Below are positions 1 through 47,899 of a stretch of 47,899 nt of DNA, piece by piece (within the stretch, counting starts at the first letter, position 1; each line of letters begins with the position of its first letter). The notes under the pieces are model-generated. The model searched no databases. It saw only the letters and a list, made by a program, of their open reading frames with translations, and had not been told where the DNA came from. A program made the position numbers and the translations under genes. The DNA comes from Armatimonadota bacterium (lineage in GTDB: Bacteria > Armatimonadota > Zipacnadia > Zipacnadales > UBA5352): contig JBNJEK010000003.1 in NCBI GenBank assembly GCA_051745855.1, positions 1 to 47,899 of the forward strand, in the 5' to 3' direction.

Positions 1-1
1 C

Positions 2-703
2 ATCAAGTCGGTGGTGCTGCGCATAAACTCCCCGGGCGGCAGCGCAGCGGCTTCGCAGGAGCTTTACCACGCCATCAGACAGCTTGCGGATGCGAAGCCG
101 GTCGTGGCTTCGATGGCTGACGCAGCCGCATCGGGCGGATATTACATCGCGCTGCCCGCGGAGAGGATCATAGCCAACCCGGCGACGATGACCGGCTCGA
201 TCGGTGTGCGGATGAGCTTCCTGCACTACTACGAGTTGATGGACGAACTCGGAGTCGATGGCGGCAGCATCACATCGGGACCTTACAAGGACATCGGCAG
301 CCCGTGGCGTGAGATGACCGACAGCGAGCGCGAGCTTCTGCAGGGCATGATCACCAACATCTACGATCAGTTCATAAACGACGTCGCAGAGAGTCGCGGG
401 ATGGAGGTCGACGAGGTCAGGACACTCGCCGACGGACGGATCTTCACCGGCGAGCAGGCCATGAACGCGGGACTGATCGACGAGACCGGCGGGTTCAATG
501 ACGCCGTGAGGATCGCGGGCGAACTCGGAGGCATCGAGGGTGAGCCACAGGTGCGCGACATGGGCCGGCGGGGCGGCTTGTTTGACCTGCTGGGCATGCA
601 AACAAAAGCGATCGCACGCGAGGCGGCCCGCGACGCCGTGACGGACGTTCTCCGCGATATCCGGGTTGAGGATGCCGAGCAATTGCTGCAGATGAGACGC
701 TGA
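2..703 (+). CDS. sppA: Signal peptide peptidase SppA (S49), 5'-truncated by window edge
   Basis: Motifs VVLRINSPGGS, AASGGYYIA, TGSIGV, SGPYKD and DGRIFTGEQA; frame is open to the window start. Confidence 0.95.
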   Translation: MKSVVLRINSPGGSAAASQELYHAIRQLADAKPVVASMADAAASGGYYIALPAERIIANPATMTGSIGVRMSFLHYYELMDELGVDGGSITSGPYKDIGSPWREMTDSERELLQGMITNIYDQFINDVAESRGMEVDEVRTLADGRIFTGEQAMNAGLIDETGGFNDAVRIAGELGGIEGEPQVRDMGRRGGLFDLLGMQTKAIAREAARDAVTDVLRDIRVEDAEQLLQMRR

Positions 704-838
704 GATGGCGACATGCCGCGCCCCCGGGGAAGGCCTCGGGGCTTGGGGGGTAGAAGATGCCCATCGAGACCGTTGACCTGTGCAGATGAGACAGGGCCTT
801 TCCGAGAAGAACACGACTTCACCTGAGGACGTTACTTG

Positions 839-3487
839 ATGGCTGACAAAGTGCTGCTTGTTGACGGACACTCGCTCTTTCACCGCGCATTCCATGCGCT
901 GCCGCCGCTGAGCACCAGCGACGGCCAGCCTACCGGCGCGCTGCTGGGCTTTTTGCAGATGATGATGCAACTGCTCGAGCAGGAGGAGCCGGACCATGCC
1001 GCGGTGGCGCTCGATCTCCCCGGCCCGACCTTCCGCGACGAGATCTACGAGGAGTACAAGTCACACCGCCCTCCCACCGACGATGCGCTCAGGGCGCAGG
1101 TGCCGCTGCTCTCGGATCTGATCGAGGCGCTCGGGATGACCGCCGTCTCGCTCGAGGGCTACGAGGCCGACGATGTCATCGGCACGCTCGCGAAGCGGGC
1201 TGCCGAGCAGGGCCATCAGGTCGTCATCGTCACCGGCGATCGCGACCTGCTGCAACTGGTCGATGACAACATCGAGGTCGTCGCCACGCTCCGCGGCATC
1301 AAAGACACCCGCCGCTACGATCGCGAGAAGGTTCGCGAGGATTACGACCTTGAGCCCCGTCAGCTCATTGACCTCAAGGCACTCGCCGGCGACAGCTCCG
1401 ACAACATCCCCGGCGTGGCCGGCATCGGCGACAAGAGCGCACATACCCTGCTGGAGCAGTTCAGTTCGGTGGAGGAGGCACTTGAGAACACGGACGAGAT
1501 CGAGTCCACGCGCATCCGCAACCGCCTCGAGCAGCAGCCCGAGGCCGCGCGGCTCAGCAGGGAGCTTGCCGAGATACACACCGATGTGCCCATCGACACA
1601 GGCCTCGATGAGATCGCCTGGGAGGGCTTCCCCGTCGAGCGGCTGCGCGAACTCGCCGGGAAGCTCGAATTCTCCGCGGTGCTCGACCGACTCCCCCAGG
1701 GAGAGCAGGACGAGCGCAACGTTCATGTCGAGGCAATCCATGACCAGGATCGCCTTGATGACATACTGGCGCAGGTTCGCGCGGAGGGCTCGATGGCCGT
1801 TGGGCTGGCGGGCGATGATCTCGCGACCCTCGCGGTGGCCGCCGGAGCCGACCTTGCGGTGCTGATACCGCTGGCCCCGGCCACCACCGAGGCGGAGGGG
1901 ACGCTCTTCGCGGAGGCCAGCGACGACAACCTCGACCTCAGCGGGCTCGCCGGCGTCCTCGCCGATGAGGACATCGACAAGTACGCGGGCGACCTCAAGG
2001 GTCTCATCCGCGCTCTCGCGCCGCTCGGCTACGCGATCGCCGGCGTCGAGTTTGACCCGGAGATCGCCTCATATCTGCTTGTGCCGAACCGACGCGATCA
2101 CTCCGTCGGACTGCTCACCCAGGAACATCTCGGCTACGCGCTGCCCGAGATCGACGGGGAATCGCAGGCCGAGATCGAGCCCGAGCATCTCCTCGCCGCG
2201 ACGGAGGCGCTGTCGGTGCGCGATCTCCGCGCCCCGCTGCGGGAGCACCTCGAGCGGGCGGGGCTGCTCTCGCTCTACGAGGAGATCGAGATGCCGCTGG
2301 TCCCGATCCTCGCGGAGATGGAGCTTGCCGGGATCGCGGTCGATGAGGGGAAACTCGAGGCGCTCGGAGAGCGGTTCGACGAGATTGTCGGCGACGTGGA
2401 GGGCCGCATCTGCGAGTTGGCGAACTGTGAGTTTAACGTCGGCTCGCCGCAGCAGCTTTCCGAGGTGCTCTTCGAGCAGATGCAGCTGCCGAAGGGCCCG
2501 AAGACGAAGACCGGGTGGTCCACCAGCGCCGCGGTGCTCGAAGAGCTGGCCGAGGATCACGAGGTCGCGAAGCTGGTGCTGGAATACCGCGAATATGCCA
2601 AGCTGCGCTCGACCTACGTGGACGGTCTGCTGCGCGAGGTCGGGGACGATGGCCGCATACACACCTCATTCGAGCAGTGTGTGGCGGCCACCGGGAGGCT
2701 CTCAAGCCGCAACCCGAACCTGCAGAATATTCCGATCCGCACCGAGGTGGGGCGGGAGATACGAAGCTGCTTCGTGAGCGGCCCGGGCAATGTGCTCATC
2801 GCGGCCGATTACTCGCAGATCGAGCTTCGGATCCTGGCGCACCTTTCGGGCGATTCGCGCCTGCAGGAGGCGTTCTCATCGGGAGCGGACATTCACACCG
2901 AGACCGCCGCCGCACTCTTCGATGTCCCGGCCGATGACGTCGATTACGAGATGCGCGGGCGAGCGAAGACCGTCAACTACGCAGTGCTCTACGGGCAGGG
3001 CCCGACGGCGCTTGGTAAGCAACTCGGGATTTCGAGGGAGGAGGCGGAGGCCTTCATCGAGAACTACTTCCGCGCGCTCCCCGGAGTCCGCCGCTACATC
3101 GACGAAACTGTTGCGATGGCGAAGGAGGCCGGGTACGTCGAGACGCTGCTGGGACGCAAGCGGCCGCTCCCGGAGATCAACGGGTCGGACGGCCGAGCCG
3201 CCGCATACGCCGAGAGAGCCGCGGTGAATACGCCGATCCAGGGCACCGCCGCGGATATCATCAAGCTCGCCATGATCGATCTTACGCCACGAATACGCCG
3301 ACTCAATGACGAAACCCGGATGCTCCTGCAGGTGCATGACGAACTGGTTCTCGAAACACCCGAGGAAAGCCTCGATGAGGTCGCCGGCCTTGTCAGGGAG
3401 GTGATGGAAGCGGCCTGGAAGATCAGTGTGCCGCTCACTGTCGATGTTTCCGCGGGGAACAACTGGCGCGACATGAACGATGTCTGA
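839..3487 (+). CDS. polA: DNA polymerase I
   Basis: 5'-3' exonuclease motifs (LLVDGHSL, YEADDVIGT, GDSSDNIPGV); PolA motifs TGRLSSRNPNLQNIP, DYSQIELRILAH, RAKTVNYAVLYG, LQVHDELV. The 3'-5' exo region looks degenerate. Confidence 0.98.
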   Translation: MADKVLLVDGHSLFHRAFHALPPLSTSDGQPTGALLGFLQMMMQLLEQEEPDHAAVALDLPGPTFRDEIYEEYKSHRPPTDDALRAQVPLLSDLIEALGMTAVSLEGYEADDVIGTLAKRAAEQGHQVVIVTGDRDLLQLVDDNIEVVATLRGIKDTRRYDREKVREDYDLEPRQLIDLKALAGDSSDNIPGVAGIGDKSAHTLLEQFSSVEEALENTDEIESTRIRNRLEQQPEAARLSRELAEIHTDVPIDTGLDEIAWEGFPVERLRELAGKLEFSAVLDRLPQGEQDERNVHVEAIHDQDRLDDILAQVRAEGSMAVGLAGDDLATLAVAAGADLAVLIPLAPATTEAEGTLFAEASDDNLDLSGLAGVLADEDIDKYAGDLKGLIRALAPLGYAIAGVEFDPEIASYLLVPNRRDHSVGLLTQEHLGYALPEIDGESQAEIEPEHLLAATEALSVRDLRAPLREHLERAGLLSLYEEIEMPLVPILAEMELAGIAVDEGKLEALGERFDEIVGDVEGRICELANCEFNVGSPQQLSEVLFEQMQLPKGPKTKTGWSTSAAVLEELAEDHEVAKLVLEYREYAKLRSTYVDGLLREVGDDGRIHTSFEQCVAATGRLSSRNPNLQNIPIRTEVGREIRSCFVSGPGNVLIAADYSQIELRILAHLSGDSRLQEAFSSGADIHTETAAALFDVPADDVDYEMRGRAKTVNYAVLYGQGPTALGKQLGISREEAEAFIENYFRALPGVRRYIDETVAMAKEAGYVETLLGRKRPLPEINGSDGRAAAYAERAAVNTPIQGTAADIIKLAMIDLTPRIRRLNDETRMLLQVHDELVLETPEESLDEVAGLVREVMEAAWKISVPLTVDVSAGNNWRDMNDV

Positions 3488-3605
3488 GGATGCGTCAAGA
3501 CGCTACTTTACTTAACTCAGTCGGTTGACCTTGATCCTGATGCATGAGGTCGAGGCCTGGCGGGACGGTCAGAACCGGAACCCGTCCGGCGAAGGAGGAC
3601 TTCGG

Positions 3606-5330
3606 ATGTCTGCCTGGGATTTTGAAGAAGACGACAAGCAGCCCAACGATCAGCCCGACGCCGAGAACAACAGCGAGGACGCTTCGCCCGCCGAGCAGCC
3701 CCAAGCCGAGCCTGAGCCCGAGCAGCCTGAACCCGCGCCCGAAGCTGAGCAGTCTGAGCAGCCTGAAGCGGAGGCCGCCGAGGCGCCTTCGGAGAAGCCA
3801 CAGCCTGAGGCCGAGGCTCCTGTCGAGGAGCAGCCCGAGCCCGAAGCAGCCGAGGCCGAGGAGCAGATCACGTCGATGGATGACGTGGACCTTGACGCCG
3901 CGGCGCCCGCGAATCTCAAGCCCGGCGACATTGTCACCGGTGAGGTCGTCTCCATCGATGATGGCGGCGTGCTCGTTGATGTGGGCGGGAAAGCCGAGGG
4001 CGTCGTGCCCATGTACGAGTTCCTCGACCGCTCCGAAATGCCCGAGCGCGGCGACGAAATTGAGGTCGCGGTGGTTAAACTTGAGGACGATGAGGGCATA
4101 ACAATACTGTCCAAAAAGAGCGCCGACTACGAGCGCGTCTGGAATCGCGTGATCAAGGCCATGAAGACCGGAGAGATCGTCGATGCGATGGTCACCGACC
4201 GCGTCAAAGGCGGTCTGCGCGTGGACCTCGGCGTCTCGGGCTTTGTTCCCGCGTCGCACGTCGCCACACGCGACGTGCGCAATCTCGACCGCTTCGTCGG
4301 TCGCTCGCTGCGCCTGAAGGTCCTCGAGGCCGACCGCCAGCGCAAGAAGGTCGTGCTCTCACACCGGCAGGTTGTCGAAGAGGAGCGCGAGCAGCGGCGT
4401 AAGGAGACTATCGAGCGCCTCCAGGAGGGCCTCGTCTGCGAGGGCAAGGTCCGCAACATCACCGACTACGGCGCATTCATCGACCTCGGTGGCGTTGACG
4501 GCCTGCTTCACGTCTCAGAGATGTCGTGGGGACGCGTGGAACACCCGTCCGACGTCTGCAGCGTCGGCGACACGCTCCGCGTCATCGTGCTCGACATCGA
4601 CACCAAACGCGACCGCATCTCCCTCGGCCGCCGGCAGATCCTTCCGGATCCGTGGAAGCGCGTCGGCAAAGAGATCCGCCCGGGATCGACCGTCCGGGGC
4701 CGGGTCAACCGCATCGTGCGCACCGGCGCATTCGTCGAACTGCCCGAGTACGAGGTCGAGGGCTTCCTGCCGATCGGCGAACTCGTCGAAAAGCGCATCG
4801 ATTCGCCCGGCGAGATCATCGACGAGGGCCAGGAAGTTGACCTGAAGGTCCTCAAGCTCAGGGCCGAAGCGCGTCGCATGACCCTCTCGCTGCTCGCCGC
4901 CACTCAGGAGAAGCAACGCGAGGAGATGCAGCAGTACATGGCGGACGAAGAGACGCCGCGCACCACGCTCGGCGACCAGTTCGCCGATGTCCTCGGCGCC
5001 GTGGCGGCTGAACTCGGGGAAGAGGAGCCGGCCGAACAACCGGAGAAGGCCGCCGCGGAAGCGTCGGAGAAGGAAGCCGCCGGCGAAGGGTCGGAGGAGG
5101 CCGCTGCGGAAGCGTCGGAGAAGGAAGCCGCCGGCGAAGGGGCGGAGGAGGCCGCTGCCGAAAAACCGGAGAAGGCCGCCGCGGAAGCGTCGGAGAAGGA
5201 AGCCGCCGGCGAAGGGTCGGAGGAGGCCGCCGCCGAAAAACCGGAGGAGGCCACCGCCGAAGAGTCGGAGAATAAGGCCACCGGGGAGTCGGAAGCGGCT
5301 GAGGGTGAAGAGCCCGACGAGGACGCGTGA
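3606..5330 (+). CDS. rpsA: 30S ribosomal protein S1 (four S1 domains) with long acidic N- and C-terminal extensions
   Basis: S1 repeats (GVLVDVGGKAEG, KGGLRVDLG-GFVPASH, YGAFIDLGGVDGLLHVSEMSW, GAFVEL-EGFLPI); SD GAAGGAGG upstream of ATG 3606. Confidence 0.93.
   Translation: MSAWDFEEDDKQPNDQPDAENNSEDASPAEQPQAEPEPEQPEPAPEAEQSEQPEAEAAEAPSEKPQPEAEAPVEEQPEPEAAEAEEQITSMDDVDLDAAAPANLKPGDIVTGEVVSIDDGGVLVDVGGKAEGVVPMYEFLDRSEMPERGDEIEVAVVKLEDDEGITILSKKSADYERVWNRVIKAMKTGEIVDAMVTDRVKGGLRVDLGVSGFVPASHVATRDVRNLDRFVGRSLRLKVLEADRQRKKVVLSHRQVVEEEREQRRKETIERLQEGLVCEGKVRNITDYGAFIDLGGVDGLLHVSEMSWGRVEHPSDVCSVGDTLRVIVLDIDTKRDRISLGRRQILPDPWKRVGKEIRPGSTVRGRVNRIVRTGAFVELPEYEVEGFLPIGELVEKRIDSPGEIIDEGQEVDLKVLKLRAEARRMTLSLLAATQEKQREEMQQYMADEETPRTTLGDQFADVLGAVAAELGEEEPAEQPEKAAAEASEKEAAGEGSEEAAAEASEKEAAGEGAEEAAAEKPEKAAAEASEKEAAGEGSEEAAAEKPEEATAEESENKATGESEAAEGEEPDEDA
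5043..5292 (+). repeat. Intragenic tandem repeat of alternating 24/27-bp units encoding E(K/E)AAAE(AS/KP) and EKEAAGEG(S/A)
   Basis: GAAGCGTCGGAGAAGGAAGCCGCCGGCGAAGGG occurs three times near-identically in the rpsA 3' end. Confidence 0.9.
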
Positions 5331-5367
5331 GGTGGCTTCACGGCGGGAGACCTCGAAGGCGGAGACG

Positions 5368-5958
5368 ATGACGGTTATTGGCGTCATCGGGCCAATTGCG
5401 GCGGGCAAGTCGGTTGTGATGGACGAGCTGAGCCGCCTTGGTGCGGGCATAATTCGCGCCGACGAGGTCTCCCGTGAGATTCTCGCGCCCGACAGTCCTT
5501 TGCTTGACGAGGTGATCGCGGAATTCGGCGATTCATTTCGAAAGAAGGACTTCGCGCTCGACCGGGCGAAACTGGGTGCAGTTGTGTTCGCCGACGAAGA
5601 CGCGCGCCGCCGTTTGGAGCGCATTGTGCACCCGGCGATGGTCCGGCGCATCGCGGAGAAGATCGAGCGGATGCGGACGACGGATCAGCCGGCGGTGGCC
5701 GTGGAAGCGGCGAATCTGATCGAGATGGGCGCAGAGCCGCTCGTAGATGTCACGGTGATGGTGGACGCTCCGGAGGACGTCCGCCTCCGTCGACTCATGG
5801 AACGCGACGGATTGTCGCGGTCCGAGGCGCTCCGGAGGATCGAACTGCACCGTCGCCTCGGAATCGCGGAGCATCCGGTCGACTTTCGGATCGACACGTC
5901 GGGCGATGAGCAGATTACACGGCGACAGGTGCAACGGCTCTGGCGCGAGGTTGTCTAA
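5368..5958 (+). CDS. coaE: Dephospho-CoA kinase
   Basis: P-loop VIGVIGPIAAGKS, LDRAKLGAVVFAD and LERIVHP; ATG 5368 follows GGAG. Confidence 0.93.
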   Translation: MTVIGVIGPIAAGKSVVMDELSRLGAGIIRADEVSREILAPDSPLLDEVIAEFGDSFRKKDFALDRAKLGAVVFADEDARRRLERIVHPAMVRRIAEKIERMRTTDQPAVAVEAANLIEMGAEPLVDVTVMVDAPEDVRLRRLMERDGLSRSEALRRIELHRRLGIAEHPVDFRIDTSGDEQITRRQVQRLWREVV

Positions 5959-6029
5959 CGATTGAGCGCTCGTTCGTCAGAACCAGGCCAATCTGTCAGT
6001 GACGTCACGCAGGGTTAACCGGGTCCGGC

Positions 6030-6059
6030 TTGCGCTGGGTCCTTCGGGTGTGCTATAAT
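6030..6059 (+). promoter_or_regulatory. Sigma70-type promoter of the exported-protein operon
   Basis: TTGCGC-N18-TATAAT with an extended -10 (TGcTATAAT). Confidence 0.75.
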
Positions 6060-6282
6060 CCGCTGCCGAAGTAGCTGTGTTCCGGGGACGTCCGGATGGC
6101 GCGGATAAAACCCGGCGGGTGGCCGCTGCGGAAACGGAGACTCTCATGACAGGGGGCAGGGCCAGTTGATATCATCAAGACCGGCCCCTCAACAAGAGAT
6201 GCAACCCGGAAATGAACGAGGATATGCACGATTTGAAGCGCAGCGACTGCATGAGCGCATGCCGCAGGCCCGGGGAGTGATT

Positions 6283-9200
6283 GTGTTGCAGAAGGGACGG
6301 TTCCTTCTGACGCTCACCATATTGACGTGTGCCGCACTTATCTTCTCCACCGCCGTCGACTCCCTGGCTGCGCCCGATCGCACCGCTCAGGAGGCGGATC
6401 CGGTCGCCGCCGCGCGTTACGCCGAGGGTGCGACGACACCCAGTGGCCGGACCTACATCGGCCTCCAGAGGCCCGACTGGCTCTTCGAGCGGATGAGAGA
6501 GATGCGCACCGCGCAGGGCTCCGGCCCCATCCCGGACCTGAACCTCACCCCGGGCGCCACCGACAGTGAGGAACTCTTCGCGAACTCGGCGCCCTACGGT
6601 GAGTTGAACCGAATCGTCATCGCCTCCAACGGCATCGACGAAGATGGCGATGGCAGCTTCGATCCCGATGCCACCGCCGAAAGCTTCAACCTCTGGCAAC
6701 TTCGGGTGGACGGTTCATTCGCCACCCAGCTGACCGACACCGAACACGATGAACTCTACCCGGCATACAGCCCCGGCGCGCGCTTGATCGCGTTCTCTTC
6801 GAACGAGACTGGCACATGGCAGATTTACACCGTCGAGGTGCTCACGGGCACTATCCGACAGCTTACATTCGGCTCGGGGAACAAGTACGAGCCGACATGG
6901 TCGCCTGACAGCAGTTGGATCGTCTTCAGCGGCGACGCCACCGGCAACCGGGACCTGTACATCATCCCGTCCGACGGCTCTGCCCAACCAGAGCCCATCA
7001 CGCAGACGCCCGAGGACGAAACGCAGCCTCGCTGGGCTCCAACCGCGAATGTGGGCTCCGCCCCCATCCTGTTCACCCGCTCCGCGGGGACGACCGGCAG
7101 CCGCATCTTCAGGATCGGCTCCAACGGGCAGGATGAGGAGCAGGTCACCAACGGGGGCGGCGACCCGACCGCCAACGACACCGATCCGGCCTGGCGTCAC
7201 AACGGTCAGTTGATCGCGTTCGCCTCCGATCGGCTCACCGAGGGCGACGACGTGACGATGGACTACAACATCTGGACCGTGCCGCCGAGCGGCGAAGACA
7301 TGACCGAGGCCACGCTCCGGAGCAACCTCGATCCCGACGACACGTACGACGACCGCTACCCGGCATTCAACCCCGGCCTCAATCCGCGACAGCCCATCCG
7401 GATCTTCTTCACCTCCTCGCGGCCAGATGGCGCGGGTGCCGAGCCGGATATATGGCGCTTTGAACTCGACGATCCCGTCCCGCCCGAGCTTGTCGATCTT
7501 CCTTCGGTTGACGCCCCCCGCCGTCTCGTCTCCCCCGGCGGTGAGGTCACAGTGAGTGTCGAGGTCTTCGACGGTGACAGCGGCGTCGCACAGGTCGTCG
7601 CGGAGTTCAAAGACCCCGATTCAGCCGTTGACGACAGCCAGGGCGTCGACCGCAAGCAGTTTCAGCCAATCAGCGTCTCCCTTCAATCCGGCGCCGAGGG
7701 CACCGTCCATCGCGAACTCGATTGTGATACGGTCGGACAGGTCGAGTTGTTCGATGACGGTGATCCGGCCAATGGCGATGAGGTAGCCGGTGACGGGATC
7801 TTCAGCGGCGTATGGACGACACCACCATCACCGAGCGACTACATCATCGATGTCCACGTCCAGGACAACGCGGGCAACGCGTTCGAGTATGACGATATCT
7901 ACGGCTTCACCACCGAGATGTTCGAGCCCACGACCAATGTGCTGTTCGTCAACGACTACTGTGAGGGTCAGGGCTTCATCTTCGCGGCCAGTGGGGCCAA
8001 CAACGACTTCCCCACGCAGTTCCCGGTGGAGAGCTACTACACCACCAACCCCGGCGCGGGAGGCTCGCAGAACACCATCCGCGACGCCCCCCGAGGTACC
8101 GGTGAACCGTACGATATCTGGCGCGTGATCTGTCGAGGGCCGATCACGGTCAGCGACCTGATCTACTACCTGCCCACACGCGAAACGCAACTGTCGGTCC
8201 CGGATCTCACGGGGACGAGCGAAGTGCTCGTTGCGGACCGCGCGATAATCTGGGCCGCTCCGCACACCGGCAGTGTCTGGGCCGGTCCGGGCAGTCTCGT
8301 CGATGCCACCACACAGGCGACGCTGGCGACCTTCCTCGACCGCGGCGGGCGTATGATGATTTCCGGTCAGGACATCGGCTTCGCGCTGACGCTCGATGGC
8401 ACGAGCACCAACAACTTCTACTCTAACTACCTGCACGCCTCATTCGTCACCTCCGACAACAATGGCGTCACCAACGGTGGGATCACCGACGACTTCATCA
8501 ATGGCACCGATGGGGATCCGGTCGTCGCGCACCCGTTCTCATTCTGGCCGCCGGAGGACGTCGAGATTCCGGATGATGACGCCGCCATCGGCTGGTGGGA
8601 GACTGACAACACTCTGTATCCGCAGGACTGCGCTCACTTCACCGTCTGGCCCGATGTGATCCAGGCGACCGGCGACGCAGTCGTCACCCACAGCTACGAC
8701 AACGGCAGGACCGCCGGCCTGCGCTATCAGGCCCCGGCCGGCGGCTATCGTGTCGCCTACTACGCCTGGGGCTTTGAGCAGACCCACAAAGTCTGGGGCG
8801 GCGACGGGCCGCATTCGCTGAATTATCGTTCGAAGTTCATGCACAACACGTTGTGCTGGCTGCGAACAGGCGGCTTCCAGGGCCGAGTGCTGTCGATCAG
8901 CGACGGCAATCAGCCGATAAATGATCCGCCCCCGATCATCCGGGTCATGAGCGGCAACACCATGGTTGCCGCCGTGCAGGCCGAAGAGGACGGGCGTTAT
9001 GTAATGGGTGGTGTCCCGCCCGGTACCTACACCCTCAGCGCCGCCCGGCCGGGCTTTGATATCGACCACTCCACCTCGCGCTCAACGCACGGCGGGCTGA
9101 ACTACCCCGTCGTTGACTTCGCGATCGCGCGCGCCGAACCCGGCGCAATCCGCGGCACGGTGACCTCGCAGGCAACCGGCGAGACGCTCGCCACCGTCGA

Positions 9201-11304
9201 GGTCTGCGCCTACGCCGCGGTAATGCCCGAGGAAGAGGATTCTGAGGAGGAGAACGGCGAACCCGAGCCTGCTCAGATCGACGGCGGGCAGGAATACGAA
9301 CTGGGCACACTCATCGGCTGCACCACGACCGCGGCCGACGGAACCTACCAGATCGGCGACGTCCCGCCCGGCGATGTGGTCGTCGTCGCAAACGGCACCG
9401 ACATCGGTTACGGCACCGAGGAGGCGCTCGTCGAGGTCACGAGCGGGAATACCTCCGAGATCGACCTCGCACTCACCGCCGCTCCGGGGCAGATAGTGGC
9501 CTCCGTTGTTGACGGTGACGGCAATCCGCTCGACAACTCGGAAGTCGAAGTGCTCTCGGAGGGAGCAGTTGTTGACACCGGCACGACCGACGCCAATGGC
9601 GAGGTGACCGTTGAGGTCCAGCCAGGGACATACACCGTCGAGGCCTCGCGCCCCGGCTTTGAGCGCTCCGACCCGGAGGCGGTCGTTGTTGACGCCACCG
9701 AGACAGTCGAAGTCACACTCACGCTCGAGGCCGAGCCGCCCGGCAGCATCTTCGGGCTCATCACCCGCGGCGTCAGCGGCGAGCCGGTGGGCGGCATGAC
9801 CGTTGAGCTTGTCGTCAACGAGGCGGTTATCGACACCACGACTACCACCGAGGACGTCCAGACTGCCACCGATGGCAGCCGCTACAACTACATGTTCGCG
9901 GATGTCCCGACCGGCAACATTACGGTGCGTCCCGATCCAAGCGGCTTCACCGTCTCGCCGACGCAGCGGGTCGTCACCGTCGAGACCGGCGACGAGACCA
10001 CCGGAGTCCACTTCACGGTGAGCAGCATCCGGCAGTTCCCGACCGGCCTTCAACTCATCTCGCTGCCCTATGACTACCCGAACGCCGACCCGGCGGAGCT
10101 GCTGGGCGCGAACCCGGCCGACTTCGACATGGCTGCATGGGAGCCGCGGACAGGCGCGTATTCCCTCTACCCGTCTGCCCCCGCTGACCGCTTCCGGCTC
10201 GGCACCGGCTACTGGCTCAAGCTGGATGAGGTGCGGGAACTCACCCGCGAGGGGCTGCCTGCAGACGACACCTTCGAGCTTCCGCTGCAGGCCGGACAGT
10301 CTGGATGGAACCTGGTCGGGGACTTCTTCCTCGACACACTGGACTTCTACTCGCTCCGGGTCCGAGACCGCAACGGCATCGAGCACACGATGCAGCAGGC
10401 GCTTGCGGCCGGACTCGTGCGCAGCCCGCTGTTCGCCTATCAGCTCGGCGGCTACACCACCTCCGCGGTGGCGGAGCCCTACGTGGGCTACTGGCTGAAC
10501 GTGGGCGAGGACATCACTGTGATCGGGAACCGTCAGACCGACACTCTCTCGGTCGGCGAGGAGGCGACTGCCCCCGCGGTCGCGAAACCCGAGGGTGGAT
10601 GGCTCATGGCCCTGACGGTCACTTCGGGCCAGGCGCAGGACAGCTCAACATGGATCGGCTGCGCGCCCGCTGCCACCAGTGGCTTCGACGCGGGGCTGGA
10701 CATGCTCAAGCCCCCGCCCGTGGAGATGGCAACGATGGTCTACGCGGCCAGCGAGGGGGAAATGGGCCCGCAGGCGGTCGATGTGCGGTCTGAGAGCAAC
10801 GCGGCCTGGACGATGAACGTCGAAGGGCCGGTCGACGAGACTGTCGTTGTGCGCTGGCCCGATATGTCATCGGTCCCACCTGATGTCCGACCGATCCTGA
10901 TTGACACGGCGACCGATCGCAAGGTCTACATGCGGACCGCACAAAGCTACGAGTTCAGCGCGCGTGAGGGCCCGCGGGAACTGCAGATCACATTCGCCGA
11001 GGCCGGAGGCGCACTTGCGATCTCAGCGCCGGCCGCGCGCACTACAGGCGCCGGGGCCGAGATCACCTACACGCTGTCCGCCGATGCACAGGTGAACGTG
11101 CAGGTCCTCAACATCGCAGGTCGCGTCATCGACAGCGTCGTCAACGACGACCTGCAGACAGCGGGGGCACAGAGGATAAGCTGGGACGGACTGTCGAGCC
11201 GGGGCACACGGGCACCGAGTGGAACCTATCTCGTCGTGGTGTCCGCGCGTGCCGAAGACGGACAGAAGACACAGGCGATCGGCACACTGTCACTGGGGCG
11301 TTAG
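6283..11304 (+). CDS. Large exported multidomain protein: TolB/PD40 propeller, choice-of-anchor-X-like motif, GATase-like domain, several carboxypeptidase-regulatory-like (CnaB/transthyretin-type) repeats, shared C-terminal module with FlgD-Ig-like end
   Basis: Signal peptide after a GTG/TTG start with SD GGGGAG; PD40 repeats (PAYSPG, PTWSPD, PRWAP, PAWRHNG); LFDDGDPANGDEVAGDGIFSG; FLDRGGRMMISGQDIG; repeats of the G.I.G.V / PPGTYT type; NIAGR...WDG...PSGTYLV end. Confidence 0.8.
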   Translation: MLQKGRFLLTLTILTCAALIFSTAVDSLAAPDRTAQEADPVAAARYAEGATTPSGRTYIGLQRPDWLFERMREMRTAQGSGPIPDLNLTPGATDSEELFANSAPYGELNRIVIASNGIDEDGDGSFDPDATAESFNLWQLRVDGSFATQLTDTEHDELYPAYSPGARLIAFSSNETGTWQIYTVEVLTGTIRQLTFGSGNKYEPTWSPDSSWIVFSGDATGNRDLYIIPSDGSAQPEPITQTPEDETQPRWAPTANVGSAPILFTRSAGTTGSRIFRIGSNGQDEEQVTNGGGDPTANDTDPAWRHNGQLIAFASDRLTEGDDVTMDYNIWTVPPSGEDMTEATLRSNLDPDDTYDDRYPAFNPGLNPRQPIRIFFTSSRPDGAGAEPDIWRFELDDPVPPELVDLPSVDAPRRLVSPGGEVTVSVEVFDGDSGVAQVVAEFKDPDSAVDDSQGVDRKQFQPISVSLQSGAEGTVHRELDCDTVGQVELFDDGDPANGDEVAGDGIFSGVWTTPPSPSDYIIDVHVQDNAGNAFEYDDIYGFTTEMFEPTTNVLFVNDYCEGQGFIFAASGANNDFPTQFPVESYYTTNPGAGGSQNTIRDAPRGTGEPYDIWRVICRGPITVSDLIYYLPTRETQLSVPDLTGTSEVLVADRAIIWAAPHTGSVWAGPGSLVDATTQATLATFLDRGGRMMISGQDIGFALTLDGTSTNNFYSNYLHASFVTSDNNGVTNGGITDDFINGTDGDPVVAHPFSFWPPEDVEIPDDDAAIGWWETDNTLYPQDCAHFTVWPDVIQATGDAVVTHSYDNGRTAGLRYQAPAGGYRVAYYAWGFEQTHKVWGGDGPHSLNYRSKFMHNTLCWLRTGGFQGRVLSISDGNQPINDPPPIIRVMSGNTMVAAVQAEEDGRYVMGGVPPGTYTLSAARPGFDIDHSTSRSTHGGLNYPVVDFAIARAEPGAIRGTVTSQATGETLATVEVCAYAAVMPEEEDSEEENGEPEPAQIDGGQEYELGTLIGCTTTAADGTYQIGDVPPGDVVVVANGTDIGYGTEEALVEVTSGNTSEIDLALTAAPGQIVASVVDGDGNPLDNSEVEVLSEGAVVDTGTTDANGEVTVEVQPGTYTVEASRPGFERSDPEAVVVDATETVEVTLTLEAEPPGSIFGLITRGVSGEPVGGMTVELVVNEAVIDTTTTTEDVQTATDGSRYNYMFADVPTGNITVRPDPSGFTVSPTQRVVTVETGDETTGVHFTVSSIRQFPTGLQLISLPYDYPNADPAELLGANPADFDMAAWEPRTGAYSLYPSAPADRFRLGTGYWLKLDEVRELTREGLPADDTFELPLQAGQSGWNLVGDFFLDTLDFYSLRVRDRNGIEHTMQQALAAGLVRSPLFAYQLGGYTTSAVAEPYVGYWLNVGEDITVIGNRQTDTLSVGEEATAPAVAKPEGGWLMALTVTSGQAQDSSTWIGCAPAATSGFDAGLDMLKPPPVEMATMVYAASEGEMGPQAVDVRSESNAAWTMNVEGPVDETVVVRWPDMSSVPPDVRPILIDTATDRKVYMRTAQSYEFSAREGPRELQITFAEAGGALAISAPAARTTGAGAEITYTLSADAQVNVQVLNIAGRVIDSVVNDDLQTAGAQRISWDGLSSRGTRAPSGTYLVVVSARAEDGQKTQAIGTLSLGR

Positions 11305-11418
11305 TCGCGTCACCCGCGGGGCTTTTCGGCGTCGCGGATGCAGTTGCACATTCGATTGCGTGCGCATCATCCGGCGCTACGCGTCTCTGAACCGCATGCC
11401 GGGAGGAGCAACGAGATA

Positions 11419-13368
11419 ATGCATCGATTACACGCGAGCCGCACTTGGAAATTCGTCGCTCTCTACGTTGCAGCGACGATGGTGGTACCCTATGCAGTAG
11501 TCGGCTTCCCGGTGGATGCCGAAGCCCAGGCACAGCCTGTGGTGGAGAGCGCGTCCGCCATCGTGCTTCCTATTCAGGATCCCGATGGCTCGGTGGATTC
11601 TGTGCTCAGTCAGAAAGCCACCGACGCACTGGCACTTGCCATGGAGGGCTCTGAGCAGTTCCTGGTGACGTCGCGGATGGATCTTGAGCGCGAGTTGCGC
11701 CAACTTGATCTCGAGCCACCCCTGTCTGACGCCGAGAAGATCCGGCTTGGCGATCGCCTCGCCGTCGATCAGGTGGTGACCGGCGAGATCACCGAACTGC
11801 GAATCAACGAGCGCACCGGCGAGGTGGACATCTCCATCGCGGTCGGTCTGCTTGACGTGGCCATCGGCGAGTACCTCAACGGAGCCATCGTCAGCATCAC
11901 GACCAAACGCCTCCCCGGCTGGCACGGCGAGGAGTCACGGGTGATCAACGGCGCCCTGCGAGAGGTTTCGGACCAGGCCGTGTCCGAGATACTGACCAAT
12001 CGCGTCGCGGAGGGGTTCGTCACATCCGTGAACGACTTCGGCGTCGCCACCATCAACGTCGGACGCGACGACCGTCTCGCACCGGGTATGGAGATGCTGC
12101 TGCTCAGGCCTGTCTGGCAGCGGGACCTCGAAGAGATGACCATGGTCAAGGTGGGCCGCTACAGCGTCAGTGAGGTCAGCGCCCACCGCGCCAAACTCGT
12201 TTCGCTCGAGGGTGATGATGGCGGCTACGCCACCGTCGCGGATCGGGCCTACAAGCTCTATCGCGGGCCGGAACGGATGGAGGCGTACAAGCGCAAGGCA
12301 TCTACCGATCAGACATTGACGATCGGGGCTGCGATCCTCGCGGTGCTCGGGGTCGTCGCCATCGCTGACGGCTCTTCAACCGAAGACGCACCGAAGGGCG
12401 TCAGCTCACATCTCTATCAGGACGCACCCGGCGATGAGGCCGTGATCCGGGTCAGTGTGGCAAATTCGACGCTACCACTCGCTGAGCAGGTTTTCGCGTG
12501 GCTTTTCTTCCGCAGCGACGGCCAGCAGAACTTCAGCCTGCTCGCTCAGAATCTGGTGGGCGCCTCATTCGAGAGTCGACTGGCCGGCGGTGTCTGGGAT
12601 GACGGGCCCGAGTTCGAGACATTCGAACTCGAGCGGGAGTTTACTTGGATCGGCGCGGACGGCGAAGAGGAGGACGGCGACATCGAACTGCTCTTCCACG
12701 ACTTCCCGCTGCAGGCCGGCCATACATACTACCACCGGGTGCAGCGCGTCGTCGAGCCGCCCTCACGGGCCGGAAGCGGGTCGCCGATCGTGACCCAACA
12801 GCTCCGGCCGGCGCAGGACGAAGATCTCGACGATCCTGAACTGAACGTAGATCCGACCAGTGCCCTTGGAGAGGGCAGCAGGGCCACCCAGGGCGTGACG
12901 TACTTCACGCCCCCGGTGCTCCAGTCGCCAGAAGGCGGCGCACAGAACCAGTCAACCAGCTCAATCACTTTCACATGGAACAGCACGCAGGGCGCGAACG
13001 AGTACATCCTGCAGGTCTTCCCGGAGGATGACCCGGACGGTCGGCGAGCGCCGCGCTACCAGGCTCAGATCCGGCAGGACACCAGCGGCACGATGTTCCA
13101 CACGATCAACGACACCTTCGACTCAAGCGCCCGCTTCTACTGGCGCGTCGGCGCGCGCCGGTCCGGCGAGCCGGAGCCGGAGAATCGGCGACTCGGCCGG
13201 GGCTGGCTGTTCAGCAACATTCGCACGTTCACAACTGCCGCGGCACCGCCGGCCCCGCCCGGAAGCACGGCAGCGGGTCATTCGCCCGACGGTGGGAGCG
13301 TCCGCGGTAATCACTTCGGGCAGGGCTGGTACCAGCGGCCCGATGGACCGAGCCAGGGCATCCAGTAA
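11419..13368 (+). CDS. Exported protein with a CsgG/TolB-N/FlgT-like N-terminal region, an internal hydrophobic helix and FN3/Ig-like C-terminal domains
   Basis: SD GGAGGAG; signal ending DAEA-Q; AIVLP..KATDALALAM..LGDRLAVDQVVTGEI pattern; segment IGAAILAVLGVVAIA; FTWNSTQGANEYILQV..FYWRVGA..FSNIRTFTT. Confidence 0.65.
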   Translation: MHRLHASRTWKFVALYVAATMVVPYAVVGFPVDAEAQAQPVVESASAIVLPIQDPDGSVDSVLSQKATDALALAMEGSEQFLVTSRMDLERELRQLDLEPPLSDAEKIRLGDRLAVDQVVTGEITELRINERTGEVDISIAVGLLDVAIGEYLNGAIVSITTKRLPGWHGEESRVINGALREVSDQAVSEILTNRVAEGFVTSVNDFGVATINVGRDDRLAPGMEMLLLRPVWQRDLEEMTMVKVGRYSVSEVSAHRAKLVSLEGDDGGYATVADRAYKLYRGPERMEAYKRKASTDQTLTIGAAILAVLGVVAIADGSSTEDAPKGVSSHLYQDAPGDEAVIRVSVANSTLPLAEQVFAWLFFRSDGQQNFSLLAQNLVGASFESRLAGGVWDDGPEFETFELEREFTWIGADGEEEDGDIELLFHDFPLQAGHTYYHRVQRVVEPPSRAGSGSPIVTQQLRPAQDEDLDDPELNVDPTSALGEGSRATQGVTYFTPPVLQSPEGGAQNQSTSSITFTWNSTQGANEYILQVFPEDDPDGRRAPRYQAQIRQDTSGTMFHTINDTFDSSARFYWRVGARRSGEPEPENRRLGRGWLFSNIRTFTTAAAPPAPPGSTAAGHSPDGGSVRGNHFGQGWYQRPDGPSQGIQ

Positions 13369-13416
13369 CGCGCAGGGAGCGAAGGAAGGAACGGGCCGCG
13401 GTTTTCGGCCCTAACC

Positions 13417-14580
13417 ATGCGGACAGGAAATCGGTGCAGTGCAGCGTTGACGCTGATGACCACGCTCGCGCTGGTGGCGGGCCTGCACTGCACCGCGGAT
13501 GCCGACAAATGGAGCCTCTTCGCTTTTGTGAGCGCGGAGGGAAACCTGCAGGCCGCCGGCAATGACTACGCACACAGCCTTATGACGGTCGCAGCAGAAG
13601 CGGACCTGACAGTTGCACTGCAGATTGACAACGGGACCGACAGGCCGGTCAGGCACCTCCTGTTCGATGGCCGTGTGAGATCGATCGGTGAGAGCCAGGC
13701 CCCTGAGCCGTCTTCGCATCACGGGGAGTTTGCGGATTTCTTCCGATGGGCGCGGGACAGCACGAACGCAGACCGCTATGCGGTGGTGGTCTTCGGCCAT
13801 GGAGTGAGCGCGTCCGGCCGCGGGTGGGATGGCGCAAGAGCGGGATCCTGGCCGATGCTCGGCCTCACGTCACGCGCCGACGGAGCGCCCCTGCGGCCTG
13901 CCGCGTTGGCCACGGCCATGCGCGAAGGACTCGGGCGCAGTGCGGATGTGCTCGTTCTTGACACCTGCTACGGTGCAAGTCTCGAGGCAGTCTGGGACCT
14001 CCGGCGGGCCGCCGATGTGATCGTCGCATCGCCAGGGCGGGTACCCAGCACGGGCATGCCGTGGGAACGTGCGCTTTTGGAGGCGCCTGGCACGGCTTCG
14101 GCCGCCGATACGGGCCGGCGATGGGCAGGCGCAGGGGAAGGGGCGGTCGCAGTGGATACGCGCGGTCTCGTGTCGGTGGCGGAAAGCATTGCCGCTCTTT
14201 CGACGGCTCTGCTCGAGGACATTGACGAGTTCGCGCCGGCCCTGACCGCAGCGCGGAGCTCAAGTGACGCGTGGGGCTGGCAGAATGAGATGTGCAATCT
14301 ACGCGAGCTTTGCGACGCGCTGGCGCAGCACTGTGGGGATGGAGTGAGCGAGGCCGCTCTGGACGCCGTAGCCGCGCTCGACGATTGCATTGTGTCCGAC
14401 GGCGGAGCATTGACAGTGCCATTTCCGGCGGGACTGTGGGCCGAAGGCGTGGTCTCGCAGCCCGAAGGTTTCAACGAAATCAGCCGCTGGGGCGAGATGA
14501 CGGCCGCATATCTCGACCGGCAGCAGCAACTGATGCGTAGAACACTCGATGACCTGAGGCCCGACGGCGAAGCGACGTAG
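13417..14580 (+). CDS. Exported clostripain-family (C11, clan CD) cysteine peptidase
   Basis: Signal peptide; WSLFAFVSAEGNL; ADRYAVVVFGHG (catalytic His); DVLVLDTCYGASLE (catalytic Cys); VIVASP. Confidence 0.8.
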   Translation: MRTGNRCSAALTLMTTLALVAGLHCTADADKWSLFAFVSAEGNLQAAGNDYAHSLMTVAAEADLTVALQIDNGTDRPVRHLLFDGRVRSIGESQAPEPSSHHGEFADFFRWARDSTNADRYAVVVFGHGVSASGRGWDGARAGSWPMLGLTSRADGAPLRPAALATAMREGLGRSADVLVLDTCYGASLEAVWDLRRAADVIVASPGRVPSTGMPWERALLEAPGTASAADTGRRWAGAGEGAVAVDTRGLVSVAESIAALSTALLEDIDEFAPALTAARSSSDAWGWQNEMCNLRELCDALAQHCGDGVSEAALDAVAALDDCIVSDGGALTVPFPAGLWAEGVVSQPEGFNEISRWGEMTAAYLDRQQQLMRRTLDDLRPDGEAT

Positions 14581-14663
14581 CGCCTCCGGTCGATCGCAGA
14601 GATGAATGCAGCAAGCGCTCCAGAGCTGGCCGGCACGCCTTGCGGTCAGGAGGAGGAGTCAAA

Positions 14664-17600
14664 GTGAGTCGGCTTCCCAGGACAAAAGCCCCCGCGCGCG
14701 GTGCAATCTTCGCGGTGACAGCACTACTGGTCGTTCTTTCGAGCCCGAGCTGGGGTGCGGCCGGCTACGACGATCTCGCCGGCCCCCTGCGCGGCATTGC
14801 GATGCAGGCCGAGCAGGGCGTCGGCACGGCAACAGCCGGCCAGGACCTGCTCGTTCTCGTGCAGTTCAAGAGCGCTACGGCCGCAGCGGCGAACAACCTC
14901 GCCGCGCACGGCGCGACTGTGCGTCTCCGCCACGGCGACCGCGTCGAGGCATTCGTCAGCGCGGATCGCCTGCTTGAGATTGCGGAGCTTCCGGATGTCG
15001 CGCAGGTTCGGCCGCCCAACTACCTGCAGTCGTGTCAGGGCTTCGGTGCCACGCGAAGCGAGGGAGTGCGCCTCGTCGGTGCGGTGCCCTTCCACATATC
15101 CGGCATCACCGGGAGCGACGCGACCGTCGCCGTCATCGACACCGGCTTCGTTGGTTTCGACGACGCTGAGATCCCGGTGGATCCGGACGATCCCGACGAC
15201 GTCGTATCATTCCGGGCCGGAGGCGGCCTTGGCGGGACAACGCACGGCAGCGCGGTGGCGGAGGTCGTCGCGGACATGTCGCCCGGGGCGGACATGGTCC
15301 TGATTGCAGTCGACACAGAACTGTCAGTGGAGAGCGCGGTCGATTACGTGATTAACCGCGACATCGACGTCGTCTGCATGGCCCTCGATCTGCTGGGAGG
15401 GCCCTACGACGGCACGCATCCCCTCTCTCGCAAGGTCAACCAGGCCCGTGATCGGGGCGTCTTCTGGGTCAACGCGGTCGGCAACTCAGCCCGCCGCCAC
15501 TGGATGGGCGACTGGACCGACCGCGACCGTGACGGATTCAACGAGTTCAGCATGGGCGATGAGAGCATCAACGTCACACTGCCGGCCGGAAACTACCGGG
15601 CGTTCCTGAGTTGGTACGAGACCGCCGGCAGCCAGACCGATCGCGACTACGACCTCGTGCTGTATGACTCGGGGGGGGAGGAGATCGGACGTTCGGGCTT
15701 CACTCAAAACGGCGATGATCCTCCGCTGGACGTGCTCGACGCACAGATACCCACCGAGGGCACCTATGAACTGAGAATCCAGCGGATGTCAGGCCCGGAC
15801 GCGGTGGACAGCTTCCAGCTTTTCTCAGTGCTCCGCGACATCGAGCAGTCCCACCAGATCGCTGAGTCCAGCGTCACCATCCCGGCGGAGGCCGAGGGGG
15901 CATACGCCGTTGGCGCAACCCGCGGGCAAGAGGTGGACGTTCCTGGCGAGCCCGCTCTTGAGGTCGATGAGCTGGAGCTGTTCAGCTCACAGGGGCCCGT
16001 CGTCGGTCATCCCGAGCGAATCAAGCCCCAACTTGTCGCGCCGAACGCCGTCAGCACCAGCATCTTTGTTGACGCAGATGACCAGCCGACACCGTTTGTC
16101 GGCACCTCGGCGTCGGCCGCCCACGTAGCGGGCGCGGCAGCACTACTGCTGTCTGAAGATCAACTGCGCACCCCGGAGGAGATTGAGCGCGTCCTCCGGA
16201 CGCAGGCGGTGCAGTTGGAGCAGCCGGTGCCGAACAACCGGACCGGGTGGGGCCGGCTGAATATGCGCATTGGCGCGGACAGTCGTCCCCCGACAGTCAC
16301 GATCTCCTTCCCGGAGAACGGCTCCAACATCACGACCCGGTTGCCCACCATCGTGGCGTTCATGACGGACGGCGGCTCGGGTGTCGATCCGACATCGATT
16401 ACGCTTGAGCTGAACGGCGAAATCGTCTTCGATGGTAGCGAGGTTGACGACATCGATGACTTCTTCGACGCACGAACGGGTCGATTCAGCTATCCGGTGG
16501 AGGATCCGCTCGCACGCAGCAATCACACAGGGATCATCCGCGTGTCCGACAGCGCCGGCAATGAAGCCGATCCGGCGGTGACCAACTTCCGGATCTCGGC
16601 CCCGACGTTCCCGGCAGGGGTGTCGATGGTCTCGTTCCCATATCGCGACCTCTCGGTGGCCGACCCCGCGGCAATCCTCGGGATTCCGGAGTCCGAGATC
16701 GCGCTGGTGCGGTGGTGGCCGCTCGACACAAACATGGACAAGTATCACTTCTACCCGGATGACCGCGCCAGCCTCGTGCCTCCGGACACGCAACAGAGCG
16801 ACATCAACGCTCGCACGGTCCCATATCCGCCCGCGGGCCTCGGCTACTTCCTGAGCATCCCACGGCAGGCCGTGCTCGACATTCAGGGCCAGCCGCTGCA
16901 GGATCTGGCCAGCACGCATATACGGCTCTACCGCGGCCAGCAGCCGCCGCGAGGATGGAATCTCATCGGCAATCCCTTCGATGAGCCTGTCGGATGGGGC
17001 ACCGTGCAGTTCGAGATCGGCAATGACCGCCTCGACCTCAGGGAAGCTATCGACGAGGGCGTCACGGAGGGCGTGCTGTTCGAGTTCGTTCAGGGCGTCG
17101 GGGATGATCCGGGCTTCTATGACTTCAACCCCGAGCCTACCGCAGCGGTGATGGAGCCGCGGAAGGGCTACTGGGTGCATGTGAACGAGGACGCGCGTGC
17201 CCGCATCTACTCAAGCGGCATCGGCGGGGCGAGCGTTGCCGCCGCGTCCGAGGATGCGCAGGCCGCGTCCGACGGGTGGATGCTTACGTTGCAGGCCCGC
17301 GCCGGTGAATACGTCGATCCGCGAACGATCATCGGCGTGCAGTCAACCGCCAGCGCCGGCTACGATCCGCAGTGGGATATTCCGAAGCCACCCGCCGTCG
17401 CGGACGGCCTCCAGGTCTCGATGGTCAGGGACGGATGGGGCGAAAACTCGGGCGCCTATGCCCGGGACGTCCGTGGACCCGCCGACCCAGGAGAGTGGCA
17501 GGTTCAGGTGGCCTGCGCGCTGCCCAATCGCGAGGTCGAGTTGACCTGGCCGAACCTCAATGCTGAGGTGCCCGGCGATGTGCGCCTGGTCCTCGAGGAT

Positions 17601-18005
17601 CAGGAGACCGGCCGGACGGTGTATATGCGCACCTCCTCGTCCTTCCGCTTCCAGACCGGCGATGACGGCGGGGTCAGGCATCTGACGATAAGGACAGCGG
17701 AGGGCGCGGGCTCTCTGGCCGTCAACACCATGGCCGCGCAGAAGACGTCAAGCGGCGCGATGATTACCTACGCGCTCTCGTCACCGGCGGAGGTCTCGGT
17801 GGAAGTCATGAACATTGCCGGGCGGATGATTAAGTCATTCCCCGCGCGCGAGGTCGAAGGCGGGACACAGGAGACGGTCTCCTGGAACGGCGTCAGCGAT
17901 CGGGGCAGCGCAGTGCCCTCCGGACGCTACATTGTCCGGCTGACCGCACTGGCTGCGGATGGACAGACAGTTCAGGCAATGCGGCCGTTCAGCATTGAAA
18001 GATAA
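14664..18005 (+). CDS. Exported S8 subtilisin-like serine peptidase with an Ig domain and the shared C-terminal module
   Basis: Triad VAVIDTG / HGSAVA / GTSASAAHVAGAAALL; oxyanion residue in NAVGN; IKPQLVAP; SD GGAGGAG before GTG. Confidence 0.88.
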   Translation: MSRLPRTKAPARGAIFAVTALLVVLSSPSWGAAGYDDLAGPLRGIAMQAEQGVGTATAGQDLLVLVQFKSATAAAANNLAAHGATVRLRHGDRVEAFVSADRLLEIAELPDVAQVRPPNYLQSCQGFGATRSEGVRLVGAVPFHISGITGSDATVAVIDTGFVGFDDAEIPVDPDDPDDVVSFRAGGGLGGTTHGSAVAEVVADMSPGADMVLIAVDTELSVESAVDYVINRDIDVVCMALDLLGGPYDGTHPLSRKVNQARDRGVFWVNAVGNSARRHWMGDWTDRDRDGFNEFSMGDESINVTLPAGNYRAFLSWYETAGSQTDRDYDLVLYDSGGEEIGRSGFTQNGDDPPLDVLDAQIPTEGTYELRIQRMSGPDAVDSFQLFSVLRDIEQSHQIAESSVTIPAEAEGAYAVGATRGQEVDVPGEPALEVDELELFSSQGPVVGHPERIKPQLVAPNAVSTSIFVDADDQPTPFVGTSASAAHVAGAAALLLSEDQLRTPEEIERVLRTQAVQLEQPVPNNRTGWGRLNMRIGADSRPPTVTISFPENGSNITTRLPTIVAFMTDGGSGVDPTSITLELNGEIVFDGSEVDDIDDFFDARTGRFSYPVEDPLARSNHTGIIRVSDSAGNEADPAVTNFRISAPTFPAGVSMVSFPYRDLSVADPAAILGIPESEIALVRWWPLDTNMDKYHFYPDDRASLVPPDTQQSDINARTVPYPPAGLGYFLSIPRQAVLDIQGQPLQDLASTHIRLYRGQQPPRGWNLIGNPFDEPVGWGTVQFEIGNDRLDLREAIDEGVTEGVLFEFVQGVGDDPGFYDFNPEPTAAVMEPRKGYWVHVNEDARARIYSSGIGGASVAAASEDAQAASDGWMLTLQARAGEYVDPRTIIGVQSTASAGYDPQWDIPKPPAVADGLQVSMVRDGWGENSGAYARDVRGPADPGEWQVQVACALPNREVELTWPNLNAEVPGDVRLVLEDQETGRTVYMRTSSSFRFQTGDDGGVRHLTIRTAEGAGSLAVNTMAAQKTSSGAMITYALSSPAEVSVEVMNIAGRMIKSFPAREVEGGTQETVSWNGVSDRGSAVPSGRYIVRLTALAADGQTVQAMRPFSIER

Positions 18006-18051
18006 CATGCTCATCGCGAGAGGAGCTGACTCTTTAGTGGAGTGGCAAAGA

Positions 18052-20853
18052 ATGCTGACAACAATGCGGACGGTTGCTGCCGTGGTCTGTTCGGTGTGTT
18101 TGCTGGCCGTCACAGTCGCGCCTGCGGTGGCACAGAACGCTCGTACGACCGTCCAGCACCCCGCGGGTTTGACACGTATGCTCGTCGATGCCCCAGCGCT
18201 TATCGAGGTCGGCACGAGTGGCGACGATCCCACGTTCGTCTATCAGCCTGCCGGAAGATTCCAACTCTGGACCGGTCCGAATGCACCGACCGGTGGCAAT
18301 CCTCTGATCTCGGGGGACGAAGACCGCCCGTTCGCCAGCGTGGAGACGGGAACGGGGACCTGGGACCTCACCCAGTTCACCTCCAAGCTCACCATCTCGG
18401 TGGATGGCGAGCAGTTCGACCCCTACCTCGAGATGTTCAATCAGGATGACGAGACCAACGCGGCAGACCTGCCGCTTTTCTGGCTGACCGACCCTGTTGC
18501 CGGCGCACGCGACGTGGTTGGAGAGGTCCTTGTCCCGCTGACAACCGATGTGCCTGAAGATGATGAGCCGAACCTGCGCCTGCGCCAGAACTACGAGCTG
18601 GTCCACGACGGCGTCATGCTCGAGCACATCATCTACAACGAGGACACCTCCTCGCACAACGTCGGTTTTCGCGTTGCGATAGACGCCCTGTTCGGTGGTG
18701 CGACACGGGATGGCACATCGATCATCCTCGACGATGGAACTGTGCTGACCGCGGAAACCCAGATACCCGATTCCAACAATCCGAACGTCGAAATGCCTGA
18801 CTCGTGGATCTCGCACGACGATCCGGACAACCCCCTGATCAGCGTCAGTGGAACTATCGACGGGGATGAGGTGCGCGATGCCGGCATCGCTTCGGAGTCG
18901 GCCGGCAGGCCCGATTCGATCGCTTTCGGTCAATACCGCAACATCGCGCGTAATCGCCAGTTCGACTTCCAGCCGAATCCGAGGGCTTCGCTCACGGACG
19001 AGGACTGGGCATACGCGGTGCGCTGGGATGAGAGGGCACTGCAGCCCGGGCAGAGCAGGCGTTACGTGACCTACTACGGTCTCGGTGCGGCGGCGGTTGA
19101 CTACGATCCGCCCTACGCTCTGGCGGCCTATGCGCCGGCCTCGCTGCAGGTGGAGGAGGGCGATGACCCCGAAACACCCGAGACAGAAAGCTTCCACCTC
19201 GTGGATCCGGACGGGAACTCTGTGTTTGAGGTCGCGGCCGCTATCGACAACTTCGGCACGATGCCGATCAACAGCGCCAATGTTCGAATCAGTCTGCCGC
19301 CCGGTCTCGAACTGTATCCCGAAACGCAACGGTTCTCGATCTCCATGGGGACTATCATGCGCAATCAGGCTCCGCTGCCAATTGCGCGGTGGACGGTTCG
19401 GGCCGACGGGGCGCGCCCTGGCACCGCGGAGATCGAGATTACCGGTCCACTGGGCAAGGTCGTCAGGCGACAGATCAGCATCCCCGCGGTCCCGATCATC
19501 CCGGGTCGAGAATCGGAGCTTGGGCTCGAGATGCTTTCGGTACCCTATGAGTTCGTCAACTCAGATGCCAGCAACGTCTTCGGCTCACTGAGCGATTCCG
19601 TGCATCCCGGCGGACCGGCCGCCCTCTGGCGATACAATCCCGAGCGGCAGGAATACCAGAGCTACCCCGAACCGTTCGCATCGAACATCGAGCCTGGCCG
19701 TGGCCTTTGGCTGCTGAACCAGAACCGCGAGACGATCGTGCTGCCGGAGGACGCAGAGGAAGTGCCCGACAACCTCGCGTACAACGTCAGCGTCAGCGCT
19801 GGTTGGAATCAGATCGGGAATCCGTTCGTCGTGCCAATCCGCTTTGACCGGGTCGAGGTCATAGGTCCGGATGGCACACAGTGGAGCATCTCCGAAGCCG
19901 CCAATCGCGGACTGATTCTCCCGGTACTGTATGCATATGACGCCGCACAAAACGAGTACACGTGGGAGACTTCGCTTCAGGCGATGGATGTCGTGCCATT
20001 CGAGGGCTACTGGCTTTTGGCCTACCGGGACGTCACACTCGTCTTCCCGCCGCCGGGCCTCGGTACCGCCGCGACAGCGGCTACTGCCGACGCGCCGGCC
20101 CTTCCGGACGATGGCTGGCAGGTCGGGCTCGAGGTTGAGGCCGCGGGGCAGACGCGCGCTCCCAGGTATCTCGGCGCGGCGTCCGGCGCCAGTGACCAGA
20201 TGGATGTGATGGACGTTCCCGCGCCACCTGCGCTTCTTCGCGCAGGCCCCGAGCTTGACGCCTGGTTCACGATCGAGGGCGCTGAGAATGCGCCGCGCTA
20301 CCTGGCGGACACCCGCAGTGCGGATACCGCGCGACAGACCTACAACCTGACAGTCCTGTCCGAGGCGCCTGGCGCGCCGGTCACGATTCGCTGGCCGGGG
20401 CTGTCGAGCAGTCTGCCTGATGACATGGTCGCGACTCTCGAGGATGTCGCGGCGGACCGACGGGTGTACATGCGGACGAGCGAGTCGTACACATTCAACT
20501 CGCAGACCGGTGGCGCGCGGCAGTTCACCATCACCGTGCGGCCGCGAGCAGAGGCAACGCTTGGTCTCAGCGCGACGGCCCATGCAGTGGCCGGCGCCGG
20601 ACTGGAGATCGCCTACACCCTCAGCAGCGACGCGGCTGTGGACGTCGAGATTCGCAACATAGCCGGCCGGGTCGTGCGCAAACTCGCGGATAATCGCGGC
20701 GCATCGGAGGGACAGAACACTCTGATGTGGAACGGAGTGAGTGAGGCAGGCACCGCCGTGCCCGCCGGAACGTATATCGTTCAGGTAACTGCTCGCTCGC
20801 CAGAGACTGGTGAGCAAACGAGCGTGATCCGGACAGCGACCCTTGCACAGTGA
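18052..20853 (+). CDS. Exported protein with an unknown beta-rich N-terminus and the shared C-terminal module (FlgD-Ig-like end)
   Basis: Signal ending PAVA-Q; GWNQIGNPF, VYMRT and NIAGR..WNG..PAGTYIV. Start uncertain (18037 or 18052). Confidence 0.75.
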   Translation: MLTTMRTVAAVVCSVCLLAVTVAPAVAQNARTTVQHPAGLTRMLVDAPALIEVGTSGDDPTFVYQPAGRFQLWTGPNAPTGGNPLISGDEDRPFASVETGTGTWDLTQFTSKLTISVDGEQFDPYLEMFNQDDETNAADLPLFWLTDPVAGARDVVGEVLVPLTTDVPEDDEPNLRLRQNYELVHDGVMLEHIIYNEDTSSHNVGFRVAIDALFGGATRDGTSIILDDGTVLTAETQIPDSNNPNVEMPDSWISHDDPDNPLISVSGTIDGDEVRDAGIASESAGRPDSIAFGQYRNIARNRQFDFQPNPRASLTDEDWAYAVRWDERALQPGQSRRYVTYYGLGAAAVDYDPPYALAAYAPASLQVEEGDDPETPETESFHLVDPDGNSVFEVAAAIDNFGTMPINSANVRISLPPGLELYPETQRFSISMGTIMRNQAPLPIARWTVRADGARPGTAEIEITGPLGKVVRRQISIPAVPIIPGRESELGLEMLSVPYEFVNSDASNVFGSLSDSVHPGGPAALWRYNPERQEYQSYPEPFASNIEPGRGLWLLNQNRETIVLPEDAEEVPDNLAYNVSVSAGWNQIGNPFVVPIRFDRVEVIGPDGTQWSISEAANRGLILPVLYAYDAAQNEYTWETSLQAMDVVPFEGYWLLAYRDVTLVFPPPGLGTAATAATADAPALPDDGWQVGLEVEAAGQTRAPRYLGAASGASDQMDVMDVPAPPALLRAGPELDAWFTIEGAENAPRYLADTRSADTARQTYNLTVLSEAPGAPVTIRWPGLSSSLPDDMVATLEDVAADRRVYMRTSESYTFNSQTGGARQFTITVRPRAEATLGLSATAHAVAGAGLEIAYTLSSDAAVDVEIRNIAGRVVRKLADNRGASEGQNTLMWNGVSEAGTAVPAGTYIVQVTARSPETGEQTSVIRTATLAQ

Positions 20854-20911
20854 CACTCGGGGTCACCTTTCGTAGCACGCAGCCGACACGCGGAAAGATG
20901 AGGAGAATGCA

Positions 20912-21985
20912 ATGATGACGCCGATACGATCCAGCAAGCTGGTCGGTCCCGTCGGCATTATGCTCGCGATGGTCATGCTGGCGGTCCTGGTGCCGACGAG
21001 CGTCTTGCCCCATGCGGATGCGCAGGGGCAAAACCGGCTGCTGCTGTTGTTCCCGGTGATCGACGGTAGCGCGTCGGACCAGGAGGACGTGGCCACCCGG
21101 ATGACCGCCTACCTCCAGATGGCCATGAACCAGAGCGTGGACATGAGAGTGGCTGAGTTCTCGCGCACCAATCCGCTGGTGCTCAGGGCGGTCGAGGAGG
21201 GCCGGATCCGGGCGGTGGACCTTGAAACTGAGGTGCGCGACCCGATCACGGCGATCCAGCTTGGCTTCGCCCTCGATGCCGACGAGGTGTGTCTTGCGAC
21301 CATCACCTCCATCGATGTCAGCGAAGAGCCGCTTCAGGTGGAGCTTCTGCTGAACGGGCAGTGCTACGACGTAGCGGCCAACATCGACGCTGAGACGATG
21401 CAGGTGGCGGAGAGTCCGGAGCCCAGCAACACATTCGGCGTCTCCGGATCGAGCAATGTCCGTGAGGGCTACGACGCTTCCATCCAGCCGCTGCTCCGCG
21501 AGGCGATGAAGTCCGCTGCCACCGCTGCCGCGAGCGTGCTGTCGGGCGAGCCGGCCGAGGAGGCCGCTCAGAAGAAGGAGAAGCGCGATGACAAGAGCTG
21601 GCGATGGATCGTTGCCGGCGCTCTGATTGCCGGCCTCATCGTCGCGTCTGAGAGCGGTGGCAATGGCGGCGACCAGCCCGCTGATGAGGCACTGGCACCG
21701 CGGCCGTTGCGCATGGAGATAGAACCGTCGGCGATCGAGCTGTTCTGGGCGCCACCGAACACCACGTTAACGGTGCTGCGCTACGATCTGCAGCGCTCAA
21801 CCGACAACGGCGCAACATGGAATCCGGTGCCGAATTCCCAGGGCAACATTCTTCCCGACGACACGGTCTTCGCTGACTTCGCTGTGGTTGAGGGCCAGTC
21901 ATATCGGTACCGCATTCGCGCGCAATACACCACCACGGGGCCGTCGCCATGGGCAGAGTTCGGCGACGTGCAGTTCCCTGGATAG
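20912..21985 (+). CDS. Exported protein paralogous in architecture to 11419-13368 (CsgG/TolB-N-like domain, internal hydrophobic helix, FN3 domain)
   Basis: SD AGGAG; signal ending HADA-Q; WRWIVAGALIAGLIVAS; FN3 pattern IELFWAPP..YDLQRS..SYRYRIRA. Confidence 0.7.
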   Translation: MMTPIRSSKLVGPVGIMLAMVMLAVLVPTSVLPHADAQGQNRLLLLFPVIDGSASDQEDVATRMTAYLQMAMNQSVDMRVAEFSRTNPLVLRAVEEGRIRAVDLETEVRDPITAIQLGFALDADEVCLATITSIDVSEEPLQVELLLNGQCYDVAANIDAETMQVAESPEPSNTFGVSGSSNVREGYDASIQPLLREAMKSAATAAASVLSGEPAEEAAQKKEKRDDKSWRWIVAGALIAGLIVASESGGNGGDQPADEALAPRPLRMEIEPSAIELFWAPPNTTLTVLRYDLQRSTDNGATWNPVPNSQGNILPDDTVFADFAVVEGQSYRYRIRAQYTTTGPSPWAEFGDVQFPG

Positions 21986-22010
21986 GCGGTAACCGTCTGA
22001 GTTGACCTGT

Positions 22011-24038
22011 ATGACTGCCTGTGATGACGGCTGCCCGCGGCGTCGAGCGCGCCAGCGGGCAGCCCCGCTTAAGGTCAGCGTCAGCCGAGCGCTGCTGGTA
22101 CTTGTCGCAGCGCTGGGCTGCGTCAGCGCGTGCGCGCAGGTGCCCCGCCTGAACGGAGTTCGCGTCAATCTGTGGCCAAGTCCGCGTGTGGTGCCGGCGG
22201 ACGGGAAGACCCAGGCCACCATCCGCGCCGATCTTCGCGACCGCAACGGCATGCCAGTCGCGGATGGCACCACGGTCGTCTTCAGGATCGACGGCGGAGA
22301 CCTGAGCCTCGATGGCAACGAGCGGCGACAGGTGATCTCCACCGAGACGACGAACGGCTCCGCGACGGTCTTTGTGACCGGGACCGAGACGGGCACCGCG
22401 ACGGTCTATGCCGAACTGACAAGCGGCGAGGGGCGGAACCAGGCCAGCGTCGCCTTCGTTGAGGAGGGCAGTTCACTCCTCGGCGGCACCGGGGTCGTGC
22501 ATGTCCGCGGGAACTGGGTCGGCTATGCTCTGGATCTCGCCATCATCGAAGCGCGCGATGAGGCAGAGGTGGAGTTCGCAGGGGTAAAGGTCGTCTCGCC
22601 CGATGTCCTTCAGGTTGATGTGCGCAGCTTGACTGTCAAGGCGATGAACGCCGAAGTGCACGCGCCTGGCGGGGTCATCGAGGCGACCGACCTCAGCTAC
22701 AACCTCCTGTCGGGGCAGGGGACCCTTCGCCGCATGGGTGAGGCGGAGTATGAGGAACTGTGTTTCGACTGCTACACGCTCGAAGAGCGCGAACCCGACT
22801 ACGACCTGCAGGCTGAGACGTTCCGGCTTGACACCGGCAATGCCGCGGTGTGGGCGGTGGCGGACGGAGTGTCGGTCCATCCTCAGGAGAAGGTCGTCCT
22901 GCGTCACGCGACGCTCTACGCCGGCGGGAAGAAGGTCACGTCCCTCCCGAAATACTGGATCATCGCGATGCCGGGATATACCGGGACGACGCACTCGCGT
23001 GTTCTCGGCGTCAACTCCAGCGGCGAGATCGCGGTTGACTTCCCCTACTTCTACAATGTGACTGAGACACGTACGAGCGCGATCAAGCTCCAGCACGGCG
23101 CCTCATCGGGGCGCGTCATCGCGCGTGATGACTGGTCGCTGGCCCTGGAGGAGAGCTACGACACGGGCAGCGCGGAAGGGAGCGTGTCGCTGGTCGGGCT
23201 CCCGCGTGATGACTGGGGCCTGCAGTGGCGCGATCAACGAAATCTTGGCGGCCGGCGCGACGGCTACTTCACGGTCTACTCGCCCGACCACAAAAGCTGG
23301 TATGCGGACGCCAACGTATACGAGATCACCGGCGATCGCCGGCTGAATCTGACAGCGTCGCTCCGGCGGCCGAGCGGTGGGGATTTCTCTTACTCCCTCG
23401 GCGCCGACTGGCTCACCATGAATCAGCCGCTCGGTCTGTGGGATGCGAGCTATCGCCTCGGCACCTCCGTCGGCCTTCGTCACATCGACGGCTTTGATGA
23501 CGGGATCGTCGCCGAGAATCAGCTTTACGGTGCGATCGACCTGCCACGATATCACCTCGGCGAACGCACATCGGTCACCCCAAGCTTCAGCAACCTCTTC
23601 ACATGGGACACCGCTGGATACAACTTCAACACCGTGCGCGGTGAACTGAGGCTGCGTCAGATCGTCAGTAGTGATAAGTCGGTGAACGTTTCGTACCGGG
23701 GGGATCTGACGAGTGGGGAGGGTGCTCGGGGCTACCGCCACTCGGTGAGTCTCGATCTGCGCGCCTATCACGGCCGTCGCATATCGAGCTACGCCACAAC
23801 GACGTACGACCTCAGCGACTCCGAGTTCTACGGCTTCGGCCTGATCGACTATCAGATCGACGACAGGTGGCGGCTCGGGCTGGCCGGGACCTACTACGAC
23901 CTGGGCGAGACAGCCTACGACGATGTGCAGGTGACCGTGGCCAGACGGCTGGGGCCGACTGAGGTAGGGCTGCGATGGTCTGAGGAGAGCGGGCGGCTTT
24001 CATTGGAGCTGGGCGACTTCGGCGGGCTTGGGATGTAA
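22011..24038 (+). CDS. Exported protein with an invasin/Big_1 Ig domain followed by an LptD/OstA-like region and a probable outer-membrane beta-barrel
   Basis: [31 protein letters not shown] is Big_1-like; the C-terminal half is rich in amphipathic aromatic beta-strands. Start uncertain. Confidence 0.6.
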
Positions 24039-24196
24039 ACCGGGGGCGAAGGGTCAGCCCCGACGCCGGCAGCATCAAAATCCCTCTGCTCAGTGGTGGT
24101 GCTGTGCGGGTCCTGATGGCAAAGGTGACCTCGAATCCTCTCTCCGCCTGATGCTGCCTCGCCCGTCCCCCTGCACGACATTTCTCACAGGTTTTG

Positions 24197-24205
24197 TGTT
24201 ATCAT
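24197..24205 (+). promoter_or_regulatory. Extended -10 promoter upstream of uvrB
   Basis: TGtTATCAT about 60 nt before the uvrB ATG. Confidence 0.45.
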
Positions 24206-24267
24206 GGAGTGAAATGAACCGCGCGCCCGAGATGGGTGGGCGGATGATTCTGACCGGGTGGACAACA

Positions 24268-26250
24268 ATGCGCAAGTTCGAGGTTGTATCAGAATTTGAG
24301 CCAGCAGGCGATCAGCCGCAGGCGATTGAGGCGCTCAGTGCAGGCATCCGAGACGGCCTGCAGCACCAGGTGCTGCGTGGTATCACCGGGTCGGGGAAGA
24401 CCTACGCGATCGCAAAGGTGATCGAGGAGGTCCAGAAGCCGACGCTGGTGGTGGCGCACAACAAGACGCTGGCGGCGCAGTTGTGTTCGGAGTTTCGCGA
24501 ATTCTTCCCGGAGAACTCCGTAGAGTTTTTTGTCAGTTACTACGACTACTATCAGCCGGAAGCGTATCTGCCGACCACGGATACGTACATCGAGAAGGAT
24601 TCGCAGATCAACGAGGAGATCGATCGACTGCGGCATTCAGCCACGCAGGCGGTGATGGAGCGGCGGGACGTGGTGGTCGTGGCGTCTGTGTCATGCATCT
24701 TCGGTCTCGGCTCGCCTGATCAGTACGAGGAGGTCACGCTGCGTCTGCATCAGGGGCAGACGGTGGATCGGGACGAGATTCTCGAGCAGCTTGTGAAGAT
24801 GCAGTTCGCGCGGAATGACTACGAGCCGCGGCGCGGCACCTTCCGCGTCCGGGGCGATGTCATTGAGATCACACCGATGGACGAGGATGAGGTCGTGCGG
24901 GTCGAGATGTGGGGCGACGAGATCGAGCGGATCATGGTGATCAACCAGCTCACCGGAGAGATCGTGGAGGAGAAGGCCACGGCGGTGATCTTCCCGGCCA
25001 CCCACTTCGTCGCGTCGCGCCAGCGCACTGAGAACGCGCTCGCCGCTATTGAGGCGGAACTCGAGGAGCGTCTGGCGTACTTCCATCGTGAGAATATGCT
25101 GCTGGAGGCGCAGCGGCTGGAGCAGCGGACGATGTACGATCTCGAGATGATACGCGAGGTCGGCTACTGCACCGGGATTGAGAATTACTCGAGGCACTTT
25201 GACGATCGTGAACCAGGGGACGCGCCGTTCACGTTGATGGATTACTTCCCCGATGACAAGCTGCTGATCATCGATGAGTCCCATCAGACGGTGCCGCAGA
25301 TTCAGGCGATGTACCACGGTGACCGATCGCGCAAGCTCAGCCTGGTGGGGCACGGCTTCCGTCTGCCGTGCGCGCTGGACAACCGGCCGCTCACGTTCCG
25401 CGAGTGGGAGCAGCGGATCGGGCAGGTCATCTACACGTCCGCGACGCCGGGCGACTACGAGATGGAGCATGCGGAGAAGTTGACTGAGATCGTCATCCGA
25501 CCGACCGGACTGGTGGACCCGGAGGTGGAGGTGCGCCCGACGAAGGGGCAGGTTGACGACCTCGTGGGGGAGATCCGCAAGCGGGCCGACAGGAACGAGC
25601 GCGTGCTGGTGACGACGTTGACCAAGCGGATGGCGGAGGACCTGGCGGACTATCTCGCTGAATTGGACATCCGCGTCCACTATCTGCACTCGGATATTGA
25701 CACGATGGAGCGGACCGAGATCCTCCGCGACCTGCGCCTCGGCACGTTCGATGTGCTGGTCGGCATCAACCTCCTGCGCGAGGGACTGGATCTGCCCGAG
25801 GTCTCGCTGGTGGCGATCCTCGATGCCGATCGCGAGGGCTTCCTGCGCTCGGAGACATCGTTGATTCAGACGATGGGGCGGGCGGCGCGTAACGTCGAGG
25901 GAAGGGTGATCATGTACGCCGACGAGATCACCGCCTCGATGCGGCGAGCGATGGACGAGACGGAGCGGCGACGCGAGAAGCAGATTGCGCACAACGAGGA
26001 GCACGGGATCACGCCGCAGACGATTCGTAAGAAGGTGCATGAACTGATCCGCTTCCACCAGGAGGCGGCGGACAAAGCTGAGCGCACGGTGCCCGAGGAG
26101 GTCGCCGGGGAACTTGCCGCGGCGGACCTTGATGCGCTGATCTCGGCGCTGGAGGACGAGATGCAGTCGGCAGCGGCCGACCTGGAGTTCGAGCGGGCGG
26201 CGGAGTTGCGAGATGAGATCGAGGAACTGCGCGAGAAGGCGGCGCGCTGA
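24268..26250 (+). CDS. uvrB: Excinuclease ABC subunit B
   Basis: [54 protein letters not shown] and a C-terminal UVR domain. Confidence 0.99.
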
Positions 26251-26255
26251 TCGGC

Positions 26256-28190
26256 ATGACAGAGCAGATTGCGGAGAAACTCAAGACAGTCCCGAACGAG
26301 CCTGGCGCGTACATGATGCTCGACGAGAGCGGGGACGTGATCTACGCGGGCAAGGCGCGGTCGCTACGTAAGCGGCTCCAGCAGTGGTTCCGGGATGATG
26401 ACAAGCACAGTCCGTGGGCGGCGACGATGGTGCGCACAGCCGCGGACATCGACTACATCGTCACACGATCGGACCTTGAGGCGCTGACGCTGGAGTACAA
26501 CCTGATCAAGGAGCATCAGCCACGCTTCAACATCAAGATGGCTGATGACAAGAGCTATCCCTATCTGCGGCTTACCTCGGAGGACTACCCCCGGCTGACG
26601 GTCGTGCGCGACCTGCGGCCAGGCGCGCAGGTGGACCTTCCGGGGCGTTACAAGCAGGACCGGGGTCTGCACGATCCGCGCGCGCAGGAGGTGCTCAGCC
26701 TGCGGGAGGGGCGTCTCTTCGGGCCCTTCCCCAGCGCCAGCGCGATGCGCAGGACGATGCGCGTGGTGCAGCAGCTCTTCGGCCTGCGCAGTTGCCGGCG
26801 GACGCTCACCGGGGAGGCCAGCGGTCGGCCGTGTCTGAACTACCAGATCGACCGCTGTGTCGGCCCGTGCACGGGGCAGGTGAGCGCGGAGGAGTACGAG
26901 CAGATCTGCGACGAAGTGGCGCTCTTTCTGTCGGGGAAGTCCGACGAGGTGATCGAGCGCCTTGAGACGGAGATGGAAGCTGCCGCCGGGGAGCTTGAGT
27001 TCGAGCGGGCCGCGCAGCTTCGCGATCGGCTCCAGGCGGTCAGAAAAGTCACCGAGGGGCAGTTGATGGTGGCGACAGAGGAGCGCGAGCAGGACGCGCT
27101 CGGCGTGGCGGTGGAGAACGGCCGAGCGGTGGTGGCGATTCTCTCGGTGCGACGCGGACGGCTGCTGGAGAAGGATCAGTACACCATCGAGGGTACGTCA
27201 GGCCGCGCGCCGGGTGAGGTGCTTGAGGAGTTCCTGGGGCGGCACTACGCCGAGGCGCATATCCCACGCGAAGTGCTGCTCGGGCATGAGGTCGAGGACC
27301 CGGAGGGCTGGGCGGAAGTGCTGACCCAGATCCGCGGGGTGAAGGTGCGCGTGCACGCACCGCAGCGAGGGGAGAAGAAGCGCCTGACGGAGTTGGCGAC
27401 ACACAATGCGGAACTTGCGCTCAAGGGCGCGGCGGCGACACCTCAGGAGCGGCGGGCGCATGAGGCGCTATCCGAGCTTGAGGAGGTCCTGGAGCTGGAT
27501 GAGCCGCCTCAGCGGATGGAGTGTTACGACATCTCGACGACGCAGGGCCGGGAGAGCACCGGATCGATGGTGGTGTTCACCGCCGGGATGCCGGAGAAGT
27601 CGTCCTACCGCCGTTTCCGCATACGTGAGACCGAAGGCAAGCCTGATGACTTCGCGATGATGGCCGAGGTATTGCAGCGCCGCCTCCGGCGGGCCGCCGA
27701 GGGCGATGAGAAGTTCCTGCCGCTTCCCGACCTGCTGGTCGTCGATGGCGGCAAGGGGCAACTGAGTGTCGCGGTGCGGGCGCTCAATGCATGGGAGATC
27801 GACGACGTGGCCGTGGCCTCGCTCGCCAAGCGCGAGGAGGAGGTCTTCGTCCGGGGACGATCCGATCCGGTGGACATGACCGACTGCCCTGAGGCGCGCC
27901 GACTGCTGCAGCAGATGCGCGATGAGGCACACCGCTTCGCGATCGCACATCACCGCGGGGTGCGCGAGAAGCGCCTCACCGAGTCGGTGCTGGAGGCCGC
28001 GCCGGGGATCGGCCCCGCGCGACGCAACATGCTGCTGACGAGCTTCGGGTCGATCGACGCCATCGCGCGAGCGTCGGTCGAGGAGCTTGCGAACGTGCCC
28101 GGAATGACGGAAGGCGCGGCGCAGGCCGTGGCGGAGTTGATGGAGGAGTACGACGCGACCGGCGACGCGGACGCCATGGACAGAGGTTGA
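26256..28190 (+). CDS. uvrC: Excinuclease ABC subunit C
   Basis: GIY-YIG domain (PGAY..IYAGKA), DDKSYPYL, Cys cluster, UVR, ECYDIS, VDGGKGQL, RDEAHRFA, HhH. Confidence 0.97.
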   Translation: MTEQIAEKLKTVPNEPGAYMMLDESGDVIYAGKARSLRKRLQQWFRDDDKHSPWAATMVRTAADIDYIVTRSDLEALTLEYNLIKEHQPRFNIKMADDKSYPYLRLTSEDYPRLTVVRDLRPGAQVDLPGRYKQDRGLHDPRAQEVLSLREGRLFGPFPSASAMRRTMRVVQQLFGLRSCRRTLTGEASGRPCLNYQIDRCVGPCTGQVSAEEYEQICDEVALFLSGKSDEVIERLETEMEAAAGELEFERAAQLRDRLQAVRKVTEGQLMVATEEREQDALGVAVENGRAVVAILSVRRGRLLEKDQYTIEGTSGRAPGEVLEEFLGRHYAEAHIPREVLLGHEVEDPEGWAEVLTQIRGVKVRVHAPQRGEKKRLTELATHNAELALKGAAATPQERRAHEALSELEEVLELDEPPQRMECYDISTTQGRESTGSMVVFTAGMPEKSSYRRFRIRETEGKPDDFAMMAEVLQRRLRRAAEGDEKFLPLPDLLVVDGGKGQLSVAVRALNAWEIDDVAVASLAKREEEVFVRGRSDPVDMTDCPEARRLLQQMRDEAHRFAIAHHRGVREKRLTESVLEAAPGIGPARRNMLLTSFGSIDAIARASVEELANVPGMTEGAAQAVAELMEEYDATGDADAMDRG

Positions 28191-28235
28191 TCGACGTCCG
28201 GCGAGGTGGCCGGACGCCGGCCCGGGATGTGAAGA

Positions 28236-28261
28236 CGGGGCGCCCGAAGGTGGGCGCCCCG
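28236..28261. terminator. Hairpin between convergent uvrC and aconitase
   Basis: CGGGGCGCCC-GAAGGT-GGGCGCCCCG forms a perfect 10-bp stem. Confidence 0.65.
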
Positions 28262-28288
28262 ATGTGATTCATGTCCGCGACCGCGCGC

Positions 28289-30226
28289 TCATGCCCCCTG
28301 CTGCTCGCGGCGCTTGCGAATGAGGTTCAGTCGGCCGCCCGCGAGGAGCGTCTCCCGCTCGCGGTCGGACAGGTCGCAGGTCAGTACGATCGTCTCCCCC
28401 GTCTGAGCCACTGTGGCGGTCACCGGCCGTCGGGCTGCGACGGCCTCCCGGACGCCCTCGAACTGCAGCACCGCGCCCTCATCGAGTGCCTCGTAGTCCT
28501 CCTCGCTGATCTCCAGCGGCAGAATGCCGAAGTTCACGAGGTTCGCCTTGTGAATACGCGCGAAGGACTCCGCGATCACCGCCTGGATGCCCAGATGCAT
28601 CGGGGCCAGGGCGGCATGCTCGCGCGATGAGCCCTGCCCGTAGTTCTCTCCGCCGAGCACAATCCCCGACTGGTTGGCCTCAGCGCGCCGGGGGAAGTCC
28701 GGATCGATCCCTGCGAACACGAATTGACTGATCGCCGGAATGTTGCTGCGCAGCGGCAGAACCTTCGCTCCGGCGGGCATGATGTCATCGGTGGTGATGT
28801 TGTCCTCGACCTTCAGCAGGACCGTCGCCTCGAAGCTGTCGGGAAGCTCGCCGCTCAGGGGGATCGGCTTGATGTTCGGGCCGCGGACGACCTCGATCTC
28901 ACTCGCGTCCTCCGGTGGCGGGATGATCATGCTGTCATCCACCTCGAAGACCTCGGGCACGCGCACCTCCGGCAGTTCGATCAGCCTCGACGGGTCGGTG
29001 AACTCACCGTAGATCGCGACCGCGGCGGCGATCTCGGGACTCGTCAGGTAGATCCCCGCGTCGGCGGTGCCCGATCGCCCGAGGAAGTTGCGGTTGAAGG
29101 TCCGGACGCTGACGCCGCCACTGGGCGGTGACTGGCCCATCCCGATGCAGGGCCCGCAGGCTGGCTCAAGCACGCGAGCACCGGCGGCCAGCAGATCGGC
29201 GAGGGCGCCGTTGCGCGCGATCATCTCCTCCACCTGGCGCGAGCCGGGGGACACCACGAGGCTGGTGTGCTCGTGGACCACGCGGTCCTTGAGGATCGCG
29301 GCGACCGTCATGAGGTCCTTGAGCGAAGAGTTTGTGCAACTGCCGATGCACACCTGGTCAACTTCAAGCCCCTCGAGTTCAGTGACCGGCACCACCTCGT
29401 CGGGCATGTGCGGCTGCGCGACCATCGGCTCGATCGTGGAAAGATCGACCTCGATGACCTCTGCGTACTGCGCGTCCTCGTCGGCAAGCTGCTCAGACCA
29501 GTCATCCTCGCGTTCCTGCGCGAGCAAAAACTGCCGCGTCGCCTCATCAGATGGGAAGATCGACGAGGTCGCGCCGAGTTCGGCGCCCATGTTCGTGATC
29601 GTTGCGCGCTCGGGCACCGTCAGCGTCGCGACGCCCGGGCCGAAGTACTCGAAGACCCTGCCCACGCCGCCCTTGACGGTGAGTCGGCGGAGCAACTCGA
29701 GGATGACGTCCTTGGCGGAGGCCCACCCGGTCAGCGCGCCATCAAGGCGCACACCGACGACCTCGGGCATGTTCAGATGGAAGGGCTCGCCGGCCATCGC
29801 GGCCGCGACGTCGAGTCCTCCCGCGCCGATCGCGAGCATCCCGATGCCGCCGCCGGTGGGTGTATGCGAATCCGAGCCCAGCAGCGTCTTTCCCGGCACG
29901 CCGAAGCGCTCCAGGTGAACCTGGTGGCAGATGCCGTTGCCCGGCCGGGAGAAATACACGCCGTGCTTCGCGGCGACCGACTGCAGGTAGCGGTGATCGT
30001 CGGCATTCTCAAAGCCGGTCTGCAGCGTGTTGTGATCCACGTAGCTCACCGACAGTTCGGTCTGCACGCGATCGATGTCGAGTGCCTCGAACTGCAGGTA
30101 GGCCATCGTGCCGGTCGCGTCCTGGGTGAGGGTCTGATCGACGCGAAGCGCGATCGCCTCGCCGGGATCCATCTCTCTGCAGACAAGGTGCGCGGAGATG
30201 ATCTTCTCAGTCAATGTGCCTGCCAT
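28289..30226 (-). CDS. acn: Aconitate hydratase (short ~645 aa Aquifex/Firmicutes type)
   Basis: TQDATGTMA, YVDHN, GICHQVHLE, GSDSHT, IGSCTNSS, CGPCIGMG, TFNRNF, ITTDDI, NYGQGSSREHA. Confidence 0.95.
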   Translation of the reverse strand: MAGTLTEKIISAHLVCREMDPGEAIALRVDQTLTQDATGTMAYLQFEALDIDRVQTELSVSYVDHNTLQTGFENADDHRYLQSVAAKHGVYFSRPGNGICHQVHLERFGVPGKTLLGSDSHTPTGGGIGMLAIGAGGLDVAAAMAGEPFHLNMPEVVGVRLDGALTGWASAKDVILELLRRLTVKGGVGRVFEYFGPGVATLTVPERATITNMGAELGATSSIFPSDEATRQFLLAQEREDDWSEQLADEDAQYAEVIEVDLSTIEPMVAQPHMPDEVVPVTELEGLEVDQVCIGSCTNSSLKDLMTVAAILKDRVVHEHTSLVVSPGSRQVEEMIARNGALADLLAAGARVLEPACGPCIGMGQSPPSGGVSVRTFNRNFLGRSGTADAGIYLTSPEIAAAVAIYGEFTDPSRLIELPEVRVPEVFEVDDSMIIPPPEDASEIEVVRGPNIKPIPLSGELPDSFEATVLLKVEDNITTDDIMPAGAKVLPLRSNIPAISQFVFAGIDPDFPRRAEANQSGIVLGGENYGQGSSREHAALAPMHLGIQAVIAESFARIHKANLVNFGILPLEISEEDYEALDEGAVLQFEGVREAVAARRPVTATVAQTGETIVLTCDLSDRERETLLAGGRLNLIRKRREQQGA

Positions 30227-30258
30227 GTGCGAACTCCTTTGCTCGTGTCAATGCTCGC

Positions 30259-31731
30259 TCAGCCGGGCAGCAGCCAGCGATCGAACCAGTCGAACGCCTT
30301 CGCGCCGTGATACTTGTGTCCGGTCTCAAAGACGTCAAGGTCGAGACGATCGCGAACTCCCGCCGCCTCGTAGATCCGCTCGATCTGCGCGTAAGCCTCC
30401 ATCGCGAAGATCTCCGGCGAGGTGCCATCGACCGTGCCAAGCTCCAGCAGCAGCGGCCTCGGCGCGATCAGCCCGAAGACCTCCGGGGTGTCTCCGTAGG
30501 TCAGCAGTCCCGGCACAAACTGCGCCGCGCAGCTTGAGTCGATGGTCAGACGCTCGCGGAAAACATTCAGCGCCCCGCTTGCGACGGCACATGAAATGCG
30601 CCCGTCGAGTGCCGCGAGGTACATCGTCAGGCGGCCGCCGTAGGACATGCCTGTCGCGCCGATGCGGTCGACTGAGACTGCGGGTTGCGCCAGCAGAATG
30701 TCGAGGCACGATCGCAGATCGCGTATCTGCCCGGCGATCAGGTTGACGCCGAACTGCTGCAGGCGCAGCGCGGCGCAGTCACACGCGTCGCGCCGGAATC
30801 GCTCGTCATCCCGCCGCGCGCCGAAGTTGCGCATGTCGGGGTTGATGACCGTGTATCCGCGCTCTGCAAGCCGCGCGCCGTAAGCGTAATTGTGCCGGTC
30901 GAGGCGCTCCTGCGACTGCTCGTCACCGGCGATCCCGACCGTCTCTCCGTGCACGTAGCCGTGGCCGTGGATGCTCACGATGCCCGCGCCGTTGGGCTCA
31001 TCCGGGATGAGCAGCCACGCCGGGACGTCCATCTCAGGCTCGGTGGACAGCACGATGCGATCGCGTCGGTAGCCCTCAAGCTGCTCTGAGGAGACGACTT
31101 CGGGCTGCGGATCGAGCATCGGATCGGTGGGGCCCATCAGTTCGGCGAGCCTGGCGCCGAAGCGGTCCCGCCAGTCGCGCCACTCGTCGGGCGAATCATG
31201 TGTCAGCCGCATTCGCGGCGGGCGGTTGCACAGTGCGTTCCACTGGTGCCACAGCGACAGATCGCGGCTCTCAGGCAGCGGGGCGCGCAGATCCTCGGTG
31301 TTCGTGTGCCAGTGAGGCCGGACCTCAGTGACGCAGTCAAGACGCGAGCGGTCGGGGACGATGAGTCTTGCCACGAAGCGCGGGTTCACCTCGGCGAGTG
31401 TGACTTCAAGTGCCAGGTGATTGTCACCGGCGCGCAGCGACACCGGATGCGTGGTGCCAAAGGGCTCGATCCGGGGAGCGCCATCGGCGACCATCTCATC
31501 GTTGAGCGTGGCGCGCACGCCGCGGAGTGCGCTGATCTCGAGCAGCGCCTCACAGTCCTTTGAGGCAACGACGGTGCAGCGCAACGTCACCACGCCGTCC
31601 GCCGCATCAGTGTCGCGCAGGTCAACCGCGTAGTCGTAGTTGGCCTCAACGACGCCGGCGTCTGTCTGCCAGGCCAGGATAAGCCCGTGGAGGCCCGCGA
31701 TCGTCTGAAGCTTCACTCGCTCATCGGTCAT
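30259..31731 (-). CDS. Alpha/beta hydrolase (dienelactone hydrolase / acetyl esterase-like) with an N-terminal beta-sandwich domain
   Basis: VPAWLLIP, HGHG, nucleophile elbow GMSYGG, LIAPRPLL, TGH; SD AGGAG before ATG 31731. Confidence 0.8.
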   Translation of the reverse strand: MTDERVKLQTIAGLHGLILAWQTDAGVVEANYDYAVDLRDTDAADGVVTLRCTVVASKDCEALLEISALRGVRATLNDEMVADGAPRIEPFGTTHPVSLRAGDNHLALEVTLAEVNPRFVARLIVPDRSRLDCVTEVRPHWHTNTEDLRAPLPESRDLSLWHQWNALCNRPPRMRLTHDSPDEWRDWRDRFGARLAELMGPTDPMLDPQPEVVSSEQLEGYRRDRIVLSTEPEMDVPAWLLIPDEPNGAGIVSIHGHGYVHGETVGIAGDEQSQERLDRHNYAYGARLAERGYTVINPDMRNFGARRDDERFRRDACDCAALRLQQFGVNLIAGQIRDLRSCLDILLAQPAVSVDRIGATGMSYGGRLTMYLAALDGRISCAVASGALNVFRERLTIDSSCAAQFVPGLLTYGDTPEVFGLIAPRPLLLELGTVDGTSPEIFAMEAYAQIERIYEAAGVRDRLDLDVFETGHKYHGAKAFDWFDRWLLPG

Positions 31732-31854
31732 ACCCGGCTCCTGTCGCGGCTCACTTTCGGCCACTGCCGGTCGAGGTGCAGGTGACGCGGTGCCCACCGG
31801 CGAATATCACGCTGCAATCTGTCCCGATCCAGACCCGGGAGGCATTCGCGAGTC

Positions 31855-32121
31855 ATGGCAGAAGTTACAAAGCTGATCACCGGCTGCGCCGGTGTCCTCA
31901 TCGGCCTGGTCGCAGGCTTTGGTCTCCTGACACTGCTGATGCAGCAGGTTGGAGGCGCGCTCACTGACACGCCTGCGCTGATCGTGATAACGATAGCGGT
32001 CATCGTGGGAGGGACCGGCGTCGGATTCGGGTACCTGGCGCTCTGGATCACCGGCGCGGTCTATGAGAAGCGGGAAAAGGCAAAGCGGGAAGCACGCAAA
32101 AAGCGCTCCTTCAAGAAATGA
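31855..32121 (+). CDS. Small hypothetical membrane protein (2 TM helices, basic C-tail)
   Basis: Two hydrophobic stretches and a KREARKKRSFKK tail; GGAGG upstream. Confidence 0.7.
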   Translation: MAEVTKLITGCAGVLIGLVAGFGLLTLLMQQVGGALTDTPALIVITIAVIVGGTGVGFGYLALWITGAVYEKREKAKREARKKRSFKK

Positions 32122-32139
32122 GCCCCCACCTTCATCGCC

Positions 32140-32514
32140 TCAGCGGTCTCCTGCCTGGTCGGGATCCACCTCTTCTCCGCCCCAGATCCGCATCCCGTCG
32201 CCACCGCCTTCCTCCATGTAATAACGTCGCACCGCGCCGTCGCTCTCCCGCACGTCGAGGACACCCTGCCCCTCCTCGGCGTCCCACTGCACCTGCTCGG
32301 TGCGCGCGCCCGATTCCGAGGCGCCGCCGCCCACGCGCTCCACGCGCACGGGGCCGAAAGGATCGGGGGGCCTTGCAAGGTGGACCGCGACCATCCCGGC
32401 GATGATCACGAGGGCTGCCGCGACCACGTAGACAAACGCCCGCCGGTATCCCGCCCCCATCAGGAGGCGATGACGGAAAGGCCTTCGAGGTGGTGGGGGA
32501 CCCACGGCGGTCAC
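32140..32514 (-). CDS. Hypothetical single-pass membrane protein
   Basis: TM segment AFVYVVAAALVIIAGMVAV; lies directly downstream of rng on the same strand. Confidence 0.6.
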   Translation of the reverse strand: MTAVGPPPPRRPFRHRLLMGAGYRRAFVYVVAAALVIIAGMVAVHLARPPDPFGPVRVERVGGGASESGARTEQVQWDAEEGQGVLDVRESDGAVRRYYMEEGGGDGMRIWGGEEVDPDQAGDR

Positions 32515-32527
32515 CGCCCTGTCCGAC

Positions 32528-34213
32528 CTAGCTCTCCACAGGTGTTGCCCGAGCGTAGGAGTTGCCGACCTTTGTCAGGCGCACCATGATCGGCTCCTCG
32601 ACATCCGGCGACACCTCCGGTGCGTATACTATCAGACCGTCAACACAGCCGACAAGACCCATCTCCGGTGCGCGGAGAAGGTCCTCCGGCTGCACTTCAA
32701 GCTTGTGACCGGCGCGGCGGCGTCGGACGCGGCGCAACTCACGCCGGCTCTCGTGCGGCAGTATCTCGTAATGCTCGGGGTTCATCGACGAGTCCGCCCG
32801 GACGTAAAGCTCGCAGTCAAGCTCCTCTTCAAGCTCATCCGCGTACTCCCCGAAGGGCCCGATGAACTCCATCGTCACCTGCGGGACGGCGAGCACGTGG
32901 AAGATATGAGCGTCGTCCTCGAGGGCCTGGCGCCGTATCTCGCGCTCCATCGCGGCCGCGACCGTCTCCGCGGAAAGGATCTTCCCGTGGCCGCTGCAAC
33001 ACGGGCACGTGGTCTGCAGGATTTGCGAAAGGCTCTCCCCGGTGCGCTTGCGCGTCATCTCGACAAGCCCGAGGCGCGTGATGTGCATGATGCGCGTCTT
33101 CATGCGGTCACGCTCGAAGGCCTTTCGCAGTGCCGCGGTGACCTGCTTGCGATGCTGGCGCTTGTCCATGTCGATGAAGTCCACGACGATGATGCCGCCG
33201 ATGTCGCGCAGCTTGAGCTGCGCGGCCACCTCGGTGCAGGCCTCGAGATTCGTGCGCAGGACGGTGTCCTCGAGGCTCCGGCCGGTGAACTTGCCGCTGT
33301 TGACGTCGATGGTGGTCAGCGCCTCGGTCTGCTCGATGTTGAGCCAGCCGCCGTGCGGCAACCAGACCTTCGGCTGGATCGCATTCTCGATCTGCTGCTC
33401 GACCTCGTAGTGTGTGAAGATCGGCTTGTCGCCGCGGTAGAGCTTCACCCGGTCGCGTAGATTCGGCGCGATGTTGTGCAGAAGGTTGAGCACCTTGTCG
33501 TAGGTGATCTTGTCGTCGATGACAAATTCATCCACCTCGGCCGAGAAGACGTCTCGCAGCACCTCGAGTGTGAGGCTCAGGTCCTCGTGGATAAGCTCGG
33601 GCGCCTTCGCCTGCTGGGCGCGGCCCTGGATTGTCTGCCACAGTTTCGTGAGGAAGCGGACGTCAGCCTCAAGGTCCTCCTTCGTCGCGCCCTGGGCGCG
33701 GGTCCGCACGATGATGCCGAAGTCCTCAGGGCAGACTTCGTGTCCGAGGCCGCGGAGGCGCTGGCGCTCGCCCTCGTCCTCGATCTTCTTGGAGACCCCG
33801 ACCTTCTCCGAGGTGTCGGTCATCAGGACGAGGTAGCGGCCGGGCAGCGAGATCCGCCGAGTCCCGCGGGCGCCCTTGTCGCCGAGCGGGCCCTTGACGA
33901 TCTGCATGAGGAACTCCTGGCCCTCCCTCACCACCTTGCCGATGGGCGGAAATGCGCTCATCTTGCGGCGCATCTTGTGCCGCGACGGCTCCTCCTCGAC
34001 GGCGTCGGAGACGTGGAGGAAGACGTTCTTTTCGAGTCCGCACTCGCAGAACGCGGCGTCGAGGCCTCGTACCACATTCTCAACTTTGCAGCGGTAGATG
34101 TTTCCGGTGATCCGCTTGCCGCGTTCGACAAGCAACTCGATCAGTCGGCCGTCCTCCATGATCGCTACTCGCGTCTGTCGTTTGGCTATGTTTGCATAGA
34201 TTTTCTGTGACAT
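32528..34213 (-). CDS. rng: Rne/Rng family ribonuclease (RNase G-like) with a C-terminal TRAM-like extension
   Basis: GNIYRCKV, SLPGRYLVL, TEALTTIDVNSGKF, LRDIGGIIVVDFIDM, GLVEMTRKR, CPCCSGHG. Confidence 0.92.
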   Translation of the reverse strand: MSQKIYANIAKRQTRVAIMEDGRLIELLVERGKRITGNIYRCKVENVVRGLDAAFCECGLEKNVFLHVSDAVEEEPSRHKMRRKMSAFPPIGKVVREGQEFLMQIVKGPLGDKGARGTRRISLPGRYLVLMTDTSEKVGVSKKIEDEGERQRLRGLGHEVCPEDFGIIVRTRAQGATKEDLEADVRFLTKLWQTIQGRAQQAKAPELIHEDLSLTLEVLRDVFSAEVDEFVIDDKITYDKVLNLLHNIAPNLRDRVKLYRGDKPIFTHYEVEQQIENAIQPKVWLPHGGWLNIEQTEALTTIDVNSGKFTGRSLEDTVLRTNLEACTEVAAQLKLRDIGGIIVVDFIDMDKRQHRKQVTAALRKAFERDRMKTRIMHITRLGLVEMTRKRTGESLSQILQTTCPCCSGHGKILSAETVAAAMEREIRRQALEDDAHIFHVLAVPQVTMEFIGPFGEYADELEEELDCELYVRADSSMNPEHYEILPHESRRELRRVRRRRAGHKLEVQPEDLLRAPEMGLVGCVDGLIVYAPEVSPDVEEPIMVRLTKVGNSYARATPVES

Positions 34214-34406
34214 AGACTACCTCTCTCTGACCGGTCGCCACCTGCGTACATGCGCGACGAGGCGCTGCCCCGATCCTATGAGGCCCCTCGCCGGCGTATG
34301 CGGGTCCTGGCGCCGGTGCGTCAAAAGTGATGCGTCCACCCGGCAGGACGCCCGACATTCGGGTCGTCCGTCGCCGGTGCGACCGCGGCGTACGTCGCCG
34401 CGGAGT

Positions 34407-35117
34407 TTACTGCAGGTCGAGACGGGTCACGACTCGTACGCAGAGCCTGACGTCCTGACCTGTGAGACCAGCAAGCCGGCGCTCGAGGCATTCAACCACC
34501 TCGGCGGGTTTCACAAGCTGCTCCTGCTGCAGCGCCAGCTTCATACGAAGCCGCGGTCCGGCGCAATGTTCAGCGTCACCCGGTCGCGGTTCGAGTACGT
34601 GCAATTCATAGATACCCGGTCTGATGTCGATTGTGCGTGTTCGTGTCTTCGTTTCGCGTACCACTGTGAGATTTCCTGCATCCAGCAGTTCATCGACCGC
34701 CCGCTCGAGTGTCGCGAACTCGATTCCTTCGAGCGGTGCAAGCTCAAGTTCGTACTCTGCGACGGTGCTGCCGGATATGTGCTTGCGCTTCTCTCCCGAG
34801 ACCACCTCGACCTGCACCGGCTGCAGATGCTCGGGAAGTTGCGCGACAAGCACGTGATGGACCTCATCCGCAGCGACGGGGCGTTCAAGCTCAATCTGAC
34901 AGAGTTCGCGCTCACCCGCCGTGCCCGTCGGCAGCGCATGAGCGTAGCCGATCTGCGCGGACGGGTTGAACCCCTGCGAGTATTTCACCGGAAGGCCGGA
35001 CCGCCGGACGGCCCGGTCGATCGCGCGGTTGAGATCGAGATGTGACAGAAATCGCAGGGGCCCGGTCTTGCGGAAACGCAGGATCGCGAAGTGCCGGATC
35101 GGGGGGCGATTGCTCAT
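34407..35117 (-). CDS. Radical SAM-associated protein (DUF2344 / TIGR03936-like)
   Basis: LRFRKTGPLRFLSHLD, RRSGLPVKYSQGFNP, ALPTG, IDIRP; start overlaps the upstream radical SAM stop. Confidence 0.9.
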   Translation of the reverse strand: MSNRPPIRHFAILRFRKTGPLRFLSHLDLNRAIDRAVRRSGLPVKYSQGFNPSAQIGYAHALPTGTAGERELCQIELERPVAADEVHHVLVAQLPEHLQPVQVEVVSGEKRKHISGSTVAEYELELAPLEGIEFATLERAVDELLDAGNLTVVRETKTRTRTIDIRPGIYELHVLEPRPGDAEHCAGPRLRMKLALQQEQLVKPAEVVECLERRLAGLTGQDVRLCVRVVTRLDLQ

Positions 35118-37000
35118 GTCCTATTCCCCTCGGCCTCGGCCCATCGGACGGGCGGACAGTCCGCGACCAGCGCGGTCATCCCGCAGCCCTGGCAGCCTGC
35201 TCCGCGGCAGTCCGGCGTCGGATCGCCAGAGATCGCGCGGTCGAGTTCGTCCTCGAGAAACTCGCGGGAGACGCCCGCGTCGATGACATCCCACGGAAGC
35301 TCGGCGTCGCGCGGAAGCGTCATCCGCGCCCGATGCTCGATGTCCAGGCCGTGGCTGGCGAACGCCTCCCGCCACAGATCGGGCTTGAAGTGCTCCGTCC
35401 AGCCATCGAAGATGGCGCCTGCGCGCCACGCGGTCTCGATCACGTCGCTCAGCGCGCGGTCGCCGCGGGCGAGCGCGGCTTCAAGCTCCGCCGACTCGAC
35501 CTCTGTGACGGACAGGTAGACCCTGCGGTTCGTCAGGCGCTCGAAGAGCAGTTCGCGGCGTCGGCGAAGCGTCTCCGGGTCCGCCATCCCCGTCCACTGG
35601 AAGGGCGTGTGCGGTTTCGGGATGAGGGCGTTGACGCTCACATTGATCTTCAGCCGACCGAAGCCGCTCTTCGAAAGTTCCTCGCGGCCCAGCGCCAGCA
35701 CCGCATCGACGAGGTCGGCGATGGCGAGGATGTCCTCATCGCGCTCGCGGGGCAGCCCCATCAAAAAGTAAAGCTTCACACGCTGCCAGCCCGCCCGGAA
35801 TGCGGCCCGGACGGCGGCGAGCAGATCGGCCTCGGCGACGTCCTTATTGATAATGTCGCGCATGCGCTGCGAGCCGGCCTCGGGTGCGAGGGTCAGGCCG
35901 CTCTTGCGGATGCGCTGCAGGCGATCGGCGAGGCCCACGCTGAATGTGTCCACGCGCAGCGACGGCATGCCCACCGAGACCCGCCGGTCGCTGAGGCGCT
36001 CGTGAAGCTCGTCGATGAGTTCAGAGATCTGCGTGTAGTCCGGGCAGTTCAGCGACAGAAGCGAAAGCTCATCGTAGCCGGTGGCATCGATGATCTGCTC
36101 GGCCTGCTCCACGAGTGTGTCGAGGTCTCGTTCGCGGACCGGGCGGTAGATCATCCCCGCCTGGCAGAAGCGGCAGCCGCGCGTGCAGCCGCGGGCGATC
36201 TCGATCTCGGCGCGGTCATGCACGGCCTCCGTCCAGGGCATCACCGGGCGCGTCGGCCACGGCTGAGCGTCGAGGTCCTCGACAACGCTTCGCGTGACGC
36301 GCTCGGAGGCCGCCGGGTCGGCGGGCTCGGCGATCAGCAGGCCCTCCGCGCTCTCGTGCGTGTCGTAAAGCGACGGCACATACACTCCGTCGATCGCCGC
36401 ACATTCGCGTAGAAGCTGCCCGCGCGCCTCGTTTGAGCGCGTCTTCCGGTCGGTGAGATCGCCGGGCAGATCGATCAGCAGATCGAGGAGAGCATCGAGC
36501 GCCTCCTCACCGTCGCCGATGACGATCAGATCGAAGAAGTCCGCGACGGGTTCGGCGTTGAAAGCACACGGGCCGCCTCCGACGACCACTGGATCGGCCC
36601 CGGAGCGGTCGGCGGCGCGAACAGGGATGCCGGCGAGATCGAGCACCTCGAGCACATTCGTGTATGTAAGCTCATGCTGGAGCGTGATGCCGAGCAGGTC
36701 GAACTCAGACAGCGGACTGGCGGATTCGTGGGTCGCCAGCGGCACTCCCTCGTCGCGCATGAGCGCCGCCGCATCGGGCCACGGCAGGAAGACGCGTTCG
36801 GCGGCAGCGTCGCTCCGGCGGTTGACCGTCTCGTAGAGCACACGCAGGCCGGCGTGGGACATGCCCACCTCGTAGGTGTCGGGGTAGCACAGTGCCATGC
36901 GGACGGCGATCTCGGACGGAGCCTTGACCACCTGGTTGCGCTCGCCGCCGATGTAGCGGGCGGGCGTCTCGATCAGGTTGAGTATGTCGTCTGGCAACAT
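35114..37000 (-). CDS. B12-binding radical SAM protein (TIGR03960-like)
   Basis: PARYIGGERN, YPDTYEVGMSH, EIARGCTRGCRFCQAG (CxxxCxxC), LTLAPEAGSQR, PKPHTPFQW, C-terminal DCR..CQGCG. Confidence 0.93.
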   Translation of the reverse strand: MLPDDILNLIETPARYIGGERNQVVKAPSEIAVRMALCYPDTYEVGMSHAGLRVLYETVNRRSDAAAERVFLPWPDAAALMRDEGVPLATHESASPLSEFDLLGITLQHELTYTNVLEVLDLAGIPVRAADRSGADPVVVGGGPCAFNAEPVADFFDLIVIGDGEEALDALLDLLIDLPGDLTDRKTRSNEARGQLLRECAAIDGVYVPSLYDTHESAEGLLIAEPADPAASERVTRSVVEDLDAQPWPTRPVMPWTEAVHDRAEIEIARGCTRGCRFCQAGMIYRPVRERDLDTLVEQAEQIIDATGYDELSLLSLNCPDYTQISELIDELHERLSDRRVSVGMPSLRVDTFSVGLADRLQRIRKSGLTLAPEAGSQRMRDIINKDVAEADLLAAVRAAFRAGWQRVKLYFLMGLPRERDEDILAIADLVDAVLALGREELSKSGFGRLKINVSVNALIPKPHTPFQWTGMADPETLRRRRELLFERLTNRRVYLSVTEVESAELEAALARGDRALSDVIETAWRAGAIFDGWTEHFKPDLWREAFASHGLDIEHRARMTLPRDAELPWDVIDAGVSREFLEDELDRAISGDPTPDCRGAGCQGCGMTALVADCPPVRWAEAEGNRT

Positions 37001-37012
37001 GGAAAAATCACA

Positions 37013-37039
37013 GTGGCTCCAGCCGGTTGCTGGAGCCAC
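37013..37039 (-). promoter_or_regulatory. Perfect 11-bp hairpin in the 5' leader of the radical SAM gene
   Basis: GTGGCTCCAGC-N5-GCTGGAGCCAC, followed on the minus strand by TGTGATTTTTCC-ATG. Confidence 0.55.
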
Positions 37040-37075
37040 GAAGATGCGTGACAGCAGGTTGGCTTTCGTAATGAG

Positions 37076-37105
37076 ATGATAGGCGTCAGGGGCCCTCCCT
37101 GTCAA
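37076..37105 (-). promoter_or_regulatory. Sigma70 promoter of the radical SAM / DUF2344 / rng operon
   Basis: Minus strand TTGACA-N18-TATCAT. Confidence 0.7.
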
Positions 37106-37407
37106 GGTCCGGTGCGGTGGGGGCGGCGCGTGAAGTGACATCTGCGTCGTCGTTGGAGAGGCCGGGCCCCGGCCCGGCCTGTGCCGTCCGCCGTTGTCGT
37201 CCGAACCGCCGTTCGCCGGGCCTCGCCCCCCTCGGGCAACGGGGACGCAACAATAACGGCTGGCGGGCACACCGGCAGCATTTCCACATTGCAGGCGCCA
37301 CAACACGCGCCGGAGAATGTCTCAGTAAGAGCGGGCGGGGCAGGGGAGACCGTCCGCGCCGCGGGGGATGCGGCCAAAAGCGGTTCCCGCACATGGGAGG
37401 TACGCAA

Positions 37408-37671
37408 ATGTATACGCGAAGATCACTGGCAATCGTCGTGGCAATATTGATCCTTGTCGGTCTCGTGGCCGCCCTGCAGCTGTCGGCGGCACAGGACATC
37501 GATGCGGATAGCTCTGACCGCGTAGCGGTGTCGGCGGTGGCCGCCGAATCGGTGACGGAATACGAACCGGACCCATTCGAGCCGGAGCGGCTGCGCTCAA
37601 GCACCGTCCGCGTCAAGCGGGTCGCGGTCGTGTACTCGGACGGCAGCGTTGAAGTGAAGCGCTGCGAGTAG
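37408..37671 (+). CDS. Small exported hypothetical protein
   Basis: SD GGGAGG; signal MYTRRSLAIVVAILILVGLVAALQLSAA-Q. Confidence 0.7.
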   Translation: MYTRRSLAIVVAILILVGLVAALQLSAAQDIDADSSDRVAVSAVAAESVTEYEPDPFEPERLRSSTVRVKRVAVVYSDGSVEVKRCE

Positions 37672-37705
37672 AATCTCACGCGAATGCTCAACGAGGAGGC
37701 GGAGC

Positions 37706-38215
37706 ATGGCAAAGCAGGACATTGAGTTCATGGAGCGTTTCGACGAATTCTGTGATGCGCTGTCCAGTGATGGGTCGCTGCTCGTCTCGCTGAACGACCA
37801 GGGCGTCCCCAACGCGATGACCATCGGATGGGCGATGCTCGGGATCGTCTGGCGGCGGCCGATCTGCGCGGTGTTCGTCCGGCCGTCCAGGTACACCTGG
37901 GGCTGCATTGAAGCGACCGGTGACTTCACCGTCTGCGTTCCCGGAGAGGACCTCAGCGAAGAGGTGCTCTTCTGCGGGACGAAATCGGGCCGGAATTACG
38001 ACAAATTCCAGGAGTGCGGCTTCACGCCGACCAACAGCAGGCACATCAAGTCGCCCGGGATCGATGAGTGCCGGATGATCTACGAATGCACCGTGGTGCA
38101 GAAAAACGATGTCGTCCCGGAACACTTCATCCCCGACATCGACGACACCCTCTACGCGGGCGGTGACTACCACCGCGTCTACTTCGGTGAGGTGCTGGCA
38201 AGCTACGCGGAGTAG
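37706..38215 (+). CDS. Flavin reductase / flavoredoxin family protein
   Basis: NAMTIGW, VFVRPSRYT, CGTKSGRNYDKF, DYHRVYFGEV; SD GAGGAGG. Confidence 0.9.
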   Translation: MAKQDIEFMERFDEFCDALSSDGSLLVSLNDQGVPNAMTIGWAMLGIVWRRPICAVFVRPSRYTWGCIEATGDFTVCVPGEDLSEEVLFCGTKSGRNYDKFQECGFTPTNSRHIKSPGIDECRMIYECTVVQKNDVVPEHFIPDIDDTLYAGGDYHRVYFGEVLASYAE

Positions 38216-38450
38216 GGGAAGTGGCCGGTGGCCGACGAACGGCTCCCGCGCCAGGGAGTCCGTATCAGAAGTTAAGGATAGCGAGGATTCCCCGTTGCAG
38301 TTCCTCCCTCTCGTCTCGCCTTGCGCTGCATCACTGAAGCCAACCATTAGATTCTGATGCGAAGCCCCGGGGAGGAAATGAGGGCGCGGAGCGCGAAGGT
38401 GACAGGGACACAAAAGAGACGGTCACACAGACCAGGGAGGTCAACACACC

Positions 38451-39482
38451 ATGCCCACGGTTGTCACCTACGGAGAGATTATGCTGCGACTGGCGCCCCC
38501 GGAGCGCCAGCGCTTTGTGCAGGCACGCTCATTCGACGTGATCTACGGCGGCGGAGAGGCGAACGTCGCCGCGACCCTCGCGAACTACGGGATCGACGCG
38601 CGCTTCGTCACAGCACTGCCGCCCCACGACATCGGCGACGCATGTGAGAACTTCCTGCGCCAGTTCGGCGTGGACACCTCCTACATCCTCCGCCAGGGCG
38701 ACCGCCTCGGGATCTACTTCCTCGAGATGGGCGCCGTCCAGCGCGGCTCAAAAGTCATCTACGACCGCGCACACTCCGCGCTTGCGGACATCCAGCCCGG
38801 CGACGTTGACTGGGAGCATGTCTTCGACGGCGCCGACTGGTTCCACTGGACGGGGATCACCCCCGCAATCAGCGAGGGCACCGCGACCGTGCTGCAGGAG
38901 GCCGTCGAGGCCGCTTCGGAACTGGGCATCACGATGTCCTGTGACCTCAACTACCGCAGCAAGCTGTGGAACTGGGGCAAGGAGCCCGGCGAGGTGATGG
39001 AGGGCCTGGTCGAGCACGTGGACGTTGCGGTCGGCAACGAAGAGGACGCCGACAAGGTCTTCGGCATCAAGCCCGAGGGCGTGGACGTAGAGGCCGGCGA
39101 ACTCGATGCGGCCGCCTACGAGAGCGTCTGCACCCAGCTCATGGAGCGTTTCCCGAAGATGAAGAAGTGCGCGATTACGCTGCGAAGCAGCGTTTCGGCG
39201 TCACACAACCGCTGGAGTGGCGTACTCTACGACGGGAACACGCTGCATCAGGCGAAGGAGTACGACATCACCGACATCGTCGATCGCGTCGGCGGCGGTG
39301 ACAGCTTCTGCGGCGGACTGGTCTACAGTCTCGTTTCGGGCAAGTCGGACAGCGACGCGCTCGAGTTCGCGGTGGCGGCAAGCTGCCTGAAGCACACGAT
39401 CTACGGCGACTTCAACCTCGTAAGCGTCGATGAGGTCGAGAAGCTGGCAGGCGGCCCGGGAACCGGCCGCGTGCAGCGCTGA
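38451..39482 (+). CDS. kdgK: PfkB-family sugar kinase, 2-keto-3-deoxygluconate kinase type
   Basis: GEIMLRL, GGGEANVA, VIYDRAHSA, FHWTGITPA, DLNYRSKLW, DRVGGGDSF. Confidence 0.85.
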   Translation: MPTVVTYGEIMLRLAPPERQRFVQARSFDVIYGGGEANVAATLANYGIDARFVTALPPHDIGDACENFLRQFGVDTSYILRQGDRLGIYFLEMGAVQRGSKVIYDRAHSALADIQPGDVDWEHVFDGADWFHWTGITPAISEGTATVLQEAVEAASELGITMSCDLNYRSKLWNWGKEPGEVMEGLVEHVDVAVGNEEDADKVFGIKPEGVDVEAGELDAAAYESVCTQLMERFPKMKKCAITLRSSVSASHNRWSGVLYDGNTLHQAKEYDITDIVDRVGGGDSFCGGLVYSLVSGKSDSDALEFAVAASCLKHTIYGDFNLVSVDEVEKLAGGPGTGRVQR

Positions 39483-39553
39483 ACGTTAGCCAACGGCGGC
39501 TGACGACGGCGCGAGACGGTGAACCGCGGGCGGTGGCGTTGCCGTCACCGCCT

Positions 39554-39588
39554 GCTGGATGCTGACAGCCGGACGCTGGTAGCTGACA
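39554..39588. repeat. Five tandem degenerate heptamers (consensus GCTGRYA)
   Basis: GCTGGAT GCTGACA GCCGGAC GCTGGTA GCTGACA. Confidence 0.6.
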
Positions 39589-39597
39589 GTTCTGTGG

Positions 39598-39626
39598 TTG
39601 ACCGTGCCGGGGGCTTGTGGTAGACT
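39598..39626 (+). promoter_or_regulatory. Sigma70 promoter of the rpsB operon
   Basis: TTGACC-N17-TAGACT with extended TG. Confidence 0.7.
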
Positions 39627-39806
39627 GAATTTCCCGCAAAGGGGCTGATGTACGCGTGCGGCACAGTTGCCGGACGTGAATAAACTGACGTACGAACGTC
39701 GGCGCTGCTCGGCCCACCCTTGCGCGTAACGGAGACGCTGGAGACCGGGTCGAAGCGCTTTGACGTGCGACCGCCAGATGCGGTCGTGGATTGGAGGAGA
39801 CGGACT

Positions 39807-40745
39807 TTGGCACTTGTGACAATGAAGGAACTGCTCGAAGCCGGCGTGCATTTTGGCCATCAGACTCGCCGGTGGAACCCCAAGATGAAGCCGTTCATCT
39901 ACCATGAGCGCAACGGCATCTACATCATCGATCTGCACGCGACCCTGCGCCTCGTCGAATCGGCGTATGAGTGCGCGAAAAACGTGGCGGCCGAGGGCGG
40001 TACCGTGCTGTTTATCGGCACGAAGCGGCAGGGCCAGGAGTCGATCCAGGAGGCGGCCGAGAAGTGCGGCATGCCCTATGTCATCAACCGGTGGCTTGGC
40101 GGTATGCTGACAAACTGGCAGACGATCAGCAAGCGGATCGACTACATGCGCGAGTTGACGGAGGCCGAGGAGCGAGGCGAGTGGACGCGCCTGACGAAGA
40201 AGGAGGCGCTCAAGCTCTCCCGCGAGCGTGATAAGCTCGAGCACTCCCTCGGCGGGATCCAGGACATGGACGGCCCGCCGGACGCGGTCTTCATCGTGGA
40301 CACCAAGCGCGAGGAGACGGCGGTCGCCGAGGCCGCGAAGCTTGAGCTTCCGATCATCGCCGTGATCGACACTAACGCCGATCCCGAGCCGATCGACTAT
40401 CCGATCCCCGGCAACGATGACGCGATTCGGGCGATCCGACTGTTCGCGAACCTGATCTCCGAGGCCGTGCAGGAGGGGCAGCTTGAGTACCAGCAGAAGC
40501 TGGTGGCCGACGCCGACTCCCTTGAGCAGGCCGAGGCGATGGCCGCCCGCCAGGGTATCGAACTGGACGAGAAGCTCGTGGAGCGCATGATCGAGGAGCA
40601 GGAGAAGCAGCTTGCGGAGGAAGAGGCCGTGGCCGAGGAGATCGCCGAGGAGTTTGCCGGCGCGGTCGAGGATCAGTTCGTGGAAGAGCAGTTGATCGAA
40701 CTGATCGACGAGGGATCAGAAGAGGAAGCAGAAGAGGAAGAGTAA
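39807..40745 (+). CDS. rpsB: 30S ribosomal protein S2 with an acidic C-tail
   Basis: MKELLEAGVHFGHQTRRWNPKM, RWLGGMLTN, IPGNDDAIRAI; TTG start after SD GGAGGAG. Confidence 0.98.
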   Translation: MALVTMKELLEAGVHFGHQTRRWNPKMKPFIYHERNGIYIIDLHATLRLVESAYECAKNVAAEGGTVLFIGTKRQGQESIQEAAEKCGMPYVINRWLGGMLTNWQTISKRIDYMRELTEAEERGEWTRLTKKEALKLSRERDKLEHSLGGIQDMDGPPDAVFIVDTKREETAVAEAAKLELPIIAVIDTNADPEPIDYPIPGNDDAIRAIRLFANLISEAVQEGQLEYQQKLVADADSLEQAEAMAARQGIELDEKLVERMIEEQEKQLAEEEAVAEEIAEEFAGAVEDQFVEEQLIELIDEGSEEEAEEEE

Positions 40746-40810
40746 CCACGGTGGCGCGGTCGGGGGCCTGCACACGCCCCCTGCTGCGGCAGTGTCAGGA
40801 GGATTAACTG

Positions 40811-41413
40811 ATGTCCGTTAATGTTGAGAATGTCAAGACGCTGCGCGAGAAGACCGGCGCGGGCTTCATGGACTGCAAGAACGCGCTGACCGAGGCCGGA
40901 GGCGACATGGAGAAGGCCGTCGATCTTCTCCGCCAGAAGGGTATCGACGTTGCGATGTCGCGCGAGGGGAAGGCGGCCGAGGAGGGCGTCATCTCGTCGT
41001 ACGTGCACGCCGGCAATCAGATCGGCGTGCTGGTCGATCTGCGATGTGAGACCGACTTCGTGGCGCGGACGGACGAGTTCCGGGAGTTCGGTCGCGACAT
41101 CGCTATGCAGATCGCGGCGATGGATCCGAAGTGGATCGCCCCTGAGGATGTGCCTGAGGAGGCGCTCGAGCGCGAGCGCGAGGTTCTCACCCAGCAGGCG
41201 CTGGAAGAGGGCAAGCCCGAGCACATCGTGGAGAAGATGGTCGAGGGGCGGCTTCAGAAATTCTACTCCGAAGTCTGCCTGATGAACCAGCCCTTCATCC
41301 GCGACGACAGCCTGACAATCGAGGATAAGCTCAACGAACTCATCGCACAGACCGGTGAGCGCGTAGTGATAAATCGCTTCGTCCGCTACCAGGTGGGCGA
41401 GGAGACCGAATAA
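40811..41413 (+). CDS. tsf: Elongation factor Ts (short form)
   Basis: [40 protein letters not shown]. Confidence 0.98.
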
Positions 41414-41423
41414 GAACGGACGG

Positions 41424-42155
41424 GTGGCGCCATTGACCGGTGCAAGATCGGCACCTTATACGCGTGTGCTGCTGAAGCTCAGCGGCGCTGCGTTTAGCGG
41501 TCCGGACGCGAACGGCATTCACTGGCCGACGGTGGATCGGATCGCGGGGGAACTGGAGGACGCCCGGGACGCGGGCGCGGAACTGGCGGTCGTGGTTGGC
41601 GGGGGGAACATCTGGCGCGGGCATGACGCCGCGGCCCAGGGCATGGAGCGTGCCGCGGCCGACTACGCGGGGATGGTCGCGACGGTGATCAACGCACTGG
41701 CGCTGCAGGACGCGCTGGAGGGCCGCGGGGTTGATACGCGCGCCCAGACCGCGATCGAGATGCGCGAAGTGGCTGAGCCTTTCATCCGGCGACGCGCGAC
41801 GCGCCACCTTGAGAAGGGGCGCGTGGTGATCTTCGGCGCGGGGACAGGGAACCCGTTCTTCACAAGTGACACCGCCGGTGTCCTGCGGGCGCTTGAGATC
41901 AACGCGGATGTCATCATGAAAGCGACGGATGTTGACGGGGTCTACGACAGCGACCCCGGCATCAACGCCAGCGCGGAATTGCTCAAGGAGGTGACCCACC
42001 TGGAGGTCCTGAACCGGGACCTGCGGGTGATGGACGCCACGGCGATCTCGCTGGCGAAAGACAACGATCTGCCGATCGTCGTCTTCAACATGAATGTGCC
42101 GGGGAACATCCTCCGGTGCGTGATGGGCGAGTCGATCGGCACGATCGTCAGGTAA
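41424..42155 (+). CDS. pyrH: UMP kinase
   Basis: [43 protein letters not shown]. Confidence 0.98.
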
Positions 42156-42188
42156 GTCGGCAACCCCCGCCCAACGGAGGGATGACTG

Positions 42189-42743
42189 ATGGACCGATTG
42201 ATTGCCAAAGCCAAGGCGGACATGGAAAAGACCACACAGATCGTGCAGAAGGACATTGCCGCGTTCCGCACGGGAAGGGCCTCTCCGGCGCTCGTGGAGA
42301 ACCTTGAGGTCGAGTACTACGGGACGAAGGTCCCCGTGAACCAGATCGCGTCGATCCAGGTGATCGACACGCGGCTTCTGGGCATCACTCCGTGGGACAA
42401 GAACGCTCTCTCGGCGATCGAGAAGGCGATCATGACCTCTGAGCTTGGTCTGATGCCGACGAATGACGGGAACATCATCCGCCTGGAGATCCCGTCACTG
42501 ACGGAGGAGCGGCGCGAGGAGCTGTCGCGGCAGATTCGTAAGCGGATCGAGGAGGGGCGGGTTGCGATCCGCAACGTCCGGCGGGCGACGAATGACGCGA
42601 TCGACAAGCGGACGGATGAAGAGGGTTGGTCGGAGGCCGAGGTGCGCGCGGGGAAGGACGATGTGCAGGAGTTGACGGACGCGTACACCGAGCACATTGA
42701 GGAGATCGGCGAAGAGAAGATCGAAGAGATCATGGAGCTATGA
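42189..42743 (+). CDS. frr: Ribosome recycling factor
   Basis: RTGRASP, VEYYG, PWDK, PSLTEERR, RVAIRNVRR. Confidence 0.98.
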   Translation: MDRLIAKAKADMEKTTQIVQKDIAAFRTGRASPALVENLEVEYYGTKVPVNQIASIQVIDTRLLGITPWDKNALSAIEKAIMTSELGLMPTNDGNIIRLEIPSLTEERREELSRQIRKRIEEGRVAIRNVRRATNDAIDKRTDEEGWSEAEVRAGKDDVQELTDAYTEHIEEIGEEKIEEIMEL

Positions 42744-42964
42744 ACGCCGAGCCTCCCGACACAACCGGCTACCCGCTGGAGGAAGCCCGGGAGATGCTCG
42801 CGGCGGCCGGATACGACGCCATCGAGGTGTCTCGAGTGGGGCGAGATGACGAGTTGAGCCGCAAACACCGTGTGATGGTGATCCGGCAGCGCCCCGGCAA
42901 GGATGGCGCCGTGGACCTGACCGTGGCGGCCGAATGGCGGACGCCGATCAGACAGGAAAGTTAG
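42740..42964 (+). CDS. Small stand-alone PASTA-like protein
   Basis: PDTTGYPLEEAREML..VIRQRP..VDLTVA; ATGA overlap with the frr stop. Confidence 0.7.
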   Translation: MNAEPPDTTGYPLEEAREMLAAAGYDAIEVSRVGRDDELSRKHRVMVIRQRPGKDGAVDLTVAAEWRTPIRQES

Positions 42965-42974
42965 TCGGAATGTG

Positions 42975-43008
42975 CAGGCCCGGGGAATCAGGCTCCCCGG
43001 GCCTGTTT
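42975..43008 (+). terminator. Intrinsic terminator after frr-PASTA
   Basis: CAGGCCCGGGGA-N7-TCCCCGGGCCTG-TTT. Confidence 0.7.
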
Positions 43009-43043
43009 AGCATCTGCGCGTTGAGGGAATGGAGTCAGAGGCG

Positions 43044-43769
43044 ATGAGTGACGAGCAGCGAATGATGCCGCGACATGTAGCGGTGATCATGGACGGCAAC
43101 GGTCGGTGGGCGGTGGAGCAGGGCCTCGAGCGGGAAGAGGGGCACCGTGCTGGCCGCCATGCCGCGCGAAGGTTCATGAGGGCCGCGCAGGCGCGTGACA
43201 TCGAAGCGGTCTCACTCTACGCCTTCAGTTCGGAGAACTGGATGCGCCCCGGCCCTGAGGTTGACGCCCTGATGGAGTTGATCGAGACGGCGCTGCTGGT
43301 GGAATTGGAGGAGTTGTGCCGGCACGGCGTCAAGCTTCGAGTCTCGGGACGGCGCTGGGAGTTGCCGAGACCGCTGCAGCGGGCGCTGCGCAACGCCGAA
43401 GCGGCGACCGCCGACAACACGTCGATGATCCTCAACCTGTGCGTGAACTACGGGGGGCAGGTGGAGATCGTGGACGCGGCGAAAGGGATAGCGCGCGATG
43501 TGATGGCGGGGAAGCTGGAGATCGATGAGATCGAGCCGGAGATGTTCAGCGACTATCTCTACGTCCCGGATGTTCCTCCGGTCGATCTGCTGATTCGGCC
43601 GGGTGGCGACATGCGGGTGAGCAATTTCTTGCTCTGGCAGATCGCGTACGCGGAGTTCCTGGTGCTGGACAAGTACTGGCCGGATTTTCAGCCGGAGGAC
43701 CTTGACGCGGCGATCGAAGAATACCGGAGGCGCCAGCGACGCTTCGGCGGCCTGGCGCTGGACGACTGA
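43044..43769 (+). CDS. uppS: Undecaprenyl/polyprenyl diphosphate synthase
   Basis: PRHVAVIMDGNGRWA, YAFSSENWMRP, NYGG, DLLIRPGGDMRVSNFLLWQ, RRFGG. Alternative start at 43029. Confidence 0.97.
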   Translation: MSDEQRMMPRHVAVIMDGNGRWAVEQGLEREEGHRAGRHAARRFMRAAQARDIEAVSLYAFSSENWMRPGPEVDALMELIETALLVELEELCRHGVKLRVSGRRWELPRPLQRALRNAEAATADNTSMILNLCVNYGGQVEIVDAAKGIARDVMAGKLEIDEIEPEMFSDYLYVPDVPPVDLLIRPGGDMRVSNFLLWQIAYAEFLVLDKYWPDFQPEDLDAAIEEYRRRQRRFGGLALDD

Positions 43770-43831
43770 GAGTGCACAGCCAACGGGACAGCAGGGATGA
43801 AAGTCCGAATCAGTGCGGGAGGCGAGCCGAG

Positions 43832-44320
43832 ATGAAGCGTTTCGCGATGGTCGCAGTGTTTGCGATGGGCGTCGCACTTTTGTGTGGCGTGATGGTTCAG
43901 CCGGCGATGGCCGAGGTGGAGGGCGAGGTTAAGATCCTCGCCGGCGAGGACGAGAAGCCGGTGACGGATGCGAACTACGTTCCGGACATGTTTGAGATCG
44001 GCATCAACGGAGAGATGTTCTTCCGTATACGTGCCCAGGCCGCGGGCTTCTCGCCCGCCGAGCGCGCGAGGATCGTCAACACGCGGCTGGTGCACATCAT
44101 CTCCTTCTCGCCGTTCGACATGCACGCGGTGCGCGTCGAGCCGGTGCGCGGGAAGCCGACGATCTACGTGGGTGATGTCCGGCTGATCACGGTGTATCCC
44201 AGTGACGTTGAGGCCACCGGGGCGGAGTCGATGGAGCAGCTTGCGAACGTCTGGGCGGCTGCGACAGCCTGCTGTCTGCAGAACGTCGTTCCCGCCTCGC
44301 GGGTCGAAGGCGAGCAATAA
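43832..44320 (+). CDS. Exported hypothetical protein
   Basis: SD GGGAGG; signal ending PAMA-E; motif FRIRAQAAGFSPAERA..RL..IYVGDVRLITV..LANVWA. Confidence 0.75.
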   Translation: MKRFAMVAVFAMGVALLCGVMVQPAMAEVEGEVKILAGEDEKPVTDANYVPDMFEIGINGEMFFRIRAQAAGFSPAERARIVNTRLVHIISFSPFDMHAVRVEPVRGKPTIYVGDVRLITVYPSDVEATGAESMEQLANVWAAATACCLQNVVPASRVEGEQ

Positions 44321-44345
44321 GCGACGCGTTGACATGGTCGATCTT

Positions 44346-44380
44346 CAGGCGCCCCGGCTGACCGGGGCGCCTGTTTAATT
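44346..44380 (+). terminator. Intrinsic terminator
   Basis: CAGGCGCCCCGG-CTGA-CCGGGGCGCCTG-TTTAATT. Confidence 0.8.
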
Positions 44381-44417
44381 GATGGGCGCGTCAAGCGCGC
44401 CATGGGAGGCAGAGTTG

Positions 44418-45590
44418 ATGCAGGTGGAAAGCTGTGCGGGGCTCGACTACGAACTGCCGACGCGAATCAGATACGGCCTGGGGCGAGTGGGGGAGTTGGG
44501 GGAGATCGCGTCGGGCCTGGGAACGAGGGCGCTGCTGGTGACGACCGCCGGGGTGCCGCACGTTGCCCGTGTGGAGGAGTTGTTGACGACAGCCGGCGTC
44601 GAGGTCGTGATGGTCGACGATGCCGAGCCGAATCCCTCGGTGGAGAGCGTGGATCGTGCGGGGACGGTCGCGAGGGAGAGCGGCTGTGACCTCACAGTCG
44701 GCCTCGGCGGGGGTAGCTCGATCGACACGGGGAAGGGGGGGGCGGTGGTTGCGACAAATCCCGGCAGCGTCTGGGAGTATTCGCTGGAGTACGAGGGCGA
44801 GACGCGGCAGATCGACGATGAGCCGCTGCCGATCGTGGCTGTGCCGACGACCGCGGGGACGGGCTCGGAGGTGAACTTCGTGGCGGTGCTGTCGAATCAC
44901 GCGACCGGGCAGAAGGGGCCGCTGCGCAGCGATCACATCCGACCGGCGTACGCGGTGATCGATCCGGAGTTGACGGCGACGATGCCGGCGTCGGTGACGG
45001 CGAGCACGGGGTTCGATGCCCTCACACACGCATTTGAGCGCTACTTCGGAGGAAGCTGGCATCCTTTCGTGGATATGATGACCGCGAACACGATCGCGAC
45101 GGTGATCGAGCAACTTCCACGCGCGCTCCGGCAGCCCGACGACATGGAGGCGCGGGCGCGGATGTCGTGGGCGGCGACCCAGGGGGCGCTGTGCGTGCTG
45201 GCGCCGATGGGGGAGTCGGGCCTGCATATCTTCGGGCTGGCGGTCTCCGCGGTGATCGACGCCGCGCATGGGCGCGCGCTGGCGGCGGTGATGCCCCCGG
45301 TGCTGGCGGATCTTGCCGGCGGCTACCCCGAGCGGGCGGCGCGGCTGGCGGGGATGCTTGGCGATGAGGAGAGGGCCGATCGCGCGGTGCCGGCGATGGT
45401 GCGGTGGCTCGAGGAGATTGACATGCGCGTGACGCTGGCCGATCTCGGTGCGGATGAGAGCGATCTGCCGGCGTTGGTCGCGGCCACCAGCAGGCAGCGC
45501 CTGGACGGCGGCTATCATCGGCCGATGGACGAGGCGGACGTGCGGGCGATCTACGAGGACGCGCTGTCGGGCTCGGCGGGGTCAGGATGA
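44418..45590 (+). CDS. Iron-containing alcohol dehydrogenase family protein
   Basis: PTRIRYG, EPNP, GLGGGSSIDTGK, VPTTAGTGSE, DPEL; metal ligands in DALTH, GLH and AHG. Confidence 0.92.
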   Translation: MQVESCAGLDYELPTRIRYGLGRVGELGEIASGLGTRALLVTTAGVPHVARVEELLTTAGVEVVMVDDAEPNPSVESVDRAGTVARESGCDLTVGLGGGSSIDTGKGGAVVATNPGSVWEYSLEYEGETRQIDDEPLPIVAVPTTAGTGSEVNFVAVLSNHATGQKGPLRSDHIRPAYAVIDPELTATMPASVTASTGFDALTHAFERYFGGSWHPFVDMMTANTIATVIEQLPRALRQPDDMEARARMSWAATQGALCVLAPMGESGLHIFGLAVSAVIDAAHGRALAAVMPPVLADLAGGYPERAARLAGMLGDEERADRAVPAMVRWLEEIDMRVTLADLGADESDLPALVAATSRQRLDGGYHRPMDEADVRAIYEDALSGSAGSG

Positions 45591-46853
45591 CGCGTCTTCA
45601 TCAAGCAGTCGCTGATAGACGGCGATGAGGGCGCGAGCGGACCGCGTGGGGTCGAATTCTCCGATGACATCGGCGGCCTGGCGGTCGGGGGAGTCGGCCG
45701 CACCGGCGTCGGGCGTTGCCCACGAGGCCTCGATGTCGTAGAAATCTTTGGAGACGAGGAACGAGGCAGCGAGCGGGGCGTCGGGGGCTGAATCTCGCGC
45801 GGGCTCCATCTGCGCGGCGGCCGCCCGCAGCCGCCGGATGATGCCGTCAGCGAGGGCCCCGGGTCCCTCGTCGGGCGCGATGGTGACGCGGGGGCTTCTG
45901 ATGAGCATCTCCGCGACCTCCCCGCCCTCGATCGCGACGACGCCGACGTCAGCTTCAAGCGCCTGCAGGGCGAGCATCCCCGATGGCCATCCGCGCTGGG
46001 GTGTGACGAGCACGTTGAGCGCAGAGATGGCGCGGCGGAAGCGGTCGCCGGGATCCACGAAGACCGTGGCGCCGAGCAGACCTCGCTGATGGGCGAGGTT
46101 TTGATACAATTCGCGGTCCGCGTCGCCTCCGATCAGCGCGAACTCGATGCTGGGGTAGTCCATGCACAGCGATGCTCCGGCGTCGAGGAATGTGACGAGG
46201 TCTGCCTCGGCGAGATCGTCGATGATGCAGCCGACGACGACCGCGGACTGCGTGATGCCAAGCAGCGAGCGCCGGCGTCCGAGATCGAGCGAGTCGGGTT
46301 GTGCGCCGGCGGGGCGCGGGTAGGGTACCAGTTCCGCGCGTTCACCGGCGGCTTCGTCGAGAGCGTGAAGGTCGTCGCGCTGGGCGTCGGTCGGGACGAC
46401 CACGGCGTCTGAGTGATTGAGCAGCCAGCGGTAGACGCGCCGCCTCATTCCCAGGCGCGGGTCCTCCTCGAGGCGGTGGGGCTGGAAGTGCGGGGATGCC
46501 ACGACGGGCACCGGGCGGGAGATCGCCCGCCGGGCACGAATCGCCGCGAGCATCGCGCCGAAGCCGTGGGCGTGGACAAGGATCGGGCGGGCCTCGCGGA
46601 CGCTCTGCGACTGATCGCGGGCATCGCCCCACCGCTCGGTCACCGAATCACCGGAGGGCGGGGGAAGATCGCGCGTCGGCACGCCCGCGGAGGCGATGAG
46701 CCGGCGGCCGGATCGGGTCAGCGGGCCGAGCACACGGATGGGGTACCCCCACTTCCGCAGGACGGACGCGACCGAGGCGACCTGCTCCTCAGCCTGGGGG
46801 GATGGCGAGCCGATCAGATGGACGATTTCGCGGGCATCCGGTGAATCGGGCAC
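45582..46853 (-). CDS. GT4-like (GT-B) glycosyltransferase, degenerate
   Basis: LVHAHG, VPVVASPH, DAVVVP, and a C-terminal GT-B domain; SD AGGAGG before GTG. Confidence 0.75.
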   Translation of the reverse strand: MPDSPDAREIVHLIGSPSPQAEEQVASVASVLRKWGYPIRVLGPLTRSGRRLIASAGVPTRDLPPPSGDSVTERWGDARDQSQSVREARPILVHAHGFGAMLAAIRARRAISRPVPVVASPHFQPHRLEEDPRLGMRRRVYRWLLNHSDAVVVPTDAQRDDLHALDEAAGERAELVPYPRPAGAQPDSLDLGRRRSLLGITQSAVVVGCIIDDLAEADLVTFLDAGASLCMDYPSIEFALIGGDADRELYQNLAHQRGLLGATVFVDPGDRFRRAISALNVLVTPQRGWPSGMLALQALEADVGVVAIEGGEVAEMLIRSPRVTIAPDEGPGALADGIIRRLRAAAAQMEPARDSAPDAPLAASFLVSKDFYDIEASWATPDAGAADSPDRQAADVIGEFDPTRSARALIAVYQRLLDEDASS

Positions 46854-46884
46854 CTAGCAGGGCCTCCTGGCCTCGAGTGAGTTT

Positions 46885-46914
46885 GTTATATCACAACCGC
46901 CGTGGTGGCGGCAA
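46885..46914 (-). promoter_or_regulatory. Sigma70 promoter of the GT4 gene
   Basis: Minus strand TTGCCG-N18-TATAAC with extended TG. Confidence 0.6.
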
Positions 46915-46965
46915 CGGCGCACATCGATCGGGTGCAAACGCAGACTGTCGGTGGCTGCCTGCGTG

Positions 46966-47646
46966 TTATCTCTTTCCGGGGAAATCTCGCCCCGAGTCTG
47001 GAGTCCAGGCGCCTCGCCTGGACGCCGTTTCCGCTTCAGACGTCGGCCTAAGGCGACTCTCCGGGCGGGGGCGCCCGGAGTCCGGGTTCCTTGCTGAACG
47101 CTGCTGCGGCGCCGACAATCTCAGGATACACCCCATCGATCGCACCGTCCGGGATGCGATCGGTGGGTCCTGTCCGGGCGGCTTCTGCACATCGGTGATC
47201 CTGCCCACGATGGCCTCCGCCGGCACCGGGCCGAAGACATGGCTGTCACGAGCCTCGTTGCGGTTGTCACCGAGGATGAAGAGGTGATCTTCGGGGAGCG
47301 TCATCCGCGGGACTTCGTAGCCCATCTCCCCCGCAGCGAAGGGTTCCTCGACAGGCTCCGCGTTCAGGGTCAGCGTCCCTCCCTTCACGCGAATCTCATC
47401 ACCGCCGACGGCGACCACCCGACCGATCAGCATCTTCCTGTCGCGATCGTCGGGGGCGTGGTATGCGACGATCTCGCCTCGCTCGGGTGCAGCTTCGTCA
47501 TGCACAGACGCGTCGATGGCGATGATGTCGCCTCGCTCGATGGTCGGGGCCATGTCATCACTCATCATCACGTAGTTAGGCGGCCCGCATCCGGTGAGGG
47601 AGGCAAGCACGATGGTGGCGATGATCACGCGAGGCAGAAAGTTCAT
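46966..47646 (-). CDS. Signal peptidase I (S26) homolog; predicted lipoprotein with catalytic residues substituted
   Basis: MAPTI..GD, PERGEIV, GRVVAVGGD, FILGDNRNEARDSHVFGPVP..IVGR; lipobox LTGC. Confidence 0.85.
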   Translation of the reverse strand: MNFLPRVIIATIVLASLTGCGPPNYVMMSDDMAPTIERGDIIAIDASVHDEAAPERGEIVAYHAPDDRDRKMLIGRVVAVGGDEIRVKGGTLTLNAEPVEEPFAAGEMGYEVPRMTLPEDHLFILGDNRNEARDSHVFGPVPAEAIVGRITDVQKPPGQDPPIASRTVRSMGCILRLSAPQQRSARNPDSGRPRPESRLRPTSEAETASRRGAWTPDSGRDFPGKR

Positions 47647-47681
47647 GGCTGCTCCAGGCGGTGGATGTGGGCGCTGGCGTC

Positions 47682-47709
47682 ATCTTACCACGCCCGGGGC
47701 GTGGAGCAA
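47682..47709 (-). promoter_or_regulatory. Promoter of the signal peptidase homolog
   Basis: Minus strand TTGCTC-N16-TAAGAT with extended TG. Confidence 0.5.
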
Positions 47710-47758
47710 AGAATGAACGAGGTTGCCGGGCCTGTCGCTCGCGGAAGCGGGAAGGTCT

Positions 47759-47899
47759 CCCGATGACAGTGCATCGGCGGTCACCGCAAAAAGAAAGCCG
47801 CCCGATGACAGTGCATCGGCGGTCACCGCAAAAAGAAAGCCGCCCGATGACAGTGCATCGGCGGTCACCGCAAAAAGAAAGCCGCCCGATGACAGTGCA
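47759..47899. repeat. Perfect 42-bp tandem repeat with internal palindromes (at least 3.4 copies, runs off the window)
   Basis: Unit CCCGATGACAGTGCATCGGCGGTCACCGCAAAAAGAAAGCCG starts at 47759, 47801, 47843 and 47885 (partial). Confidence 0.97.

Follow-up and report, generated by a model that had tools for sequence, protein, structure and literature searches.

A C-terminal tail shared by three predicted exported proteins of Armatimonadota joins two unnamed domains to a relative of a secretion-sorting domain and probably keeps enzymes on the cell surface

Three proteins (P1, P2 and P3) with signal-peptide-like N-termini, encoded in one operon of an Armatimonadota bacterium, end in a common tail that probably keeps enzymes on the cell surface. 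In this tail, two domains of no named family (D1 and D2) precede a third (D3) that is related to a known secretion-sorting domain. The material was a 47.9 kb window, the whole stretch of DNA that was analysed (GCA_051745855.1, contig JBNJEK010000003.1, positions 1-47,899, forward strand). The reading that we prefer, and to which we give about an even chance, is that the tail serves Sec-exported proteins as a display module outside the cytoplasm, built of three all-beta domains, with D1-D2 as an anchor-proximal pedestal and D3 as a terminal sorting or attachment element. D3 would be recognised by the envelope for outer-membrane export and/or surface attachment, and D1-D2 would form a rigid pedestal beside the anchor, holding very different passengers (the PD40/CarboxypepD_reg giant, the S8 subtilase and the P3 protein of no named family) off the cell surface. 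Module proteins are known from sequences and predicted structure.

Translation of the forward strand placed the same motifs in the same order in all three ORFs, as the earlier note on this DNA had described, with VYMRT starting exactly where that note put it (10924, 17619 and 20464) and NIAGR at 11110, 17811 and 20656. The shared homologous tail is 419-462 aa long in the three proteins and reaches the stop codon in each ORF. The modules were aligned with MAFFT, as had been proposed (10045-11301 in P1; Table 1 for P2 and P3), giving 34-36% identity to the first sequence and about 90 invariant columns. Pairwise blastp of module against module returned E values of 9e-60, 3e-52 and 1e-42, by which chance resemblance was ruled out, and the N-terminal parts gave E >= 0.047, so that the passengers are unrelated, as had been claimed. 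A module HMM run against every six-frame ORF of the window matched P1, P2 and P3 only. The true start of P1 is probably downstream of the ORF start, near 6259-6280, because of the start suggested by ortholog P0052 and a promoter-like site at 6146-6175; the database start of P3 is 18052, which gives 933 aa.

Table 1. Carrier proteins, module domains and neighbouring genes, in window positions
Feature	Position	Strand	Size	Description
P1 ORF	6166..11304	+	1712 aa	Signal-peptide-like N-terminus, PD40/TolB-like propeller repeats, choice-of-anchor X motif, three CarboxypepD_reg domains, then module
P1 choice-of-anchor X motif	7741-7857	+		NF041940
P1 D1	10045..10542	+	about 166 aa	Unnamed beta-sandwich (AF2 model)
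P1 D2	10594..11010	+	about 139 aa	Unnamed beta-sandwich with 'GW', 'D..KPP', 'WP', 'VYMRT'
P1 D3	11026..11301	+		FlgD_ig-type Ig-like domain, homologous to T9SS type A sorting domains
g2	11338..13368	+	676 aa	Conserved neighbour of no named family; central hydrophobic helix by eye
g3	13417..14580	+		Secreted clostripain-like (Peptidase_C11) cysteine peptidase; 'FGHG' and 'DTCYG' motifs; without module
P2 ORF	14640..18005	+	1121 aa	Signal-peptide-like N-terminus, S8 subtilase, then module
P2 module	16617-18002	+		D1 about 16617-17207; FlgD_ig match 17757-17954
P3 ORF	17959..20853	+	964 aa	Signal-peptide-like N-terminus, unnamed ~490-aa passenger, then module
P3 module	19522-20850	+		D1 about 19522-20046; FlgD_ig match 20593-20799
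g6	20912..21985	+	357 aa	Unnamed conserved neighbour; paralog of g2 N-domain
g7	22002..24038	+	678 aa	Conserved neighbour; signal peptide, Big_1/invasin-D3 domain, ~500-aa C-terminal region

The module was modelled with AF2 from an 84-sequence alignment (pLDDT 94.7, pTM 0.82) as three all-beta domains of about 165 aa (D1), 135 aa (D2) and 90 aa (D3); an earlier model from a 3-sequence alignment was poor (pLDDT 58.4) and was set aside. The three domains are unrelated to one another (hhalign probability < 4%). In the D1 alignment GWN is invariant, its 'GWN..G.PF' context is nearly so, and 'GYW' is conserved. The upstream ~330 aa had been reported as nameless, and this was borne out, with no Pfam or NCBIfam family found on D1-D2 of six sequences (E <= 10; two rows at chance level were the exception), and none lying over D1-D2 in 44 representatives or in the divergent loci. 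None of the existing choice-of-anchor models, or of the other NCBIfam or Pfam models, matched D1 or D2, and sequence searches of the PDB gave no match to D1 or to the P3 passenger. In a protein atlas, the nearest clusters to D1-D2 were unnamed Armatimonadota, the nearest named ones carried Por_Secre_tail at only 0.80-0.84, and D1 alone, compared with named clusters only, reached a top score of 0.83 without a common Pfam family. The cluster members of 10 unusual representatives yielded no names either.

Foldseek had been proposed for models of the separate domains; run with the whole predicted model, it found nothing in the PDB beyond generic multi-Ig matches (TMq <= 0.21). The best of these was the archaeal S-layer protein 7ptp, a weak match (E 5.7e-5, TMq 0.18). 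It is the only lead towards the lattice-polymerisation module suggested in the earlier note, in which the tails would bind one another homo- or heterotypically and P1, P2 and P3 would form a surface complex or S-layer-like array. Such co-assembly would also suit the sharing of one conserved operon by the three carriers and the maintenance of their modules as distinct paralog lineages, but we regard it as very doubtful. What Foldseek matched were generic strings of Ig-like domains, D1 can also stand alone at the terminus or ahead of other sorting signals, and the module is carried by many further passengers across thousands of clusters; because so many passengers carry it, a generic localisation role fits better than a specific partner interface. 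A complex prediction pairing the P2 and P3 module alignments scored 0.00, which gives no verdict and counts neither for nor against binding.

The last ~90 aa of the modules had been likened to FlgD-Ig, and FlgD_ig (PF13860) indeed matched the last ~70 aa with 37.8 (P1), 31.1 (P2) and 42.0 (P3) bits against a gathering threshold of 27. The T9SS sorting-domain model TIGR04183 stayed below its cutoff of 23 bits in P1 (19.9 bits) and P3 (20.5 bits) and had no match in P2 at E <= 0.01. Only 9 of the 84 module rows, a set that includes two rows outside titled Armatimonadota, matched TIGR04183 at E <= 1e-3; FlgD models were matched more often by D3 (82/84 rows). Against structures, the A3 profile matched FlgD at 1e-11 (7eh9, 7bhq), the C-terminal domain of PorU (6za2) at 1.2e-4 and PorZ (5m11) at 0.036. 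When 82 D3 rows (all of A3 minus L067 and L071; mostly Armatimonadota) were compared by hhalign with the tails of 10 loci passing TIGR04183, the probability was 98.0% (E 1.4e-13). D3 is therefore placed by homology with the T9SS type A sorting domains, and in the window it scores under the curated cutoff.

Resemblance to the flagellar hook-cap protein FlgD is confined to D3, in its Pfam score and in the structures named above. The module proteins are without the N-terminal or Tudor-like part of FlgD, their whole-protein FlgD equivalog scores fall far below cutoff in the window (e.g., 33.5 vs 230), and the carriers are large Sec-exported enzymes or propellers rather than flagellar proteins. Type A cargo of the T9SS (TIGR04183/PF18962 Por_Secre_tail; PorU, PorZ and the FCB-type relatives among the present matches) likewise has an Ig-like beta-sandwich of ~70-90 aa that closes signal-peptide proteins whose passengers vary widely, and D1-D2 itself precedes TIGR04183 domains above cutoff in 10 of the 14 divergent loci scanned. 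It differs in that D3 of the window is below the curated cutoff, that the host phylum is outside the FCB group, in which the T9SS with its machinery (SprA/Sov, PorV, PorU and GldKLMN) is described, and that P1, P2 and P3 end differently ('...LSLGR', '...FSIER' and '...ATLAQ', respectively) from three CTD-type tails, which have a K/hydrophobic ending.

Published abstracts restrict the T9SS to the FCB superphylum or to Bacteroidetes (PMC12398890, PMC7192894), and literature linking Armatimonadota or Armatimonadetes to T9SS or 'type IX secretion' was searched for without relevant result. The Zipacnadia paper, where it treats secretion, describes type II secretion and flagella and does not name T9SS, and it reports extracellular S8A peptidases for the lineage (PMC10290634). 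On these grounds the tail could instead be a passive extension of type II-secreted soluble exoenzymes, a folding or maturation aid or a cleavable stalk that neither sorts nor anchors in Armatimonadota, with D3 merely Ig-like. D3 is closer to FlgD_ig than to TIGR04183, and weak Foldseek matches were found to the C-terminal Fn3 stalks of the cell-envelope subtilases ScpA (1xf1/7bj3), SpyCEP (6vjb) and Vpr (8jmw) at E about 1e-4 to 2e-3. Those stalks are likewise tandem beta-sandwiches, which follow an S8 protease and keep it at a distance from its cell-wall anchor, but TM-scores are 0.2 or lower, sequence similarity is absent and the anchor chemistry is LPXTG. We judge a passive tail unlikely, since D3 shares homology with genuine T9SS sorting domains that are joined to D1-D2 elsewhere, several unrelated sorting signals associate with D1, and placement is strictly terminal.

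This placement was measured in a wide sample. The D1-D2 profile matched 9,021 representatives of 50%-identity clusters at E <= 1e-3 (4,534 at <= 1e-10 and 712 at <= 1e-30). In 141 of the 150 top representatives the match ended 80-125 aa before the protein end, i.e., one D3 length, in agreement with the C-terminal position expected from the window, and D1-D2-D3 lay at the extreme end of 184/199 proteins examined and of 75 locus ORFs. Export of the carriers was likewise upheld, with an N-terminal hydrophobic stretch called by a heuristic in 94 of 115 representatives (those with >300 aa ahead of the module), as against 4/115 internal control windows. The description of the module as lineage-specific did not hold, however; records titled Calditrichota, Bacteroidota, Salinibacter/Salinivenus, Krumholzibacteriota and Latescibacterota likewise contain D1 and D2, and further D1/D2 proteins are named Ignavibacteria, Thermodesulfobacteriota and Coprothermobacterota.

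Passengers were scanned in 44 representatives picked from 149 for distinct lengths, and comprised S8, PD40 with CarboxypepD_reg, C39-like, FG-GAP/ASPIC, C11 with Big_13, or none. Hydrolase carriers are many (S8, S53/sedolisin, M6, C11, PhoD and glucodextranase-like), which, with the conserved aromatics of D1 (GWN, GYW, Y39 and W150), would be expected if the tail bound a ligand or substrate in the manner of a carbohydrate-binding module and targeted secreted hydrolases to polymers without a sorting role. We consider this quite improbable. Propellers, FG-GAP proteins, choice-of-anchor D Ig arrays and LVIVD repeats, none of them enzymes, carry the module too; the invariant residues are mostly Gly, Pro and Trp and look like core positions; and D1 nearly always adjoins the C-terminus or a sorting signal, with >130 aa beyond it in only 5/116 proteins.

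What follows D1 is variable. Besides the TIGR04183 domains after D1-D2, CFI-box-CTERM (NF041770) was found after D1 in 3 of 15 proteins scanned (81-94 bits vs 40), M6 metalloproteases with D1 terminate in a Gly-run-Cys, and D1 is itself terminal in 26 locus ORFs and in 15/116 proteins. Proteins with D1 can also carry choice-of-anchor domains of types X, B, D and Q; in the P1 passenger, the choice-of-anchor X model (NF041940) scored 25.9 bits at residues 526-564, marginally over its cutoff of 25. In a choice-of-anchor arrangement, one and the same homology domain is followed by C-terminal sorting signals of different classes. D1 is found in this arrangement, before TIGR04183, before NF041770, before D2 and a FlgD-type D3, or at the terminus, and in these domain orders it behaves as a choice-of-anchor-type domain, with different C-terminal sorting elements in different phyla. 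The NCBIfam choice-of-anchor (A-X) and CFI-box-CTERM proteins resemble it in having varied sorting elements directly downstream, and differ in that none of their models matches D1 or D2.

Because D1 precedes several different C-terminal sorting signals or ends the protein alone, the whole ~430 aa is not one sorting unit, and the module as a whole is not itself a sorting signal. Of the sorting module put forward in the earlier note, the C-terminal position on exported proteins stands and D3 is a plausible sorting element, the only plausible one in the module; the single unit does not stand, as the three domains are separable. D3 is also not the sole functional element, because some lineages do without it (D1 terminal, D1-D2-D1). 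Homology, domain structure, C-terminal position, signal-peptide-like N-termini, varied downstream anchors and synteny are shown by the data, whereas location at the surface, sorting by D3 in Armatimonadota and a pedestal role for D1-D2 are inferred. D1 and D2 are two large nameless families (the D1-D2 profile reaches no fewer than 9,021 clusters of 50% identity) placed where bacteria put surface-sorting signals, and naming them would improve the annotation of thousands of proteins now called 'hypothetical' or 'FlgD Ig-like domain-containing'. Through D3, a sorting domain of the T9SS type is connected with a phylum that has no described T9SS, which makes it a testable question how Armatimonadota export and retain their many surface enzymes.

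The gene order rpsA-coaE-P1-g2-(C11)-P2-P3-g6-g7-uvrB recurs in the Armatimonadota loci examined; among 80 loci, the P1 passenger was matched in 23, g2 in 23, P2 in 12 and P3 in 14. A quick IQ-TREE of modules (SH-aLRT support only) grouped them by passenger type and not by genome; the clades held 8 rows (P1), 10 rows (P2) and 11 rows (P3), each at SH-aLRT 100, and the passenger labels needed 13 changes, compared with 41.5 on average after shuffling. Because this grouping by passenger extends across genomes, recent duplication within a genome and gene conversion were both rejected. P1, P2 and P3 are ancient paralogous fusions in one Armatimonadota-conserved operon, and the three carriers are probably displayed together on the surface for proteolysis or nutrient acquisition.

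A bolder proposal, which we hold to be quite unlikely, is that Armatimonadota, as diderm bacteria outside the FCB group, may run C-terminal-domain sorting and attachment through FlgD-Ig-type relatives of T9SS sorting domains, either by a hidden and divergent form of the T9SS or by a machine of its own kind. The P1-g2-C11-P2-P3-g6-g7 operon would then encode principal cargos together with parts of the apparatus: g2 and g6 as unnamed membrane proteins, g7 as a putative outer-membrane protein, and the clan CD peptidase in PorU-like processing. One member of the phylum, F. sacchari, is diderm by cryo-EM (PMC11535203), which also speaks for the display module preferred here. The C-terminal ~500 aa of g7 resembles an outer-membrane beta-barrel by eye only; in sequence searches of the PDB g7 matched nothing and g2 gave chance-level rows only. 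Homologs of g7 are named merely 'Ig-like domain-containing protein' or 'hypothetical', and their organism names are all Armatimonadota, two weak last rows excepted. The N-terminal domains of g2 and g6 are weakly paralogous. With its three module proteins, C11 peptidase and three unnamed envelope proteins, the conserved operon is a defined genetic target in cultured Armatimonadota.

In BFVD, Foldseek gave a single strong match to the module, a 587-aa protein from an uncultured marine phage that is labelled 'putative hemin binding protein' (E 9.3e-15, TMq 0.48); its name is uninformative on function, and the protein is probably a module homolog.

The C-terminal 419, 462 and 443 residues of P1, P2 and P3, the three window open reading frames (ORFs) that share a module, were aligned over 489 columns (34-36% identity to the first sequence), and the motifs listed in the earlier note were all recovered in their places. 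Pairwise blastp of module against module gave E values of 9e-60, 3e-52 and 1e-42, and the N-terminal passengers were unrelated, as had been claimed (best pairwise blastp E 0.047). No fourth copy was found in the six frames of the window using a module HMM. In a narrow pattern scan, at least three copies were found on one UBA5352 contig and at least five in assembly JAAYJW01.

AlphaFold2 run on the 3-row alignment resulted in a poor model (pLDDT 58). The run on 84 module sequences (alignment A3: the window modules, 71 stretches from homologous loci and 10 short protein representatives) returned a pLDDT of 94.7 and a pTM of 0.82, and the model is composed of three all-beta domains, D1, D2 and D3, that are mutually unrelated by hhalign (probability < 4%). 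Conserved positions across the 84 sequences were mostly Gly, Pro, Trp and Tyr (Y39, G87-W88-N89, G92, W186, P223-P224 and G359), and no set of them looks catalytic. The upstream part, for which no name had been recognised, stayed nameless: D1-D2 had no Pfam or NCBIfam match even at E ≤ 10, and D1 had no match among PDB sequences and is covered by no existing model. D1 and D2 are unnamed families, and D3 is the sole named part of the module (Pfam FlgD_ig, above cutoff in P1, P2 and P3).

The D1-D2 profile was scored against 1.84 billion cluster representatives, with 9,021 matching at E ≤ 1e-3, 4,534 at ≤ 1e-10 and 712 at ≤ 1e-30. The module is C-terminal, as the earlier note had proposed: in 141 of the best 150 representatives the D1-D2 match stops 80-125 aa from the protein end, at a median distance of 95 aa, which equals one D3. 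Nine representatives depart from this (P0105, P0117, P0121, P0129, P0150, P0168, P0170, P0190 and P0191): the module of P0191 is internal, and the others are fragments or have the form D1-D2-D1. The earlier note's expectation of signal-peptide carriers was also borne out by a heuristic, with a hydrophobic N-terminal stretch in 94/115 representatives that have > 300 aa ahead of the module vs 4/115 internal control windows; among the 21 that lack one, several plainly begin mid-domain. P1, P2 and P3 themselves have a charged stretch at the N-terminus and hydrophobic residues after it, as is typical for Sec signal peptides (Kyte-Doolittle heuristic). Passengers were diverse when 44 representatives, picked from 149 for distinct lengths, were scanned with Pfam (S8 subtilases, PD40 plus CarboxypepD_reg giants, C39-like peptidase, FG-GAP/ASPIC, C11 plus Big_13, or none named), and no Pfam family overlay D1-D2 in these 44.

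In a genome contig scan the pattern matched 606 times; 135 matches were confirmed, and 80 loci were kept. Most loci were from Armatimonadota (Zipacnadia, Fimbriimonadales, Chthonomonadales, Capsulimonadaceae and Armatimonadales), the phylum of the window organism, which falls among Armatimonadia/Zipacnadia-like lineages judging from how close homologs of P3 are named and related genome records are titled. The module is not lineage-specific as had been supposed, since other loci are titled Calditrichota, Bacteroidota, Salinibacter/Salinivenus, Krumholzibacteriota, Latescibacterota and 'Hatepunaea'. The model of the entire module was also matched (E 9.3e-15, TMq 0.48) by BFVD A0A8D9C8P8, a 587-aa 'putative hemin binding protein' of an uncultured marine phage record. 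This entry may be a module copy that a phage carries or that was binned wrongly.

Using domain HMMs over the ORFs of the loci, D1-D2-D3 was found to be terminal in 75 ORFs, D1 alone in 26 and D1-D2 without D3 in three; D2-D1-D2-D3 was found in three, and D1-D2-D1 in one locus ORF and four representatives. Terminal-D1 ORFs were mostly from Capsulimonadaceae, Armatimonadales or unassigned Armatimonadota loci, and the four scanned had sedolisin-like, DUF7948/SBBP or no named passengers. In the D1-D2-D1 family (P0050, P0129, P0170, P0190, P0245-P0263 and an ORF of locus L064), which comes from unclassified 'bacterium' records and often carries Glucodextranase_N, the second D1 takes the place of D3 at the C-terminus.

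Of 7,999 candidates scored among longer proteins, 381 matched a D1-only profile at E ≤ 1e-3. The 120 matches listed include Ignavibacteria 'choice-of-anchor D' proteins bearing Por_Secre_tail, a Bacteroidota protein named 'T9SS type A sorting domain-containing', M6 metalloproteases, a Thermodesulfobacteriota choice-of-anchor Q protein and a Coprothermobacterota DUF3604 protein, and only 5/116 newly found proteins among them have > 130 aa after the last module domain. D1 directly precedes a confirmed CFI-box-CTERM (NF041770, 80.7-93.6 bits against a cutoff of 40) in 3/15 proteins scanned, and a Gly-run-Cys-hydrophobic tail closes several of the M6 proteases. D1 therefore adjoins whichever C-terminal sorting element a lineage uses, or ends the protein itself, and in NCBI naming a domain that behaves in this way is called 'choice-of-anchor'. 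Among the proteins with the Gly-run-Cys tail (P0334, P0338, P0340, P0354 and P0336), M6-family metalloproteases of ~1,700 aa and the 371-aa P0336 run from D1 through a ~68-aa linker into a 'GGGGGGC[FL][FLC]...' C-terminus, which no NCBIfam model recognised; this tail may represent a sorting signal without a name, akin to CFI-box-CTERM.

The A3 profile matched FlgD structures (1e-11), the PorU C-terminal domain (6za2, 1.2e-4) and PorZ (5m11, 0.036). When 14 divergent loci were scanned, the domain following D1-D2 in 10 of them passed TIGR04183, the T9SS type A sorting domain model (24.3-44.6 bits against a cutoff of 23), and because two of these ten pass FlgD_ig too, the models overlap in practice. 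The 82 D3 rows of A3 (all except L067 and L071) were compared with the tails of the ten passing loci by using hhalign (98% probability, E 1.4e-13). Judged by these profiles, D3 is a member of Pfam FlgD_ig and a homolog, not a scored member, of the T9SS type A sorting domain. The C-terminal position, the homology and the varying anchors beside the module are shown directly, and from them we infer a sorting role for D3 in Armatimonadota; against it, the window D3 scores under the TIGR04183 cutoff and D3 is nearer the FlgD models (82/84 rows vs 9/84 for TIGR04183).

With about even confidence, D3 is proposed to be a terminal recognition or attachment domain on a rigid D1-D2 pedestal. Carrier proteins would first be exported by Sec, D3 would then act in recognition or attachment like its T9SS homologs, and D1-D2 would stand between passenger and envelope, the inter-domain packing being fixed given the pTM of the model. 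In how it works, such an arrangement would resemble both T9SS cargo tails and choice-of-anchor proteins; it is found mainly in a phylum without described matching machinery. Since F. sacchari, a member of the phylum, is diderm by cryo-EM (PMC11535203), carriers on the surface would need an outer-membrane step. Counting against a sorting D3, T9SS is described in the abstracts of two papers as specific to the FCB superphylum or Bacteroidetes (PMC12398890, PMC7192894), and a literature search found no paper tying T9SS to Armatimonadota. Passages on secretion in a Zipacnadia paper report extracellular S8A peptidases besides flagella and type II secretion (PMC10290634), which also counts against it, and the module may instead be a passive extension of type II-secreted enzymes. 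Alternatively, modules may bind each other, in mutual co-assembly or a lattice, or bind substrate.

The window (G+C ~65%, bacterial chromosome) carries polA, rpsA, coaE, seven plus-strand genes, uvrB, uvrC and more housekeeping genes. Gaps in the cluster are 17-60 nt or a small overlap, and terminator-like sites were not commoner than in shuffles (4 found vs 8.2 expected), so a single operon is a reasonable inference. The cluster has a single plus-strand promoter-like site (10/12 matches, TG extension), placed over the opening codons of the long P1 ORF; this and the ortholog starts together suggest a true P1 start ~30-40 codons downstream of 6166. Using tblastn of the cluster proteins over the 80 loci, where flanking genes are not all present in each, the order rpsA-coaE-P1-g2-(C11)-P2-P3-g6-g7-uvrB was found to recur in Armatimonadia/Zipacnadia-type records, and the P1-g2-C11-P2-P3-g6-g7 operon is conserved in Armatimonadota. 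A shorter version in Fimbriimonadales has rpsA-coaE-P1-g2 and then a module protein of ~990 aa, and Chthonomonadales have a similar P1-first arrangement.

Coordinates of the module genes, module domains and other features
Feature	Position	Strand	Description
Gene block	5958-24038		P1-g2-C11-P2-P3-g6-g7 between coaE and uvrB; this order, or a shorter or P1-first version, in loci L001, L003, L004, L017, L020, L021, L026, L047, L050 and others
Promoter-like site	6146-6175	+	
P1	6166-11304	+	1712 aa ORF
g2	11338-13368		Conserved neighbour gene
C11 peptidase	13417-14580		Secreted, clostripain-like (Peptidase_C11, clan CD); 'FGHG' and 'DTCYG' motifs; between module genes
P2	14640-18005	+	1121 aa ORF
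P3	17959-20853	+	964 aa ORF; start in database form 18052
g6	20912-21985		Conserved neighbour gene
g7	22002-24038		Signal peptide, Big_1/invasin-D3 domain, ~500-aa C-terminal region
D1	P1 module residues 1 to ~166		
Ala-rich linker	Between D1 and D2		Lower confidence in model
D2	P1 module residues ~184-322		
D3	P1 module residues ~328-419		
D1-D2-D1 ORF	L064 894-3017		
Radical SAM region	34278-37306		
ORF	34278-35045	+	Adjoins upstream of the next ORF
Long ORF	35042-36412	+	Overlaps radical SAM gene
Radical SAM protein	35114-37306	-	730 aa (Radical_SAM_N2 and Radical_SAM)

PorU, the sortase of the T9SS, likewise belongs to the clan CD peptidases and retains its C-terminal domain, a candidate parallel to the window C11 peptidase; some C11 peptidases of other genomes carry the module as a direct fusion (P0096, P0120). 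Neither g2 nor g6 matched a family in Pfam, NCBIfam or the PDB, and their N-terminal domains are weakly similar to each other (25% identity, 159 aa, E 4e-5). By eye, both have a mid-protein hydrophobic helix and then an Fn3-like C-terminal part. The C-terminal region of g7 looks like an outer-membrane beta-barrel in its alternating pattern; every organism name among the full-length g7 homologs was Armatimonadota, and none bore a functional name. The end of g7 and the start of the uvrB ORF overlap by 11 nt.

In a quick maximum-likelihood tree of the 84 modules, modules grouped by passenger type across genomes (P1, P2 and P3 clades of 8, 10 and 11 rows, SH-aLRT 100 each), and passenger labels required 13 changes against a shuffled mean of 41.5, equalled in 0/200 shuffles. 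Hence the three fusions are old, have been passed on vertically and are not recent copies.

Elsewhere in the window, the long plus-strand ORF overlapping the radical SAM gene is probably a shadow ORF, and neither it nor the plus-strand ORF adjoining it had a family match.
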